Part shown: positions 1-37,442 of the stretch, piece by piece
How positions within the stretch are numbered: the first letter of the stretch is position 1
Layout: every line of letters begins with the position of its first letter
NCBI GenBank assembly: GCA_035628335.1
Contig: DASPKA010000048.1
Span: 1 to 37,442 of the forward strand
DNA: 37,442 nt
Direction of reading: 5' to 3'
Origin: Patescibacteria group bacterium
GTDB lineage: Bacteria > Patescibacteriota > Doudnabacteria > UBA920
Position numbers and translations under genes: made by a program
The notes under the pieces: model-generated
Seen by the model: the letters and a program-made list of their open reading frames with translations, nothing else
What the model was told of the DNA's origin: nothing
Database searches by the model: none

Positions 1-264
1 GGATTTGATTTCTCAATCAAATTAATCTTCCATTCTCTATTCCATTTCTTTACCCTCTTCTCTCTTTGAATAGCAGCTTCAATAGATTCCGTTGTTTCAA
101 AATAAACTAAGTTATGGATATTGTACTTCTCTGTGAACCCCTCCACCAAGTTATTTTTATGTTCCCATACCCTTCTAATCAAATCATTGGTAACACCTAT
201 ATATAATTGTCCCATTCCTTTGACTTGCTAAAATATAAACATGATACTGTTTCTGAATATTCAT
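1..264 (-). pseudogene. GIY-YIG nuclease family gene (UPF0213/YhbQ-like); C-terminus cut by window edge; apparent frameshift
   Basis: Not in the ORF track. Hand translation of the minus strand from ATG 262-264 gives MNIQKQYHVYILASQRNGTI, then a stop at 184-186. The neighbouring frame from 215 down to base 1 reads MGQLYIGVTNDLIRRVWEHKNNLVEGFTEKYNIHNLVYFETTESIEAAIQREKRVKKWNREWKINLIEKSNP. The GIY half and the YIG..R..E..N half are therefore in different frames, joined at the tatatata run (198-205). One base fewer would restore NGTIYIGVTNDL. Confidence 0.65.
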
Positions 265-279
265 ATACACCAGTTGTCT

Positions 280-358
280 TTCCCGCCCCCGTCTTCACGA
301 GGGTAAACTCCGGCGGGAATCCATGTGCTTAGCCCTGGATTCCCGCCTTCGCGGGAAT
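280..358. repeat. Cluster of three overlapping GC-rich REP-like hairpins built on GGGAAT/ATTCCC units
   Basis: Three stems: ttcccgcc(280-287)/ggcgggaa(312-319); gggaatcc(315-322)/ggattccc(337-344); attcccgc(339-346)-cttc-gcgggaat(351-358). They lie directly upstream of the GIY-YIG gene start. Confidence 0.6.
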
Positions 359-391
359 GACAAAGAGAAGGGTAGGGGCGCCGGACGGTAC

Positions 392-685
392 TTATAATGC
401 GTCAATTTGTAGGTTGCGCAGTTGATTTAAAGAGAGGCCTAAAATGTGCTTAGTTGCGAGTAGCTTCTTAGAGAGAGCAAACTGATCTTGATATTCGTCT
501 TTCAACCTTACGAACACATTCCCTTCAGAAGCGTCTGATTCACGCTTCATATGTAGGATTATCTTTTTCCTGTTGAGCATCTTGCCCACAATTACTGCAT
601 CATCCGAACTCAACGCCTTTATATTTGGCGACTTCTCGTCTGATTCAAAAATCTGACCTATTTCAAACATTTCACTTATTCGCAT
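392..685 (-). CDS. Hypothetical protein (97 aa)
   Basis: ORF-track ORF only. No recognisable motif and a weak SD (gaaggt about 12 nt upstream). It lies between the REP-like hairpins and the grpE fragment. Confidence 0.35.
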   Translation of the reverse strand: MRISEMFEIGQIFESDEKSPNIKALSSDDAVIVGKMLNRKKIILHMKRESDASEGNVFVRLKDEYQDQFALSKKLLATKHILGLSLNQLRNLQIDAL

Positions 686-700
686 AGCAATTTATAACCT

Positions 701-788
701 TCAATTAATAATACTGTCGTTCTTTGTTATGACCACCTGCGAGGGACGTATAACCATATCACCAATAGTGTAGCCGGTTTGGTACTCT
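701..788 (-). pseudogene. Orphan duplicate of the last 28 codons of grpE
   Basis: The minus strand reads (MI)EYQTGYTIGDMVIRPSQVVITKNDSIIN*. The real GrpE C-terminus is EYQTGYTIGDMVIRPSQVAITKNDGPQQ*. Nucleotides 713-788 align with 878-953 (76 nt; I count 11 mismatches by eye, and the 24 nt next to the repeat are identical). Confidence 0.65.
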
Positions 789-796
789 ATCATAGA

Positions 797-865
797 GGCT
801 AGCGTCGCCCCCTCACTTCGGGCAGAGCCCTACGTGAGCCTCCCCCTCTCGCCGCCTTGCGGCTA
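797..865 (+). repeat. GC-rich structured repeat element, copy A
   Basis: Sequence ggctagcgtcgccccctcacttcgggcagagccctacgtgagcctccccctctcgccgccttgcggcta. It aligns along its full length with copy B (2200-2265) and with the reverse complement of copy C (4272-4339). Confidence 0.85.
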
Positions 866-1378
866 TTATTGCTGTGGACCGTCGTTCTTAGTAATTGCTA
901 CCTGCGAAGGGCGAATTACCATATCACCTATAGTGTAGCCGGTTTGGTACTCTTCTACTATTAAATTTTCTTCGTCGCCTGGGACGGTGCGGATGGCTTC
1001 GTGGAGGTTGGGGTCAAATTTTCTCCCTACAGATTCTATCTTTTTAACCCCTAAGCTTCCTAAAGCATCATTGAGCTGCTTAACAAGAGCACGTAACCCT
1101 TCTTGCCATTCCGAGTACCGCTTCTGGAATTCTTGAAATTCGCCCGTTCCTAACTCAGGCAAGTGTGTAAGGGCTTGCGTTAAGGAATCTAGGGCAGGCA
1201 GCAGTTTAACAATTGCTACCTGCTTTGAGAACAGCCCCAATTCCACATCTTCAGCGGTTCGTCTCCGTTTATAATTTTCAAACTCGGCAGCTGAACGCTT
1301 CCATGAGTCAAGGTATTGGTCGCGCTGCTTAATTACATCTTCCAAACTTTCTTCTGTAGTTTGTACTTTGTCGTCCAT
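866..1378 (-). CDS. grpE: Nucleotide exchange factor GrpE
   Basis: 170-aa ORF with the GrpE signature DSWKRSAAEFENYKRRRTAED and the C-terminal beta-domain HEAI...GYTIGDMVIRPSQVAI. It sits immediately downstream of hrcA (2-nt gap). Confidence 0.93.
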   Translation of the reverse strand: MDDKVQTTEESLEDVIKQRDQYLDSWKRSAAEFENYKRRRTAEDVELGLFSKQVAIVKLLPALDSLTQALTHLPELGTGEFQEFQKRYSEWQEGLRALVKQLNDALGSLGVKKIESVGRKFDPNLHEAIRTVPGDEENLIVEEYQTGYTIGDMVIRPSQVAITKNDGPQQ

Positions 1379-1380
1379 AA

Positions 1381-2160
1381 TTACTTAATAATTGTGATTA
1401 AAAATATTGAACCGCCTATTCCTAGTAATTTGGAAATGTATTCCATGAACGGTAAATTCTTCTCGTACTTCATGGACTTGGGACCTATTAGCCCAACCAC
1501 GCCCTTTTTGCCGTCTGGCAATTGAACCCCAGTAACGATTACCGAGTAATCACTCTTTGGAGTTAGTTGCAGTTCTTTACCTATATACGCCTGCGCTGTA
1601 CTATTTTGGTATTTTTGTATAAGGCCTTCAGCATGCTCGTCCAGGTTGTCGAAAAATTTGGAAATTTCTTTCACATCTTCTTGGGGAAGTCCAGCCGCGG
1701 ACATAATATTAGACAAGCCAACCGCAGAAGTTTCGTCGGGAAGGAGGGTAAAAGAGGCGGCGTGTGTAGACTCTGCAAGCAGTTTAGCTAAACGCCTGCC
1801 AATCTCTGCGTTTATTCCCTGGAGCTTTAAGACTTCTGTCCGGAGGCGTTCCTGCTCTTGCATGGAGAGCTTAGTCTTCTCCATAAGCTGGTTTACAAAG
1901 TAGCGGAAACCTTTGTCTGTAGGAACACGGCCTGCTGAAGTGTGAGGCTGAGAAATGTACCCTTGTTGTTCTAGGTCCTGCATCTCATTTCGAATAGTTG
2001 CTGCACTGCACTCAAAATGGTACTTTTCAAGAATTTCTTTAGATCCAACCGGCTCCCCAGTCTCGCAGTTTTCTTTCACAACAGCTGCCAAAATTTTAGC
2101 TTGTCTTTGCGGAATCTGAACAAATAAAGGCTCCTTGTTTCTTGAAGGTTTTATTGCCAT
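1381..2160 (-). CDS. hrcA: Heat-inducible transcription repressor HrcA
   Basis: Contains AATIRNEMQDLEQQGYISQPHTSAGRVPTDKGFRYFVNQL (HrcA N-terminal winged helix). I trimmed the start to ATG 2158-2160 (MAIKPSRNKEP...) because the 20 upstream codons of the track ORF translate repeat copy B. Confidence 0.9.
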   Translation of the reverse strand: MAIKPSRNKEPLFVQIPQRQAKILAAVVKENCETGEPVGSKEILEKYHFECSAATIRNEMQDLEQQGYISQPHTSAGRVPTDKGFRYFVNQLMEKTKLSMQEQERLRTEVLKLQGINAEIGRRLAKLLAESTHAASFTLLPDETSAVGLSNIMSAAGLPQEDVKEISKFFDNLDEHAEGLIQKYQNSTAQAYIGKELQLTPKSDYSVIVTGVQLPDGKKGVVGLIGPKSMKYEKNLPFMEYISKLLGIGGSIFLITIIK

Positions 2161-2199
2161 ACTATAAATGTAAATCATTATTAGCACGACCATATACGG

Positions 2200-2265
2200 G
2201 GCTAGCGTCGCCCCCTCCATCGGCCATAAGCCTTATGGAGCCTCCCTCTCGTGCCCTTGGCACTA
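2200..2265 (+). repeat. GC-rich structured repeat element, copy B
   Basis: Sequence ggctagcgtcgccccctccatcggccataagccttatggagcctccctctcgtgcccttggcacta. Same architecture as copies A and C. It lies between the hrcA start codon and the CIRCE operator. Confidence 0.85.
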
Positions 2266-2305
2266 AGAGCATGCTTATAGTGGTTAACTTAAAGATAAAT
2301 CATTA

Positions 2306-2332
2306 TTAGCACTCTGTCAAGTAGAGTGCTAA
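2306..2332. promoter_or_regulatory. CIRCE operator (HrcA binding site)
   Basis: ttagcactc-tgtcaagta-gagtgctaa is an exact match to the consensus TTAGCACTC-N9-GAGTGCTAA. It lies upstream of hrcA. Confidence 0.92.
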
Positions 2333-2392
2333 TAATGTATGTTATCAAGAAAAAACCCGCCTTTCACTCCATTGGACGGTTTTTTCTATAGG

Positions 2393-3484
2393 TTAGGTCC
2401 AGCTGGGGAGTCTGAGAACAAATTTGGTACCATGAGGCTGCACCGGTGAATGGGTAAGGTTCCCTTTCAAGAGCGCTGCATACTGCGTGGCCAATCTAAG
2501 CCCCATGCCATGTGAGGTCTTGTTAAACATTTCGTTCTTCATATCTGCTTCTTTTTCTAACCCACCCATTCCCGGGCCATCGTCTTCCACTGAAACCTCA
2601 AGAACATTTTTTGTATGGGGGAGCCATACTGCGTTTACTTTCACATTCCCGCCTGGGAAAACAAACTTAAGTGCGTTATGAAGCAAAATATCGAAAATCT
2701 CTGTAGCTAAATTTGGGTCGGTCTGCGCGACGAATTCTGGAGTCTGCGTCTCAAAAGTTATAGTTATGTTTTTTGTTTTCGCCCATTGTTCGTAACTATG
2801 TTTCCGCTGTTCAAAAAGTTTCACAAAATCCATAGACATAACTTCTGGTTGTATAATGCCGCCCTCAAGTTTTGTTGCGTTTAACAAGTCTTTAGCTACT
2901 CTGCATAAATTTAAATTTGCTTCATACGCAGACAATAGGTATGACTTCATACGTTCAGGAATCGCCTGCTTTTCTGAGAGTGCAAGAGCCAATTCCAAAT
3001 ATCCTTGAGACACACCTGCAGGGGTCTTGATCTGATGCGCAGCCATGGAAACCAAGGAGCTTTGCATGTCTTTGACATTGAACATTCGCTCGGCTTTACG
3101 TAACTTCACCACCCCTCCAAGAACTTCGCCTGTTTCTAAATCTTTAACCGGTATGCTCTTTAACACCATAGGCATCATGGTGTCGTGCTTTGTGTGGTAA
3201 AAACAGAAGAACGGCAACATTTGAGTTATACCTGTATCGAACATTCTTTGAACCGGATGACTCGTAGGCGTAATGGCATCCCCCTCTACATTTGCCCAAA
3301 GAGGGATCGCATCAAAAAAATCCTTCCCGACCAACTCTGTATCATACACATCTAAGAGCGCCAATATCTTTTGGTTGGCCGATAAAATCTTCCCATTGGG
3401 GTCTAAAAAGGTCATTCCCTCTTCAAACGCATCTTCCACTAAAGCAGCGTGGAGTGCGTCTGCAGGGAAAAAATGGTAGGGCAT
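2393..3484 (-). CDS. Sensor histidine kinase, cytoplasmic (PAS-like N-terminus, HisKA, HATPase_c)
   Basis: H-box SMAAHQIKTPAG, G1 box VEDDGPGMG and G2 box GMGLRLATQY. No hydrophobic TM segment. A 3-nt gap separates it from the upstream response regulator. Confidence 0.88.
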   Translation of the reverse strand: MPYHFFPADALHAALVEDAFEEGMTFLDPNGKILSANQKILALLDVYDTELVGKDFFDAIPLWANVEGDAITPTSHPVQRMFDTGITQMLPFFCFYHTKHDTMMPMVLKSIPVKDLETGEVLGGVVKLRKAERMFNVKDMQSSLVSMAAHQIKTPAGVSQGYLELALALSEKQAIPERMKSYLLSAYEANLNLCRVAKDLLNATKLEGGIIQPEVMSMDFVKLFEQRKHSYEQWAKTKNITITFETQTPEFVAQTDPNLATEIFDILLHNALKFVFPGGNVKVNAVWLPHTKNVLEVSVEDDGPGMGGLEKEADMKNEMFNKTSHGMGLRLATQYAALLKGNLTHSPVQPHGTKFVLRLPSWT

Positions 3485-3487
3485 ATT

Positions 3488-4162
3488 TTAGAGTTTGTCG
3501 GACTTGATTCGGTATCCAATATTTTGCACTGTTTCTATAAAATCTGCATTTGCCTTTCGTAGTTTCCTGCGCAGGTTGTACATAACCACTTCTATAAGGT
3601 TGCTTTGATGTTCTTTATTGTATCCCCAGACGTGTTCTTGAATCATTGACCGAGTACAAACACGGTCCGCTTTACGAAGAAGGAAATCCAGCAATCTAAA
3701 TTCGTTTTTGGTTAGCTTTATCCTTACGCCGTTTATCAAAACTTCATGGGTCCCATACATAACTTCAACACCACCTATAGTGAATGTATTGCTTAGGACT
3801 TGTTTAGGACGCCTTAAGAGCGCACGGACTCGTGCAACCAGTTCGGTAACCGCAAATGGCTTGGTGACATAGTCGTCAGCTCCATTATCAAGCACATCTA
3901 CCACACTACTTAACTGGTCATTTGCTGTCAAGACTAAAATAGGAACAGAAATTTCAAGCTCACGAACTCGCTTGATTATCTCTTGCCCAGTCACGAAAGG
4001 CAAGTCCAAATCAACTATTAGCAAGTCATAATCCCGCACTTCTACGCGCTCTAATGCCTGCTTACCATCCAAAGCAGTGTCAACTACGTAGTTTTCCTCC
4101 TGCAAAACGGTCTTAATGAGCTCGCTCTGTTCTTTATTGTCCTCAATTATGAGTATTACCAT
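3488..4162 (-). CDS. OmpR-family response regulator (REC + winged-helix)
   Basis: REC domain MVILIIEDNK...YDLLIVDLDLP...LVLTA...KPF. C-terminal part LTKNEFRLLDFLLRK...VWGY...NLIEVVMYNLRRKL...IETVQNIGYRI. Confidence 0.9.
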   Translation of the reverse strand: MVILIIEDNKEQSELIKTVLQEENYVVDTALDGKQALERVEVRDYDLLIVDLDLPFVTGQEIIKRVRELEISVPILVLTANDQLSSVVDVLDNGADDYVTKPFAVTELVARVRALLRRPKQVLSNTFTIGGVEVMYGTHEVLINGVRIKLTKNEFRLLDFLLRKADRVCTRSMIQEHVWGYNKEHQSNLIEVVMYNLRRKLRKANADFIETVQNIGYRIKSDKL

Positions 4163-4271
4163 ATACTGGTGAAAATTAAGTCTAACTTCAGTATACCAGT
4201 ATAAATATGAAGAGAAAATGAATGGGGTATTAAAGATTAACTTTTATTACTAATTTATCTTTATCGATTTA

Positions 4272-4339
4272 TAGCGGCAAGGCCGCGAGAGGGGGAGGCT
4301 CCATAAGGGCTCTGCCCGTTGGAGGGGGCGACGCAAGCC
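4272..4339 (-). repeat. GC-rich structured repeat element, copy C (inverted orientation)
   Basis: The reverse complement reads ggcttgcgtcgccccctccaacgggcagagcccttatggagcctccccctctcgcggccttgccgcta. It lies upstream of the response-regulator gene. Confidence 0.85.
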
Positions 4340-4403
4340 CCTATAGTATAAGAGAAAATGAATGAGGTATTAAAGATTAACTTTTATACTATTAGTAAAA
4401 TAT

Positions 4404-4430
4404 AAAAAACCCGACATCACGTCAGGTTTT
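4404..4430 (-). terminator. Rho-independent terminator-like hairpin (minus strand), upstream of the RR-HK operon
   Basis: aacccgac-atcac-gtcaggtt. On the minus strand the stem is followed by tttttt. No annotated minus-strand gene lies upstream of it. Confidence 0.5.
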
Positions 4431-4697
4431 GCTTATTACGGAGTGCATACCCCCGTAGTTGTCCATGCTGGGCATGGGCTTAGATTCATGCTACATATGA
4501 AGTTGTTTAATTTAACGATACCCTTGGTTTGAACGCCTTGGGTTTTTATACTCGCCCAGAGGGCGCATTGCAAGCGAACGCTTGTGCGACGCTTTGTTCT
4601 TCGATGTTCTCATAATATTACTATATCGAACACACATTATTCTAAAATGAAAAGTACAGCAGTTAAGCTTAGATGAATTGCATATGAAAAAAATCTA

Positions 4698-4726
4698 TTG
4701 ACAATATGAAAAAAACACCGTATAAC
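4698..4726 (+). promoter_or_regulatory. Sigma70-type promoter
   Basis: ttgaca (4698-4703), 17 nt, tataac (4721-4726). It is followed by the SD aaggaggagg (4743-4752) and ATG at 4754. Confidence 0.7.
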
Positions 4727-4753
4727 AAAACTATCTCCCAGTAAGGAGGAGGT

Positions 4754-5524
4754 ATGAAACAAAGCATCAGGGGGATGCTAACAACAGAGATGACGATCTC
4801 GTTATCTCTGCAGAAGCGTTGGAATAAAAAGAACTTAAACCCACTAAGCTACTTGCCAACAGAGCTAAAGGGACGCGGTATAACTCCCGAACAAAATAAA
4901 ATTGTAAATCAAGGATTCGGGGGAAAAGCGTCTGCGTATGCTGGGGGACAAGTAGATCTTCTACCACACTCCCCGTACGGATTGTGGCCGAAGGGTCGGT
5001 CAGTTCTATATTATGGTTATGGAAGGGGTTATGACCGCTCATTCATTCACCGAGTAGCTCATCGTGGTCTCCATACGGAGATCCATGATATTAGTACTGT
5101 TGCATGTCACAATGCTGAGCAGTACATTGAGAGTCACCGTGAGGAGTGGGGCGAATTCACACCTACTGTTACCGTGTCCGACGTGCGTTATTTCTCAGCA
5201 CTGCCACACCATGACTATGCGCTCATATACGCTTGCAGATTGCTAGGGGCACTTGATGATACTGACTTGCGTTTAACGCTTAACGGGTTTGGCAGGCACT
5301 TCCTGGACCAAGACCATCCCGTGCGGTTGGTTGTCATTGAAGCCTTTAGTAATGACAACCCTCATGTGGTCCAAGGTCCGACTATGCGGTTGCGACCGTT
5401 GTCATTGTTTGCTGATTACCTACAGCGGGGATCAGCACGCAAGATACAGGTTCTCCCCTCAAAAGACACCATTAGCTACTACCATAAACGGTATCGGCCA
5501 GTGGTCTTCATCCCCTATTACTGA
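4754..5524 (+). CDS. Hypothetical protein with class I SAM-methyltransferase-like motifs
   Basis: Strong promoter and SD. VLYYGYGRGYD resembles motif I (GxGxG). An acidic strand end, EIHDIS, follows about 20 aa later, then HHDYALIYACRLLGALDD (motif IV-like). The product assignment is tentative. Confidence 0.55.
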   Translation: MKQSIRGMLTTEMTISLSLQKRWNKKNLNPLSYLPTELKGRGITPEQNKIVNQGFGGKASAYAGGQVDLLPHSPYGLWPKGRSVLYYGYGRGYDRSFIHRVAHRGLHTEIHDISTVACHNAEQYIESHREEWGEFTPTVTVSDVRYFSALPHHDYALIYACRLLGALDDTDLRLTLNGFGRHFLDQDHPVRLVVIEAFSNDNPHVVQGPTMRLRPLSLFADYLQRGSARKIQVLPSKDTISYYHKRYRPVVFIPYY

Positions 5525-5580
5525 TGCCCTATTAGCATCGGGAGCCTGTTTCTAGCACAGGCTCCCACCTATTTTTATAT

Positions 5581-7740
5581 ATGCTGACTCTGACAAGTGC
5601 TCAAAAAATTTCACTCTTAAACCAGACTACGCTCAAGTGCTTTAGCACGCCGGACAAAACTCTTATTGCAAAACATTTTACTCGTTCCGCCTTAAAAATT
5701 TTGGGCGGTGATTTTGGATTTATGTGGTTCAAAGACAGATCTGGCGACTACTCTTTGGCATATAAATCCCCAAACCTTCCATATAACCCTATCCCCCCAC
5801 GTAAACACGGCATCAACAAACGAGCAGACAAAACCCGAAACCCGCAGTACCTAGAGAAAATTCCCTATCAAGACACAAAGTATGATGTTTCTGCATACAT
5901 GTCTAGCTTTGTAATAATTCCAATAACCTACCAGAATCGCATGTATGGTAATGCTGTAATCTGTTTTAAAAAACCCAAAAAATTTTCCGCTGAAGACAAA
6001 AGTCTCTGCGTCGCAGTAGGCAATGCAATCGCCCAGGCCTTGACCATCAACCGCCTTGTAGGGTCGCTCGCTGGGTACAAAAAAATAATTGACAGTACCT
6101 CTGAGGCGCTGCTAGTGTTAGACCCACAAACAAAAGCTGTTCTGTACTGTAACCCAGCAAGTCAAAGGTATGCACCTGAAGGGAAGACTCACGCTGACAC
6201 TCATATTAGCGAGATTTTTTCTTCGCTTAACATGGAAATGCTTTCAGCTGCTATTAAAAAAACCTTACAAGAAAATACCCGTCAGGAGTTTGAATCAACC
6301 ATAACAAACCCACAACGTACGGTGCTTCAAATTGCCATTGAGCCACTACGAAACTCGCCCTGGGGTACTGTTGTTGTGCTATTGGTTCACAATATTACGG
6401 AACGCAAAAAAACATTTCAGAAAATTAAGCGACTAGCATACTACGACCGCCTGACAAGTATGCCCAACCGTATGCACTTTGAAGAGGACTTAGTAGCTGA
6501 AGTAGAAACGGCTCGCAAAAACAGCCAGACGTTCTCACTCATCCTTATAGACTTGGACCGGTTTAAGTTTATTAACGATTCTCTCGGCCACCGAGAAGGT
6601 GACAGAGTGCTTCAGGAAACTGGCAAGCGGCTGAAAAAATGTATACGTTCATCTGACAGTGCGTACCGAATAGGTGGCGATGAGTATGCCATAATCATAC
6701 GCGACCAAAACTCGAAACAAGCAGCGGTTACTGTATGCGAAACCATACTCCGACTCCTTGAAATGCCTATGGAAGTAGGTGCACATGAAGTGTACTCCAC
6801 CGCATCTATTGGACTCGGATTTTACCCAACTGATGGAAAAGATTTTGACACATTGCTACGCCACACAGACTATGCATTGTACTTAGCAAAAGAGGCAGGA
6901 GGCAACACCTATATGGGGCTTCCGCTGAACTCCACAGATGTCAAACCCCAAGACAATTGGCAGCTAGACGCTGACCTTCGCAAAGCAATATCACGAAACG
7001 AATTCGTATTTTACTACCAACCTATTTTTACCCTCTCAGAGCCACACACTACAACCCAACTAGAAGCCATACTCCGTTGGAATCACCCTAAGCGGGGTCT
7101 TGTGATGCCGGTTGCGTTTCATAAGTACTTAGAGGCCTCAGGGTTAATTGTGGGTTTAACCGAATGGCAGTTTAATCAGGCGTGTGAAATGATACTCAAT
7201 CTGAGAGCGGTAAAGTTAGAAATTCCTATTTGTATAAATATTTCTGCGCGTCAACTATTGCAACAAAACTTTTTTCAGACAGTCACCTTCACGCTGCAAA
7301 AGCATGACATTGACCCCTCACTTATAAAGCTCGAACTTACAGAAACACTGTTGATAAAGAACTTAGAAGCCTCTCAAGAACTGCTTGCGAAATTTAGGAG
7401 TCTTGGATTTAGGGTAATGGTTGATGACTTTGGCACGGGGTATGCCTCGCTCAATTACCTTAAGGACCTTCGGGTAGACGGGATAAAAATCGATCGTTCG
7501 TATATTCAACATATTCATAAAAGTCCAATGGACCTTGCTATTGTGCGCGCGCTTATTTTTCTCTGCACGGAATCAGGTCTAGAGCTCGTAGCGGAAGGCG
7601 TGGAAACAACCCAACAAAAAGACATTTTGCTTAACGCAGGTGCAAACCTTGCACAGGGATACCTATACAGTGAGCCACTTGCAGCTGAAAAGTGTATTGA
7701 AATGATCACGAAAAAGAACAAGAAAAAAACCCGGGAGTAA
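5581..7740 (+). CDS. GAF-PAS-GGDEF-EAL cyclic-di-GMP signalling protein
   Basis: GGDEF domain: YYDRLTSMPNR...LILIDLDRFKFINDSLGH..GD...RSSDSAYRIGGDEYAII (GGDEY variant with RxxD five residues upstream). EAL domain: YYQPIF...LEAILRW...ELTE...DDFGTGYASLNYL...KIDRSYI...AEGVET..QGYLYSEP. Confidence 0.9.
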   Translation: MLTLTSAQKISLLNQTTLKCFSTPDKTLIAKHFTRSALKILGGDFGFMWFKDRSGDYSLAYKSPNLPYNPIPPRKHGINKRADKTRNPQYLEKIPYQDTKYDVSAYMSSFVIIPITYQNRMYGNAVICFKKPKKFSAEDKSLCVAVGNAIAQALTINRLVGSLAGYKKIIDSTSEALLVLDPQTKAVLYCNPASQRYAPEGKTHADTHISEIFSSLNMEMLSAAIKKTLQENTRQEFESTITNPQRTVLQIAIEPLRNSPWGTVVVLLVHNITERKKTFQKIKRLAYYDRLTSMPNRMHFEEDLVAEVETARKNSQTFSLILIDLDRFKFINDSLGHREGDRVLQETGKRLKKCIRSSDSAYRIGGDEYAIIIRDQNSKQAAVTVCETILRLLEMPMEVGAHEVYSTASIGLGFYPTDGKDFDTLLRHTDYALYLAKEAGGNTYMGLPLNSTDVKPQDNWQLDADLRKAISRNEFVFYYQPIFTLSEPHTTTQLEAILRWNHPKRGLVMPVAFHKYLEASGLIVGLTEWQFNQACEMILNLRAVKLEIPICINISARQLLQQNFFQTVTFTLQKHDIDPSLIKLELTETLLIKNLEASQELLAKFRSLGFRVMVDDFGTGYASLNYLKDLRVDGIKIDRSYIQHIHKSPMDLAIVRALIFLCTESGLELVAEGVETTQQKDILLNAGANLAQGYLYSEPLAAEKCIEMITKKNKKKTRE

Positions 7741-7754
7741 TTCCCAGGTTTTTT
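7723..7754. terminator. Bidirectional rho-independent terminator overlapping the GGDEF-EAL stop codon
   Basis: aaaaaaa-cccggga-gtaa-ttcccagg-tttttt. The stem has one mismatch. An A-run lies on one side and a T-run on the other. Confidence 0.7.
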
Positions 7755-7775
7755 GAAACTTCCTCCTGTGGGAGT

Positions 7776-7892
7776 TTAGGACTGCGACTGTCTGTTGCCA
7801 CCCCCAGAGCTTGAACCTTGCCCTGAGTCCTCGCGGCCCTTATTCTGGCGCTTGTCTTCTTCCATAGTGAAATCTTGGTTTTCAGCAAACAT
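7776..7892 (-). CDS. Possible small hydrophilic protein (38 aa, Gly/Ser/Gln-rich)
   Basis: Hand-found ORF: MFAENQDFTMEEDKRQNKGREDSGQGSSSGGGNRQSQS*. A partial SD (gaaagga) lies 9 nt upstream, and the ORF ends just before the 7723-7754 terminator. It replaces the implausible 92-aa track ORF 7706-7984. Confidence 0.3.
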   Translation of the reverse strand: MFAENQDFTMEEDKRQNKGREDSGQGSSSGGGNRQSQS

Positions 7893-8111
7893 ATATTAGT
7901 TCCTTTCATTAAGTACGCGTTGCGTACTTTTTTAAATAGTCGCACACAACATATCTGCGGTGCACGTACACACAGCTTACACACAGCGACTGAAAAATAA
8001 GTGAACTCTCTCTCAGAAAAATAAGTTCATGTTTTCTTAAGACAATATCATTAGAATAAGTTGTGAGTACTTAAAGTTTTGCGTTGAACACGCAACACAG
8101 AGGAGAAATTT

Positions 8112-8423
8112 ATGACATCTCATATTTCGCTCTCATATAGCCCACTGAGCTGGAACAGTAGAGTAGCTAACGATGGAACTGGATTAACTCCAGTGCAAGC
8201 GTTAGCGTACTCACTATGCTCTCCACGGCTTGATAGTGAGGTTGCACAAGAACCGCACCTAAGCAGGTTCTTTCATCTTCCCAGCGGAGCGTTCGCTCTC
8301 TCGTGCGCAGAGTTGGTGTTTGACGCAATTCGCGACAAGAAACATAAGGGCGTACCGCTAGAAAAAGAGTACACCCAAGACGCCGCTGGCAATACCGAAT
8401 GGGAAGCTCACAATCCAGAATAA
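8112..8423 (+). CDS. Hypothetical protein (103 aa)
   Basis: Good SD (agaggag, 7 nt before ATG). No recognisable domain. Confidence 0.45.
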   Translation: MTSHISLSYSPLSWNSRVANDGTGLTPVQALAYSLCSPRLDSEVAQEPHLSRFFHLPSGAFALSCAELVFDAIRDKKHKGVPLEKEYTQDAAGNTEWEAHNPE

Positions 8424-8440
8424 ACTTTCCTGTTAACAGT

Positions 8441-8526
8441 CCGTGTATGCACGGTCTGTAGGTTCGGGGACAAGCGCTGTTTCATTTTCCAACTGGAGAA
8501 ACACAAAGACCTTGTCCCCGACCGTG
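8441..8526 (+). other. Structured RNA element in the 3' UTR of 8112-8423 (nested and mutually exclusive helices)
   Basis: ccgtg(8441-8445)-tatg-cacgg(8450-8454). An 11-bp perfect stem tcggggacaag(8464-8474)/cttgtccccga(8511-8521) encloses tgtttc...gaaaca. ccgtg(8522-8526) can alternatively pair with cacgg(8450-8454). Confidence 0.4.
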
Positions 8527-8561
8527 ACCTATAAGCCAACATGAAAACTGAAGTATGAATG

Positions 8562-8588
8562 ATCTCATAAAAAATATGAGATTTTTTA
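8562..8588 (+). terminator. Rho-independent terminator
   Basis: atctcata-aaaaa-tatgagat followed by ttttt. Confidence 0.7.
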
Positions 8589-8781
8589 TTTAGACTTTAC
8601 TTCACACTTTAATTCTTCCTAGTTTCTGTCTTAATTCATAATCCCTTCACTCACATTAATTTAATTCGTAAACGTTACTGTGTACGCATAAGGTCGTCAA
8701 AGCGCATACGCATGGACGAACCAAAGCTAAAGGTCGAACAACAAGTAAGAACTATGTTAGTAACATTTTAATACTCAACAA

Positions 8782-9378
8782 ATGAAAACACACTCCAAAC
8801 TCATCACGTTCACCGCTCTCGGCATGTTTGCTCTTGCAAGCAGCACTGCTCTTGCGGCAACGGTTTCAGATGGCTCTTCTCTAAACCTGAACCGAAACTC
8901 AGTACTAAACTTTATTGTTCGCAACACTGGCACCGCCAACATCAATAACTCAGTTACGAGTGTCTCTAGTACTGGCAATAACACCATTTCTGCTGCAGAT
9001 GACGCAGATGATGTGAGTGTTAGAACTGGTGCGGCAGATGCCGGTGCGGGTGTGCAGACTACTGCAAACTCCAGCAGCGTCACAGCAGACATTACCACTC
9101 ACACAGTGGATGTCTTACCAGATATTACCGTAACTGATGAATCAAGTGCCAACGTTAATACCAATGACGTGGCAACTCAAGATATTACGAACGACAATGT
9201 AGCTAACACGACCAATTCCATGGCTGCCGTGGCTGACACGGGAAGCAACGGAATTTTTTCCGGTGACGGGATTAACGGAGCGAGCATTGTAACCGGGCGT
9301 TCGGTAACTACCAGCGCACTTATGGAAGCACTAAATAACGTAATCGTTAATATACGCTTCCGCAGACTAACTCATTAG
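8782..9378 (+). CDS. Secreted Asn/Thr/Gly-rich repeat protein (198 aa), paralog family member 1
   Basis: Signal peptide MKTHSKLITFTALGMFALASSTALA. Two modules carry STGNNTISAADD and DTGSNGIFSGDG. The motif is shared with 9499-10101 and 10209-13385. Confidence 0.8.
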   Translation: MKTHSKLITFTALGMFALASSTALAATVSDGSSLNLNRNSVLNFIVRNTGTANINNSVTSVSSTGNNTISAADDADDVSVRTGAADAGAGVQTTANSSSVTADITTHTVDVLPDITVTDESSANVNTNDVATQDITNDNVANTTNSMAAVADTGSNGIFSGDGINGASIVTGRSVTTSALMEALNNVIVNIRFRRLTH

Positions 9379-9498
9379 AACAATTATTAATTTTCCCCAC
9401 TTTTTGTGCGATTATCCTACCTTGCTATTGCAATTGGGATGCCGCTGCCTAAAGGCAGTCGATGCACAAAAATGGTGGAAACTAAAGAAGGAAAAAAT

Positions 9499-10101
9499 AT
9501 GAAAAAAGTACTAACCGCGGCGGCGGCGCTCGCCACCATGATTACCTTCTCCGGAGTAGCCTCAGCAGCAGGTATCTGGGTTGATGACTCCTCCAGTCTT
9601 AATCACAACACTAACTTAAATCTATTGCTCCAAATGCTTAACCGCAATAACTCTACCACGAGCAATTCACTTAATGGTGTAGCAAGCAGCGGAAGCAACT
9701 TCATTACCGTTGCTGACGACGCAGAAAATACAGACATTTCAAGTGGTGTTTCTGACTCCGCAGTAGGGGCAGACGTGCAGGCAAACGAAATTCAAGTTGA
9801 CGCTCTCATAGAAACATCTGGCCCTAGTGGAACTGGCAGTGCAACCGCAGTAAATATTACCGATGACTCAAGTGCTAATGTGAATGAAAATGACAACATC
9901 ACTCACTTCATTGATAATGACAACACTAACAGCATTGGTAACAGCTTAAACACCACCTCATCAAGCGGCAGCAACGGCGCAGCAATTGGCGACGGCTCAC
10001 TCAATACCCGAATAACCTCTGGCGACGCACGAACCACCACCCTCTTCACTGGAATGTTTGACGCTATTGCCCAGCTTATCACCGTCCGGCGCAACCGCTA
10101 A
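9499..10101 (+). CDS. Secreted Asn/Thr/Gly-rich repeat protein (200 aa), paralog family member 2
   Basis: I moved the start to ATG 9499 (MKKVLTAAAALATMITFSGVASA signal peptide, gaagga SD). Modules carry SSGSNFITVADD and SSGSNGAAIGDG. Confidence 0.8.
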   Translation: MKKVLTAAAALATMITFSGVASAAGIWVDDSSSLNHNTNLNLLLQMLNRNNSTTSNSLNGVASSGSNFITVADDAENTDISSGVSDSAVGADVQANEIQVDALIETSGPSGTGSATAVNITDDSSANVNENDNITHFIDNDNTNSIGNSLNTTSSSGSNGAAIGDGSLNTRITSGDARTTTLFTGMFDAIAQLITVRRNR

Positions 10102-10208
10102 TGTGTACAAAATTTGCAATAGCAAAAAAATTTCACAAATAGGTTGCATATATGGTTTGGCCATTCCTGGCCAAACTGGATATGCATCTTAATCAAAAAA
10201 ATTGAAAC

Positions 10209-13200
10209 ATGCCACTCAACCAAAATATTTTCAAAACGAGGCTCACATTAGTATCTTTTTTTCTTATTGCCACGCTCACTTTTTCCGGGCTGATGCAGAC
10301 TGTATACGCGGACACTGAACCAACACAGGAGGCAATGCAAGAGTTGCTTAATGAAATGGGCAGCAGTACACCGACGGCGCCACCAGGGAATACAGGAACA
10401 AGTTCACCAGAGATGCTGGAAACTGGAACCGCGACTCAAGAAACAGTTCTGGGAACTAGCGGTACTAGCACTTCTGAGGATTATGAAGCTCCTACTACAC
10501 AAGCCCCTAGGTTAGATGGGTGTATGACAGACCTTACTAACTATGGCACCTCACCTACTACAGGCACCGCAACTATCCCAAGCACCTCAGGCACTACCAC
10601 TCCTGAGCAGCCTTGTTTAGGGGGAGGTACAATTTCCGTAACAGACAACAGCTCAGGGACTGTTACCGTACAAAATAACACGGAGCTCCACATCATAAAC
10701 ACAAACGACATTGACGTAACCACAAACGTTGACACACTCGGGAACAGCGGTAATAACACCATCTCTGCCGGAGACGACATGAATAATGGAACGATCGAAA
10801 CTGGAAATATAAACATCTTTGCAAATGTGCTCACAGTTGCAAACAATAATATGGTTAACTCAGACATCGTACAGACTGTCCAAAACTTTAACACCCTCTC
10901 AACCTCCCTGTTCTTAAACCAAATCGAATCTGCACCTGAAGTAGTAGCGCAGGACCTGGTAACTGGAATGTGCGGAACCGCTCAACAAACAGTGGACGAT
11001 GACTCCACGCTTGACCTTAACTGCCAAAGCTACAGCCTCTTCCAGCTTACTAACAACAATACGGCCAATGTGCAAAACGATGTGTCCGGTTTGGGTCTCT
11101 CGGGCCAAAACCTTCTTTCAGCAGGTGATGGTATTAATAATTCAAATATAAAAACTGGAAATGTGAATGCGGTGGTTAATGTTATTAACTTTGTAAACAC
11201 CAACCTGGTTAACTCCCGACTTACCGTAGTAAACTTCAATGTGTTTGGTACATGGACAGGCGACTTAGTTATGCCTTCCCACTTATTCTTCGAACATGCC
11301 ATGACCGTAGGCAATTCTGCAGCTGCTGATCTCTCCTCTGTTTCAGAAGTAATTTTCAACATTGAAAATGAAAACGAAGCTGACATTACTAACAACATAA
11401 ATACTGGTGCAGGGTCTGGAGACAACCAATTGCTCGCTATGGGCACCAATAGTGATGTTAGAGCCAGCACTGCAGAAAGTGGGGCAGCAGCGAGCGGCTC
11501 AAATGTACAAAACATTGCCAACACAAACATAGTAAACGGTAAATGGTATCTTGGGCTTGTAAATATGCTTGGCAACTGGTCAGGTAACGTTTACTCCCTG
11601 CCTGGATTAGTGGCCATGGCTACCACGACCACAGGGCTCTCGTTCTTTGCTACAAACGCTGCTAACGCTGATGGAAGCTACCAAGCATTCTCAGAATCGC
11701 TTGCAAACATTAACAATCAAAGTACGGCCACTATAGATATACACAACCAAAATGACGCCACAGTCACAAACAATGTTGACCTTACCTCCTATACCGGCGG
11801 CAATGCTATAGCAGCGGGGGATGATGTAAAAAACTCAGCAATTTTTACCGGAAACAGTAAAGCCCTGGCCAACATATTAAACTTCGTAAATACCAATTTG
11901 ATTTCTGCTGATGTACAAGTAGGCATGATAAACATTTTTGGCCAATGGAACGGCAACATCACTTTTGGCTACCCTGACCTTGGAATAACTCAAACCGCAA
12001 CTCCGCCTATATTCCCAAACACACCGGGACAAACAGAACAAATTACTTTGTCGTATAAAAACACAGGGGATGGGTATATGAAAGACACGGAAATAGAATG
12101 GCACTATGACGCAAGTGCAATGAAGCCGCTGAACATAGGTACATACAATGGAACCATAACGCAGCCGGGCATAGCATTCTTCCCGCTCGGCCAAGTTATG
12201 CCCGGACAAAACGGAAATTTGCAATTAACCATTGAAAGCCTGAAAACTTTTACAGTTAACTCAACCGTGGATTCGTATGCCCGAATCTTTGGTAAAGGAC
12301 CGGAAATAAATATACTTAATAACGAGTCCCTACTACACTTACCAGTCTTGGCATTTGCTGGAACAACAACCAGCCCGGGAACCAGCACATCGCCTGGCAC
12401 GAGCACGCCTCCTGGTAATCCACCGCCAACTGGCGGAGGTGGAGGTGGAGGAGGAGGTGGCGGAAGTGTTGGTGGGGGAACACCTACCACAGGCCTCGTA
12501 ATAACCAAAGTCAACAACGCAATTGGGACAAAACATGCTGGAGATGTGATTACGTTCACTGTTAGCATAGACAACTACCTGCCGCATGCAGTTACGAATC
12601 TTGTGGTCTATGACACACTACGCGCGCCAGATGGGAGTGTAGTAATAACCAGAGAAATACCTATTCAAACCCTAAACCGCGGAGACGGTGCTGATATTTC
12701 ATACGAACTCCGTGTTACACAAAACGCACCTTCTGGTACATATGTAAACTCAGCATACGCAGAAGGCTTAGATGCAACGTTGCAGCCGGTGCGGAGCACC
12801 AATACAGCAACTAGTTCGTTTGTAGTAGACCGCGCTGGCGGACCCGGTGGCGGCGCGGGAGGCGGAGGTGGGGGGTCTACGGGCGGACCCGGTGGCGGCA
12901 CTGGGACCTCGACACCACCTTTTGAAGAAGTTGGAGGAACTAGCGAAGGCGGGATCAGTTTAGTTGGTACCAGTACCCCGGTAACACCGCAAGTCTTAGG
13001 CGTAGGAGCGACAGCAAGTCCATACGAAGGTAAACTTATCTGCATTCGTGGATCAAAAACTACCTACCTTGTCCAAGACGGACAGCTGCGGCCCATTACA
13101 CTCCAAGTATTCCAACAAAGAAAATACTCATTTAAAAATGTAAAAGTTATTAGTAAGGCGGAAGCGGCTGGATTAGAAATAGGCCCCCTGCTTCCTCCCA

Positions 13201-13385
13201 CTAACGCTACGCTAGTTAAGACATCTGCTAAAAAAGACAAGACACTGTACTGGACTATGGATGGACTCCTCCACCCTATTAACTATGGCTACTACATTGC
13301 CCACAATTTAAAAAAGCATCGCCTGTTTACGCTTAACGAAAGAGACTTAAAATCAATGCCATTAGGAGATGCCCTCATACAATAA
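10209..13385 (+). CDS. Large secreted surface protein (1058 aa): Thr/Ser/Pro-rich linker, four copies of the family repeat, two DUF11/CARDB-like domains, poly-Gly linkers and a C-terminal twin repeat
   Basis: N-terminal signal/anchor LTLVSFFLIATLTFSGLMQTVYA. Repeats: NSGNNTISAGDD, LSGQNLLSAGDG, GSGDNQLLAMGT, YTGGNAIAAGDD. DUF11-like segments: ITKVNNAIGTKHAGDVITFTVSIDNY...NLVVYDTL and TPGQTEQITLSYKNTGDG. Linkers: PGTSTSPGTSTPPGNPPPTGGGGGGGGGGGS and GGPGGGAGGGGGGSTGGPGGGTG. Confidence 0.85.
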   Translation: MPLNQNIFKTRLTLVSFFLIATLTFSGLMQTVYADTEPTQEAMQELLNEMGSSTPTAPPGNTGTSSPEMLETGTATQETVLGTSGTSTSEDYEAPTTQAPRLDGCMTDLTNYGTSPTTGTATIPSTSGTTTPEQPCLGGGTISVTDNSSGTVTVQNNTELHIINTNDIDVTTNVDTLGNSGNNTISAGDDMNNGTIETGNINIFANVLTVANNNMVNSDIVQTVQNFNTLSTSLFLNQIESAPEVVAQDLVTGMCGTAQQTVDDDSTLDLNCQSYSLFQLTNNNTANVQNDVSGLGLSGQNLLSAGDGINNSNIKTGNVNAVVNVINFVNTNLVNSRLTVVNFNVFGTWTGDLVMPSHLFFEHAMTVGNSAAADLSSVSEVIFNIENENEADITNNINTGAGSGDNQLLAMGTNSDVRASTAESGAAASGSNVQNIANTNIVNGKWYLGLVNMLGNWSGNVYSLPGLVAMATTTTGLSFFATNAANADGSYQAFSESLANINNQSTATIDIHNQNDATVTNNVDLTSYTGGNAIAAGDDVKNSAIFTGNSKALANILNFVNTNLISADVQVGMINIFGQWNGNITFGYPDLGITQTATPPIFPNTPGQTEQITLSYKNTGDGYMKDTEIEWHYDASAMKPLNIGTYNGTITQPGIAFFPLGQVMPGQNGNLQLTIESLKTFTVNSTVDSYARIFGKGPEINILNNESLLHLPVLAFAGTTTSPGTSTSPGTSTPPGNPPPTGGGGGGGGGGGSVGGGTPTTGLVITKVNNAIGTKHAGDVITFTVSIDNYLPHAVTNLVVYDTLRAPDGSVVITREIPIQTLNRGDGADISYELRVTQNAPSGTYVNSAYAEGLDATLQPVRSTNTATSSFVVDRAGGPGGGAGGGGGGSTGGPGGGTGTSTPPFEEVGGTSEGGISLVGTSTPVTPQVLGVGATASPYEGKLICIRGSKTTYLVQDGQLRPITLQVFQQRKYSFKNVKVISKAEAAGLEIGPLLPPTNATLVKTSAKKDKTLYWTMDGLLHPINYGYYIAHNLKKHRLFTLNERDLKSMPLGDALIQ

Positions 13386-13429
13386 AAATCTTAATAATGA
13401 AAAGTTCAATTGCACTTTTTATTAAACAA

Positions 13430-13458
13430 ATTGCCGCTATTCTTAGAATAGCGGCAAT
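13430..13458. terminator. Bidirectional terminator hairpin between convergent genes
   Basis: attgccgctattc-tta-gaatagcggcaat (13-bp perfect stem) with short T-rich tails on both strands. Confidence 0.65.
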
Positions 13459-13476
13459 TTACAAATCCAGTATACC

Positions 13477-13905
13477 TTAAAGAATTTCTGTGATCTGGAC
13501 TCTGGGGCCGAGGGTGTGCTTGCAGCAGTAATTACCTAGAAATTTCCCGCCTATCACAACGGTAAATCCTAATACCATAACGATTACGCTTTCTAAGGCA
13601 CTCTCAACCTCCCCAAAGAGCAACTTTGCCCATACACCGCTCCCTAAGGCAAATGCTGGTAACATGAGCCCAAGCACAACAAGGATGATCCCAAGGAGAT
13701 TGCTTGGAAAGAGCCCTCGATCATCAAGGCTCTCCAGAATTCCAACCTGGAAGCCAGGTAGGAAATTTAAAGCCACAAGCCCCACTACAGACATAGTGGC
13801 ACCCCCTGTCCCACCAAGCTGGGCCAACTTCCAGTCAAGAAAACCAAACGCCACACCTGTTCCCATCCATGCCAGTAAACTCATAAGCCATTTCACAACT
13901 TTCAT
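13477..13905 (-). CDS. Small polytopic membrane protein (142 aa), tandem paralog 2
   Basis: Start moved to ATG 13903-13905 (SD ggagaa). GVAFGFLDWKLAQL...ALNFLPGFQ resembles GFSFGVLDWLLPQL...ALNFLPVAQ in the upstream gene. Confidence 0.7.
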   Translation of the reverse strand: MKVVKWLMSLLAWMGTGVAFGFLDWKLAQLGGTGGATMSVVGLVALNFLPGFQVGILESLDDRGLFPSNLLGIILVVLGLMLPAFALGSGVWAKLLFGEVESALESVIVMVLGFTVVIGGKFLGNYCCKHTLGPRVQITEIL

Positions 13906-13918
13906 GTTTTCTCCGTCT

Positions 13919-14344
13919 TTATGTTTGATGTTTGCCCAGCTCCTCATAAGGAGGTTCTGGGCTTACCAGGTTTGCGATGAGAGTGCCGAATTTGGCGCCG
14001 AGCCACATGGTCAGCATCGTGGGGATCAACGCAAGCACCCACCTGAATCCTACCACTGAGCCGAACAAGAGCGGAATCCACACTGCCCAGCCTACCAGAA
14101 GCGAGGCTAGCATGAAGATAACGGCGAAGAAACCTTCGCCGGCCTTACTTGGTGGAAACTTCCCTTTGGTAACCAGCAAATCCAAGAAGGTAGTCTGGGC
14201 CACGGGAAGAAAATTCAATGCGAACAAGGCAGCTACGTACTGTGCTGTGCCAGAGAACAGTTGCGGCAAAAGCCAGTCCAGCACTCCGAAGCTGAACCCA
14301 GCCACAACCCACACGAAAAACCTCACAATCGAATACTCTTTCAT
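13919..14344 (-). CDS. Small polytopic membrane protein (141 aa), tandem paralog 1
   Basis: SD aaaggag. About 4 hydrophobic segments. Paralogous to 13477-13905. Confidence 0.7.
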   Translation of the reverse strand: MKEYSIVRFFVWVVAGFSFGVLDWLLPQLFSGTAQYVAALFALNFLPVAQTTFLDLLVTKGKFPPSKAGEGFFAVIFMLASLLVGWAVWIPLLFGSVVGFRWVLALIPTMLTMWLGAKFGTLIANLVSPEPPYEELGKHQT

Positions 14345-14412
14345 TCTAACTCCTTTTGGAATAAACTTTATCTAACTTTTCACAGCTTACTATTAAAGTC
14401 AGGAATCCACAA

Positions 14413-15285
14413 CTATCGGGAAAATGTAGCGGTAATATAGCTCGTGGTTTCTATATACGGGTCTTTGAGTATTCTGCCCGAGTTTGTGTTACCTAAAAGC
14501 GTAAATTTTGTTGTTTTAAATTCTTGCATAAGACGGAGCAGAACATAGATACTCGGTGGAGAGTCCATGTAGTCATTATTTGAATTCATAATAGATTTTA
14601 AAGAAAAGCTCTTAATCCATGCCAGGGTCTTTGCATCATTTGCTTCGGCAACAGAGGAGCTTAAATAGTGAGAAAAATCTACAGAAGCTATATACACTGT
14701 TTCTTCTGTATCCAGTTTTTTTACTTTTGAAATAAATCGTTCCAGTTCTTCTACCGAAGCATACCTACGTATCATAAATGATCTGACAGTGGCCTTAGGC
14801 AAGTAAGTGCGTATATATGGCATCATTCCGGAAAGGCTATGTTCGTTCTCAGCGTGTTCAAGCTTTGCAGGAGCAAAAATGTTCTCAGGTGATGAATTCA
14901 CATACACCTGGCCAAAGGGAGTAAGCCAGTTAAATGTCGCGTGCTGAATAGAGGCTGTTCCGACTTCATGATGGTTAGGACCAATAAGTACAACGGTACG
15001 CGGACGTGCCTGTACTAAAGTCTGAAAAGCTTCAGACAGCATAGTAGAAGGAAGCAGGTGGTGGGGGACTATAAGTCCTTTAATTCCAGATATAGTCCGA
15101 CAACATCCATTTTTCTTTACTTCAGCCTTTCCCTGTTCAAAAAGTAATGGGTCAAAAAACTTTACAAGTACCAAGGGCACGTTATCTGCATGTTGGATCT
15201 TTACTGCTGCAAAGTGAAAAAACCCAGCACAAATCAGGCTAAAAACTACGGTAACCAAGGTTAATTCTTTATAAAAAATCACCAT
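14413..15285 (-). CDS. Memo-like protein (AmmeMemoRadiSam system protein B family) with N-terminal membrane anchor
   Basis: Family motifs in order: GLIVPHH, VVLIGPNHH, ENEHSLSGMMPYIRTYLP, ASVDFSHYL. The N-terminus LVTVVFSLICAGFFHFAAV is hydrophobic. Confidence 0.75.
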   Translation of the reverse strand: MVIFYKELTLVTVVFSLICAGFFHFAAVKIQHADNVPLVLVKFFDPLLFEQGKAEVKKNGCCRTISGIKGLIVPHHLLPSTMLSEAFQTLVQARPRTVVLIGPNHHEVGTASIQHATFNWLTPFGQVYVNSSPENIFAPAKLEHAENEHSLSGMMPYIRTYLPKATVRSFMIRRYASVEELERFISKVKKLDTEETVYIASVDFSHYLSSSVAEANDAKTLAWIKSFSLKSIMNSNNDYMDSPPSIYVLLRLMQEFKTTKFTLLGNTNSGRILKDPYIETTSYITATFSR

Positions 15286-15325
15286 TACATTTCTGATATA
15301 CTAAAATTGCAAAGGAGGTATTTAG

Positions 15326-15589
15326 ATGTTTTGTGCACAATGTAATGCAGTAATCTCGGTTGGCGAAAACTTTGCCTACCACAAACCTACTGACTCGTGC
15401 TACTGCAACGAGAAACATGGTCAAGCAGCAGGAGTATCACGCCACGAGTTGTCGTTTGTGATAGTCCAAATTAACCGCCCGCCATCCCGCCATGAGTGGG
15501 TCTGGTTTGCAGTGTGCGGACTAGCCATGGTCTGTGGAGTATACGTACTAATGCGTATACAAAGTGGTCTTCCTCTCTGGCCATTTTAG
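15326..15589 (+). CDS. Small protein with N-terminal Cys cluster and C-terminal TM helix (87 aa)
   Basis: SD aaaggagg. CAQC...CYC cluster. C-terminal WVWFAVCGLAMVCGVYVLM. Confidence 0.6.
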   Translation: MFCAQCNAVISVGENFAYHKPTDSCYCNEKHGQAAGVSRHELSFVIVQINRPPSRHEWVWFAVCGLAMVCGVYVLMRIQSGLPLWPF

Positions 15590-15599
15590 CGAAACTACA

Positions 15600-15648
15600 A
15601 AGCCATCTTGTCCCGGTGTAGCAAAACAAGATGGCTTTTATTTTTTTA
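15600..15648. terminator. Bidirectional terminator between convergent genes
   Basis: aagccatcttgt (15600-15611)/acaagatggctt (15626-15637) is a 12-bp stem followed by tta-ttttttt. It overlaps the A2M stop codon. Confidence 0.75.
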
Positions 15649-18600
15649 CATTGGCTCTGCAGGTTTACCTTTCTGTATGTAACTCAGAAGTTTTACTTGC
15701 CATTCAGGGTTATGAAGCAGAACGAGGTAGAATATGAGGATGATAAGAATAATTGAACCGACAATACTCTTCCAACCTATACCCTCTTCAGTTACTCTAG
15801 TAAAGCTGAAAGCGCGTTCTGCATATGGTGGCTCAATATGGAACACTTGAGAGCCAGAATGTGCTGACTTGCCCGTGTACATAGTTTCATACATTACCGG
15901 AGGCGCTGTAAAGTCACCAGAGACAACCGCACGTGCTTGGTAGGAGTACTCCCGTTGGGACCCTCCACCATACCCCCAGTCATACATTTGTGAAATCCGC
16001 GCGCCTTCTAACGTAGTTTCGGCCCCCCAGTCTCCGTAGTAATAATGTTGTGAGTATCCGCCAGTCTTTTCGTTGAGCAAATTCTTATTAACCGGTATTA
16101 ACCCTGCGGGAAGTCGGTCTTCAATTACCGCGTAATCTGAAGACAGATCACCGCTTACTTTAATTTTTACATTTACTATATCTCCTACGCGGACCGCCCA
16201 ACCTTCATGCTCCGCATTTTCATATGTTCGTTCAAACTTTATCTTGGAAGAAACTGGGACTTTGTCTACATCAGTTCGCCACAGGCTTTCAACCAGCATG
16301 GAGTACAATGTACCTCCATTTGAAGCTACAGAAAGCTTACTTCCGTCAAGCGCAGGATCAATTTTTAGAGGAACAACAACTTCAGCTGTGGGGCTAGTAA
16401 TGTTGCCAGTGGCAAGCGTCTGAGAACCAAGCGTTACTGTGTACCCTGTATTTACTTTCGTACTTCCATCACTCGACTTTAGCAACGCAGAAACAACCTG
16501 GACTGTAGTATATGTGCTTACCCAGTAGTTCCTTTTCTTTTTCTGCGCCAGGAAGTTTAGAGCCTGAACAATTTGGTTCTTGTACCTGTCCTTCTGCTGC
16601 AACAAAGACTTTACCGCAAAAGCTGTGGATGCTTCTTCGCTCCCATAGTACACCCCAAGACCTGTTTTCCAGTGCATACTTGAACCTTCAGAGATTCCTT
16701 GTTTGAGCAACTCAGCATTCAATACATCTGCCTGTGCCGTGAAGCCATTCAATCGGTTAGTCATTGCAGCCATTGCCAACGTGTCTGGAGTTACGCCCGT
16801 CACATCTGTGATGGGGAACTTGTCTAGTCCGCTACCCAACAGCGCAAGCCCGTATGCTCGTAAAATTATGTTGGTCTTCTTTTCATATTCCGCTACCTCT
16901 TTCTCTGTTCTAACCCCGTCGTACCCAAACGTTGGGTAGTACGATGGGTTGTAGTTATGTATTTCAGTAGCAGAGTTTTCCAGATAGCTGCGTGCAGAAC
17001 GTAGCAGTGGTGTAGCTTCAGAAAAACCACGTGCTTCTGCGAGTTTCAAATACTCGACAACATATACTGTGTTAAACACATTTCCGTACCCGTCGTGCCA
17101 GTAACCCCAGGAGCCGTTAGGGTTTTGCAGTTCTTTAAGCTTAGAAATACCCACGCGCACCATATCATTAAGGTCTTTGCCTTCTGAGGCTTCCTTCAAA
17201 ATTTCAGGGTAACCCTGAGCAAGTAATACAGGAGCAAACCGACTCATGGTCTGTTCAACACAACCATACGGATAGTCGATTAAGTACCGCATGGCTTCTG
17301 GCACCTGTCCTACCATAGAAGCAGTTAAGACAAGCTTCGCCTTAGATAAATCATTAACCGCATCTTTTGGAAAACGGACAGTGAAGTCACCACTACCTTC
17401 CTTAATTTCTGAAACAAGTTCTTTTACTCCCGTATACCGAACTGGCAGTACTTGTTTGTATGAGTCAGAAAGCTTCTTGTCTTTTGTATCTGTGGCGTTA
17501 AACTGAAACTCTGCTGCTTCGCTCGCTTGGGTAGGTGTAACTTCAAACTCCAAAAGTTTAGACTTTTTATTTTGAAGTGCAACATGTTCACCCTGGATTG
17601 GAAGCACTTTTTTGCCTTCATAGGTTACATCTGCATTTATATCCAGTTCCTTACCAGAGTAGTTGCTTATATACGCAGCCAAAACAACTTTGTCTCCAAC
17701 CCGCAGTACATTTGGAACAATAGGTCGCATTATAAATGGCTTGGTGACCACGATCTCATTTTTTGTTTCACCAACCTGAGTTGCTGCATTCGCGGATACT
17801 GCCCGTATAACCCATGTTGTTAAATTGTCAGGCAACTTAAAAGTAACTGTGGCTTTACCATCCGCTCCAGTTACCACATGAGGGTTCCAGTAGGCAGTGT
17901 CTTTAAAGTTAGAGCGCACTGCTGTATCTCCCTTGTCGTTATGCGCAAGTATATGGCCTGCAAAGAAGTTATGTGTATTGGCAACAGTTAAGTTATATAC
18001 AGTCACCTCGCCCAAAACCCATTCTAACGACTCGACTGGGGCTGGACCTTTTTCTGTGAGCAATACATCACCAATTTGCAAATCACCCGCCGGTTTCCAT
18101 GCACCGCTTTCATAAAGCAAGTGGTTTGGTGTCACTTTGAGACTTCCGTTAATGAGTAGGTACCCCATATCTGACAACCTATGCGTTGCGGTAACCTTCT
18201 GAGAAACATATTTCCTGGCAGACTCGTCATATGACAAAACACTGTCTCCAACTAAAATGTCTTCTATATTTTTTACTGTACCCTCCGTAAGGGTAACCTT
18301 TGTACCAGCTACGAAACACCCGCCTCGCTCTGCACCACTGCTGTATGACTGCATGAGGCTATGGCGGTATGCAGTGTTTTGTCCTCGCTTAGAATAAAAG
18401 GAGTCAAAAATATGTTGCCTATTTTCAGTTGCAAGCTCATATATTGCTTTGTCTATAGAATAGAGCACTGTGTCAGCAGACACTGGCTTGCCGTTTTGAT
18501 CTGTCGTCACTACAGTTGCCCGTACATTGTCTCCTGGTCCGTAACTCTGTTTGTCAGTCTGTACTGAAACATTCAGCTTTTGTCCTAACGCAGAAACCTC

Positions 18601-20748
18601 AGCTTCAGCTGTAGTTGATCTTAAGTCGTAAGGACCAAACTCGTACCCTCGGGCAAAGATGTTTGGCATATAACTCCCTTCAACTGGGAATTCAGCCACT
18701 GCACGTCCGCCCGTTACCCGTACCACTTTGTAGTCCTTTACATAGTCACGCTCAATGACTAACAAGGCGTCATGGTCAGGTAGATTAGAGGTAAACTGAA
18801 GACGCATAGTTGCGTTCGGTTGGTAGGTTTGCTGGCTAAAAGCTAACGTCACACCTGCTTGCGTGTCCTGCTGTGACCACCAGAAGTCATACTCTCCACC
18901 AGAAACCCACTGGTTATATACAACACTGAAGTCTTTACCTGAAGTGTCTTTTCCAGTAAGAGTAAATGTATACGACCCTGATACCTGAGGGGTAAAGTTA
19001 TATGCAATTTTTCCAGAGTTATCGGAAATGAATTTTTGCGCCTTATAGTCTTCTGAGGTGCCTTTCCAGTCGCCGTTAACATACCCATGGCTCTCTCTGT
19101 GCACTTGCATAGTGACAGGTACATCAGGCAATGTTTTTCCCGCAAGGTCTGAGACCGTAAATACATGGTTGATAGGTTTTCCAGCAACGGCATAGTACCA
19201 ACCGTAGGTTGAACCAGCAATTGTTCTAGTAATCTTTATATTATTCTTTCGCACAAGCGCGCGGCTCATGGTTACGACCTGGTTTTGGGTGCGGTCTTTG
19301 TACGTAGCTTCCACAGAAATTACTTTTGCTGTTGTGCCTTCCGCAGACTCAGCAAAGTCTACTTGAGGCATATCTAACAACAGCTCTCCGTTTTCGTTTA
19401 ATCTTGCCGTACCTGAACCAACTTCATTACCACCGTAAAAGTAGTAATTAAGCTCATCTTCGCTGTCGCCATAATACCAGTTGTTATACACATCGTTAGT
19501 ATAAATGTGGTAACTTACTTCTTGGTCAGCAAGCGGGGGACCAAAAAAGTACTGGCCGGAAATCTTTGCTGTAATTTTTTCTGAAGCCGCATACGACATA
19601 CGGTCAAAAGAAGAGTCTAGTGTGTATTCTGGCTTACGGTACTCTTCAATCTGAACCGAAGTGTAATTCCCATAATTCCAATTATTATTTTCATTACTAG
19701 CTTGGTCTTGTATGGAGATCTGGAAATAACCAGTGCCCGAGTCTTTAGGTATAACCAACTTTCCAGCAACTGTACCATCCTTGGCTATTGTACTTGTCTG
19801 CTGTACTAGAGCCTCTCTCTCGCTCCAGTCTTTAAAGAGTTTAACATGCACAACACCGGACGGGAGTGTATACGCACCGTCATCGTCGTCACGGATAATT
19901 GCTTTGTAAGAAATAGTATCCCCTGGCTTGTATATAGGGCGGTCGGTTATAAAGTAAAATTTGCGAGAATTAAAGGTCGAACCAAAAGAACCAGTGAAAT
20001 TATAGTACGCGGTGCGAATATTGACTGGGATAAGGTTCATGTCACTTTCTGTCTCCACCAACACAAGCTCGGCGTTCGTGGAAATAGGCATGAAGCCTAG
20101 GTTGTTGTTCGAGACTGTAGCCTTACCTGTTTCCTTCGCTGCATCTTCAAAGGTATAAGCGGTTACGGTATAATCTTTTACCGTAGTACCTGTCTTAAGG
20201 TCCTGCACCCAGAACATATAGTCATCCTTTGTTTCCGTCATGACAGCTGCGTTTCTGGAACGGACAATAAAAGCACGGTCTATTGCACCGTCAGTAACCG
20301 TTTCAACTATATACACCGCGCTTTCTTTCAGTGGAAGCGTTATTTTGCCTTCGTTCTTTTTTAGATCTACGGTATTCTCAAATACCTTCACTGAACGGCT
20401 GTAGTCAGGTTTCGGAAACTTTCGTTTACTATTGTCTTTGCCGTCGTAAATCAAATACTTAAACAAGTCTTCTTTTGTAACTTCGTACAGGGAAAGTTTA
20501 ACCAGAGGACTCTTAGGTTCACTGTACCCGTAGTCGCCATTGTACATTAACTGAACCTCAGGCGCAGCGGCTGCGGACATAGGGATGATTTCAGACGAAG
20601 CCTGGTACTCTCCTCCGCTAATGAAGATCCGAGGTCCCTGCTGCACCTCATTAGGCGTTACAGCCTGGCTTGGATGAAAATAGAAAAAGGCAGCCACTGA
20701 CAAACCCAGCAGCACACTACTAAATAGAAATTTTCTTATGGTTAACAT
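15646..20748 (-). CDS. Alpha-2-macroglobulin family protein with thioester motif, internal Hint (intein-like) domain, N-terminal signal/anchor and C-terminal TM helix (1700 aa)
   Basis: Thioester motif YPYGCVEQTMSRF (GCVEQ = nt 17251-17265). A2M-family strand KLPDNLTTWVIRAVSAN. Long beta-rich MG-like N-terminal half. N-terminal FLFSSVLLGLSVAAFFYF and C-terminal IVGSIILIILIFYLVLL. Confidence 0.9.
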   Translation of the reverse strand: MLTIRKFLFSSVLLGLSVAAFFYFHPSQAVTPNEVQQGPRIFISGGEYQASSEIIPMSAAAAPEVQLMYNGDYGYSEPKSPLVKLSLYEVTKEDLFKYLIYDGKDNSKRKFPKPDYSRSVKVFENTVDLKKNEGKITLPLKESAVYIVETVTDGAIDRAFIVRSRNAAVMTETKDDYMFWVQDLKTGTTVKDYTVTAYTFEDAAKETGKATVSNNNLGFMPISTNAELVLVETESDMNLIPVNIRTAYYNFTGSFGSTFNSRKFYFITDRPIYKPGDTISYKAIIRDDDDGAYTLPSGVVHVKLFKDWSEREALVQQTSTIAKDGTVAGKLVIPKDSGTGYFQISIQDQASNENNNWNYGNYTSVQIEEYRKPEYTLDSSFDRMSYAASEKITAKISGQYFFGPPLADQEVSYHIYTNDVYNNWYYGDSEDELNYYFYGGNEVGSGTARLNENGELLLDMPQVDFAESAEGTTAKVISVEATYKDRTQNQVVTMSRALVRKNNIKITRTIAGSTYGWYYAVAGKPINHVFTVSDLAGKTLPDVPVTMQVHRESHGYVNGDWKGTSEDYKAQKFISDNSGKIAYNFTPQVSGSYTFTLTGKDTSGKDFSVVYNQWVSGGEYDFWWSQQDTQAGVTLAFSQQTYQPNATMRLQFTSNLPDHDALLVIERDYVKDYKVVRVTGGRAVAEFPVEGSYMPNIFARGYEFGPYDLRSTTAEAEVSALGQKLNVSVQTDKQSYGPGDNVRATVVTTDQNGKPVSADTVLYSIDKAIYELATENRQHIFDSFYSKRGQNTAYRHSLMQSYSSGAERGGCFVAGTKVTLTEGTVKNIEDILVGDSVLSYDESARKYVSQKVTATHRLSDMGYLLINGSLKVTPNHLLYESGAWKPAGDLQIGDVLLTEKGPAPVESLEWVLGEVTVYNLTVANTHNFFAGHILAHNDKGDTAVRSNFKDTAYWNPHVVTGADGKATVTFKLPDNLTTWVIRAVSANAATQVGETKNEIVVTKPFIMRPIVPNVLRVGDKVVLAAYISNYSGKELDINADVTYEGKKVLPIQGEHVALQNKKSKLLEFEVTPTQASEAAEFQFNATDTKDKKLSDSYKQVLPVRYTGVKELVSEIKEGSGDFTVRFPKDAVNDLSKAKLVLTASMVGQVPEAMRYLIDYPYGCVEQTMSRFAPVLLAQGYPEILKEASEGKDLNDMVRVGISKLKELQNPNGSWGYWHDGYGNVFNTVYVVEYLKLAEARGFSEATPLLRSARSYLENSATEIHNYNPSYYPTFGYDGVRTEKEVAEYEKKTNIILRAYGLALLGSGLDKFPITDVTGVTPDTLAMAAMTNRLNGFTAQADVLNAELLKQGISEGSSMHWKTGLGVYYGSEEASTAFAVKSLLQQKDRYKNQIVQALNFLAQKKKRNYWVSTYTTVQVVSALLKSSDGSTKVNTGYTVTLGSQTLATGNITSPTAEVVVPLKIDPALDGSKLSVASNGGTLYSMLVESLWRTDVDKVPVSSKIKFERTYENAEHEGWAVRVGDIVNVKIKVSGDLSSDYAVIEDRLPAGLIPVNKNLLNEKTGGYSQHYYYGDWGAETTLEGARISQMYDWGYGGGSQREYSYQARAVVSGDFTAPPVMYETMYTGKSAHSGSQVFHIEPPYAERAFSFTRVTEEGIGWKSIVGSIILIILIFYLVLLHNPEWQVKLLSYIQKGKPAEPM
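17938..18318 (-). other. Hint / mini-intein-like domain (aa 811-937 of the A2M ORF); +1 residue is Asp
   Basis: CFVAGTKVTL (block A; Cys codon 18316-18318), KVTPNHLL (block B, TxxH), VYNLTVANTHNFFAGHILAHN (blocks F/G; Asn codon 17938-17940). The next codon, 17935-17937, is gac = Asp. Confidence 0.85.
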
Positions 20749-20794
20749 GTGAGCTAAATTAATTTATATCTTAATAATATCATTTAATTTCCTA

Positions 20795-20840
20795 AACAAA
20801 AATGAAAGCGACCCGGAAACTTCATAGGTTCCGAGTCGCT
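20795..20840 (-). terminator. Rho-independent terminator after 20845-21546
   Basis: agcgac-c-cggaa...ttccg-a-gtcgct hairpin (20807-20840). On the minus strand it is followed by a T-rich tail (ttcatttttgttt). Confidence 0.55.
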
Positions 20841-20844
20841 AAAG

Positions 20845-21546
20845 TTATTTACTGGCTGTAATCCTCGCCTCCTCAACGCGCGGCTTAAAAAAATTCGTGA
20901 TTCTGAGAGTTGCCTCATCCGCGAATTGAACCTTCTGCTCAAGTGTATTCACTTCTGTCATGTACAGAAGCTTCAGCAATTGAGGTTCTTTCCCAACCCA
21001 TTCCGCTACATGCGGTATATGGTCTAGGACTACATCCCGTATAGTTTCAAGCAACTCCGCCTGCCCAGGATACTTCGCTCCCGGGTTAAAGATAATTTGC
21101 ACCAGTCCTTGCTCTCCGAGGGTTTGAACAGGTCGGGTGCCGTCTGGCGAAGGTGGAAGCTTAAGGGAGCGCTTAACAATGTCTGCAGCCATGTCATATA
21201 TTTCAATGACTTGCTGCTTCCGGTCTCCCTCAACAATTCCCTTGTTGATGTACACAATCTTATCACGCACGCTGCAGACTACCAACCGCTCAAACAGCAA
21301 CCCGAGATCAAGCGCGGTTGACATCTCTACAATAGGGTCAGCCTTGGGGCTTAGGCCATCTTTTTCCTTTGCAAGCTCCCTGAGAAGCCACCCGAGCGAC
21401 GGCTTCTTTGACTTCTGCAGCGCCTGAATTTCGCTCTTGAACATCCTTGAAGAAGGGTTCTGCTTTTCCTTCAAGATGTCTTGAGAAAGACCATGCAGTG
21501 TAAGCAGCGCGCATAGCATCAGTACAACTAACAACAGCTGTTTCAT
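20845..21546 (-). CDS. Secreted hypothetical protein (233 aa)
   Basis: Signal peptide MKQLLLVVLMLCALLTLHGLSQ. SD aaggag. Confidence 0.7.
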   Translation of the reverse strand: MKQLLLVVLMLCALLTLHGLSQDILKEKQNPSSRMFKSEIQALQKSKKPSLGWLLRELAKEKDGLSPKADPIVEMSTALDLGLLFERLVVCSVRDKIVYINKGIVEGDRKQQVIEIYDMAADIVKRSLKLPPSPDGTRPVQTLGEQGLVQIIFNPGAKYPGQAELLETIRDVVLDHIPHVAEWVGKEPQLLKLLYMTEVNTLEQKVQFADEATLRITNFFKPRVEEARITASK

Positions 21547-21588
21547 TAACCTAGCTCCTTAAAATTAGCATTTTATCTTACGGCCGAG

Positions 21589-21870
21589 TTACTTATCTCT
21601 CTGGCCGCTCTTCCAACGCAGGATTACCTTCCAGAATGGAGTTGGACTTTTACCTCCATCTCCCCAGACAGCACCGACACGGTTGTCCTTGATGCCGAAC
21701 CCAACAATTACTTCCTTCCCGTCTGATTCAGCAACTTTTACGTGCTTCTCAACAGGGAGTGAAAATTTAACTGTTCGGTTTGGTTTCTCCTGTGCTTTTC
21801 CATCCTGCTTGGCAACAACAATCGGGGCCAGAGCCAGCAAGACAATCACTACACAAAAGTACTTTCGCAT
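21589..21870 (-). CDS. Small secreted hypothetical protein (93 aa)
   Basis: Signal peptide MRKYFCVVIVLLALAPIVVA. SD aaggagg. Confidence 0.65.
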   Translation of the reverse strand: MRKYFCVVIVLLALAPIVVAKQDGKAQEKPNRTVKFSLPVEKHVKVAESDGKEVIVGFGIKDNRVGAVWGDGGKSPTPFWKVILRWKSGQRDK

Positions 21871-21934
21871 CTGATACCTCCTTAATGACAGATAATATAT
21901 TTATGCAGTGATTTTTTCAAGCCATAAAAATCAG

Positions 21935-21973
21935 GTAAAAAAATACAGGCGTGAGCTTGTAAAAGCTCACGCC
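21935..21973 (-). terminator. Rho-independent terminator after 21990-22430
   Basis: ggcgtgagctt-gtaa-aagctcacgcc (11-bp stem, GNRA loop) followed on the minus strand by a T-run. Confidence 0.75.
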
Positions 21974-21989
21974 ATAAAACTTGATGCGG

Positions 21990-22430
21990 TCAAAAACAAA
22001 GATTAGGAAAACGTTTACATTTCGTTTTCTGTTTCTCCTTTGCAGTCTTCCACTGGAATGTAATTCCAGCCTGATTTCCTCTGTCTGGGACACGAGGAAC
22101 ACTCGGCATGGATGGGGCTTGTCTACTCACCGGTTGAACGGTGAGGAAGGTGTCTACCTTCTCGCCCTCACGCAGCCGACCGCCAAACCAGGGCTTGGTC
22201 TTAAACTTCTGTACCCCACTTCGCTGCTCTCCAGCAGTTGTGGAAACAGTATCTAAGACAAACCCAGGAACACTCCGGACTTCACGTACGTCCTTTGAAA
22301 GTGGCTTGGACTGATCTATTGCCTTGTGAGGACCAGTCTGACTAGATACAGGAGGAAGCACTGTTTGTGCTAGACCCGGACCTGCCAGTACTATTAAAAC
22401 AACAACTACAATCCCTACGAGCTTGAACAT
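21990..22430 (-). CDS. Secreted hypothetical protein (146 aa)
   Basis: Signal peptide MFKLVGIVVVVLIVLAGPGLAQ. SD aaaaggag. Confidence 0.6.
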   Translation of the reverse strand: MFKLVGIVVVVLIVLAGPGLAQTVLPPVSSQTGPHKAIDQSKPLSKDVREVRSVPGFVLDTVSTTAGEQRSGVQKFKTKPWFGGRLREGEKVDTFLTVQPVSRQAPSMPSVPRVPDRGNQAGITFQWKTAKEKQKTKCKRFPNLCF

Positions 22431-22469
22431 GCTTACTCCTTTTGTGTAACTAAGTTACTTAGATACTAT

Positions 22470-22510
22470 ATTAAAGAGGCATTCCAGTAAACAAGGGACT
22501 GGAATGCCTC
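22470..22510 (-). terminator. Terminator hairpin after 22517-23236
   Basis: gaggcattccag (22476-22487)/ctggaatgcctc (22499-22510) is a 12-bp perfect stem. It has a short T tail on the minus strand. Confidence 0.55.
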
Positions 22511-22516
22511 AAATTT

Positions 22517-23236
22517 TTACCTGTACCGCTCTCGCGCGCTTCTGAAAAAGGACGACACTTTGATTGCGGCTTTGCCAGCCATCTCCAGGGTCTGCTCTTC
22601 GTTCTGCGGTCGCTGAAAGCCCACACTCTCTGCCACACCCGGTTTTGTGAAAGAAGACATTACGATAGGAATGGCGTCGATCGTTTCAGCTTCAGACCGT
22701 TCGAGTAAACGTACGTAAGCCTCGGGAGCTACGTCTGGCAACTTGTTGTTCCCCATAAAAATATTGAACAACTCGCTGCGGGCCAGGATATCCTTGTCCG
22801 TTTTGTTGCTTTCGGCCCAAATCCTGACGCCCAAGCTGTAGATTTCAAGAAACAATTCCTTCTGTCCTGGCTTGAGCGTTGTGTAATACTGTGGAACCAA
22901 CAGTGCCGGCTCCTTGGCATTTGCAAGTCCCTTCACCACCTCATTCATGAATAGAAGAAGTGAGATCCCTCCGTAAATCCCCGACCTTGACTCGGGCACG
23001 ACTTTGATCTCATACTGCTTGATAGCACTCATCATCAGCTTTGTCCTTTTCTTTGGATCTATAGCCTTTCCCTTGCTCCCCGAAAGCGATGCCATCGTCT
23101 GCTTCCAGTGAATTTCTAAGTCTTTCTGAAAAGACTTTGTCGTGACCACGCCAGTCTTGTCGGGCTTGTCCTTCACAGGACACGCACAGAGTAAGAGGAC
23201 ACCGACTGCCAGCAAACTAACAGATAACTTTTTCAT
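22517..23236 (-). CDS. Putative lipoprotein (239 aa)
   Basis: MKKLSVSLLAVGVLLLCAC has a lipobox-like L-C-A-C. No recognisable domain. Confidence 0.65.
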   Translation of the reverse strand: MKKLSVSLLAVGVLLLCACPVKDKPDKTGVVTTKSFQKDLEIHWKQTMASLSGSKGKAIDPKKRTKLMMSAIKQYEIKVVPESRSGIYGGISLLLFMNEVVKGLANAKEPALLVPQYYTTLKPGQKELFLEIYSLGVRIWAESNKTDKDILARSELFNIFMGNNKLPDVAPEAYVRLLERSEAETIDAIPIVMSSFTKPGVAESVGFQRPQNEEQTLEMAGKAAIKVSSFFRSARERYR

Positions 23237-23359
23237 CTGATCTCCTTTATTGAGTTGTTGAGTGATCTTACAAGAATGTTATCTTAATATTTTATATATA
23301 TATTAGGCAAGAGATAGTTATTACAATAATACCGCAAAAATGCTATTATTATTGAAAAC

Positions 23360-24658
23360 ATGGTTGATATACTGTTTCAAATACTCATAGTGCTTTTTCT
23401 TACCATTTGTAATGGCCTGTTCAGCTGCGCGGAAATTGCACTCATATCTATACGAAAAAGTAAATACGAGTCTTTAGCCAATGCGGGTAATTCGCGGGCT
23501 AAAATAGTAAAACAACTGCGCTCAGACCCAGAAAGCCTCTTTGCCACCATACAAATAGGCATTTCTTTTATTACCATCCTAGCTTCAGCGTTTGCTGGAG
23601 CAAATATTGCTGGACAAGTTTCTTATGGGCTTTCCTCGCTTGGACTTAATCATTCTGTTTCATATACAGTAAGTTTTATATTAGTAGTACTTAGTGTGGC
23701 ATACTTAAACCTAATACTTGGCGAGCTTGTACCTAAATCACTTGGCTTACGTTACGCAAACACGCTCGCGCTCTATGCCGCACGCCCAATATACTGGATT
23801 GCAAAAATAAGCAAAGGAGCAGTGAAGTTTATAAATACGTCTTCAAACTTATTACTCAAACCATTTAAAGATGCTACGAGCTTTACAGAGTCGAGACTTT
23901 CCCAGGAAGAAATACGATCCATACTAGAAGAAGCAAACCAAGCAGGAACCATAACCCCCCACGAACATGAAATAATAGAAAACGTATTTCAGGTGTCTGA
24001 CCTGCTTGTTAAAAAAATTATGGTGCCGCGTACAAGAATAACCGCACTGGACGTTGACGAGCCTGCTGAAAACAATATTCGATTGGCTATAGAGTCTGGC
24101 TATTCCCGCGTACCAGTTTTCAAAGAGTCGCTCAACAACACAGTAGGAATACTCTATACAAAAAAACTTCTAGGGAAGCTTAACAAAGGCGAGATACAGG
24201 ACCTAAACGAGTTCCTGGTTCCACCCTATTTTGTGCCCAGCAGCATGAAAGCAGTAGATGTGCTCCGTAGACTGCAGCGCAAAAAACTCCACGTAGCAAT
24301 GGTAACTGACGAACATGGGGAAGTTGAGGGTCTGGTTACACTGGAAGACATCCTGGAAGAACTGGTAGGAGATATTGCAGACGAAACTGACGAAGGAACG
24401 CAGGCCCAAGTCTGGGAGCAAGATGGTAAGTCTCTAGTCTCTGGAAGTATATCTATAGTAGACTTCAACAAGCACTTTGGCTCTGACATTCCTGAAGACG
24501 AACAGTATACTACTTTGAGTGGTTTTATATCCCACACGCTTGGCCGTTTCCCTGTTTTGGAAGAAACGGTAACCCATGGAGGTTTTAGTATTACGGTGAT
24601 TGAACGCACACAACGTACCGTTAAGACGGCCCACATAAAGAAACATGACACTCATTAG
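23360..24658 (+). CDS. CorC/HlyC (CNNM/DUF21-CBS-CorC_HlyC) family transporter-associated protein
   Basis: DUF21 membrane domain with GELVPKSLG, a CBS pair (IMVPRTRI...VPVF; HVAMVTDEHGEVEGLVTLEDILEELVG) and a C-terminal CorC_HlyC-like domain. Confidence 0.9.
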   Translation: MVDILFQILIVLFLTICNGLFSCAEIALISIRKSKYESLANAGNSRAKIVKQLRSDPESLFATIQIGISFITILASAFAGANIAGQVSYGLSSLGLNHSVSYTVSFILVVLSVAYLNLILGELVPKSLGLRYANTLALYAARPIYWIAKISKGAVKFINTSSNLLLKPFKDATSFTESRLSQEEIRSILEEANQAGTITPHEHEIIENVFQVSDLLVKKIMVPRTRITALDVDEPAENNIRLAIESGYSRVPVFKESLNNTVGILYTKKLLGKLNKGEIQDLNEFLVPPYFVPSSMKAVDVLRRLQRKKLHVAMVTDEHGEVEGLVTLEDILEELVGDIADETDEGTQAQVWEQDGKSLVSGSISIVDFNKHFGSDIPEDEQYTTLSGFISHTLGRFPVLEETVTHGGFSITVIERTQRTVKTAHIKKHDTH

Positions 24659-25790
24659 TAAAATTCGCAAAGTACAACAAGCACTCTCGCCCTACAAACC
24701 TTTGGTATGGGTTGAGGTTTCAAAAAGCGCTATTATACATAACTACAAAGTTTTCAAAAATCTTGCTGAACCAGCTGGGCTTGCCCCGGTTATTAAAAGT
24801 AATGCCTATGGCCATGGCCTAACGAACATTGCGGCACTCTTAGAGCCCGAATTACCATCTTTTTTTGCTATAGATAGTTTGCGTGAAGCACTATTGCTGC
24901 GTGGTGCTGGGATAAAAACCAAGGTTTTGGTCATGGGATTTGTGAATATAGAAAACATAAACAATTATAAATTAAAAGATGTGAGTATTGCCATAACTGG
25001 ACTGGACCAGCTACGAGAAATAGCCTCACTCCTTAAACACACCCAAACATTTCAAATTAAACTTGACACTGGTTTGCACCGCCAGGGTCTGCTTCGCAAC
25101 GAACTCCCAACCGCATTTAAGATAATAGACATGAATCCTAAAATTCAGATCGAAGGTGCATTTTCTCACTTAGCAGACGCGGACAGTGAAGATTCGGTGC
25201 ATGCAAAAAAACAAATCGAAGAATGGAACTCGGGCCTTGCTGAACTGGAAGCCCACTTTGGAAAGCTCACATACACTCACCTTGCTGCAACCGCCGGCTC
25301 ACACTACTCTGGAATTAATGCAAATACGCTGCGGCTTGGAATTGGTTTGTATGGGATAGACGACCCCGCTGAAGGCAGTACACTTGGGCTAAAACCTGCA
25401 CTTGAACTAAAAACTTTTATAACTTCGCTACGCGATCTTCAGCCTGGCGAGTTTGTAGGTTATAACATCACCTTTAAAGCTGAACGCTTAACCAAAGTTG
25501 CAACGCTTCCGCTCGGGTATAATGAAGGTGTGGACCGTAGAGCTTCTAACAATGGATTTGTAAAAATTCGCGACTACCTCTGTCCCATAATCGGCCGTGT
25601 GTCAATGAACATGATTAGCGTAGACGTAACCGATGTTCCAGAAGTGGCGATAGAAGAAATTGCCACAGTGATAAGTGGAAAGTCAAAAGACCCTAATTCA
25701 GTTGTTAACACAGCTTCACTACTAGGCACTATACAACGAGAAGTTTTAGTACGCATCCCTGCCCACCTACGCCGCACCATGGTAAAGTAA
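24645..25790 (+). CDS. alr: Alanine racemase
   Basis: PLP-lysine motif PVIKSNAYGHGL, plus SHLADAD, RLGIGLYG and VSMNMISVDV. It overlaps the upstream gene by 14 nt. Confidence 0.9.
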   Translation: MTLISKIRKVQQALSPYKPLVWVEVSKSAIIHNYKVFKNLAEPAGLAPVIKSNAYGHGLTNIAALLEPELPSFFAIDSLREALLLRGAGIKTKVLVMGFVNIENINNYKLKDVSIAITGLDQLREIASLLKHTQTFQIKLDTGLHRQGLLRNELPTAFKIIDMNPKIQIEGAFSHLADADSEDSVHAKKQIEEWNSGLAELEAHFGKLTYTHLAATAGSHYSGINANTLRLGIGLYGIDDPAEGSTLGLKPALELKTFITSLRDLQPGEFVGYNITFKAERLTKVATLPLGYNEGVDRRASNNGFVKIRDYLCPIIGRVSMNMISVDVTDVPEVAIEEIATVISGKSKDPNSVVNTASLLGTIQREVLVRIPAHLRRTMVK

Positions 25791-25837
25791 ATCTCCTGAC
25801 CGCGTGCAAGACACAGTCAGGAGTTTCAGAGTAATGC

Positions 25838-26497
25838 TTAACCGAAATATTGAAAATAATCGGCTGAGTAGATTGTAGTTCCTACATCTCGCGTGTAGGG
25901 CATGGTGGGGTATGTGACGAATTTAGAAGACCTCATCCATCGCGGCCACCGCACAACGATTGGCCCTGGGACCACATTCCCATCCGAATCGAACTTCAGA
26001 AAGGGAAACGAGATGGTTGGCCAATCTACCTCTTTACTTGGGGCAAACTCAATCTGGTGGGGGTATTTCTGAAGATCAAGCTCAAGCGAAGGCCCACCTT
26101 CATCTTTCCAGTGACTCTCAAGTGAAATTTGCCAAGCAACAACCTTACTTTCCCTATTCTCGCCCAATATAAGATGACAGTCGTTGCTTTTAAAGCTCAA
26201 CTCGAACTTGCGGTAGCGCTCCTTAGTTTCCGCAACATGGTCACGCAGTCGCTTACGAGCACTTAACTTGTACAGCATATGCGCGATCAGCAGGCAGACA
26301 ATAAATATAGCAACCGCTCCGGCGAGCCCTAGAAACGTAGGCGAAAAGTAGACCATACTAATCGCCAGAAGAACAGCGACAATCCTGACAAGGCTACTAC
26401 CATTACCACTCGCAGAGTCAATCTGTTGACGAGAGAATGTGGTATAAAAGCCCATTGCCTTTGCAATCTGCTTATCATAACTTGTAGTTGAAATCAT
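25838..26497 (-). CDS. Hypothetical membrane protein (219 aa)
   Basis: Start moved to ATG 26495-26497 (SD aaggagg 4 nt upstream). Two TM helices, then a soluble domain. Confidence 0.65.
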   Translation of the reverse strand: MISTTSYDKQIAKAMGFYTTFSRQQIDSASGNGSSLVRIVAVLLAISMVYFSPTFLGLAGAVAIFIVCLLIAHMLYKLSARKRLRDHVAETKERYRKFELSFKSNDCHLILGENRESKVVAWQISLESHWKDEGGPSLELDLQKYPHQIEFAPSKEVDWPTISFPFLKFDSDGNVVPGPIVVRWPRWMRSSKFVTYPTMPYTRDVGTTIYSADYFQYFG

Positions 26498-26581
26498 AAG
26501 CCTCCTTATCTGCAAGTAACTAAAAAAGATTCTGAAAATTGCGTTTGATATACTATAAAATAATTATAAAAAAAGTCAAAA

Positions 26582-27280
26582 GTGGAAAATTACACATACT
26601 CATACTTAATTAGTACGGTATTCATGCTTATAGCGTGGCTTATATTGTATTGGTGGAGACCTGACACCAGGAAGCAGATGCTAGTCATGTCCGGAATATT
26701 TGCCCTGGGAGGGCCTATCGCAGAGGTACTTATGTTGCGGGACTGGTGGTCACCTCAGTTTGTTTTTAATTTACCGCTTACTATTGAAGACTTACTTACA
26801 GCAGCGAGTATAGGCGGGATTGCAAGTGTAATTTACCTGGAAGTCTTCAGGAGGAAACTTAAACTTCATAAAATTTCCAGAGTTGCAAAACGAGCAAGGA
26901 CCTTGCACGTTTTCTACTTGCTTATGTTTTCGATTGTTATATACTTTGGTACTTACTTTGTCTTAGGTTTCAACAGTCTCTGGGCTAATGTTGCTGCTTG
27001 TGCTGTTCCAGCGGTGATAATTTTCTGTTTTAGGAAGGACCTGATTACAGTGGGTGTTGCTAGCGGACTTCTTTTGATTCCACTTATAATGCTCTCATAT
27101 TTTTTCACAGAACTACTGACCCCAGGTTGGATACACACTTTCTGGCATTTTAAAAACACACCACGGATAGTCCTTGGAGCTGTTCCCCTAGATGACATTC
27201 TGTGGTATTTTTTCGCTGGACTGTTTCTTGGTCCTTTATATGAGTTTTGGGAAAAAGCAAAAATAGAAAAAGCGCGATGA
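26582..27280 (+). CDS. Polytopic membrane protein, possibly of the lycopene-cyclase-domain family
   Basis: GTG start. About 6-7 TM helices. Two P-L-x-x-E/D-D-like motifs (LPLTIEDLL, VPLDDILWYF) recall the lycopene cyclase domain. The family assignment is tentative. Confidence 0.45.
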   Translation: MENYTYSYLISTVFMLIAWLILYWWRPDTRKQMLVMSGIFALGGPIAEVLMLRDWWSPQFVFNLPLTIEDLLTAASIGGIASVIYLEVFRRKLKLHKISRVAKRARTLHVFYLLMFSIVIYFGTYFVLGFNSLWANVAACAVPAVIIFCFRKDLITVGVASGLLLIPLIMLSYFFTELLTPGWIHTFWHFKNTPRIVLGAVPLDDILWYFFAGLFLGPLYEFWEKAKIEKAR

Positions 27281-27311
27281 AGATTACTTCTTCAATGCGC
27301 CTTTTTTAGTT

Positions 27312-27557
27312 TCACGGCCACTGCGTGCTGAGGGCTATATAAAGGCCAATCCAGACCCCTGCGGCTATGCCACCATAGTAAACCAATCGAGCAGGTACCT
27401 CGTGCGGATGGCCTACCATCTCCACCTCATGCCGCTTGGCCTCTTCATTCTTTTGGTAGTACTCCAAAAAGATAAACCGAGAAATAACAGCGCCTGCCAT
27501 ACCCCCAACTAACGTGCAAATTATCAAAACTGCCGCTTGCAATACTAATGTTTTCAT
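27312..27557 (-). CDS. Small membrane protein (81 aa)
   Basis: SD gaggagg 4 nt before ATG 27555-27557. Two hydrophobic helices flank a His/Glu-rich loop. Confidence 0.6.
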   Translation of the reverse strand: MKTLVLQAAVLIICTLVGGMAGAVISRFIFLEYYQKNEEAKRHEVEMVGHPHEVPARLVYYGGIAAGVWIGLYIALSTQWP

Positions 27558-27607
27558 CACACCTCCTCTAAAGAGGAGTATAAAATTATTTTAAAAAATT
27601 ATAAATG

Positions 27608-27636
27608 TTGACCCAAACTACATTTTAAGGTATAAT
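27608..27636 (+). promoter_or_regulatory. Sigma70-type promoter of tRNA-His
   Basis: ttgacc (27608-27613), 17 nt, tataat (27631-27636). The tRNA starts 24 nt downstream. Confidence 0.75.
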
Positions 27637-27659
27637 CTGTAGAGTATTTCATACGATAT

Positions 27660-27734
27660 GGTGCCCGTAGTTTAATGGTAGAACGCAGCTCTGTGAAAGC
27701 TGTCGCGGGAGTTCGATTCTCCTCGGGCACCCCA
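27660..27734 (+). tRNA. tRNA-His (anticodon GTG) with encoded G-1 and CCA
   Basis: Hand-folded. Acceptor gtgcccg/cgggcac. G-1 (27660) lies opposite C73. D arm gttt-aatggta-gaac. Anticodon stem cagct/agctg with loop ctGTGaa. T arm gggag-ttcgatt-ctcct. 3' CCA at 27732-27734. Confidence 0.93.
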
Positions 27735-27737
27735 CAC

Positions 27738-27768
27738 AAAAACACTAGGGTAATGCTAGTGTTTTTGT
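27738..27768 (+). terminator. Rho-independent terminator after tRNA-His
   Basis: aaaaacactag-ggtaatg-ctagtgttttt followed by gtt. Confidence 0.75.
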
Positions 27769-28067
27769 TATGCACAAGACAAGTTTTAACTATATATATT
27801 TTAGTGCTTTTTTTAATGAAAACACCACATTATAGAGAAATGAAAATATTATTTGTGGTGTTGTTAGACACGATAACGACGGCGGCCTTTGTTTTCATGG
27901 CGAATGTGTTCTAAAATAGTTTTTATAATCTCTATATTGCATCCAAATATAATACATTAATTACAACATACTTCAAGCTTTTACAAAGGCCGCCGTTGTT
28001 GGGCTTGGTGCAAAAGCATAGCCTAATTTTAGGACCTAAACTAAGGTAAAAAAAGATCTTCTCAGCC

Positions 28068-28865
28068 TCAGCTTCGAAGACCTTTAGTCAGTCGACTTAT
28101 CCGTTTCTCATAGGATGGGTGACTTGTAACAGGGAACCTCAGGGGTATTCCCAGAAATGTATAGGGGCTTGCAAAGAAATTCTGGATTGTCAGGTAGGAT
28201 CTTAAATTCTTCAGGTTTTCCTCACTCTTGCTCGCACAGTAGTCATCCGCATCACACTCCTGCAGATAGCGTATTCCTGCATCGAAATATTTCAACAGAA
28301 CAAACCATGCTGCATAGAATCCCAACTCTTTCGCGCCAAAGCTAAATGAAACAATGCTCACTAAAACACAAAAAATCAGAAATGCGAATGCTTTAGTTTT
28401 GCTTGGCAATCGCTTGCCTCGATCTATAACTGGAAAGATGACATTCCAGGTCAACACCTCAAGCAAGATGCTTAAAGAGATGCATCGTACCAGATTAAAC
28501 ACCCACACATGCCTTAACCGAATGTGACCAAGTTCGTGGTCTACTAACGAGTCTACGAGACTGGGGAAAGTTTCCAAAGTCAAGCGATTGATCATAATCA
28601 AATCAGAACGACCCCATATTCCCGGTATACCACATGTGCGGCCTGTTTCACTTACTCGCAGTTCAAACGTCCTATCTGAACAGCTATCTGTTAAAAGCTC
28701 GGAGGTATTTAGGACGTACCGATACGCCCGAAAGTACCCAGCTAGGCTAAAGTATCCCGAAATCACCAATCCTACTGCATACACTGCGAAGGGCATTTCT
28801 AGAACCCAAAGTATATACAGTATATTTGCTATTAACGCAAAAGCCGCAAAAATTGTGCTTTTCAT
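28068..28865 (-). CDS. Membrane zinc metalloprotease-like protein (HExxH, M48/M56-like)
   Basis: Start moved to ATG 28863-28865 (SD aaaggaggagg). Motif DHELGHIRLRH. Several TM helices lie on both sides of the motif. Confidence 0.65.
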   Translation of the reverse strand: MKSTIFAAFALIANILYILWVLEMPFAVYAVGLVISGYFSLAGYFRAYRYVLNTSELLTDSCSDRTFELRVSETGRTCGIPGIWGRSDLIMINRLTLETFPSLVDSLVDHELGHIRLRHVWVFNLVRCISLSILLEVLTWNVIFPVIDRGKRLPSKTKAFAFLIFCVLVSIVSFSFGAKELGFYAAWFVLLKYFDAGIRYLQECDADDYCASKSEENLKNLRSYLTIQNFFASPYTFLGIPLRFPVTSHPSYEKRISRLTKGLRS

Positions 28866-29200
28866 ATCCTCCTCCTTTGGCAAAAGTATAACCTAATCAT
28901 CCTGTCTAGGAAATACTTCTGTAAAAAAGCATGCTCGGTAACGGGCACGCTTTTAAGTCTCGCATAATAACCTGAGTTGTTTAGTCAAAAGTCCAACTGG
29001 CAGCCTGGTCCTCCCTTATGCGTCATTGAATGCTATTTTATCCCGCAAATAAGCGAAAAAGATAGTCGGCACGTCAGTAGATTTCGTACACCCACCTGAG
29101 GTTAGCTTGGTCCATGAAGCTTCCTTATTTTCAGGATCAACGACCAGACCCGCGTCCGAGACAAGCTGAGCTAGGGAATACTATTTTTGGGCGATACTAT

Positions 29201-29231
29201 AAAAAAATAGGACGCACAAATCTGTGCGTCC
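29201..29231 (-). terminator. Rho-independent terminator after 29243-29551
   Basis: ggacgcaca-aatc-tgtgcgtcc. On the minus strand the stem is followed by ta-ttttttt. Confidence 0.8.
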
Positions 29232-29242
29232 CTTGTTCGGAT

Positions 29243-29551
29243 TTAGCCCTTACGGGCCATCCTCCAGTTTGCTAGGGTTTCAAAGTAGTTTTTCCGTTGG
29301 CAATCAACAGAGCAAAATACTCTGTCTCCCATCCCTTTCTTGTTGAACTTCAAGAGCAGCGCAGTATCGCCTACGTGCAGGGGCTTGCAACACTCTTCGC
29401 ACGGAACAAAATCTTTTTTTGTCCTTGCATAAGCGTCAAGCATTTTCATCCTGCCGCGGGAAACTCTGCGTGCCCAGCTGACCAGCTTGCGGTCAACTGT
29501 AACCTCTAGGGCTTCTTGATTCTCTCTTAAAAAGGGTTTCAAATTCTCCAT
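29243..29551 (-). CDS. Small zinc-ribbon protein (102 aa) with FCS/TRASH-like Cys pattern
   Basis: CEECC...(about 25 aa)...FCSVDC, i.e. CxxC plus an FCS-type CxxxC. Confidence 0.6.
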   Translation of the reverse strand: MENLKPFLRENQEALEVTVDRKLVSWARRVSRGRMKMLDAYARTKKDFVPCEECCKPLHVGDTALLLKFNKKGMGDRVFCSVDCQRKNYFETLANWRMARKG

Positions 29552-29694
29552 CTTGGTTTCTTTTCTTTGAGAAGCCGGTCCTCGGTCTTCCCGTTACGCC
29601 TAGAACGTGGGGCCTTTCGGCCTTACCGGCTAGGCAATATTGAACTTGCGGCTGCAACAAGTGCAAACTTCGCTGGCTTGAAGCCCCGCTTTTA

Positions 29695-29709
29695 GCAAGA
29701 TGAGAATAA
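29695..29709 (-). promoter_or_regulatory. Conserved 15-nt box TTATTCTCATCTTGC (copy 1) at the predicted transcript start
   Basis: Identical 15-mer at 30381-30395. Both copies lie 3-4 nt downstream of a predicted -10. Both are followed 17-18 nt later by CCAGCGAA (29669-29676 and 30356-30363). Confidence 0.6.
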
Positions 29710-29712
29710 AGT

Positions 29713-29741
29713 ACCATATCATAAAAAATAGTTTCTGTCAA
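29713..29741 (-). promoter_or_regulatory. Sigma70-type promoter for 29243-29551
   Basis: Minus strand: ttgaca (29736-29741), 17 nt, tatggt (29713-29718). Confidence 0.55.
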
Positions 29742-29743
29742 TA

Positions 29744-29781
29744 ACAAAAAAAGAACCAATTATCGGAACGATACTGGTTCT
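29744..29781 (-). terminator. Rho-independent terminator after 29789-30265
   Basis: agaacca (29752-29758)/tggttct (29775-29781). On the minus strand it is followed by tttttttgtt. Confidence 0.65.
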
Positions 29782-29788
29782 TTTGCTC

Positions 29789-30265
29789 TTACGTTTTACT
29801 GTCTTGAAGATCCCACCGCCGAAGAACCTCAAACATAATTGCAGCGCCGTACAGAAATTCATCCCCTGCAAAAACGCTCATGCCTACCATTGCGTCTCCC
29901 AATCCCTTTACCCTGGTTTGCAGTAGCATTGCAGCTGCTATGGTGAAATCTTCTTCTTGTGCATAAGCGTGTATAATCCCCTGGACAAAGCTTGGGGTCA
30001 TTGAAGTAAGAGTTGTTTTTATCCACTCCCTAACCAACACTTCCTTCTCGCCTATTTGAAAAAATATGCCCAGTAACCATCGTGCGCCGTCTTCGATAAC
30101 AAAATGTTGCGAGCCTAGCACATCCATAAAAACTCGTAATTCTGAAGCAGAGTATGCTTGGGTTGCACGATCCATAAAGCCTTGCATGTCTTGCCTAAAC
30201 TCAAGGGCAATCCTATTGCTAAATGCCTTGTCATTTAGTTTCGATGACGCTTCAAGTAGATTCAT
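29789..30265 (-). CDS. Hypothetical protein (158 aa)
   Basis: SD ttaggagg. No recognisable motif. Confidence 0.6.
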   Translation of the reverse strand: MNLLEASSKLNDKAFSNRIALEFRQDMQGFMDRATQAYSASELRVFMDVLGSQHFVIEDGARWLLGIFFQIGEKEVLVREWIKTTLTSMTPSFVQGIIHAYAQEEDFTIAAAMLLQTRVKGLGDAMVGMSVFAGDEFLYGAAIMFEVLRRWDLQDSKT

Positions 30266-30380
30266 TTTTCCTCCTAAATTAATGGGTATTTCTACCCATC
30301 ATATCATAAACTAGCTTATTGTTTCGACTAGTCTCATCTGCCGTAAAATGTTAGTTTCGCTGGTTTAACACTTTGATTGT

Positions 30381-30395
30381 GCAAGATGAGAATAA
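30381..30395 (-). promoter_or_regulatory. Conserved 15-nt box TTATTCTCATCTTGC (copy 2)
   Basis: See copy 1. It is preceded by ttgaca (30423-30428), 17 nt, ttacat (30400-30405) on the minus strand. Confidence 0.6.
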
Positions 30396-30495
30396 TGCAA
30401 TGTAACCTAAAATATTCTACTATGTCAATTGCCAAAAATTCATTAATATTGTTAAATATTAGATCTGTAGAACAACTAAGTAAAGGAGATTTTGA

Positions 30496-31104
30496 ATGGA
30501 GAAATACTATCCAGTATTTTTGTTTATCGCACTACTGATGCTTGCGATTGGATACCTAGCCATTCGCAAAGAAAAGCGTCGGCTAAACACCCTCGCTCGC
30601 TACCACAAACGCTTGCCAATTCTCATGGGACATGATCAGTTCTATGGAAAGTTTGACCTCCGTTCACTAGACCAAGGTCAGACATGGCTCGCTGTTCAAA
30701 CCAGCGAAGATCAGACGGTAACTGTGCTCGGGTACGCAGAGCAGATCTACCCAGGACTGCTTGCCCGTGCATTGCAGAACCGGCTGTTCGTAAACTTACC
30801 CATCGAGTTTTACGAGCAAAACTATAAACGCAGATGCGGTGGAACCGTGGGTTATGGCTCCTATAACCTAGAGTCATTCGACGGAGGAAAAACGTGGTTT
30901 GCCATCAAGTGGACCGACGACTGGCAGTGCATCTACCTCGGCGCAGCTGAAACTGTCTACCCCGGCTTACTCGCTCGACTTCAGGGCTTTGATGCTCTGA
31001 TTGAGCATGTGGAGAAGCATGGGCCAATTACTCTGGCTGGACACGGAGCTGCGAAGGACCTCCAGGTATTAACCGGCGCCGGATTCACGGTCGCGGCCAA
31101 ATAA
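30496..31104 (+). CDS. Membrane-anchored protein with two Asp-box (BNR, SxDxGxTW) repeats (202 aa)
   Basis: N-terminal TM helix. Motifs SLDQGQTW (aa 57-64) and SFDGGKTW (aa 127-134). A 70-aa internal duplication also shares (I/V)YPGLLAR. Confidence 0.7.
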   Translation: MEKYYPVFLFIALLMLAIGYLAIRKEKRRLNTLARYHKRLPILMGHDQFYGKFDLRSLDQGQTWLAVQTSEDQTVTVLGYAEQIYPGLLARALQNRLFVNLPIEFYEQNYKRRCGGTVGYGSYNLESFDGGKTWFAIKWTDDWQCIYLGAAETVYPGLLARLQGFDALIEHVEKHGPITLAGHGAAKDLQVLTGAGFTVAAK

Positions 31105-31163
31105 CTGGTACAAAACAAAAGAGCAGATGCGCTGACGCGTGTCTGATCTTTTCATTTTAGTTG

Positions 31164-31409
31164 TTAATTCCCTATTATTGAGTTGTAAAATCTTGCGCTC
31201 ATGCGCACATTGTATAAGTCAAATCTAAAACCGAATTTCCCAAATTCCCCTGTGTAGTCAACTCCCTCAGCTCTAACTTCAGGAAATTGATGCGCATAAC
31301 AGTACGCTTCGTTGCATTTACATTGGTCGCAAAATTTTACACCACAACCATCATAGTCGCATGATCTTGGTTTCCGCACCCTTCTGGTACATCTTGCACA
31401 ACTTTCCAT
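31164..31409 (-). CDS. Small Cys-rich protein (81 aa)
   Basis: Start moved to ATG 31407-31409 (SD ggaggtgaa). MESCARCTRRVRKPRSCDYDGCGVKFCDQCKCNEAYC. Confidence 0.6.
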   Translation of the reverse strand: MESCARCTRRVRKPRSCDYDGCGVKFCDQCKCNEAYCYAHQFPEVRAEGVDYTGEFGKFGFRFDLYNVRMSARFYNSIIGN

Positions 31410-31451
31410 TTCACCTCCATTCTCCAATCAGATGAGGTTATTGTAGCACAA

Positions 31452-31478
31452 CAAAAAAGGCGTCCCTGGGGGATGCCT
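31452..31478 (-). terminator. Rho-independent terminator after the 49-aa ORF
   Basis: aggcgtccc-tgg-gggatgcct. On the minus strand the stem is followed by tttttt. Confidence 0.75.
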
Positions 31479-31491
31479 CTTTCAAAATTGC

Positions 31492-31641
31492 TTAGTCATG
31501 GACTATTTTGGCGCAGACTCTACATTCGAATCTGCCTTTCCCTCTGCACCCCTCGCGGTGACACATTCGATGTGTGCGAGTTGATGGACAGTGCCAACAT
31601 TTGCCACAATCCCCTGCCAGCCAGAACGCAAACAAGATCAT
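31492..31641 (-). CDS. Small Cys-rich protein (49 aa), not in the ORF track
   Basis: Hand-found ORF: SD aaggaggg 7 nt before ATG 31639-31641; MILFAFWLAGDCGKCWHCPSTRTHRMCHREGCRGKGRFECRVCAKIVHD*. It has its own terminator and a candidate promoter (ttgcaa, 17 nt, tataag). The plus-strand track ORF 31473-31658 has no SD. Confidence 0.55.
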   Translation of the reverse strand: MILFAFWLAGDCGKCWHCPSTRTHRMCHREGCRGKGRFECRVCAKIVHD

Positions 31642-31790
31642 GGTTAAGCCCTCCTTAAGCTAAACGACTATACCTTACTTATACAATTATTAAAACCAAT
31701 TTGCAAGCAAAAAATATATCCCCATAAGCCTTGACTCCTACTGACAAATATTTTTATATAAAAATAGGACATTTAAAAAGGAGAGCTCCC

Positions 31791-32159
31791 ATGAAAGAAA
31801 AAGGTAAGGAACCTAGAGATTTTAAGCCGCTTACCATGCTTGCGGCTGGGTTAACCCTGGGCATCATAGGAATCCTTGGAGCACTTGCACGCGCAAACAG
31901 CTCTAAGCCTTATGGGGTCCTTGCACCAAATGACTTATGGCTGGTAACGCTAATAGGGTGTATATTTATTTCCCGCCCGTTAATTTTGTGTGCCACAGGC
32001 TATAGGGTATATGGCAAAGTGTTTTTTGGCTTATTAGTGATGACAATTTTTGGTATTCTTGCCCTCATAACTGGTCATCTCACCTTTGACTACGACTTCA
32101 CTGCTATCGCACTTGCAGGTGGCTTATATACAGTCTATCAAGCCAGCGAGCTAAAATAA
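31791..32159 (+). CDS. Small polytopic membrane protein (122 aa), paralog of 34451-34816
   Basis: Start moved to ATG 31791 (SD aaaaggagag). PYGVLAPNDLWLVTLIG and YGKVFFGLLVMTIFGILALITGH match PFGLLVPNDMWLVTILG and YGKVASGLVIVTLFSLFAATVGH. Confidence 0.7.
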   Translation: MKEKGKEPRDFKPLTMLAAGLTLGIIGILGALARANSSKPYGVLAPNDLWLVTLIGCIFISRPLILCATGYRVYGKVFFGLLVMTIFGILALITGHLTFDYDFTAIALAGGLYTVYQASELK

Positions 32160-32178
32160 CCTCCAAGATAAATTAATG

Positions 32179-32214
32179 GACATCTCGTCTGAAGATCGAG
32201 ATGTCTATTTTGTT
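32179..32214 (+). terminator. Rho-independent terminator
   Basis: gacatctcg (32179-32187)/cgagatgtc (32197-32205) followed by tattttgtt. Confidence 0.7.
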
Positions 32215-32262
32215 ATGGTATTTGCTAAAAAATACAATGAGCGGTAATATATACACGAACGT

Positions 32263-34389
32263 ATGAACACACAACAAATACTTAAACAATACTTTGGCCA
32301 TAGAGAATATCGCCCGGGACAAGAAGCGGTAATTAACAATGTTCTGGACAAAAAGGATACACTGGTGATTATGCCGACAGGCGGGGGGAAGTCGCTCTGT
32401 TACCAGCTTCCTGCTCTCGCGCTTCCTGGTATTACCATAGTTGTCTCGCCGCTCATCTCTCTCATGAAAGACCAGGTAGATATACTCCGGGGGTATGGCG
32501 TCTCAGCAGCTTACCTTAACAGTTCGCAGAGCTCGCAGGAAAGAAGCGAAGTTGAAGACTATGCAAGGTCAGGCAAGATTAAACTACTCTACGTAGCACC
32601 AGAACGGTTTGCTGCTGATGGGTTTGTGCATTTCCTAAACAGCCTAAATATTTCTTTATTTGCGGTTGACGAAGCCCACTGTATTTCTGAGTGGGGGCAT
32701 GAGTTTCGGCCTGAGTATAGACAACTCAAAATTTTACGCAGTTGGTTTCCCACTATTCCCATCATTGCCCTTACTGCTACAGCTACAGCTAAGGTTCGCG
32801 AGGACATAGTAAAAAACTTACATCTAAATTTCCCTCTGGTCCACATCTCCAGCTTTAACCGACCTAACCTGCTCTACCGTGTTGAACCTAAAAAGAAAAG
32901 TAAAGAAAAAATCCTTAGTCTCATTCAAAAACACAAAGATGAAAGCGTAATTATATACTCTTTCTCACGCAATGATACAGAGGACTTGGCGTTGTTTTTA
33001 AAGCATAACGGTATAACCGCAGCTGCCTACCATGGGGGCATGGAACACGAAAGACGTACCAGGGTGCAAGAACAGTTCCGCCGCGATGAAGTACAAGTTA
33101 TTGTTGCAACTATTGCTTTTGGCATGGGCATAGACAAGCCCGACGTTCGGCTTGTTATACACGAAAGCCTGCCTAAGTCTCTGGAAGGCTACTTCCAAGA
33201 AACCGGTCGTGCTGGCCGTGACGGACTGCCTGCTGAGTGTGTGTTGTTTTTCTCTGCTGGTGACGCACAAGGACACCGCTACTTCATTGACCGGTTAGCG
33301 AACGAAGGTGAGAGGCAAAATGCCTCGCAAAAGCTGCAAGAGTGCCTTGCATATGGCCATAGCGGTGTTTGTCGCAGAAAACTTCTGCTTTCATACTTCG
33401 GAGAAGCGTATGAGCCAAACAACTGCGAACTTTGCGACAATTGTCTGGAACCCAGGGAGAGCTTTGAAGCGAGCGAGCTTGCTTTGAAGGTACTCTCAGC
33501 AGTAGTGAAAACCGGACAGCGCTTTGGAGTAACCCATCTGTGTAACGTGCTTCTGGGCAAGCAGAGCGACCGCATGGAAGAGCTGGGGCATGACAAACTC
33601 ACAGTCTTTGGAATCTGTAAAGACTTGAAAGCAGAATATTTAAAAAATATCGTGCAGCAACTTGTCACAAAAAAACTACTCGCACAGACTGAAAGCGAGT
33701 ATCCTACTATATATATTACAACCGAAGGAGTTCATTTTCTGAAAAACCACACGCTCCTGCAACTGCTTGTTCCTATAACACGAAAGAAAAAACAAGATGA
33801 GGTAACAATACAAAATGAGTATGACGAAGAACTGTTTGAAAAATTACGAGCGCTGCGTAGTGAAATTGCCATTGCTCGGAATGTCCCTGCATATGTTATT
33901 TTTGGAAACAAGACTTTGGAAGAAATGGCACGCTTCTATCCACAGACGGAAAGTTCGCTTCGTAAAATTTCTGGAGTTGGGGATATGAAACTAAAAGAAT
34001 TCGGCGCAAGGTTTCTTGCGGAAATATTGTCGTACACACAAGAAAAAAACCTACCAGAAATACCATATGCAGAAACTGTGACAGTAAACTATACTGGAGC
34101 TACCCATGATCAAACCAGAGAATTAGTAACGCAAAAACTACCCCTTGAAACTATAGCCAAAACACGCGGCCTTGCATTGAACACTGTTGTATCACACATC
34201 GAAAAACTAAAATCAACCCATGCGGAGTTGGATATAGATTATCTAAAAACTGATCACACACAAGAAATAATAGAAGCTTTTAAAACACTGAACACCTTAC
34301 AACTCACACCGGTCAAAAATTTTTTTTCAGATGCGTATACCTATGAGGAGCTCCGTATAGCACGGCTATTTGTTATTACTGGAAAATAA
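32263..34389 (+). CDS. recQ: ATP-dependent DNA helicase RecQ
   Basis: YFGHREYRPGQEAVI, Walker A MPTGGGKSLCYQLPA, DEAH box AVDEAHCISEWGHEFRPEY, Zn-binding CRRK..C..CDNC, HRDC LRSEIAIARNVPAYVIFGNKTLEEMA, plus an extra C-terminal HTH-like tail. Confidence 0.95.
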   Translation: MNTQQILKQYFGHREYRPGQEAVINNVLDKKDTLVIMPTGGGKSLCYQLPALALPGITIVVSPLISLMKDQVDILRGYGVSAAYLNSSQSSQERSEVEDYARSGKIKLLYVAPERFAADGFVHFLNSLNISLFAVDEAHCISEWGHEFRPEYRQLKILRSWFPTIPIIALTATATAKVREDIVKNLHLNFPLVHISSFNRPNLLYRVEPKKKSKEKILSLIQKHKDESVIIYSFSRNDTEDLALFLKHNGITAAAYHGGMEHERRTRVQEQFRRDEVQVIVATIAFGMGIDKPDVRLVIHESLPKSLEGYFQETGRAGRDGLPAECVLFFSAGDAQGHRYFIDRLANEGERQNASQKLQECLAYGHSGVCRRKLLLSYFGEAYEPNNCELCDNCLEPRESFEASELALKVLSAVVKTGQRFGVTHLCNVLLGKQSDRMEELGHDKLTVFGICKDLKAEYLKNIVQQLVTKKLLAQTESEYPTIYITTEGVHFLKNHTLLQLLVPITRKKKQDEVTIQNEYDEELFEKLRALRSEIAIARNVPAYVIFGNKTLEEMARFYPQTESSLRKISGVGDMKLKEFGARFLAEILSYTQEKNLPEIPYAETVTVNYTGATHDQTRELVTQKLPLETIAKTRGLALNTVVSHIEKLKSTHAELDIDYLKTDHTQEIIEAFKTLNTLQLTPVKNFFSDAYTYEELRIARLFVITGK

Positions 34390-34450
34390 AAAGTTATTCA
34401 TTTGACTTTCATATAAAAAACATTTTAAAGTTAAAGTGAAAGGAGTGAAT

Positions 34451-34816
34451 ATGCGATCCAGAAGTTTGTCTGAACTGAATCCGACAGGTGTCCTTGTTAC
34501 TAGCGTGTGCGTTGGCCTCATTGTAACTCTCGTCGCCTTGTCACGAACTGGCTCACCCAATCCGTTCGGGTTATTAGTCCCCAACGACATGTGGTTGGTT
34601 ACAATCCTGGGCTGGACCGTTTTCCTAAAGTCTGTGGTTGAAGGATTACTAGGCGACCATCCATATGGAAAAGTAGCTTCGGGCTTAGTGATTGTAACCC
34701 TTTTTAGTCTCTTCGCAGCGACAGTTGGGCATGTGGCTGTGGTCTATGACCTGGCAAGCATTGCAGTACTAGGCGGGCTGAATGCCGGTTACAACTTTTA
34801 TAGCCAAGCAAGGTAG
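34451..34816 (+). CDS. Small polytopic membrane protein (121 aa), paralog of 31791-32159
   Basis: Start moved to ATG 34451 (SD aaaggag). See the paralog for shared motifs. Confidence 0.7.
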   Translation: MRSRSLSELNPTGVLVTSVCVGLIVTLVALSRTGSPNPFGLLVPNDMWLVTILGWTVFLKSVVEGLLGDHPYGKVASGLVIVTLFSLFAATVGHVAVVYDLASIAVLGGLNAGYNFYSQAR

Positions 34817-34832
34817 CGGCCTGACCAAATCT

Positions 34833-34873
34833 AAAGGGACGATGTGCATCTCTCTGCACATCGTCCCTTTTTG
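34833..34873. terminator. Strong bidirectional terminator between convergent genes
   Basis: aaagggacgatgtgca-tctctc-tgcacatcgtcccttt (16-bp stem) followed by ttgtt. Confidence 0.85.
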
Positions 34874-35332
34874 TTATGACCGAAGTGGGCTTTTTTGCAA
34901 ATCACCTTCAGTTTCAAGAATCTGAAAACCCCGTATTGCCCCAATCTCGCCAGACCGAGCGTGGATTGTGGTCTTGTGTTTGCCGTCCCACGTGGCACAC
35001 GTGGCACCTTCTGCCTGCTCGAGGATAACTGAGAGAAGAGGGACTGTTACCAATCCACTCATGGTACCAAACGCGAGGTATGGTCCAAAGTCCTTTGGAA
35101 AAACCACCATGAAATTTTTGTTGATCTTGGCATGTCTTACTCCTGCCAGGACCCTGTACTCTGCAGTCGTTGCCCAGGCTGTGACTGGGTACAGAACATT
35201 AGGCGAAATGCTCTTACATCCAGGCAGGCCAGTAGGCTCGGTGGATCTCTTAGCTTGCCTGGACCCAACCCACAACACAAAACTGACAAGCAAAACCACC
35301 AACGCAATCATGCTGATTGTCTCAATAGTCAT
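34874..35332 (-). CDS. Membrane-anchored hypothetical protein (152 aa)
   Basis: SD aaaggag. N-terminal TM helix ISMIALVVLLVSFVLWV. Confidence 0.6.
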   Translation of the reverse strand: MTIETISMIALVVLLVSFVLWVGSRQAKRSTEPTGLPGCKSISPNVLYPVTAWATTAEYRVLAGVRHAKINKNFMVVFPKDFGPYLAFGTMSGLVTVPLLSVILEQAEGATCATWDGKHKTTIHARSGEIGAIRGFQILETEGDLQKSPLRS

Positions 35333-35382
35333 ATTAATCTCCTTTCAACTGCAGTATACAATTTTTTAATCTAAAGCAACAT

Positions 35383-35419
35383 AAAAAAACAGCTTAGATT
35401 CGTTAGAGTCTAAGCTGTT
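35383..35419 (-). terminator. Rho-independent terminator-like hairpin in the leader upstream of 34874-35332
   Basis: aacagcttaga (35388-35398)/tctaagctgtt (35409-35419). On the minus strand it is followed by ttttttt. Confidence 0.6.
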
Positions 35420-35502
35420 TACGCTGTTTAAACTAATGAGGTAAGACTATAAGTTATACTGACACACTACGGACTTTGTGTATTATGTAATATTTTAATA
35501 AT

Positions 35503-35532
35503 TTGTCAATGAGACGCTATTCAGAGTATAAT
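35503..35532 (+). promoter_or_regulatory. Sigma70-type promoter for the DsbA-like gene, overlapping a divergent TTGACA on the other strand
   Basis: ttgtca (35503-35508), 18 nt, tataat (35527-35532). The reverse complement of 35504-35509 is ttgaca, with cataat/ataata 16-17 nt downstream on the minus strand. Confidence 0.6.
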
Positions 35533-35561
35533 TAAGCTAGAATATTAAATTTCAAGTATAT

Positions 35562-36266
35562 ATGGACAAAGAAAAAGTAATCATAGGGGTTATAACTGGT
35601 GTTGTAATCTTAGTAGGTGCGATCTTGTTTTTTAGTGGTAGCACTAACCCAGACCCGCTTCCTACTCCAGTTCCTAGTACTGACAAACAGGCAGTAAGAG
35701 ACTTTAGCCAAATTTTAGGCAAGAAGGATGCTAAGGTAGTGCTGGTAGAGTTTGGTGACTATCAGTGTCCTGCGTGCGCTGCTGCTCACCCTATTGTAAA
35801 ACAGCTCTTGCAAAAGTATGGTTCCTCGCCTGATTTTGCGTTTTCCTTCCGAAACTTCCCACTTTCCAACATTCACCCAAATGCTCGCAGTGCAGCATTT
35901 GCAGCTGAAGCAGCTGGCAGGCAGGGAAAGTTCTGGCAATTTCATGACTACCTATACCAGCACCAGAATGAATGGTCTACCGCAGGGTCTGTAAGCTCAT
36001 ATTATGAGAGTGTTGCTCAAGGGCTTGGCCTTAACATGGACCAATTTAGAAAAGACTCTTCTGACAGAGCGCTACAGCTAAATGTAATTACTGACATAAG
36101 TGATGGCCTGGCGTTTCAAGTAGACTCTACCCCAACCTTTGTACTTAACGGTGAAAAGATTCAGCTCCAAAACTTCAACGAGCTTGATGCAAAAATACAG
36201 GAAGCTTACGTAAAAGCAACCCTAAATACAACTCCCGGAACCTCCACGCCTGCACCACAACAATAA
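35562..36266 (+). CDS. DsbA-family thiol:disulfide oxidoreductase, membrane-anchored
   Basis: N-terminal TM helix. VLVEFGDYQCPACAAAHP (CPAC active site). Thioredoxin-fold C-terminal STPTFVLNG. Confidence 0.88.
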   Translation: MDKEKVIIGVITGVVILVGAILFFSGSTNPDPLPTPVPSTDKQAVRDFSQILGKKDAKVVLVEFGDYQCPACAAAHPIVKQLLQKYGSSPDFAFSFRNFPLSNIHPNARSAAFAAEAAGRQGKFWQFHDYLYQHQNEWSTAGSVSSYYESVAQGLGLNMDQFRKDSSDRALQLNVITDISDGLAFQVDSTPTFVLNGEKIQLQNFNELDAKIQEAYVKATLNTTPGTSTPAPQQ

Positions 36267-36276
36267 TTATCATGCA

Positions 36277-36699
36277 ATGTCAGTAGACAACCAGCTAAAA
36301 TCTCATAAGCTTAAGGTAACACCTGCAAGAACAGGTGTGCTTAAAGTGTTCATACAGAGTACGAAACCACTTTCGCTTACTGAGTTGCAAAAGTCGCTTC
36401 CTAACTTTGACCTGGTAACTTTATACCGAACTGTAGCTACGTTTACAAAGCATGGACTACTTAGGCAGCTTCTTCTGGAAGAAGGAAAGAGCAGATACGA
36501 GCTCCTAAAACCAAACACGCACCACCATCACCTTATATGTCAAACCTGCGGCAAGATAGTTGACATTTCAAAATGCAACACAACAAGTCTTGAAAAGGCA
36601 ATACTAAAACTGAGTGGGTTTGCCTCTCTTTCCCACCACTCACTTGAATACTTTGGCTTATGTAAAAAATGCGCTAAAAAAACACTAGGTACTACCTAG
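36277..36699 (+). CDS. Fur-family metal-responsive transcriptional regulator
   Basis: KVTPARTGVLKVF...LSLTELQ...DLVTLYRTVATFTKHGLL, HHHHLICQTCGKIVDI and a C-terminal CKKC. The subfamily (Fur, Zur or PerR) cannot be decided. Confidence 0.88.
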   Translation: MSVDNQLKSHKLKVTPARTGVLKVFIQSTKPLSLTELQKSLPNFDLVTLYRTVATFTKHGLLRQLLLEEGKSRYELLKPNTHHHHLICQTCGKIVDISKCNTTSLEKAILKLSGFASLSHHSLEYFGLCKKCAKKTLGTT

Positions 36700-36708
36700 T
36701 GTTTTTTT
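36676..36708. terminator. Bidirectional terminator overlapping both convergent stop codons
   Basis: aaaaa-aacactagg-tacta-cctagtgtt-ttttt. Confidence 0.75.
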
Positions 36709-37027
36709 AGTACCACTGCATGTTCCACCGCTCCCAAGGTGACATAAATGGTGACTGATGTTCTACGTGGGTCGTCCGAGCAGGACACTCAAACCGCTCT
36801 CCTGCATTGGGGTCAAATGACACCCCCTGAGGAGGAATAGGTCTATAGAAGTTGTCTGCACTTTCGTCTATTGCTTCATTAAAGTTTACTGGCAGCCTAC
36901 TTTCACAGTTAAACATACAAATCCAGCCCTGTTCTTCCTGGCTTGGCAGGATTTGCGCCAAAGTTATAGTAGGAACTAACAATAACGGCAATAAAAACAC
37001 AGGTAAATATAATTTAAATTTACTCAT
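36707..37027 (-). CDS. Small secreted Cys-containing protein (106 aa)
   Basis: SD aaggaga. Signal peptide MSKFKLYLPVFLLPLLLVPTITLA. Confidence 0.6.
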   Translation of the reverse strand: MSKFKLYLPVFLLPLLLVPTITLAQILPSQEEQGWICMFNCESRLPVNFNEAIDESADNFYRPIPPQGVSFDPNAGERFECPARTTHVEHQSPFMSPWERWNMQWY

Positions 37028-37442
37028 ATACGTTATTCTCCTTGTATCTCACAAGTTATCATTAACAGATGAAGAATATTTAAACTTCCTTCATCTGAAA
37101 AGTATACAATAAAAGTGTATCCCGCAGCGAATCCCCGATGCTGTATCGGGGTAAGGGGAGTCCGCGTAGGGGTAAGAATGTGGAGTGGACAAAATGTGTT
37201 CTACTCTGGTCTCCGGAGGCAAATATATTGGAGGAAATATGCAATGGCTGAATAAACTACCAATCGACATTATTCGCACAGAGGCTCTAAGTAACGGTGG
37301 CAGCATCCTGACAACGTTTGCATTAGAGTTCTGTAAACTGCAGTGGATAGCAGTGTATCTGTTATGGGCAATAGAAAACTTGCCTATGTACCGTACACTA
37401 TTTATACGCAAACGGCGAGAACTTGTCTATGCCCTTGGCGGG

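What the first reader, a model, noticed from the sequence alone, without database searches (positions are those of the whole stretch)
701..4390. Every copy of the repeat is bracketed by a long, imperfect direct duplication of its target (17 to ~76 nt)
Flanking duplications at each copy:
- Copy A: 713-788 duplicates 878-953 (76 nt, 11 mismatches by my count).
- Copy B: 2171-2187 duplicates 2296-2312 (17/17), with weaker similarity extending a few nt further.
- Copy C: 4211-4247 duplicates 4351-4387 (37 nt, 1 mismatch), with gapped similarity extending on both sides.

In each case the layout is [dup]-10 to 30 nt-[repeat core]-10 to 30 nt-[dup]. Classical IS/MITE target-site duplications are short and of fixed length. 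Long duplications of variable length point to another insertion mechanism. Candidates are widely staggered nicks, target-primed or template-switch synthesis, and hairpin-stimulated replication slippage. Alternatively they are site-specific recombination scars.
Basis: seen in the sequence. Interest (0 to 1): 0.65.

Follow-up and report, generated by a model that had tools for sequence, protein, structure and literature searches.

The report
Small repeat inserted with long target duplications
A widespread, unannotated ~85-base GC-rich hairpin repeat has landed three times in this stretch, each time copying 23 to 76 bases of its target so that the interrupted gene end or promoter stays intact. 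This is a rare, poorly understood way for DNA to insert in bacteria.

Summary
Three copies of one ~85-nt, three-hairpin GC-rich element (789-877, 2188-2289, 4248-4349) are each bracketed by direct repeats of 76, 23 and 38 nt. They are two of only three direct repeats of 30 nt or more in the whole 37-kb window.

The element is a large family in Nitrospirota, Syntrophia and other phyla. It is absent from Rfam, and from the plasmid and phage collections.

About 13% of sampled single copies carry such repeats (11-76 nt), anchored at one precise element end. The rest carry none.

For a sister copy (L044), a related population holds the empty site: exactly the insert plus one 55-nt repeat is missing. 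So the duplication arises at insertion.

The repeats are not passive scars:
- Where they cover a gene's 3' end (grpE here; groEL, rplL and others elsewhere), the two copies differ almost only synonymously (26:6, P=3e-7).
- The differences are polar.
- One population shows tandem amplification.

These features imply recombination with element-free alleles or gene conversion.

The closest known case is "insertion with long target duplication", described for restriction-modification genes. Here the cargo is a tiny non-coding repeat. The enzymology is unknown.

The parts
789..877 (+). Element copy A (89 nt). It holds an AT-rich left end ATCATA, hp1 GAGGC..GCCCC, hairpin 2, GAGCCTCCCCCTC, hairpin 3 GCCGC-CTT-GCGGC and a tail TATTATTGCTGTGG. 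The tail supplies the last three codons and the stop (PQQ*) of grpE.
713..788 (-). Displaced copy of the grpE 3' end (downstream repeat). It still reads EYQTGYTIGDMVIRPSQVVITKNDS. The native tail IIN and the TGA stop (701-703) follow, then 15 nt, then the start of the conserved downstream ORF (685).
878..953 (-). Gene-attached copy of the grpE 3' end (upstream repeat). It has 11 differences from 713-788: 9 synonymous and 2 non-synonymous by single-nucleotide count.
866..1378 (-). grpE (170 aa). Its stop codon lies inside element copy A.
2188..2289 (+). Element copy B (102 nt including a 26-nt unique tail). It sits between the hrcA promoter/CIRCE operator and the hrcA start, so it is now part of the hrcA-grpE 5' UTR.
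2165..2187 (+). Repeat next to the hrcA start (ATG at 2160-2158, minus strand). It duplicates the -10 region and the right half of CIRCE.
2290..2312 (+). Upstream copy of the same 23 nt. It is part of the true CIRCE palindrome (2301-2337; TTAGCACTC-N9-GAGTGCTAA at 2305-2331) and of the promoter TTGACA-17-TATCTT.
1381..2160 (-). hrcA (259 aa from the ATG at 2160). Public gene calls start it at an ATG inside the element (2220, 279 aa).
4248..4349 (-). Element copy C (102 nt, opposite orientation). Its hp1 end is at 4349, and hairpin 3 is GCGGC-CTT-GCCGC.
4210..4247 (+). Repeat on the hairpin-3 side of copy C, in the region upstream of the response-regulator gene 3488-4162.
4350..4387 (+). Repeat on the hp1 side of copy C (37/38 identical to 4210-4247). 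About 5 more nt of gapped similarity lie on the outer side.

Best explanation
The three repeats are copies of a non-autonomous, non-coding, structured interspersed element. It has an AT-rich end, a hairpin GGGGC..GCCCC, a covarying hairpin between two C-rich blocks (GTCGCCCCCTC and GAGCCTCCCCCTC) and a third covarying hairpin, about 80-90 nt in all. The family is abundant in Nitrospirota, Syntrophia/Syntrophorhabdia and other soil and groundwater bacteria.

[quoted passage not shown] Shown:
- The duplication is created at insertion.
- Its length is variable.
- The junction at the hp1 end is precise to about +/-4 nt, while the other junction is ragged and carries 0-26 nt of unique filler.

Inferred: the element DNA is joined by one end to a nicked or broken target. 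The second junction forms only after repair or replicative synthesis has re-copied 11-76 nt of target. This could be fill-in of a widely staggered break or a template switch. No transposase with a fixed stagger is involved.

Because the duplicated piece regenerates the interrupted end, insertions into the 3' end of grpE and into the hrcA promoter are tolerated. This selection explains why the repeats span stops and starts.

Afterwards the repeats act as recombination substrates:
- precise loss;
- tandem amplification;
- exchange with element-free alleles, with the crossover forced into the displaced copy, and/or gene conversion from the functional copy.

This recombination keeps the displaced copy 'coding-like' and most similar next to the element's hp1 end.
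For: The repeats are real and specific to the element.

The family and its structure:
- The cores are conserved.
- Hairpin 2 has 5 pairs with compensatory changes and 11 G-U pairs on the gene-sense strand.
- The gene-sense strand folds better in 54 copies against 9.

Empty sites:
- L044 in run X11 skips exactly 132 nt, with 55 nt shared by both sides.
- The groEL loci L167-L170 are empty, while L009 and L171 are filled at the same site.
- rplL relatives skip 178 nt.

One end is precise. The inner edge of the left repeat lies 6-15 nt before GGGG in all cases. The right repeat starts 16-56 nt after the core, or 135 nt in L087.

No recurrent neighbouring protein was found, and no ORF fits in the 77-103-nt inserts.

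Target ends are regenerated at grpE, rplL, groEL, RarA-like, NifU-like and TldD-like 3' ends, at a tRNA-Lys promoter plus 5' half, and at an RBS plus start codon.

Later recombination:
- Differences are 26 synonymous to 6 non-synonymous, P=3e-7 against neutral decay of the displaced copy.
- Mismatches are polar, p=1e-4.
- Within-genome repeat copies differ by 5-16%, while the groEL orthologues differ by 25%.
- Element-free rplL relatives carry the displaced-type codons. They are closer to L093 on the downstream side (14/449 differences) than on the gene side (18/281).
- A contig that 'goes back 148' shows tandem amplification.

Literature precedent for this mode of insertion is PMC2853133. It reports that the repeats often span start or stop codons and that such units amplify through their repeats.
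Against: - No empty site or close relative could be found for the three window copies themselves. HrcA relatives are at most 66% identical. The insertion history here is therefore inferred from sister copies.
- About 87% of family members, especially in copy-rich genomes, show no flanking repeat. The family must have another way of spreading, or old repeats in non-coding DNA have decayed.
- The enzymes are unknown.
- Recombination with element-free alleles does not by itself predict the observed polarity.
- The excess of synonymous change near the ragged junction could also mean that this part came in with the element from another lineage.
Confidence: 0.6

Rival explanations
1. Retroposition. 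The element is a SINE-like RNA, read in the sense of the flanking genes and ending ...GCCCCUAUAAU-3'. It is copied by a reverse transcriptase primed on a nicked target. Variable second-strand nicks give variable duplications, and incomplete copying gives the ragged other end.
For: There is one precise end and one ragged end, and the duplication length varies. The gene-sense strand is the better folder and uses G-U pairs. The AT-rich terminal 8 nt vary from copy to copy.
Against: No reverse transcriptase was found near any copy. No RNA data could be obtained. In repeat-flanked copies the ragged end mostly falls just after hairpin 3, rather than showing graded truncation. Most copies have no duplication at all.
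Confidence: 0.13
2. A MITE moved in trans by a DDE transposase of the kind that makes long, variable target duplications (the IS1634/IS1549/IS1630 type).
For: Such transposons are the only classical ones known to give duplications of tens of bases (PMC2266710 and PMC2853133).
Against: The two ends show no terminal inverted repeats. The right end is not constant even among the three copies of this one genome. No transposase lies in any of about 120 loci.
Confidence: 0.08
3. Displacement. The element travels together with the neighbouring gene end from another lineage. It enters by one homologous crossover in the gene plus one end-join (or as a small circle). The 'duplication' would then be a foreign gene end next to the resident one.
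For: The differences are synonymous and orthologue-like, and they change sharply from 0% to about 20-28% divergence. In L093 the gene-attached, element-proximal codons are the odd ones relative to element-free relatives. The displaced groEL tail of L009 keeps the state (KTA) seen in more distant relatives.
Against: Young copies have perfect repeats (55/55 and 67/67), and the L044 empty site equals one repeat copy. The duplication therefore starts as a true self-copy. The model also cannot explain the first arrival at a new gene, and the element is not seen next to the same genes in copy-rich genomes.
Confidence: 0.1
4. Site-specific recombination scars. The repeats are attL/attR of a miniature integrative element.
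For: Two sister copies join tRNA genes at the anticodon arm (L087, L110). Copy B joins inside the CIRCE palindrome.
Against: Three unrelated sequences are duplicated within 4 kb of one genome. Repeat lengths range from 11 to 76 nt. No integrase is nearby. A hairpin at the junction is seen in only 3 of 14 targets.
Confidence: 0.04
5. No insertion mechanism at all. The hairpin element was already there, and local replication slippage duplicated neighbouring DNA by chance.
For: Hairpins stall forks. Tandem arrays and nested partial copies exist.
Against: Empty sites lack both the element and one repeat copy together. The repeats always abut the same element end.
Confidence: 0.03

Closest known systems
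Insertion with long target duplication (Nobusato et al. 2000; Furuta, Abe and Kobayashi 2010, PMC2853133)
   Same: - The insert is present in one genome, and a related genome has an empty site with a single copy of the repeat.
- The repeats are long and variable (tens of bases and more).
- There is no transposase or integrase in the insert.
- The repeats often span the stop or start of the target gene, so the gene stays intact.
- The repeats support tandem amplification.
- The mechanism is unknown.
   Different: - The cargo there is kilobase-sized restriction-modification gene units, each a one-off event, and a break made by the restriction enzyme was suggested as the cause. Here the cargo is one and the same ~85-nt non-coding structured repeat. 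It recurs at many sites and in several phyla, and it encodes nothing.
- One junction is precise here.
- Repeat B (23 nt) is below the 30-bp criterion used in that work.
REP/BIME, ERIC and Correia-type intergenic repeats and bacterial MITEs
   Same: It is a small, GC-rich, hairpin-forming, non-coding, high-copy element. It lies between genes, often right after a stop codon or just upstream of a start. In Nitrospirota it is sometimes combined with a GTAG-palindrome-CTAC module.
   Different: Those elements insert with no duplication or a short fixed one (for example TA) and are largely lineage-specific. This core is conserved across phyla, has no terminal inverted repeats, and has a subclass with 11-76-nt duplications.
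IS1634/IS1549/IS1630 transposons
   Same: Their target duplications are long and variable in length.
   Different: They are autonomous elements with inverted repeats and a DDE transposase. None of these features is seen here.
Rickettsia palindromic elements
   Same: A small structured repeat can sit inside a protein-coding gene in frame. One sister copy sits inside a Clp ATPase (L115).
   Different: From my own knowledge, no target duplication is described for those elements. Here the in-frame case repeats 15 residues on both sides of the element-encoded peptide.
Displaced 'orphan' C-terminal tips of Rhs/CDI toxin genes
   Same: A displaced, still coding-like copy of a gene's 3' end lies downstream of the functional end.
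   Different: Those arise by acquisition of a new, different tip. Here both ends encode the same protein end, and young cases are exact self-copies.

Membership tests
Insertion with long target duplication (sensu Nobusato 2000 / Furuta 2010) | A related genome has an empty site that lacks the insert. | tested here: inconclusive
   This is met for sister copies: L044 vs run X11, groEL L009/L171 vs L167-L170, and rplL L093 vs X27/X28. It is not obtainable for the three window copies, because no close relatives were found.
Insertion with long target duplication (sensu Nobusato 2000 / Furuta 2010) | The target sequence is single at the empty site and direct-repeated on both sides of the insert. 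| tested here: met
   For L044 the joint skips 132 nt (77 + 55), with 55 nt fitting either side. For L171 a 71-nt repeat flanks the element, against a single gene end in L167-L170.
Insertion with long target duplication (sensu Nobusato 2000 / Furuta 2010) | The repeat is long (more than 30 bp in their screen) and varies between events. | tested here: met
   The window repeats are 76 and 38 nt, with copy B at 23 nt below their cut-off. Elsewhere the repeats are 19-71 nt.
Insertion with long target duplication (sensu Nobusato 2000 / Furuta 2010) | The inserted segment holds no transposase, integrase or other mobile-element gene. | tested here: met
   The inserts are 77-103 nt and non-coding, and there is no recurrent neighbouring gene.
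Classical IS-derived MITE | Terminal inverted repeats. | tested here: not met
   The left end is (C)TATTATAGGGGCT. The right end is variable after hairpin 3, and the termini show no inverted match.
Classical IS-derived MITE | A short target duplication of fixed length. | tested here: not met
   The distribution is bimodal, none or 11-76 nt, with no excess of 7-9-nt repeats over controls.
REP / REPIN (RAYT-mobilised) | Association with a RAYT (Y1 HUH transposase) gene in the genome. | not testable with these tools
   Only 8-kb pieces around copies are held, and no such gene lies in them.
Site-specific integrative element (attL/attR) | The same core or att sequence occurs at every integration site of one element type. 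| tested here: not met
   Three unrelated duplicated sequences occur in one genome. The 14 targets share no motif, and only 3 of them form a hairpin at the junction.
Target-primed retroposon (SINE-like) | An RNA intermediate and a reverse-transcriptase partner. | not testable with these tools
   No RNA runs could be listed, and no RT gene lies in the held loci.
Any Rfam RNA family | A covariance-model match. | tested here: not met
   No hit overlaps any copy at the gathering score or at E<=10.
Diversity-generating retroelement (TR/VR pair) | The repeat differences are confined to adenines of one copy, and an RT gene is nearby. | tested here: not met
   The differences are of all base types, and there is no RT gene in the window ORFs near the copies.

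The most novel reading that the evidence does not exclude
The element is a cross-phylum parasite of DNA repair or replication. A structured single strand (DNA or cDNA) with one defined end is stitched into breaks or forks by template switching, without any dedicated transposase.

The long self-made duplications would do three things for it. They let it sit inside the ends of essential, highly conserved genes (groEL, rplL, grpE, tRNA). They let it amplify. They also give it two conserved homology arms, with which the filled allele can spread by ordinary homologous recombination into diverged relatives. That would explain the synonymous, polar differences.
Probability: 0.2. Interest if true: 0.85.

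Novelty: new variant of a known kind. Interest (0 to 1): 0.62.

Why it matters
(1) It adds a recurrent, sequence-defined cargo to 'insertion with long target duplication'. That mode of DNA insertion has been known for 25 years only from one-off gene units, and its mechanism is unsolved. A small element that does it again and again, with empty sites and amplified forms in public metagenomes, makes the mechanism testable.

(2) It reveals an abundant, phylum-crossing structured repeat that no RNA or repeat library holds. In the soil, peat and groundwater samples its read depth is roughly 10-400 times that of the flanking DNA.

(3) It has practical effects on annotation and regulation here. grpE gets an element-encoded C-terminus and stop. 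hrcA is mis-started inside the element. The CIRCE operator and promoter are moved 125 nt away from hrcA, with the element in the 5' UTR of the heat-shock repressor operon.

(4) A displaced, untranslated gene end that still evolves like coding DNA is a clean natural marker of recombination between filled and empty alleles.

Tried and rejected
- Rfam at gathering and permissive thresholds, on the window and on four sister loci: no family overlaps the element. By eye it does not fit twister, HDV-like, group II domain V, integron attC or a retron.
- Literature search by sequence strings: nothing relevant.
- Plasmid and phage collections: only a 32-nt chance hit in a Vibrio plasmid. IMG/VR: one real copy, without repeats.
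- Search for an associated protein by clustering all ORFs within 2.5 kb of about 120 copies: only generic histidine kinases, response regulators and ABC ATPases. A pair of inverted copies in L013 flanks ordinary metabolic genes, not a transposase.
- Reads and contigs of the window's own samples: no empty-site or rearranged form.
- 45 metagenomic hrcA-grpE relatives: none carries the element, and they are too distant (51-66% HrcA identity) to serve as empty sites.
- Local templates for the unique tails next to hairpin 3: none.
- Hairpin-forming target at the precise junction: striking in copy B (CIRCE), L044 and L087 (tRNA anticodon arm), but not general.
- DGR-type adenine mutagenesis: the differences are of all types.
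- Read-through translation of copy A: three in-frame stops inside the element.
- Metagenome mis-assembly: rejected. An independent Logan assembly has the same structure, and long-read MAGs show such repeats too (L044, L088).

Full report
**1. The observation**

The three repeat pairs exist at the stated coordinates:
- Copy A: 713-788 / 878-953, 76 nt with 11 mismatches.
- Copy B: 2165-2187 / 2290-2312, 21/23 identical, the inner 17 exact.
- Copy C: 4210-4247 / 4350-4387, 37/38 identical.

Between each pair lies one copy of a GC-rich repeat. Copies A and B are on the + strand and copy C is on the - strand. There are no further copies in the window. In the whole 37-kb window only three direct repeats of 30 nt or more exist, and two of them are the pairs around A and C. 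The association is therefore real.

**2. What is duplicated**

The region encodes, on the minus strand, a response regulator (3488-4162), a histidine kinase (2393-3484), hrcA (1381-2160), grpE (866-1378) and a conserved small ORF (392-685).

Repeat A is the last 25 codons of grpE.
- The gene-attached copy runs into the element, which supplies the final codons PQQ and the stop.
- The displaced copy still reads EYQTGYTIGDMVIRPSQVVITKNDS. It continues with the native tail IIN*, followed 15 nt later by the downstream ORF. This is the arrangement seen in 35 distant relatives.

Repeat B is the -10 region plus the right half of the CIRCE operator of hrcA.
- The promoter TTGACA-17-TATCTT lies in CIRCE and the upstream repeat copy.
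- The element is therefore now inside the hrcA-grpE leader.
- Public gene calls start hrcA at an ATG inside the element.

Repeat C is non-coding DNA upstream of the response regulator.

**3. The element is a large, unannotated family**

A capped scan of one genome per species found at least 119 stretches. They come from Nitrospirota, Syntrophus, Syntrophorhabdus and other 'deltaproteobacterial' MAGs, from Acidobacteria and from Patescibacteria, among others.

The consensus is (C)TATTATA-GGGGCTNGC-GTCGCCCCCTC-[hairpin 2]-GAGCCTCCCCCTC-NN-[hairpin 3]. Further modules are often attached on the hairpin-3 side.

Evidence for a folded structure:
- Hairpins 2 and 3 vary in sequence but keep pairing. 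Five pairs of hairpin 2 show compensatory changes.
- There are 11 G-U pairs on the strand that has the same sense as the flanking genes.
- That strand folds better in 54 copies against 9.

It is in no Rfam family, and it is not in the plasmid or phage collections. No protein recurs next to it. In the source metagenomes the core is roughly 10-400 times deeper than its flanks.

**4. Do other copies have flanking repeats?**

Some do.
- Flank-to-flank alignments exceed the 99th percentile of a control in 24 of 117 copies.
- About 13-15 single copies have repeats of 11-76 nt. The others in that set are tandem arrays of [element + spacer] (L105, L067, L036, L017).
- With an exact-match test tied to the element's left end, 13 of 106 copies have 11 nt or more, against 2 and 1 at control positions. 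There is no excess of short 7-9-nt repeats.

The distribution is therefore bimodal, none or long. Repeat-flanked copies are concentrated in assemblies with few sampled copies (13/65, against 1/40 in copy-rich assemblies; Fisher p=0.015).

The inner edge of the repeat on the hp1 side is always 6-15 nt before GGGG. The other repeat starts 16-56 nt after the core (135 nt in L087), usually just after hairpin 3 plus 0-26 nt of unique sequence. That unique sequence has no local template.

**5. The duplication arises at insertion**

- The L044 copy has a perfect 55-nt repeat covering the last 17 codons and the stop of a TldD-like gene. A contig from a different sample joins the flanks so that exactly 132 nt (a 77-nt insert plus one repeat) are absent, and 55 nt fit either side.
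- Two Patescibacteria whose groEL genes are 75% identical (L009, L171) carry the element at the same place after groEL. Both have the same hairpin 3 and a repeat that starts at the same codon. The repeat is 71 nt in L171.
- Two other lineages that are equally distant (L167-L170) have the plain gene end followed by the same AGTA-rich spacer that follows the displaced copy.
- At rplL (L093), relatives 3-7% diverged lack 178 nt. This equals the 148-nt unit plus a further 30-nt nested copy of the gene end.
- In another sample, a contig that 'goes back 148' shows a tandem [repeat+element] amplification.

**6. The repeats are not passive scars**

In five loci the displaced copy lies beyond a stop codon: grpE here, and rplL, groEL, RarA-like and NifU-like genes elsewhere.
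- There the copies differ at 26 synonymous and 6 non-synonymous positions.
- If the displaced copy had drifted neutrally, 36% synonymous would be expected (P=3e-7).
- A sixth case (L115) is an in-frame insertion in a Clp ATPase with 5/5 synonymous differences.

The mismatches are also polar. They cluster away from the element's hp1 end (mean relative position 0.37, permutation p=1e-4). There is often a sharp step from a 21-44-nt identical block to about 20-28% divergence.

Within a genome the two groEL copies differ by 5-16%, while the orthologous genes differ by 25%.

At rplL, the element-free relatives carry the codons of the displaced copies. They are also closer to L093 on the downstream side (14/449 differences) than on the gene side (18/281).

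My reading is an inference. Filled and empty alleles recombine, and because homology is interrupted by the element, the crossover is forced into the repeat. In addition, conversion near the stalled or broken hp1 end keeps that part identical. A rival reading is that the element-proximal gene end came in with the element. It is not excluded for old copies, but it cannot explain the young, perfect ones.

**7. Mechanism**

Excluded or unlikely:
- A fixed-stagger transposase, because the lengths range from 11 to 76 nt.
- A MITE with inverted ends, because none are present.
- att-type recombination, because three unrelated targets occur in one genome and only 3 of 14 junctions lie in hairpin-forming DNA.
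- Slippage without insertion, because the empty sites lack the element and the repeat together.

What remains is either a one-ended joining followed by re-synthesis of target DNA (a staggered break or a template switch) or a target-primed reverse-transcription variant. I favour the DNA-level version (0.6 for the overall explanation) but could not test the enzymology.

Selection explains why the repeats span stops, starts, promoters and a tRNA 5' half: only insertions that regenerate the interrupted end survive.

**8. Comparison with what is known**

The closest description is 'insertion with long target duplication', reported for restriction-modification gene units (PMC2853133). Shared features are long variable repeats, empty sites, repeats spanning start or stop codons, amplification through the repeats, and an unknown mechanism.

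The differences are the cargo and its recurrence. Here one tiny, conserved, non-coding structured repeat does it many times in several phyla, with one precise junction. I file it as a new variant of that known kind. It is not a member of the IS/MITE, REP, integrative-element or retroposon families, whose defining features were either not met or not testable.

**9. Limits**

- No close relative of the window's organism was available, so the history of copies A-C is inferred from sister copies.
- Run data were assembler contigs, not reads.
- No transcript data were available.

Noticed in passing
window 270-460: There is a second, unrelated GC-rich palindromic repeat (ATTCCCGCCTTCGCGGGAAT at 339-358, of the form ATTCCC-N8-GGGAAT). 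It overlaps the 3' end of ORF 392-685 and is itself bracketed by a 10-nt direct repeat ATGTGCTTAG (324-333 / 444-453). In the source sample its depth is about 2336, against about 9 for the flanks. One contig skips 53-337.
   Followed up: partly
window 2301-2337: The CIRCE operator of hrcA is a perfect palindrome with 15-nt arms. The -35 box TTGACA sits inside its 9-nt spacer. The same design is seen in most of 45 distant relatives, several of which carry a second, degenerate CIRCE 32-44 nt downstream.
   Followed up: partly
window 1381-2220: Public gene calls give hrcA 279 aa, starting at an ATG inside element copy B. The conserved protein starts at 2160 (259 aa). Likewise, the last 3 residues and the stop of grpE are element-encoded.
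   Followed up: yes
L115 (Clp ATPase gene), element near locus end: The element is inserted in frame inside a Clp-family AAA+ ATPase. The protein reads ...FLPDKAIDVMDEVGAEVKLRKQ-[29 element-encoded residues]-DVMDEVGAEVKLRKQ..., a 15-residue repeat on both sides, and the ORF stays open.
   Followed up: partly
L093 4547-4635: A third, 30-nt nested copy of the rplL end (AAGAKVELK*) directly follows the displaced copy, with no element between. It also differs only synonymously. Element-free relatives lack it.
   Followed up: partly
L087 (about 5900-6290) and L110 3322-3720: Two sister copies are joined to tRNA genes at the anticodon arm. L087 has a perfect 67-nt repeat covering the promoter and the 5' half of tRNA-Lys. 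L110 has a tandem [element + spacer + 3' half of a tRNA].
   Followed up: partly
many loci, e.g. L025, L026, L034, L046, L073, L100: In most family members the hp1 end lies 10-30 nt upstream of the ribosome-binding site and start codon of a gene that reads away from it (87 of 136 copies have a start facing that end). The end reads ...CCCCTATAAT on that strand, which looks like a -10 box. The element may supply or modify 5' leaders.
   Followed up: partly
L094, L029 (right of the core): Some copies in Nitrospirota contain a nested partial second core (…GCAAAGCCGGATGGAGCCTCCCCCTC…) about 60 nt after the first. This suggests internal partial duplications of the element itself.
   Followed up: no
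window 29695-29729 and 30381-30415: This is the only other long direct repeat in the window (35 nt, 77% identical, 686 nt apart). It is not associated with the element.
   Followed up: no

Follow-up and report, generated by a model that had tools for sequence, protein, structure and literature searches.

The GC-rich repeat described here is, in our judgement and with moderate confidence, a non-autonomous mobile element without genes of its own, spread in trans and carrying a portable translation-initiation module. The window, which is the whole stretch of 37,442 nucleotides analysed, holds exactly three copies of about 77 nt each: copy A at 789..865 (+), copy B at 2188..2265 (+) and copy C at 4272..4349 (-). 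In a covariance-model search of the full window with filters off these were the only hits (64.3, 60.9 and 74.9 bits, respectively), and the runner-up reached 5 bits. Two sequence blocks are shared by all copies. The block GCGTCGCCCCCTC occurs three times against 0.23 expected by chance and GAGCCTCCC(CC)TCTCG three times against 0.09 expected, and no shuffle reached three for either. The three repeats of the original prediction are thus borne out.

Each element has three hairpins, not two. Both of the hairpins proposed earlier (H2 and H3) are present, but a 5′ hairpin, H1 (GGGGC-N7-GCCCC), had been missed, as had an A/T-rich leader of ~8-10 nt that also belongs to the element. In copy A the leader (789-794) is followed by H1 (795-799/807-811), H2 (812-816/834-838, with its tip at 820-823/827-830), a C-rich linker (839-850), H3 (851-855/859-863) and TA. 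The corresponding parts of copy B are the leader at 2188-2197, H1 at 2198-2202/2210-2214, H2 at 2215-2219/2236-2240 and H3 at 2251-2255/2259-2263, again followed by TA. The stem differences listed originally all prove right when read from the sequence: the H3 arms are gccgc/gcggc in A, gtgcc/ggcac in B and gcggc/gccgc in C; the H2 base is ctcac/gtgag in A versus ctcca/tggag in B and C; and the H2 tip is gggc-aga-gccc in A and C versus ggc-cataa-gcc in B.

Covariation strongly supports H2 and H3. When 103 copies were aligned with MAFFT, blind to structure, H2 was 93% paired, with compensatory changes in 6 of its 10 pairs; the whole-structure covariation measures were matched in 0 of 500 shuffles, and the number of pairs changed on both sides in 2 of 500. 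The alignment of 92 copies built on the model shows 90% of cells paired, with 13 of 20 pairs compensatory and covariation at each of the five pairs of H3. Selection on secondary structure, suggested at first from three copies, is therefore upheld by plentiful compensatory changes with about 100 copies aligned. Counts of G-U wobbles give only a slight preference for the G-rich strand (25 versus 12).

All window copies fall in the first 4.4 kb of the contig, which could point to chance similarity or to an assembly artefact limited to the contig end. This reading is refuted, and we regard its remaining probability as negligible. An independent Logan contig matches 1824 nt at 100% identity, copies A and B included; the shuffle controls speak against chance; and the family is present in long-read MAGs, on contigs of megabase scale (the largest a chromosome-level MAG of 4.6 Mb), and in one isolate genome. 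Further copies, which the original prediction would have sought beyond the contig, are numerous: a scan with a 22-base two-block pattern turned up more than 119 additional loci, and metagenomes added four. The invariance of GCGTCGCCCCCTC and GAGCCTCCC across these genomes is partly artefactual, because the pattern used for finding copies demanded an exact match. The fetched loci contain more than 150 copies besides the three of the window.

The hosts are Nitrospirota, Syntrophus- and Syntrophorhabdus-type deltaproteobacteria (one cultured isolate among them) and a few other lineages, where the phylum labels of some single-contig MAGs may reflect binning errors. Across the family the element measures ~77-135 nt and contains no ORF. 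Nitrospirota copies of a long form carry an extra ~18-bp hairpin, H4, with a GTAG foot; others have a CACCC..GGGTACCCG hairpin between H1 and H2. The GTAG foot occurs in H4 of the long form, and mosaics exist; the element core and the window copies have no GTAG-footed palindrome. The Patescibacteria-like genome of the window has 43% GC and a near-identical element core, which suggests that the element has passed horizontally between lineages living together in groundwater and sediment. Rfam 15 gave no match to the element in the window or in 18 loci, with tRNAs only at the gathering score. In an E-value scan of positions 600-4600 no Rfam hit overlapped the copies, and the 3′ ends of sub-threshold RF02621 and RF02450 hits touched a few bases of the duplication arms. 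The core sequence appears in no paper of the literature searched.

Every window copy is enclosed by a long direct repeat of the flanking target DNA, of 76 nt (A), 17 nt (B) and 38 nt (C). Around copy A, the left arm (713..788) is a displaced grpE 3′ end whose reading frame (...KNDSIIN*) runs on into 700-712, while the right arm (878..953) lies inside the functional grpE ORF (866-1378, -); the duplication thus rebuilds the 3′ end of this gene. The arms are 86% identical, and 9 of their 11 differences, as read from the sequence, fall at codon position 3. A filler of 12 nt (866..877, +) separates copy A from the right arm, and its minus strand forms the last three codons and stop of the present grpE (PQQ*). 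A diversity-generating retroelement TR/VR pair was considered for this 76-nt repeat and rejected, since the differences hit all four bases in both copies and not template adenines only. Around copy B the arms lie at 2171..2187 (TAAATCATTATTAGCAC) and 2296..2312, the latter overlapping an arm (2306-2312) of the CIRCE operator (2306-2332); the 30-nt filler (2266..2295, +) has no template elsewhere in the window. Around copy C the arms (4210..4247 and 4350..4387) are 97% identical, and the filler of 24 nt occupies 4248..4271 (-).

The same signature is found elsewhere. About 18 of the 128 copies that could be evaluated are flanked by abutting direct repeats (17-83 nt long, many without a mismatch), compared with a single case among 1194 mismatched-flank controls; about 85% of copies have no detectable duplication, and duplication length is variable, not fixed. 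One end of the element, with the A/T-rich leader and H1, is sharp. At the opposite end 5-45 nt of unrelated filler stand between element and duplication. Duplications often restore the struck gene: one rebuilds a tRNA together with its promoter, another the 3′ half of a tRNA, and a third the 3′ end of rplL. The long duplication would make insertion non-disruptive because it rebuilds the struck gene end, tRNA or start region. Some sites were targeted repeatedly, giving an X-E1-X-E2-X arrangement with different variants (L087). An empty site was recovered for no copy; databases contain nothing closely related to the window organism (best GrpE match 57% identical), and the metagenome scan was empty.

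What kind of enzyme could leave these traces? A MITE-like derivative moved in trans by a DDE transposase with widely staggered target cuts is an unlikely answer, though the one precedent documented in bacteria for such duplications is of this kind: the variable direct repeats, 8-514 bp long, of IS1549 and IS1634 (PMC2266710). These IS4-related DDE elements resemble ours in the long, variable-length repeats made on insertion, but they are 1.5-2 kb long, encode a transposase and have terminal inverted repeats, whereas the element is ~80 nt long and gene-less and has filler at a single junction. Terminal inverted repeats are absent from it, its ends sharing only TAG...CTA beside unrelated hairpins. 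Such a transposase was absent from 120 neighbourhoods and from the window. Clustering of ORFs from 119 neighbourhoods returned housekeeping families only, without a parent IS or a recurrent RAYT-like neighbour, and the 20 window ORFs contain no transposase, reverse transcriptase or integrase domain.

The polarity of the junctions bears on another mechanism, that of a SINE-like retroposon, which we consider quite improbable. Here the G-rich strand would be transcribed, and a reverse transcriptase would recognise its conserved 3′ end (H2′ base, H1′ and leader) and copy it at a nicked target, which would yield target duplications of varying length and a 5′ junction that differs between copies. 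The conserved part is indeed the 3′ end of the sense RNA, with the variable part, filler and truncations all at its 5′ end; duplication length varies, and different sequence variants are clustered locally. SINEs and other non-LTR retroposons share these traits and are likewise non-coding. They depend, however, on a reverse-transcriptase partner and an RNA intermediate, and nothing similar has been described in bacteria, where group II introns and diversity-generating retroelements are the only related mechanisms known. No reverse transcriptase was found nearby, and the evidence is wholly anatomical. The fuller version, a bacterial SINE-like retroposon using target-primed reverse transcription in trans, whose insertions before genes would be tolerated because it carries its own ribosome-binding module, is very unlikely in our estimate.

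No dedicated enzyme would be needed if a nascent strand at replication jumped to a nearby copy, was released at the stable end hairpins and re-annealed upstream, leaving duplication and filler. Strong local clustering agrees with such template switching: three copies share 3.5 kb of the window, the remaining 41 kb of the contig being free of them, and three further loci (L087 among them) have several copies within 2 kb. Variable duplications and fillers, and the lack of both terminal inverted repeats and a partner gene, also fit. The clustered copies, however, are different variants with 85-88% identity and not fresh copies of one another, and the spread across phyla and the sharply conserved leader end suggest specific recognition. 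We find this explanation decidedly doubtful.

The orientation of the element points to its possible function. The strong Shine-Dalgarno-like GAGGGGGAGG reported on the reverse strand proved to be the decisive clue: the G-rich strand, reverse to the orientation used originally, is the sense strand of neighbouring genes and often abuts start codons. Once homologous loci are removed, co-directional flanking genes have the element antisense to them in a ratio of 41:9 (p = 5.6e-6). With ORF starts called mechanically, 33 of 102 loci have the start of a long ORF no more than 30 nt from the leader, and the opposite side has one at 6 of 98 (p = 1.9e-6). Starts often lie 6-11 nt after H1 (GCCCC) with no native Shine-Dalgarno sequence; certain starts 6-10 nt past GCCCC are those of an MCGIAGI amidotransferase, CoaX, GuaA, a response regulator and ThiS. 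In alaS of two species, with flanks 95% identical, the 75-nt core before the start codon is 100% identical and everything upstream of it is reshuffled.

From this position and orientation, the element probably supplies the ribosome-binding region in many genomes. The functional strand would read, from 5′ to 3′, H3′, GAGGGGGAGG, H2′ (CUCC..GGAG), H1′ (GGGGC-GACGCNA-GCCCC) and UnUAAUAG. It would be transcribed within the neighbouring mRNA and may act as a portable translation-initiation region: with a Shine-Dalgarno-like GGAG(G) at the foot of H1′, folding of H1′ would bring this motif within ~9 nt of a start codon directly after the A/U-rich leader. Predicted folds of these leaders place H2′ beside H1′ and leave the AUG unpaired; in them GGAG pairs with CUCC at the H2′ base within a long, GC-rich helix, so that the CUCC strand could sequester GGAG, leaving room for regulation.

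A REP/BIME-type hairpin mosaic, moved by a RAYT (HUH) transposase and serving mainly mRNA 3′-end stabilisation, termination or processing between genes, would leave unexplained the starts 6-11 nt after H1 that have no other Shine-Dalgarno sequence. Its modular build speaks for it, with extra hairpins in the sub-variants, as do the intergenic tandem and mosaic arrangements and the fast reshuffling of modules between close relatives. HUH transposition, however, makes no target duplication, yet duplications of 17-83 nt are frequent here, and no RAYT-like ORF recurs in the neighbourhoods searched. We give this reading a small probability only.

The window copies themselves look like tolerated passengers. 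None of the three has a start codon directly at it; the closest is B, with 27 nt from the element end to hrcA (38 nt after GCCCC). Only about a quarter of window genes (~6 of 25) have a Shine-Dalgarno-like motif. Copy A swapped out the last three codons of grpE. Copy B lies between the CIRCE operator and the start of hrcA (1381-2160, -; start at 2160), its G-rich strand being hrcA sense, and moved the operator 125 nt farther from the gene. Copy C lies in the divergent intergenic region between a response regulator gene (3488-4162, -; start at 4162) and the ORF at 4754-5524 (+), a divergent promoter region. The grpE, hrcA and response-regulator context noted originally is correct here, but an association with regulator and chaperone genes holds for the window only and not across the family.

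These data define a well-supported structured nucleic-acid motif, present in hundreds of copies across several phyla and absent from Rfam. It joins two features rarely combined in bacterial small repeats, namely long, variable, damage-repairing duplications and a sense-strand module at the position of the ribosome-binding site, before essential genes too (alaS, guaA, coaX). If the proposed function holds, many genes in genomes of two or more phyla depend on a mobile element to start their translation, and this element would serve naturally as a portable ribosome-binding-site part. Its insertion pattern points to a mode of transposition or retroposition so far uncharacterised in bacteria. Were the SINE-like reading true, the element would represent the first class of bacterial retroposons other than introns, common to phyla including Patescibacteria.

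Among known systems, REP, BIME and REPIN sequences are similar as short, GC-rich, intergenic hairpin modules in many mosaic or tandem copies, and the long form, unlike the core and the window copies, ends in a GTAG-footed palindrome. They are tied to RAYT, and unlike them the element has a strong sense-strand bias and abuts start codons; because it makes target duplications it is not a classical REP. Like MITEs it is small, non-coding and multi-copy, but it is no classical MITE, since it has neither terminal inverted repeats nor a short target duplication of fixed length. The original description as a structured MITE/REP-like element or RNA is supported, the element being interspersed in multiple copies through many genomes, but it belongs to neither classical type. 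The Correia, ERIC and RUP MITEs and the "putative mobile promoters" (PMC3575422) are also small non-coding repeats before unrelated genes, sometimes common to distant taxa and able to supply expression signals; Correia-type elements differ in having inverted ends and a TA duplication. For putative mobile promoters the defining interval was -150 to -50 relative to the start codon (PMC3575422), and the element lies at -10 to -90. It appears to supply a ribosome-binding region and not a promoter, because TnTAAT is a poor -10 box and too near the AUG. RNA thermometers and other leaders that sequester a Shine-Dalgarno sequence pair it in a weak, meltable hairpin directly before the gene. In predicted folds of the element GGAG does pair with CUCC at the H2′ base, but in a long, GC-rich helix, and in the window copy B ends 27 nt upstream of the hrcA start codon. 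Phage T4 genes 38 and 25 have hairpin-bridged ("split") Shine-Dalgarno sites, in which the motif is linearly ~22 nt from the AUG and a stable hairpin between them restores the functional distance. The arrangement proposed here is alike, but the T4 sites are single fixed loci, while the element is a mobile, multi-copy module.

The three GC-rich repeats of the original prediction are located in the window exactly as it stated, and each compensatory stem difference that it listed checks out against the sequence. Their shared blocks occur three times each, where 0.23 and 0.09 occurrences would be expected, and no shuffle gave three. A covariance model with filters off returned these three copies alone from the window (60.9-74.9 bits; the runner-up reached 5 bits), and no copy was found by the model in the 7.7 kb by which the 45-kb source contig exceeds the window. 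An assembly artefact, named beforehand as a possible refutation, is contradicted by a second assembly (Logan, SRR7003765) with 100% identity over 1824 nt across copies A and B.

On the strand first described, the element consists of a leader, hairpins H1 and H2, a C-rich linker (CCTCCCCCTC), hairpin H3 and a terminal CTA. The A/T-rich leader of about 8-10 nt and H1 were absent from the original prediction. H1 is GGGGC-TNGCGTC-GCCCC, H2 is CTCCA ... tip hairpin ... TGGAG, and H3 is a variable 5-bp hairpin with the loop CTT. Each window copy lies between direct repeats, one of which is separated from the CTA end by unrelated nucleotides, here called filler. Copy A (789-865, +) has repeats of 76 nt with 86% identity (713-788 and 878-953) and 12 nt of filler; copy B (2188-2265, +) has repeats of 17 nt matching at 17/17 (2171-2187 and 2296-2312) and 30 nt of filler; copy C (4272-4349, -) has repeats of 38 nt with 97% identity (4210-4247 and 4350-4387) and 24 nt of filler. 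The copies differ from one another by 12-15%, with compensatory changes, despite the nearly perfect duplications around B and C, which means that none of them is a recent copy of another.

The element's core sequence was absent from the literature searched, where the element is undescribed, and Rfam 15 gave nothing matching the three copies, either in a gathering-threshold scan of the window and 18 loci or in an E-value scan of 600-4600. Further copies do exist beyond this contig, as had been proposed for checking: the exact two-block pattern GCGTCGCCCCCTC-N15-35-GAGCCTCCC matched at least 119 stretches in a one-genome-per-species collection, the invariance of both blocks across these loci being built in by the exact-match search. 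Among the matches listed, Nitrospirota MAGs form the majority, including a 4.6-Mb Manganitrophaceae chromosome (OY970371), and others come from Syntrophus, Syntrophorhabdus, Syntrophobacterales and "delta proteobacterium" MAGs. Two matching scaffolds belong to the isolate Syntrophorhabdus aromaticivorans UI. Occurrence in Nitrospirota and the deltaproteobacterial group is backed by megabase contigs; single matching contigs assigned to Acidobacteria, Bdellovibrionales, Ignavibacteriales and Marinamargulisbacteria may owe their assignments to binning errors. Four further matches, in JGI metagenome contigs of 39-49% GC, came from a pattern tailored to the subfamily of the window. IMG/VR contained one match (L122:1105-1192), on the 24-kb putative viral contig UViG 2721755143_000001, and blastn of plasmid and phage collections with the long-form consensus gave no copy, only one 32-nt match at chance level.

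The view that selection acts on secondary structure, first based on three copies, gained support from larger alignments. In a MAFFT alignment of 103 copies made without regard to structure, H2 is 93% paired and 6 of its 10 pairs are changed on both sides, one column pair being CG 42, GC 13, UA 11 and AU 8. Pairing falls from 87% to 41-49% when the partner is slid by one column. None of 500 shuffles reached the observed whole-structure covariation measures, and 2/500 reached the observed number of doubly changed pairs. When 92 copies are aligned to the model, 13/20 pairs have compensatory changes, and H3 covaries at 5/5. H1 is invariant across the aligned copies, and therefore covariation neither supports nor contradicts it.

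The element is modular. Many Nitrospirota and deltaproteobacterial copies carry H4, a hairpin of about 18 bp with a GTAG foot, after H3, while another sub-variant has the hairpin CACCC..GGGTACCCG inserted between H1 and H2. An extra hairpin at the latter position (e.g. CACCCGCAAGCGGGTACCCGG) was seen in L068, L071, L076, L078 and L118; L071, from the S. aromaticivorans isolate, contains 2.5 tandem units of about 105 nt with both forms mixed. The minimal unit is defined by L125, in which two copies abut directly with a period of 80 nt. Tandem arrays of element plus spacer were also detected, with four units at 163-nt spacing in L070:373-934 and three units spaced 198 and 151 nt apart in L045:4172-4593; the subfamily of these two loci has CCCCTTC-ATAAAAA-GGAAGG in place of H3.

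Long repeats beside the element characterise the family and are not confined to the window. Direct repeats of 17-83 nt, with the left one ending at the leader, flank about 18 of 128 evaluable copies, against 1 of 1194 mismatched flank pairs, and perfect repeats measured 83, 67, 55, 47, 40, 30, 29 and 27 nt, with three more of 17 nt. At the leader the junction is precise to about 2 nt, and the H3 side has 5-45 nt of filler in every case. Comparison ruled out that the filler is a diverged continuation of the repeat, with L112 as the sole exception; no template for it was found elsewhere in the window, and no sequence motif is visible at the duplication edges. With its conserved 3' end, its variable 5' end with filler and its variable duplications, the element has an anatomy comparable to that of target-primed retroposition products. 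A DDE transposase of the IS1549/IS1634 kind can also be considered as mobiliser by analogy, since such enzymes can produce repeats of 8-514 bp and long variable direct repeats thus have precedent (PMC2266710); however, the element lacks inverted ends.

All-against-all clustering of 1886 neighbouring ORFs from 119 neighbourhoods gave only housekeeping families, none recurrent as a partner. The ORFs of two clusters read through the element (peptide ...EGATxAP...), which makes these clusters artefacts. None of the 20 window ORFs scanned with Pfam gave a transposase, reverse transcriptase or integrase. Given no recurrent neighbour family and no mobility enzyme in the window, the element is non-autonomous. 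Template switching fits both this lack of an enzyme and the local clustering of copies, three of which lie within 3.5 kb of the window against none in the other 41 kb of the contig. One site was struck twice by different variants (L087, arranged X-E1-X-E2-X, where X is the duplicated target and E the element), and variants are stacked head to tail in L012 and L006.

The duplications often rebuild the gene that was hit. A tRNA-Lys gene with its promoter is restored in L058, a tRNA 3' half with its terminator in L112, and the last 25 grpE codons at copy A; in L063, where the copy (4635-4722) lies just downstream of rplL, a 51-nt duplication covers the rplL 3' end and restores its last 17 codons. 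This suggests that the mechanism readily makes long duplications and that the surviving insertions are those in which an intact gene was restored. Differences within diverged duplications are almost only synonymous, falling at codon position 3 in 9/11 cases in the window and 5/5 in L077. The filler of L063 starts TTG AAG TAG and the native gene has CTA AAA TAA, both reading Leu-Lys-stop. Such a pattern is not expected if an untranslated copy simply decays; it would be expected from homologous recombination with diverged strains at a later time, if the exchange ended within the duplication.

No empty site was found. The grpE site had no close relative (GrpE homologues at most 57% identical), a degenerate grpE-repeat pattern had zero matches in JGI metagenomes, and the homologous pairs from flank-against-flank blast of all loci were all filled. 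The flanks of L017:7608-7696, from a Nitrospirae MAG, and L063:4635-4722, from a Deltaproteobacteria MAG, are 74-78% identical.

How is the element oriented towards its neighbours? With homologous loci collapsed to 109 independent sites, it is antisense to co-directional flanking genes by 41:9 (p = 5.6e-6), and on the G-rich strand 33/102 loci have the start of a long ORF no more than 30 nt from the leader, against 6/98 in the opposite direction (p = 1.9e-6). The Shine-Dalgarno-like reverse strand noticed at the outset is thus the sense strand for the neighbours. This G-rich strand also folds more stably in 92/92 copies, and in H2 the A-C mismatches of the first strand, equivalent to G-U pairs on the G-rich strand, are more frequent than its own G-U pairs (25:12). 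G-rich strands usually behave in this way, so both observations are weak evidence.

The start-proximal copies fall into two classes. In the first, the gene's own Shine-Dalgarno sequence directly follows the leader and the AUG lies 18-25 nt past GCCCC; in the second, the AUG lies 6-11 nt past GCCCC with no other Shine-Dalgarno sequence. The starts of the second class are not calling artefacts, as the encoded proteins indicate: a class-II amidotransferase, in which Cys2 has to be N-terminal (L011, MCGIAGI...), CoaX (L027, MLLAIDIGNTNIVLG), GuaA (L097, M..ILDFGSQYTQ), a response regulator (L079, MKNKLHILIVEDE) and ThiS (L020, MKIRLNGEE). Upstream of alaS in MAGs of two Nitrospirota species (L032:6951-7500 and L064:4951-5520; flanks 95% identical), identity is 100% across the 75 nt that run from GAGGGGGAGG to the AUG, and before them lie unalignable H3' and H4' modules (primes denote the G-rich strand) and partial element copies, which shows rapid module turnover. 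The close starts and the identical alaS core place the initiation signals within the element, and positions in the sequence argue strongly that it supplies the ribosome-binding function to genes of the second class.

The sole Shine-Dalgarno-like sequences in the element are GGAG(G) at the H2'/H1' junction and GAGGGGGAGG upstream of H2'. The former lies about 22 nt from the AUG in linear distance; folding of H1' (GGGGC-GACGCNA-GCCCC) would bring it within about 9 nt. In predicted folds, H2' and H1' lie side by side, and neither the leader nor the AUG is paired. Because GGAG doubles as the 3' strand of H2', sequestration could conceivably provide some regulation. Hairpin-bridged Shine-Dalgarno sites occur in phage T4 genes 38 and 25, and the folded H1' with GGAG would follow the same logic. 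The leader was also considered as an outward promoter through its TATAAT-like TnTAAT; this reading was rejected, as position 2 of the hexamer is unconserved, there is no -35 box, and the hexamer lies just 2-4 nt from the AUG.

Within the window, the duplication around copy A is the grpE 3' end. The functional grpE ORF (866-1378, -) passes through the right-hand repeat and terminates as PQQ* in the filler, its stop codon abutting the element; copy A lies after grpE in sense orientation, and the displaced 3' copy still encodes ...KNDSIIN*. A diversity-generating retroelement (DGR) template/variable repeat was rejected as a reading of the 76-nt repeat, the substitutions not being adenine-specific. 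The closest GrpE relatives, with 51-57% identity, include Candidatus Doudnabacteria.

Copy B alone among the window copies matches the upstream-of-gene pattern: it is in hrcA sense and ends 27 nt before the AUG, which lies 38 nt after GCCCC. A perfect CIRCE operator (TTAGCACTC-N9-GAGTGCTAA, with TTGACA within the spacer) is present upstream of hrcA at 2306-2332, and between it and the hrcA start (2160) lie copy B and its 17-nt duplication. The duplication includes one operator arm (2306-2312) and left a second copy of it at 2181-2187 (GTGCTAA, minus strand); the insertion shifted CIRCE 125 nt farther from the start. Copy B would belong to the hrcA leader if transcripts began at the TTGACA within CIRCE, and a putative effect on HrcA/CIRCE control is possible.

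Copy C occupies the divergent region between a response-regulator gene and ORF 4754-5524, which it faces from 400 nt away. An ATG within its 38-nt duplication opens ORFs of 11-15 codons at 4218-4265 and 4358-4405 (+), encoding MNGVLKINFYY* and MNEVLKINFYTISKI* with AAGAGAAA ahead of the ATG; they could be leader peptides or chance. Only about 6 of 25 window ORFs have an upstream Shine-Dalgarno-like motif, the motifs present being strong (AAGGAGG), so that in this host the window copies are best described as tolerated insertions.

Many window ORFs lack a Pfam hit, which, together with the GrpE relatives and the few Shine-Dalgarno-like motifs, suggests a Patescibacteria-like host. One such ORF, 10209-13385 (1058 aa), contains short GGCGG(A/C)CC(C/G)GG-type repeats at 12837-12904 that code for a glycine-rich stretch. 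The 1700-aa protein encoded at 15646-20748 (-) is a bacterial alpha-2-macroglobulin homologue (MG2, bait region, A2M, TED, bMG10) into which a Hint/intein-like domain (PT-HINT, Hint and Intein_splicing hits) is inserted at about aa 803-937. A 29-nt terminator-like palindrome, AAAAAC-stem-loop-stem-GTTTTT and bidirectional in shape, occurs at 7725-7753, 27738-27766 and 36678-36706.

Comparison with known repeats upholds one part of the proposed MITE/REP-like label, namely a structured interspersed repeat, and not its two specific names. The element lacks the inverted ends and short fixed duplication of a MITE; it resembles REP/BIME in its modular hairpins but differs from REP in making duplications, and no RAYT was found in the neighbourhoods searched. 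Unlike IS1634, it carries no transposase. We file the element, whose family, structure and duplications are established, as a small non-autonomous interspersed repeat with long repairing duplications and a probable portable translation-initiation module, both of which are unusual. Like Correia, ERIC and the "putative mobile promoters" described in PMC3575422, it would be a small repeat that gives expression signals to its neighbours.

Follow-up and report, generated by a model that had tools for sequence, protein, structure and literature searches.

An alpha-2-macroglobulin family of Patescibacteria with a bacterial intein-like Hint domain in its bait region

Inteins usually occur in conserved catalytic sites of cytoplasmic proteins, and block F of the canonical ones usually has an aspartate. 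The A-type bacterial intein-like (BIL) domains are reportedly defined by a non-nucleophilic residue flanking their C-terminus (position +1) and by an exported or surface host, and those of the Clostridium thermocellum type have a non-nucleophilic +1 residue and exported or surface hosts. With such a +1 residue, A-type BILs are said both to splice by aminolysis and to cleave, and the C. thermocellum domain can reportedly join its flanks although it has no nucleophile at +1. The Hedgehog junction is SGG/CF (a slash marks a junction here and below). BIL2 of the BUBL1 locus of Tetrahymena thermophila (PDB 6Y75/6TMM) is a eukaryotic domain whose N-terminal flank, a ubiquitin-like domain, is released or transferred. 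The pretoxin HINT is an autoproteolytic Hint domain of exported bacterial proteins, which lies directly before the C-terminal toxin that it releases (PMC3482391).

Among the alpha-2-macroglobulins (A2Ms), ECAM (YfhM) of E. coli and SaA2M of Salmonella have MG domains, a bait-region domain, a CxEQ thioester motif, a thioester domain (TED), a bMG10 domain and an ExMY motif. Complement C3/C4/C5 carry a folded anaphylatoxin domain, and their chain is processed into two by furin and the convertases. To our knowledge, the activation of A2M-family members, C3/C4/C5 included, always depends on scission at a single position, for which another protease is responsible in every characterised case.

The protein studied here, from an uncultured bacterium of the Patescibacteria type, unites a Hint domain with an A2M. 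The initial annotation of the window (the whole stretch of 37,442 nucleotides that was analysed) had proposed that residues 811-937 of a 1700-aa A2M formed a complete Hint domain without an endonuclease, BIL-like and with a non-nucleophilic +1 residue, in the place of the protease bait. It had also supposed that this combination was undescribed; no paper joining an A2M with a Hint, BIL or intein domain was found in a literature search that was incomplete, and the Hint-bearing A2M protein family is apparently undescribed.

The host protein and its Hint domain

The features of the locus, in positions of the window, are as follows.

15646..20748 (-): A2M / thioester-containing protein ORF with the embedded Hint domain, 1700 aa
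20662..20748 (-): signal peptide or signal anchor, aa 1-29, ...HPSQA/V (sequence reading)
aa 263-353: MG2 (Pfam match, whole protein)
18433..18846 (-): A2M_BRD, aa 635-772, the MG domain before the bait (Pfam; aligns to ECAM up to 922)
18319..18390 (-): N-terminal bait-like linker, aa 787-810, ...KRGQNTAYRHSLMQSYSSGAERGG, ending in Gly-Gly at -2/-1
17938..18318 (-): Hint / BIL domain, 127 aa, aa 811-937 (Pfam, NCBIfam, AlphaFold2, Foldseek)
17902..17937 (-): C-terminal flank, aa 938-949, DKGDTAVRSNFK, with +1 Asp, +2 Lys, +3 Gly and Arg945
17638..17898 (-): A2M domain, aa 951-1037, ...DTAYWNP...LPDNLTTW, the MG domain after the bait (Pfam)
16990..17316 (-): thioester domain (TED), Pfam-matched part aa 1145-1253 (E 9e-11)
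17251..17265 (-): thioester motif GCVEQ, aa 1162-1166 (sequence reading)
15874..16239 (-): bMG10 / C-terminal MG domain, aa 1504-1625 (Pfam), with ETMY inside
15715..15768 (-): C-terminal transmembrane helix, aa ~1661-1678, then a basic tail (hydropathy scan)
14413..15285 (-): Memo-like gene (PF01875), directly downstream of the A2M gene

The 1700-aa ORF is a member of the alpha-2-macroglobulin / thioester-containing protein superfamily. Its phmmer matches in the PDB were ECAM, SaA2M, TEP1, human A2M and C3/C4/C5, and the family profile matched ECAM (E 2e-64) and SaA2M (E 1e-59) as well as TEP1, human A2M and C3-C5. The Hint/intein and A2M profile searches suggested by the initial annotation found PT-HINT, Hint, MG2, A2M_BRD, A2M, TED and bMG10, and the A2M, MG2, bMG10 and TED matches each exceeded the gathering score. 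All of the elements listed above for ECAM and SaA2M are shared by this protein; the ETMY of its bMG10 domain matches the ExMY motif of the ECAM C-terminal MG domain (Fyfe 2015, PMC4498604), and the RDDR motif of ECAM was not evident in the alignment of the two proteins. The GCVEQ motif was located 225 residues past Asn937, as had been stated initially. The thioester Cys, Glu and Gln were invariant in an alignment of 21 sequences, and CxEQ was kept in 124 of 138 Hint-bearing relatives (90%), while the thioester Cys was lost, with the Hint still intact, in 14 of the 138.

In contrast to ECAM and SaA2M, to which its overall identity is low, the protein has a short and conserved bait that contains the Hint domain, and a C-terminal transmembrane anchor in place of a lipobox, the Cys of which is absent from its N-terminus as read from the sequence. 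The hydropathy scan found the C-terminal transmembrane helix in 21 of the 21 family members examined, and the N-terminus was hydrophobic in most of the 21 scanned. This predicted topology would place the A2M family outside the cytoplasm, as a trait conserved family-wide.

The reverse-complement reading of positions 17850-18400 gave ...ERGG/CFVAGTKVTL...KVTPNHLL...VYNLTVANTHNFFAGHILAHN/DKGD, in which Cys811 is encoded at 18316-18318 and Asn937 at 17938-17940. The Hint catalytic residues are Cys811, Thr873-x-x-His876 (block B), Asn919 and His936-Asn937. On the whole protein, Pfam matched PT-HINT at aa 822-935 (E 7e-11, 42.9 bits against a cut-off of 27.7) and Hint PF01079 (31.8 bits against 29.7). 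On the isolated 127 aa, the matches were PT-HINT (E 3.9e-12), Intein_splicing (36.6 bits against 35.8) and Hom_end_hint (33.4 bits against 32.1) in Pfam, and intein_Cterm (21.0 bits against 15.6) in NCBIfam. The best Pfam family for the segment was pretoxin HINT (PT-HINT, PF07591). The best PDB match of the family profile was 2LWY, a 'bacterial intein-like domain' (E 7e-18), while the same profile gave E 8e-8 for the PI-MtuI intein and a weak match to Sonic hedgehog (E 9e-5). In an AlphaFold2 model spanning aa 621-1050, the 127-aa segment was all-beta, with block-mean pLDDT values of ~78-96. The top Foldseek match of this segment was to the 6Y75/6TMM BIL domains (E 2e-11, TM 0.81, 30% identity) and the highest TM-score was to 2LWY (0.84, at an identity of only ~29%), while the DnaB mini-intein 1MI8 gave a TM of 0.77. 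Neither a homing endonuclease nor a remnant of one was present within the 127 aa.

By its fold, its N-terminal nucleophile and its block-B TxxH, the segment aa 811-937 belongs to the Hint superfamily, and Pfam, the 2LWY profile match, AlphaFold2 and Foldseek all agreed with the complete, endonuclease-free domain that had been proposed. Its closest solved relatives, in sequence and in structure, are BIL domains (2LWY, 6Y75) and not canonical inteins, so that the initial assignment to a BIL-like class was upheld. By its motifs (Cys1...His-Asn) and by its closest sequence and structure similarity, it is an A-type BIL, and the +1 residues and the predicted topology are consistent with the non-nucleophilic +1 position and the exported or surface host that are said to define this type.

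The domain resembles the C. thermocellum BIL (2LWY) in its Cys1, its block-B TxxH, its 'VYN' block F, its His-Asn, its size of ~130 aa and its lack of an endonuclease. It differs from the A-type BILs in its host and site, the A2M bait region being new for them, in its strictly conserved flanks (GG/CF and HN/[QDE]KG) and in being a vertical, ancestral trait of a clade, whereas BILs are scattered in hypervariable proteins. Like BIL2 of the BUBL1 locus, it has Gly-Gly and then Cys at its N-terminal junction, but the flank there is the MG1-MG6 half of the A2M rather than a ubiquitin-like domain. Unlike a pretoxin HINT, which is defined by a toxin directly after it and an adjacent immunity gene, it precedes MG7-CUB-TED-MG10 and a membrane anchor, with no toxin, and the next gene is Memo-like. 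The Hedgehog-type Hint (Hog) combines a G/CF junction with a C-terminal region that recognises a sterol or adduct, and lacks terminal Asn cyclisation; the domain studied here shares the GG/CF junction and does not belong to that type, ending in His-Asn with no extra C-terminal region.

Insertion site, junctions and inheritance

The family HMM covered ECAM 194-922 and 975-1648 and left ECAM 923-974 opposite the Hint insert. The 'RYN' of the N-terminal linker aligned with R923-Y924-G925 of ECAM, while the A2M Pfam domain aligned to ECAM from 975. On human A2M, both the start of this Pfam domain and the end of the Hint domain aligned at ~720, and the Hint end aligned to C4 768 as well. In ECAM, Arg923-Leu942 are disordered once elastase has cleaved, and Arg956, Gly958 and Asn963 are part of the cleaved bait (Fyfe 2015, PMC4498604). 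As the ECAM segment opposite the insert is the ECAM bait, the Hint domain falls within the bait region, and the placement made in the initial annotation was therefore borne out. A finer placement, in which Arg945 corresponds to ECAM Arg956 and the insertion point to about ECAM 949/950, is weakly suggested by a GGDGD...R match made by eye, since the alignment of a family HMM without the Hint part went no further than ECAM ~925. By eye, ECAM (GGDGDELKR) and the Hint-less relatives (GGGGGDGGGR) also look alike in having a Gly-rich run that leads to an Arg.

The linkers that flank the Hint domain were predicted to be disordered, with pLDDT values below 50 for aa 787-810 and for aa 941-949 in the AlphaFold2 model. 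The bait of the Hint clade is short and conserved (HSLEGI....AEGGG), compared with a variable bait of 90-115 aa in Chloroflexota relatives, and the Hint domain sits within it, in its Gly-rich C-terminal part. Hint-less sisters share the same short bait (AEKGGGGG[DG]..R, as in AEKGGGGGD..R). The domain was thus inserted into a bait that these sisters also have, and it does not replace the bait, as the initial annotation had suggested it might.

The junctions were compared across 147 sequences. Gly-1, Cys1, the block-B His, the terminal His-Asn and Arg945 were 100% conserved, and the block-B Thr and Asn919 were 99% conserved. The +1 codon of the window (17935-17937) is GAC, encoding Asp938, and the +1 residues of the family were Q (61), D (44), E (18), G (14), S (3), K (3), N (2), L (1) and A (1). 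Orthologues with Cys, Ser or Thr at +1 had been named initially as a refutation; Ser was found in 3/147, Cys or Thr in none and a non-nucleophilic residue in 144/147, in agreement with the initial reading of the codon. Lys was found at +2 in 142/147 (97%), and the Hint-less relatives examined had no Lys corresponding to it. In tandem-Hint relatives, a Lys also adjoins the C-terminal junction (HN/K/CF). We know of no tested precedent for Gln, Asp or Glu at +1 beside a near-invariant Lys at +2.

Beyond this protein, at least 127 clusters at the 50% identity level have the Hint domain at the same A2M site, and so do 21 GTDB species; the carriers are mostly Patescibacteria (CPR). Their distribution was taken from an exhaustive phmmer search. 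An oddity of this contig was rejected on the basis of these 127 clusters and 21 species, a chance resemblance and a sequencing artefact because the architecture recurs in 147 independent proteins, and a chimeric assembly with the same architecture seen across NCBI, JGI, ENA and Logan assemblies and the 21 GTDB species. A word-indexed protein search with the Hint domain alone brought up nothing but 15 small Hint proteins that stand alone, and none of the A2M family.

The Hint domain was better conserved than its host (49% versus 37% mean identity), which could mean that it has a role beyond its own removal. It co-diverged with the host (r = 0.67), which indicates vertical inheritance, and the Hint is the ancestral state of a large clade rather than a one-off. 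Hint-less single-chain proteins were nested among Hint-bearing sisters, and at least three clean losses left a Gly-rich linker behind; this number is a lower bound taken from three supported nodes, since the crown clade was poorly resolved in the NJ trees. In length and composition, the AEKGGGGG[DG]..R of the Hint-less proteins is roughly what splicing would be expected to leave. At the site where A2Ms are activated, a bacterial clade that is both large and ancient carries a domain of a self-cutting type, with its catalytic residues all kept.

Possible reactions and competing explanations

The conservation of the domain makes it quite likely that it is an active autoprocessing domain of the BIL type, held in the A2M bait region as a family trait. 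The host would be exported by Sec and held by its C-terminal transmembrane helix, and the Hint would act after export and folding. Cys811, aided by Thr873 and His876, would attack the carbonyl of Gly810; this N-S acyl shift would yield a Gly-Cys thioester, and cyclisation of Asn937, assisted by His936, would cut the C-terminal junction, these two junction reactions together excising the Hint. The canonical transesterification route would be closed, as position +1 never offers a usable nucleophile, and the two A2M halves would stay together after excision because both give strands to one MG domain. The alpha-amine of residue 938 could then attack the thioester (BIL-type aminolysis) and re-join the chain, giving a single-chain product with a short bait, ...AEGGG-[QDE]KG..R..., nearly identical to the natural Hint-less homologues; alternatively, the thioester could be hydrolysed, which would give a two-chain molecule.

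Excision followed by re-ligation is the main outcome that we favour, at a little short of an even chance, over cleavage only, which is a serious but less probable outcome. The initial annotation had expected cleavage from the missing nucleophile, on the view that BILs cleave rather than splice. This rule was too strong, since the C. thermocellum A-type BIL reportedly also ligates, without a +1 nucleophile, and the lack of this residue alone does not predict cleavage. Of its overall interpretation, the Hint domain, its BIL-like nature, the +1 residue and the bait site were retained, while the cleave-only rule and the replacement of the bait were not. If the Hint re-ligates, the 147 sequences would make up the largest set in nature of domains that splice independently of a nucleophile within one defined context, and their fixed GG/C and HN/xKG flanks would be of use in protein-ligation engineering and in understanding the persistence of BILs. 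If it cleaves, this would be the first A2M to activate or mature itself, and a simple, genetically encoded model for bait scission coupled to thioester exposure.

The spring-loaded conformation of an A2M is set free when its bait is cut, and a Hint that only cleaves, at the N-terminal, the C-terminal or both junctions, could therefore replace the attack of a foreign protease; we hold this reading only tentatively and find it rather doubtful. The ...KG..R945..FKDTAYWNP segment would be freed, the thioester domain would swing out and the thioester would take a nearby amine or hydroxyl, on a trapped protein, on the cell wall of the producer or on the surface of a host cell. The insert lies just upstream of the segment that resembles, by eye, GGDGDELKR956 of ECAM, which binds the C-terminal MG domain after cleavage (Fyfe 2015, PMC4498604), and the ETMY of that domain is in keeping with this. 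Such a trigger also accords with the invariance of the residues for both cleavage reactions, with the missing +1 nucleophile, with CxEQ being kept in most members, with the PT-HINT relatives being releasing autoproteases (Zhang 2012, PMC3482391) and with a 'bait' that is only short and conserved instead of long and variable as in the Chloroflexota relatives. However, the clean losses gave single chains with a plain Gly linker, which makes the Hint hardly essential to activation, and the 14 of 138 proteins without the thioester Cys have kept their Hint intact. Moreover, unregulated self-cleavage would discharge the trap right after folding, and the closest solved relative reportedly ligates without a nucleophile. 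The losses and the proteins without the thioester Cys likewise weaken the gating or arming of the trap that had been inferred initially, and gating is possible but not favoured. It is a little more doubtful still that the Hint is a trigger that cuts the bait from within, perhaps under redox, pH or ligand control, and so makes out of a passive protease trap a self-arming thioester protein on the surface of wall-less-periplasm, episymbiotic Patescibacteria, whose discharged thioester, perhaps with the Gly-Gly thioester as well, covalently tags their own envelope or the host cell. Tagging of this kind would amount to a bacterial counterpart of C3b deposition, with no need for a convertase.

Three other explanations are much less probable. 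The GG/CF junction, which resembles both the Hedgehog junction and the ubiquitin-like RGG/C of the Tetrahymena BUBL BIL2, together with the conservation of Gly-1 and of a Lys+2 missing from the Hint-less relatives examined, could indicate a transferase in the manner of these two systems. In it, the Gly-Gly-thioester would react with an amine, either external or of a side chain, such as that of Lys939, of the cell wall or of a target protein, and the N-terminal A2M half would become covalently attached via its C-terminus. Analogy is the whole basis of this proposal, though, and the Hint domain has no region that would recruit an adduct; the HN/K/CF of the tandem-Hint relatives makes Lys+2 look like a trait of the Hint subfamily rather than an A2M-specific acceptor, and we consider a transferase quite improbable. 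Slightly less probable again is a degenerate, non-catalytic Hint that serves as a folded plug or bait in the place of the anaphylatoxin domain, with foreign proteases cutting the flanking linkers. The insert has the same topological position as that domain, query residue 938 aligning to C4 768, which we take to be just after C4a, and the disordered flanks (~23 and 9 residues) would be open to cutting. The anaphylatoxin domain is helical and unrelated to Hint, and furin and the convertases, not an inserted domain, cut at this site in complement. Against a purely structural plug stands the conservation of the catalytic residues of both junctions (99-100%, at a mean identity of 49%) and of Gly-1 and Lys+2, which one would not expect in such a plug.

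An ordinary mobile mini-intein with canonical four-step splicing, whose Asp at +1 would be a sequencing or assembly error, has so small a probability that we regard it as effectively refuted. The canonical mini-inteins (Ssp DnaB 1MI8, Mtu RecA) have the same fold, Cys1, TxxH and C-terminal His-Asn, and the Intein_splicing and intein_Cterm matches were just over their cut-offs. Against this stand the non-nucleophilic +1 residue of 144 independent sequences, a +1 nucleophile being missing in 98% of the family instead of the Cys, Ser or Thr of a canonical intein, the block F Asn in place of Asp, and a BIL match stronger than that to PI-MtuI. The 127-aa all-beta model has neither an endonuclease nor a remnant of one, and the host, a surface protein, is exported and evolves fast. 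A canonical intein would combine an endonuclease with sporadic mobility and a conserved insertion site, whereas this domain is vertically inherited, co-diverging with its host, and lies in a disordered, Gly-rich linker.

The surroundings of the gene also differ from those of ECAM and SaA2M, as there is no adjacent pbpC and the conserved neighbour is the Memo-like gene. For the Patescibacteria, whose functional picture is sparse, the finding adds both a conspicuous surface protein and a gene pair, A2M-Memo, that is conserved. In 13 related loci, the Memo-like gene likewise lies 3' of the gene for the A2M, and it is a conserved partner of the Hint-bearing A2M clade.

The A2M protein and its inserted domain

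We re-read the A2M (alpha-2-macroglobulin) ORF and its reverse complement, and all of the coordinates and residues of the initial annotation were correct.

Features of the A2M gene and of its 1700-aa product
15646-20748, (-): A2M ORF, 1700 aa (translation)
18316-18318, (-): Cys811 codon, first residue of the Hint (reverse complement)
17938-17940, (-): Asn937 codon, last residue of the Hint (reverse complement)
17935-17937, (-): +1 codon GAC, Asp (reverse complement)
17251-17265, (-): thioester motif GCVEQ, aa 1162-1166
aa 263-353: MG2 (Pfam)
aa 635-772: A2M_BRD (Pfam)
aa 822-935: PT-HINT (Pfam, E 7e-11, over threshold)
aa 951-1037: A2M domain (Pfam)
aa 1145-1253: thioester domain, TED (Pfam)
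aa 1504-1625: bMG10 (Pfam)

The protein carries an intact Hint domain of the bacterial intein-like (BIL) type, with no +1 nucleophile, in the A2M bait, the stretch cut by proteases. On the reverse complement of 17850-18400, the Hint and its junctions (slashes) read ...GAERGG/CFVAGTKVTLTEG...LKVTPNHLLYE...VTVYNLTVANTHNFFAGHILAHN/DKGDTAVRSNFKDTAYWNP. The protein that hosts it is a true thioester A2M. A hydrophobic signal or anchor was found at the N-terminus of most family members examined, and a C-terminal transmembrane helix with a basic tail in all of those examined; a lipobox is absent from the window protein. The hydrophobic N-terminus and the C-terminal helix together predict display of the A2M outside the cytoplasmic membrane, which, since Patescibacteria have no outer membrane, would be at the cell surface.

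The isolated 127 aa of the Hint also exceeded the thresholds of Pfam Intein_splicing and Hom_end_hint and of NCBIfam intein_Cterm. A search of the PDB with the family profile matched the bacterial intein-like domain of Clostridium thermocellum (2LWY, E 7e-18) and the BIL2 domain of the Tetrahymena BUBL1 locus (6TMM/6Y75, 7e-17), while true inteins were much weaker (PI-MtuI, 8e-8) and Sonic hedgehog was marginal (9e-5). In an AlphaFold2 model of aa 621-1050 (20-sequence alignment, mean pLDDT 78.8), the Hint segment was all beta-strand (block-mean pLDDT ~78-96) and aa 787-809 and 941-949, on either side of it, had a pLDDT <50. Foldseek against the PDB matched the Hint part to 6Y75 (TM 0.81, 30% identity), 2LWY (TM 0.84) and the DnaB mini-intein 1MI8 (TM 0.77), and the MG parts to C3, C4, A2M, CD109 and ECAM (E. 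coli A2M YfhM). The inserted domain is therefore a minimal, endonuclease-free Hint whose nearest relative is the BIL class, as the initial annotation had proposed. This member of the Hint superfamily agreed with A-type BILs in every testable character, whereas it differs from canonical inteins at +1, from pretoxin HINTs in having no toxin downstream, and from Hedgehog in lacking the adduct-recognition region.

We then aligned an HMM built from 21 family members to ECAM of E. coli K-12 (NC_000913). HMM positions 84-791 corresponded to ECAM 194-922 and positions 962-1624 to ECAM 975-1648, leaving ECAM 923-974 unaligned. This unaligned stretch is the bait; in ECAM, Arg923-Leu942 is disordered once elastase has cleaved, and Arg956, Gly958 and Asn963 are cleaved-bait residues bound to the C-terminal MG domain (Fyfe et al. 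2015, PMC4498604). The Hint-deleted HMM reached only ECAM ~925, the family 'RYN' corresponding to R923-Y924-G925. By eye, ECAM RFGGDGDELKR956 resembles AEKGGGGGDGGGR of Hint-less relatives, a likeness that weakly suggests, at residue level, an insertion at about ECAM 949/950. Two independent anchors agreed: the Hint end aligned with human A2M ~720, where the human bait (690-728) should finish, and with C4 768, presumably where the C4 alpha' chain begins behind C4a. The alignments to ECAM and to both anchors thus placed the insert in the bait and not away from it.

Distribution, conservation and loss of the Hint

A word-indexed protein search yielded 19 full-length Hint-bearing homologues (28-35% identity) and a single clean Hint-less one, P0021. 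When one genome was scanned for each GTDB species, 21 species carried the Hint at this A2M site (labelled candidate division WWE3, Daviesbacteria, Microgenomates, Moranbacteria, Levyibacteriota, Roizmanbacteria, 'Patescibacteria group' and, in a few cases, other taxa). Run exhaustively against 1.84 billion cluster representatives, phmmer produced 647 matches at E <= 1e-30, and among the best 150 of these, 127 new representatives had a Hint between both A2M flanks. The Hint is a trait of this A2M family and no one-off. Loci L003, L004, L009, L010, L015 and L018-L021 include bins labelled Gammaproteobacteria, Nevskiaceae, Bdellovibrionales or Bathyarchaeia; such bins, carrying a Patescibacteria-type Hint-A2M, are probably mislabelled or contaminated, and horizontal transfer may lie behind some of them. 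A longer subfamily (~2100-2300 aa; loci L015, L017, L019, L020 and L021, proteins P0249 and P0251) has an additional N-terminal region of ~570 aa; measured from F.DTAYW, its Hint occupies the usual site, which here falls at aa ~1250-1590 and has the N-flank KGGSGGG/CF.

Conservation was counted over 147 A2M-embedded Hints. The N-terminal junction was G/C in 147/147 (GGCF 137, KGCF 7, GGCL 2, SGCF 1); Cys1, the block-B His and His936-Asn937 were 100% conserved, the block-B Thr and Asn919 99%, and Arg945 and Asp950 were invariant. The +1 residue was Gln (61), Asp (44), Glu (18), Gly (14), Ser (3), Lys (3), Asn (2), Leu (1) or Ala (1), and never Cys or Thr, so that the missing nucleophile noted for Asp938 of the window protein holds across the family, save for three Ser. 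Lys was at +2 in 142 and Gly at +3 in 134 of the 147. Judging from these alignments, strict purifying selection acts on all the residues that the Gly810-Cys811 N-S acyl shift and Asn937 cyclisation require. All of the first 21 sequences had the thioester motif CxEQ, as did 124/138 Hint-bearing proteins. The other 14 had lost the thioester Cys with the Hint intact (among them P0198, with YPYAFEQ, P0190, P0204, P0216, P0218, P0231 and P0238); with catalytic residues 99-100% conserved in the 147 Hints, loss of the thioester is therefore uncoupled from retention of the Hint. Mean pairwise identity was 49% for the Hint versus 37% for the rest of the protein, and the two were correlated (r = 0.67), as vertical co-inheritance would predict.

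A bootstrapped NJ tree (1393 non-Hint columns) supported the Patescibacteria clade at 99-100%. The Hint is present in the basal sub-clades L016/P0238/P0231 and P0226/P0245/P0248/P0235, which makes it ancestral to this clade. Hint-less proteins are nested within it: L053 outside the 60-member crown (87%), P0256 with two Hint-bearing proteins in a three-member clade (93%), and P0229, P0233 and P0257 as their own group (73%). This topology implies at least three clean losses, a lower bound since the crown is poorly resolved. All Hint-less forms read ...HSL.GI....AEKGGGGG[DG]..R..F.DTAYWNP; their Gly-rich linker roughly equals in length that of the predicted spliced product AEGGG-[QDE]KG..R, and the +2 Lys is missing. 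Distant A2Ms (Chloroflexota, Bipolaricaulota and Thermotogae-labelled bins) have a low-complexity bait of 90-115 aa at the equivalent place.

Novelty and possible fates of the A2M chain

The A2M-Hint is a new, widespread combination of known kinds. Full-text searches, with partial coverage of the literature, returned no paper on macroglobulin with 'hint domain' or 'bacterial intein-like', and the macroglobulin and intein papers listed (15 of 19) were unrelated by their titles and abstracts. Macroglobulins are unmentioned in a large survey of HINT-containing toxins (PMC3482391), and the homologues are named only 'alpha-2-macroglobulin family protein' or 'YfaS' in databases. The combination is thus probably absent from the literature, in line with the apparent novelty proposed initially. 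The Hint sits at the single site where all A2M/complement proteins undergo activation, which poses a clear and cheaply testable mechanistic question.

Following export, the Hint would excise itself, the canonical intein route being presumably closed. The new alpha-amine of residue 938 could then attack the Gly-Cys thioester and re-join the chain, a mechanism reportedly proposed for the C. thermocellum A-type BIL by Dassa et al. in 2004 and Aranko et al. in 2013; alternatively, hydrolysis of the thioester would leave a two-chain A2M. We tentatively put excision with re-ligation at a little under an even chance. It is favoured because both flanks lie in one MG domain, so that the reacting ends stay near, because the flanks are Gly-rich, because the predicted product is like natural Hint-less proteins, and because the Hint was repeatedly lost with no apparent harm. 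A Hint that only cleaves is somewhat less likely. In its favour, any bait cut sets off the conformational change in ECAM (PMC4498604), the segment freed by C-terminal cleavage seems to be the one engaging the C-terminal MG domain, and PT-HINT relatives are releasing proteases (PMC3482391). Transfer to another amine and an inactive plug are, even jointly, unlikely.

The initial annotation, whose domain type, +1 residue and position stood, had also held that the domain cleaves instead of splicing, that it replaces the bait and that it arms the thioester; these readings were not established and were in part contradicted. The 10% of members with a Hint but without a thioester run counter to the last of them, and argue that the role of the Hint would not be tied specifically to thioester arming.

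Gene neighbourhood and related Hints

Features of the window around the A2M gene
14413-15285, (-): Memo-like gene (PF01875), product with a hydrophobic helix at its N-terminus, directly downstream of A2M
10209-13385, (+): 1058-aa ORF with no Pfam match, ~1 kb past the Memo-like gene on the opposite strand
5581-7740, (+): GAF-PAS-GGDEF-EAL signalling protein
27661-27731, (+): tRNA
32263-34389, (+): RecQ helicase, best named relatives (~50% identity) Parcubacteria-group and Uhrbacteria proteins

The window ORFs 13477-13947, 13919-14344, 20845-21546, 21990-22430 and 22517-23236 had no Pfam match. The relatives of the RecQ make a divergent Patescibacteria organism the most likely source of the window. 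The Memo-like gene also lies directly downstream of A2M, often overlapping it, in 13 related Patescibacteria loci (for example 9138-10109 in L009), including the Hint-less L025 (8721-9563), and was not found beside Chloroflexota A2M genes. ECAM and Salmonella A2M differ from the window-type A2M in membrane anchor, bait and gene neighbour, E. coli yfhM being paired with pbpC instead of a Memo-like gene.

Close relatives of the Hint also occur in tandem arrays (P0230, P0220, P0247, P0252 and P0253), with up to 10 matched stretches per protein. Only 1-5 residues separate successive Hints in P0230, P0252 and P0253 (HN/K/CF, HN/KGG/CF, HN/KGGGG/CF), so a Lys directly after His-Asn looks characteristic of this Hint subfamily. 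P0101-P0114, most of them encoded on short metagenome contigs, are small stand-alone Hint proteins (118-214 aa) with little else in them; their identity to the window Hint is 31-44% over the full domain and, for P0113, 57% over a third only.

What the first reader, a model, noticed from the sequence alone, without database searches (positions are those of the whole stretch)
29669..30428. A perfectly conserved 15-nt box plus CCAGCGAA loop motif at the 5' ends of two adjacent, separately terminated transcripts
On the minus strand both 29243-29551 and 29789-30265 are preceded by the same series of elements:
- TTGACA, 17 nt, a -10-like hexamer (tatggt or ttacat)
- 3-4 nt
- TTATTCTCATCTTGC (29695-29709 and 30381-30395, 15/15 identical)
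- 17-18 nt
- CCAGCGAA (29669-29676 and 30356-30363)

A 15-mer recurring by chance in 37 kb is very unlikely. In both leaders CUUGC can pair with a downstream GCAAG or GCAGAUGAG. In the second leader this gives 9 bp with one bulge, using 30333-30341. The pairing encloses about 40 nt in which CCAGCGAA sits in a hairpin loop (UGUUA/UAACA in one leader, CAAG/UUUG in the other).

The element is either an operator overlapping the TSS for a shared regulator or a small cis-regulatory RNA motif. It links a zinc-ribbon protein and an unknown 158-aa protein into one regulon.
Basis: seen in the sequence. Interest (0 to 1): 0.6.

Follow-up and report, generated by a model that had tools for sequence, protein, structure and literature searches.

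The report
Shared 5' leader box of two orphan genes
Two neighbouring genes of unknown function in a tiny uncultured bacterium start their messages with the same 15 letters, which can fold back onto a matching stretch further along (in one case the start codon), but the element is found only in this genome.

Summary
On the minus strand two sigma-70-like promoters (TTGACA-17-TATGGT, TTGACA-18-TACATT) are each followed after 3 nt by TTATTCTCATCTTGC and after 17/18 nt more by CCAGCGAA. Each gene has its own strong terminator.

The two copies belong to an 84-column stretch that is 69% identical, running from upstream of the -35 to CCAGCGAA. The -35, the box and the 8-mer are perfect islands in a diverged background.

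The element is private to this 1.32-Mb Patescibacteria-type genome. There is no third copy, nothing in 145 class relatives, only chance-level hits in the genome and metagenome collections, no Rfam match, and both proteins are orphans. Covariation therefore cannot be tested.

The new point is the pairing partner. In leader 2 it pairs with GCAGAUGAGA. Both leaders fold better than shuffles (z about -3.3 to -3.5).

My best reading (0.45) is a duplicated 5'-terminal closing helix that affects mRNA stability and start-codon access. Rivals are an operator at the transcription start site (0.2) and a duplication relic without function (0.2). Interest is modest.

The parts
29713..29741 (-). Promoter P1 of the 102-aa gene: TTGACA, 17 nt, TATGGT with TG before the -10
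   Evidence: 10 of 12 matches; sequence
29695..29709 (-). Box copy 1, TTATTCTCATCTTGC. The presumed +1 is A29707, so the RNA would begin AUUCUCAUCUUGC
   Evidence: The TSS is inferred from its distance to the -10 and is not mapped
29669..29676 (-). CCAGCGAA copy 1, in the apical part of the first hairpin of leader 1. GCGA is predicted to be paired
29543..29555 (-). Anti-box 1, CAAGAUGGAGAAU. It pairs with the box over 12 bp with one bulged G and contains the AUG (29549-29551) of the 102-aa ORF
   Evidence: pair probabilities about 0.35-0.66; duplex -12.4 kcal/mol
29243..29551 (-). 102-aa orphan ORF with C51-x2-C54 ... C80-x3-C84 and an FCS motif (zinc-ribbon, TRASH/zf-FCS-like)
   Evidence: No Pfam match
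29209..29232 (-). Intrinsic terminator of the 102-aa gene
   Evidence: -17.6 kcal/mol, z -5.81
30399..30428 (-). Promoter P2 of the 158-aa gene: TTGACA, 18 nt, TACATT
   Evidence: 10 of 12
30381..30395 (-). Box copy 2, TTATTCTCATCTTGC. The presumed +1 is A30393
30356..30363 (-). CCAGCGAA copy 2, in the 12-nt loop of the hairpin AAAGUGUUA/UAACAUUUU
   Evidence: unpaired probability at least 0.96 at every position
30332..30341 (-). Anti-box 2, GCAGAUGAGA. It pairs with the box (7 + 3 bp, one bulged U) and closes a 5'-terminal stem-loop
   Evidence: pair probabilities 0.95-1.0
30298..30327 (-). Second, weaker promoter-like site inside leader 2 (TCGAAA, 18 nt, TATGAT). It shares TTTATGATATG with P1
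29789..30265 (-). 158-aa orphan ORF, all-helical, preceded by AGGAGG. Residues 73-123 resemble the repeat unit of a PPR protein
29745..29784 (-). Intrinsic terminator of the 158-aa gene (hairpin plus UUUUUUU), ending just before the -35 of P1
   Evidence: -17.0 kcal/mol, z -5.55

Best explanation
The two copies are paralogous promoter-plus-leader modules that arose by a local duplication now diverged to about 50% identity outside three perfect islands. The conserved box is the very 5' end of both mRNAs (presumed +1 is the A at its third position).

In both transcripts the box forms the 5' strand of a closing helix with a downstream complementary segment, AGAUG(G)AGA.
- In the 158-aa gene's leader the partner lies 40 nt downstream. 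This gives a stable 5'-terminal stem-loop whose inner hairpin displays CCAGCGAA in its loop.
- In the 102-aa gene's leader the partner is 140 nt downstream and is the start codon region itself. The helix closes the whole structured leader and hides the AUG.

Inferred consequences:
- A paired 5' end shields the mRNA from 5'-end-dependent decay. The genome has RNase J and RNase Y, and no RNase E/G was found.
- For the 102-aa gene, translation is held low until the helix opens.
- CCAGCGAA may be a contact for a shared factor.

Shown here: the sequence elements, the predicted folds and their statistics, and the restriction to this genome. Inferred: the TSS, that the helices form in vivo, and any regulatory effect.
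For: **Homology with conserved islands**
- The box sits 3 nt after the -10 in both copies, so it defines the RNA 5' end.
- A local alignment gives 58/84 identical columns from upstream of the -35 to CCAGCGAA, with perfect islands of 7, 15 and 8 nt.
- Free promoter positions are 17/31 = 0.55 identical, by my count on alignment A2. Random promoter-like pairs in this genome give 0.31 +/- 0.09.

**Folding**
- Leader 2: the 74-nt and 133-nt folds have z -3.32 and -3.55 (1 and 0 of 200 shuffles as good). The box:anti-box helix is in the minimum-energy and centroid folds, with pair probabilities 0.95-1.0.
- Leader 1, 171 nt from the presumed +1: -58.2 kcal/mol, z -3.34 (1 of 200 shuffles). The minimum-energy and centroid folds both pair AUUCUC/AUCUUG with CAAGAU-G-GAGAAU over the AUG, with pair probabilities about 0.35-0.66.

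**Complementarity controls**
- The duplex is -12.4 kcal/mol in each leader. Shuffled boxes reach both values in 6 of 2000 trials.
- Among 92 promoter-like sites, these two rank 9th and 10th for pairing between the 5' 15-mer and the downstream sequence.

**RNA rather than DNA**
- The two anti-boxes differ from the exact complement by different single-base indels (a bulged G, a bulged U). RNA helices tolerate this; repeated protein-binding DNA sites generally do not.
- Anti-box 2 is not a relic of the gene-1 start. There is no similarity beyond it (364 of 500 shuffles score as well).
- The hairpin stems around CCAGCGAA differ in sequence but both form.

**Plausibility in this organism**
- RNase J scores 599.7 bits and RNase Y 579 bits, both over their cut-offs. 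RNase E/G was not found in a 95%-complete genome.
- Shine-Dalgarno use is low: 98 of 668 ORFs against 780 of 11280 random positions. Start-site accessibility should therefore matter.
- 5'-terminal stem-loops as mRNA stabilisers are established knowledge. I saw the titles of Emory et al. 1992, Bouvet and Belasco 1992 and Hambraeus et al. 2002 in the reference list of PMC3997798.
Against: **No comparative support**
- There are only two copies, both in one genome, so covariation cannot be tested.
- The box is invariant, so the helix shows no compensatory change.

**The statistics are modest**
- Each complement alone is only moderately unusual: 104 and 93 of 2000 shuffled boxes, and 444 and 83 of 2000 random genomic 15-mers, do as well. 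Random genomic 15-mers reach both in 46 of 2000 trials.
- 8 of the 90 other promoter-like sites do as well or better.

**The two leaders are not equivalent**
- The helix hides the start codon only in leader 1. In leader 2 it is 75 nt upstream of the real AUG, and a second promoter-like site lies downstream of it.
- The first 83 nt of leader 1 alone do not fold better than shuffles (z +0.61).
- The leader-1 partner is 140 nt away, so local alternatives could form first during transcription.
- CCAGCGAA is single-stranded in leader 2 but half paired in leader 1. Freeing it costs 3.7 kcal/mol.

**Assumptions**
- The TSS is not mapped.
- The true start of the 102-aa ORF is uncertain. It has no SD, and an internal AGGA-N5-AUG exists at Met37 (read).
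Confidence: 0.45

Rival explanations
1. The box is a DNA operator overlapping the transcription start site. One regulator binds at about -2 to +13 of both promoters and co-represses the two genes. CCAGCGAA, or the inverted anti-box copies, would be auxiliary sites.
For: - The position relative to the -10 is identical (3 nt) in both promoters, while the -35/-10 spacer differs by 1 nt.
- There is 15/15 identity in a background of about 50%.
- The box and anti-box form inverted DNA repeats at both loci.
- A Fur-family regulator is encoded 6 kb away at 36277-36699, and one product is a zinc-ribbon protein.
Against: - The box has no internal dyad or direct-repeat symmetry (read).
- The inverted copies carry different indels and lie 40 and 140 bp away, which is unlike paired operator half-sites.
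- No further sites exist in the genome, although a regulator usually has more targets or autoregulates.
- The match to the Fur-box consensus as I recall it is only about a half-site, by eye. The promoter of the fur operon shares only ATGAGA with the complement of the box.
- No regulator gene is adjacent.
Confidence: 0.2
2. The elements are a relic of a local duplication with no dedicated function. One promoter-leader segment was copied in front of the neighbouring gene, and the perfect islands reflect promoter constraint plus chance or a short gene-conversion tract.
For: - The similarity extends over 84 columns that include the promoter.
- There is no third copy and no conservation in 145 class relatives, in 596 Gb of species-representative genomes, or in the metagenome collection.
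- Both genes are orphans in a lineage-specific 4-kb region.
- Part of the upstream similarity is generic promoter consensus, seen in relatives' promoters.
- The 8-mer is not significant if the flanks are homologous at about 50% identity (my arithmetic).
Against: - Fifteen consecutive identities in a background of about 0.5-0.55 have a probability of about 1e-4 per position (my arithmetic).
- The box is outside the -35 and -10 hexamers, so promoter constraint does not explain it.
- Both leaders independently carry a complement to the box (6 of 2000 shuffled boxes), and anti-box 2 was not inherited with gene-1 sequence.
- A simple target-site duplication does not explain matching promoters upstream of both copies and CCAGCGAA downstream of both.
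Confidence: 0.2
3. The conserved sequence acts on the plus strand. The complement of the box supplies a -35-like or -10-like element (ATGAGA or GAGAAT) for divergent or antisense promoters. At copy 2 this promoter would serve the divergent 202-aa gene (30496-31104).
For: - Plus-strand promoter-like sites TTAACA-17-GAGAAT (30365-30393) and ATGAGA-16-TAAAAT (30386-30413), each 9 of 12, overlap box 2.
- At copy 1, TTGAAG-18-GAGAAT can be read at the same offset from TTCGCTGG (by eye).
- The 202-aa gene needs a promoter in this 230-bp intergenic region.
Against: - At copy 1 there is no plus-strand gene to serve; a transcript would be antisense to the 158-aa gene.
- The sites are weak (9 of 12), and the scan finds 7 promoter-like sites in this AT-rich stretch against 3.3 +/- 2.1 in shuffles.
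- The -35-like hexamers fall in the non-conserved part.
Confidence: 0.05
4. The box is a promoter-proximal pause or antitermination site. The -10-like TATTCT at about -1 to +5 would hold sigma-70 RNA polymerase for loading of a Q-like factor.
For: - TATTCT inside the box has the A2 and T6 of a -10 hexamer and lies just downstream of the real -10 in both copies.
- The nearest feature-space cluster of the 102-aa protein is a phage zf-FCS cluster (score 0.92).
Against: - No phage genes were detected. PHROGs gives nothing at E below 0.1 for 8 neighbouring proteins.
- No Q-like gene is present.
- Each gene is a short unit with its own terminator, so there is nothing to read through.
- The comparison with lambda PR' rests on recall only.
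Confidence: 0.03

Closest known systems
5'-terminal stem-loop mRNA stabilisers (E. coli ompA and papA leaders, B. subtilis aprE leader)
   Same: A helix at or within 0-3 nt of the presumed 5' end. The organism has the RNase J/Y type of decay machinery, against which such helices protect. The principle comes from titles in the reference list of PMC3997798 and from recall.
   Different: There is no sequence relationship. In leader 1 the helix is long-range (140 nt) and includes the start codon. No stabilisation has been measured, and the TSS is not mapped.
Translation-occluding leaders and RNA thermometers (ROSE, fourU type), recalled from memory
   Same: A moderately stable, bulged helix (12 bp, -12.4 kcal/mol) covers the AUG of the 102-aa ORF.
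   Different: Known thermometers usually pair the SD with a nearby upstream strand. Here the 5' terminus pairs with the AUG across a 140-nt structured domain, there is no SD, and leader 2 does not occlude its start. No Rfam family matches.
Riboswitches and ribosomal-protein-leader type cis-regulatory RNAs
   Same: A closing P1 helix made by the 5' end, an enclosed hairpin with a conserved loop sequence, and the 3' strand of P1 overlapping the translation start in leader 1.
   Different: No conservation beyond one genome, no covariation, no known aptamer. The enclosed domains of the two leaders are unrelated apart from CCAGCGAA.
Repressor operators overlapping +1 (for example the Fur/Zur and LexA classes)
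   Same: A perfectly conserved site at a fixed position over the TSS of two promoters.
   Different: No dyad symmetry, no other sites in the genome, and no adjacent regulator.

Membership tests
Any Rfam 15 family | Covariance-model score at or above the family's gathering threshold | tested here: not met
   - Whole window: only tRNA reaches its threshold.
- Region 29000-30700 at E up to 10: best hit is IMES-4 at 19.2 bits against a threshold of 48.
Sigma-70-type promoter | TTGACA / TATAAT-like hexamers with a 16-18 nt spacer upstream of the gene | tested here: met
   Both sites score 10 of 12. No transcription data are available.
5'-terminal stem-loop stabiliser | Base pairing that begins within a few nucleotides of the mRNA 5' end | tested here: inconclusive
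   With the presumed +1 (A29707, A30393), predicted pairing starts at nt 1 in leader 1 and at nt 3-4 in leader 2. The TSS is inferred, not mapped.
5'-terminal stem-loop stabiliser | Longer mRNA half-life that depends on the helix | not testable with these tools
   Needs decay measurements.
Start-codon/SD-occluding leader | The initiation region is sequestered in a helix in the predicted ensemble | tested here: inconclusive
   - Met for the 102-aa ORF: the AUG is paired with p 0.35-0.66.
- Not met for the 158-aa ORF: the helix lies 75 nt upstream of its AUG.
Riboswitch / conserved cis-regulatory RNA | Homologues in other genomes with covarying helices | tested here: not met
   - No copy in 100 relatives or in 145 class genomes.
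- 13 and 22 chance-level matches in the genome and metagenome collections, none with a promoter context.
Transcription-factor operator | Dyad or direct-repeat symmetry, and further sites or a cognate regulator nearby | tested here: not met
   - No symmetry in the box.
- Only 2 sites in the genome.
- The nearest regulator is a Fur-family gene 6 kb away, with no similar site at its own promoter.
TRASH / zf-FCS zinc ribbon (102-aa protein) | Match to the Pfam zf-FCS or TRASH models | tested here: not met
   - No Pfam family even at E up to 10.
- The C-x2-C ... C-x3-C pattern with FCS can be read from the sequence.
- The nearest Atlas cluster is zf-FCS at 0.92 with 159 shared features, which is below the 170 guide value.
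PPR helical-repeat protein (158-aa protein) | Match to the Pfam PPR models | tested here: not met
   - No PPR model at E up to 0.1.
- There is one phmmer hit to a PPR protein, E 1.7e-5, with residues 73-123 matching its repeat unit at 24-27% identity.

The most novel reading that the evidence does not exclude
The two genes form a self-contained post-transcriptional circuit. One of the encoded orphan proteins binds the single-stranded CCAGCGAA displayed in both leaders. The candidates are the 158-aa helical protein, whose residues 73-123 resemble PPR repeats, and the 102-aa TRASH-like zinc ribbon. Binding would open or lock the box helix, co-regulating the stability of both mRNAs and access to the AUG of the 102-aa gene. 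This would be a sequence-specific helical-repeat RNA-binding regulator of a kind almost unknown in bacteria, in a minimal-genome Patescibacterium.
Probability: 0.06. Interest if true: 0.6.

Novelty: new member of a known kind. Interest (0 to 1): 0.3.

Why it matters
- If the helix is real, it is a compact example of two unrelated genes being wired together by copying a promoter plus the first 40 nt of a leader.
- It would also show a 5' terminus being used both as a decay shield and as an anti-start-codon strand, in a genome that uses few Shine-Dalgarno sites. Gene regulation in Patescibacteria is almost unstudied experimentally.
- The element is confined to one genome and to two orphan genes. 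Its general importance is therefore small, and it cannot be validated by comparative analysis today.

Tried and rejected
- **Known RNA family.** Rfam found nothing.
- **More copies in the genome.** Up to 3 mismatches to the box and up to 1 to its 11-nt core give only coding or chance sites. The sequence-only model R1 scores 87 and 84 bits on the two copies and 12 bits on the next site.
- **Relatives.**
  - The exact gapped pattern is absent from 100 relatives.
  - R1 hits in relatives are at most 20.6 bits and are generic promoters.
  - The promoter-plus-CCAGCGAA pattern gives 4 unrelated hits in 145 class genomes.
- **Public collections.** There are 13 matches in genome contigs and 22 in metagenome contigs, all lacking the promoter context and at the number expected by chance. 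Records of this genome may be left out there.
- **Homologous leaders through the proteins.** Both proteins are orphans.
- **Conserved leader peptide.** The box is read as ILIL in both copies, but CCAGCGAA falls in different frames and the ORFs would start upstream of the -10. Rejected.
- **Anti-box 2 as a relic of the gene-1 start.** No similarity beyond it. Rejected.
- **The 102-aa and 158-aa proteins as paralogues.** E 0.025 over 40 residues. Not supported.
- **GC-rich middle of leader 1 as a copy of the window's GC-rich mobile repeat, or of any repeat.** No blastn match in the genome.
- **tRNA-like look of 29140-29190.** ARAGORN and Rfam find nothing.
- **CCAGCGAA in rRNA.** Only two 16S-end motifs were located, and this was not pursued.
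- **Phage origin.** PHROGs gives nothing at E below 0.1.
- **Structure prediction.** Both single-sequence models were too poor to search with (pLDDT 49.7 and 43.9).
- **By eye, against consensus sequences recalled from memory.**
  - Sigma-28, sigma-54 and ECF two-block promoters: poor matches.
  - DnaA box (TTATTCTCA is one mismatch from TTATNCACA) and a Fur half-site: noted but unsupported.
- **Literature.** A search for Patescibacteria plus riboswitch or cis-regulatory RNA returned nothing relevant among the 12 listed of 164 papers.
Full report
**1. Observation**

On the minus strand the sequence is exactly as described.
- Promoter-like sites TTGACA-17-TATGGT (29741-29713) and TTGACA-18-TACATT (30428-30399) each match 10 of 12 consensus positions.
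- Three nucleotides after each -10 comes TTATTCTCATCTTGC (29709-29695 and 30395-30381).
- CCAGCGAA follows 17 or 18 nt later (29676-29669 and 30363-30356).
- The downstream genes are a 102-aa ORF (29551-29243) and a 158-aa ORF (30265-29789).
- Each gene ends in a strong hairpin followed by a U-run: -17.6 kcal/mol with z -5.81, and -17.0 kcal/mol with z -5.55. They are predicted to be separate transcription units.

An exact 15-mer repeat in 37 kb is not in itself improbable. By my arithmetic roughly 0.8 direct pairs are expected. The context is what makes it non-random.
- The 1.32-Mb genome holds only 95 TTGACA-N16-18-TAnnnT sites.
- Two adjacent ones carry the same 15-mer at the same offset.
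- Of 42 CCAGCGAA sites in the genome, only these two follow the box.

**2. Extent of the similarity**

A permissive local alignment joins the two copies over 84 columns (58 identical, 69%), from about 10 nt upstream of the -35 to CCAGCGAA (alignment A2).
- Within it, ATTGACA (7), the box (15) and CCAGCGAA (8) are perfect. The rest is about half identical.
- At positions not fixed by the promoter definition I count 17 of 31 identical on A2. Random pairs of promoter-like sites in this genome give 0.31 +/- 0.09, with a maximum of 0.62 in 5000 pairs.
- Part of the upstream similarity is generic promoter consensus (a T-run and an AT-rich spacer), which also appears in relatives' promoters picked up by a sequence-only model.

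I read this as an old local duplication of a promoter-leader module in which three islands have been kept. A simple target-site duplication does not explain matching promoters upstream of both box copies and CCAGCGAA downstream of both.

**3. Distribution**

The genome is a 1.32-Mb, 141-contig, 95%-complete assembly.
- **No third copy.** Searches with up to 3 mismatches to the box, or up to 1 to its 11-nt core, give only unrelated sites. Model R1 scores 87 and 84 bits on the two copies and 12 bits on the next site.
- **Relatives.** The gapped pattern is absent from 100 relatives. R1 finds at most 20.6 bits there, all generic promoters or noise. A promoter-plus-CCAGCGAA pattern gives 4 unrelated hits in the 145 other genomes of the class, against 1 for the reversed control.
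- **Public collections.** There are 13 matches in species-representative genomes and 22 in metagenome contigs. All lack a promoter context and most lie in high-GC DNA, at about the number expected by chance.
- **Known families.** Rfam has nothing.
- **Proteins.** Both proteins are orphans. Each finds only itself among 5.8 billion clustered proteins. The exhaustive profile-free search adds one weak hit for the 158-aa protein.
- **Neighbourhood.** At DNA level only tRNA-His and recQ of the 26.5-34.5 kb stretch are recognisable in 60 relatives. Nothing between 27.8 and 32.2 kb is.

Comparative or covariation tests are therefore impossible at present.

**4. What the box can do**

With the usual 6-7 nt distance from the -10, transcription should start at the A that is the third base of the box (A29707, A30393). 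The RNAs would then begin AUUCUCAUCUUGC.

*Leader 2*
- The box pairs with GCAGAUGAGA (30341-30332), 7 + 3 bp with one bulged U.
- This encloses the hairpin AAAGUGUUA/UAACAUUUU, whose 12-nt loop is AACCAGCGAAAC.
- Folds of 74 and 133 nt have z -3.32 and -3.55. The helix has pair probabilities of 0.95-1.0.

*Leader 1*
- In the minimum-energy and centroid structures, AUUCUC/AUCUUG pairs with CAAGAU-G-GAGAAU (29555-29543). That is the start codon of the 102-aa ORF, 140 nt downstream.
- The helix closes a leader of three further hairpins: -58.2 kcal/mol, z -3.34, 1 of 200 shuffles as good. Pair probabilities are about 0.35-0.66.

*Controls*
- The box-to-target duplex is -12.4 kcal/mol in both leaders.
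- Shuffled boxes reach this in 104 and 93 of 2000 trials singly and in 6 of 2000 jointly. Random genomic 15-mers reach both in 46 of 2000.
- Among 92 promoter-like sites of the genome, the two rank 9th and 10th for this kind of 5'-to-downstream complementarity.
- The two anti-boxes differ from the perfect complement by different single-base indels, which suits RNA helices better than repeated protein-binding DNA sites.
- Anti-box 2 is not a leftover of the gene-1 start. Similarity stops at its end (364 of 500 shuffles score as well).

*CCAGCGAA*
- It sits at the tip of the first hairpin inside the closing helix in both leaders.
- It is fully unpaired only in leader 2. In leader 1 GCGA is predicted to be paired, and freeing it costs 3.7 kcal/mol.

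**5. Mechanism proposed**

The genome encodes RNase J (599.7 bits) and RNase Y (579 bits). No RNase E/G was found. This is the Bacillus-type decay machinery, in which a paired 5' end hinders 5'-end-dependent attack. That principle is established knowledge: I saw only the titles of Emory et al. 1992, Bouvet and Belasco 1992 and Hambraeus et al. 2002 in the reference list of PMC3997798, and the rest is recalled.

Shine-Dalgarno use is low: 98 of 668 long ORFs against 780 of 11280 random positions. Initiation should therefore depend on an open start region, and a helix over the AUG of the 102-aa ORF should depress its translation.

I therefore propose a shared 5'-terminal closing helix with two effects:
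- it stabilises both mRNAs;
- for the 102-aa gene, it gates the start codon.

CCAGCGAA may be a contact for a common factor. Everything beyond the sequence and the predicted folds is inference. I give this reading 0.45.

**6. Rivals**

- **Operator over +1 (0.2).** It fits the fixed position and the perfect conservation. Against it, the box has no symmetry, there are no other sites, and no regulator is adjacent. The Fur-family gene at 36277-36699 has no similar site at its own promoter.
- **Functionless duplication relic (0.2).** It fits the lack of any conservation elsewhere and the orphan genes. It has to accept a 15-base perfect run in a half-diverged background and two independent complements to it.
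- **Plus-strand promoter elements (0.05).** Candidate sites are TTAACA-17-GAGAAT and ATGAGA-16-TAAAAT, which at copy 2 would serve the divergent 202-aa gene. They cannot be excluded, but at copy 1 there is no gene to serve.
- **Sigma-dependent pause or antitermination site (0.03).** The gene context gives it no support.

**7. The proteins**

*102-aa ORF*
- It has C51-x2-C54 and C80-x3-C84 with an FCS motif.
- Its nearest cluster in the protein atlas is a phage zf-FCS cluster (score 0.92, 159 shared features, a lead only).
- Pfam does not match even at E up to 10.
- Its start is uncertain. There is no SD, and an internal AGGA-N5-AUG lies at Met37 (read).

*158-aa ORF*
- It has a perfect AGGAGG and is predicted to be all-helical.
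- Residues 73-123 match the repeat unit of a PPR protein several times at 24-27% identity.
- No PPR model of Pfam matches it.

Single-sequence structure models of both proteins were too poor to use (pLDDT 49.7 and 43.9).

**8. Verdict**

- It is a lineage-private, two-copy promoter-leader module of a kind (5' stem-loop / start-occluding leader) that is known in principle.
- It belongs to no described family and cannot be tested by comparative means today.
- Interest is modest (0.3).
- The boldest reading not excluded is a two-gene post-transcriptional circuit in which one of the orphan proteins binds CCAGCGAA (probability about 0.06).

Noticed in passing
window 2301-2337: A perfect 15-nt inverted repeat, CATTATTAGCACTCT / AGAGTGCTAATAATG, 7 nt apart (I16). 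It overlaps a TTGACA promoter-like site on the minus strand. TTAGCACTC-N9-GAGTGCTAA is the CIRCE/HrcA operator as I recall it, which suggests a heat-shock chaperone gene downstream.
   Followed up: no
window 27800-32200: The stretch between tRNA-His (27661-27734) and recQ (32263-34389) holds only small lineage-specific ORFs. Besides the two studied here there is an M48-like membrane protein (28068-28883), a 202-aa protein with weak BNR signals, and two more Cys-rich mini-proteins (31164-31427 at 87 aa; 31492-31641 at 49 aa). None has a PHROGs match at E below 0.1. Nothing here is recognisable at DNA level in 60 relatives.
   Followed up: partly
window 30298-30327 (minus strand): A second promoter-like site (TCGAAA-18-TATGAT, TG-extended) lies inside leader 2 and shares the 11-mer TTTATGATATG with the -10 region of P1. 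The 158-aa gene may therefore have two promoters, only one of which gives the box-containing leader.
   Followed up: partly
window 29789-30265 (minus strand), residues 73-123: The orphan 158-aa protein matches the repeat unit of a 689-aa PPR protein (P0003) at six or more positions at 24-27% identity (phmmer E 1.7e-5). Pfam PPR models do not hit it.
   Followed up: partly
window 27738-27766 and 36678-36706: Two similar palindromic hairpins, AAAAACACTAGG...CCTAGTGTTTTT, 79% alike (D2/I4). One lies just after tRNA-His and the other just after the Fur-family gene. They look like bidirectional terminators of a shared sequence type.
   Followed up: no
whole genome G000: Shine-Dalgarno-like tetramers precede only 98 of 668 long ORFs (first ATG), against 780 of 11280 random positions. 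RNase J and RNase Y are present, and RNase E/G was not found.
   Followed up: partly
window 29140-29190 (minus strand): The stretch CCCTAGCTCAGC...GGTCGTTGATCC looks tRNA-like by eye, lying between the terminator of the 102-aa gene and the M48-like gene. ARAGORN and Rfam report nothing there.
   Followed up: yes
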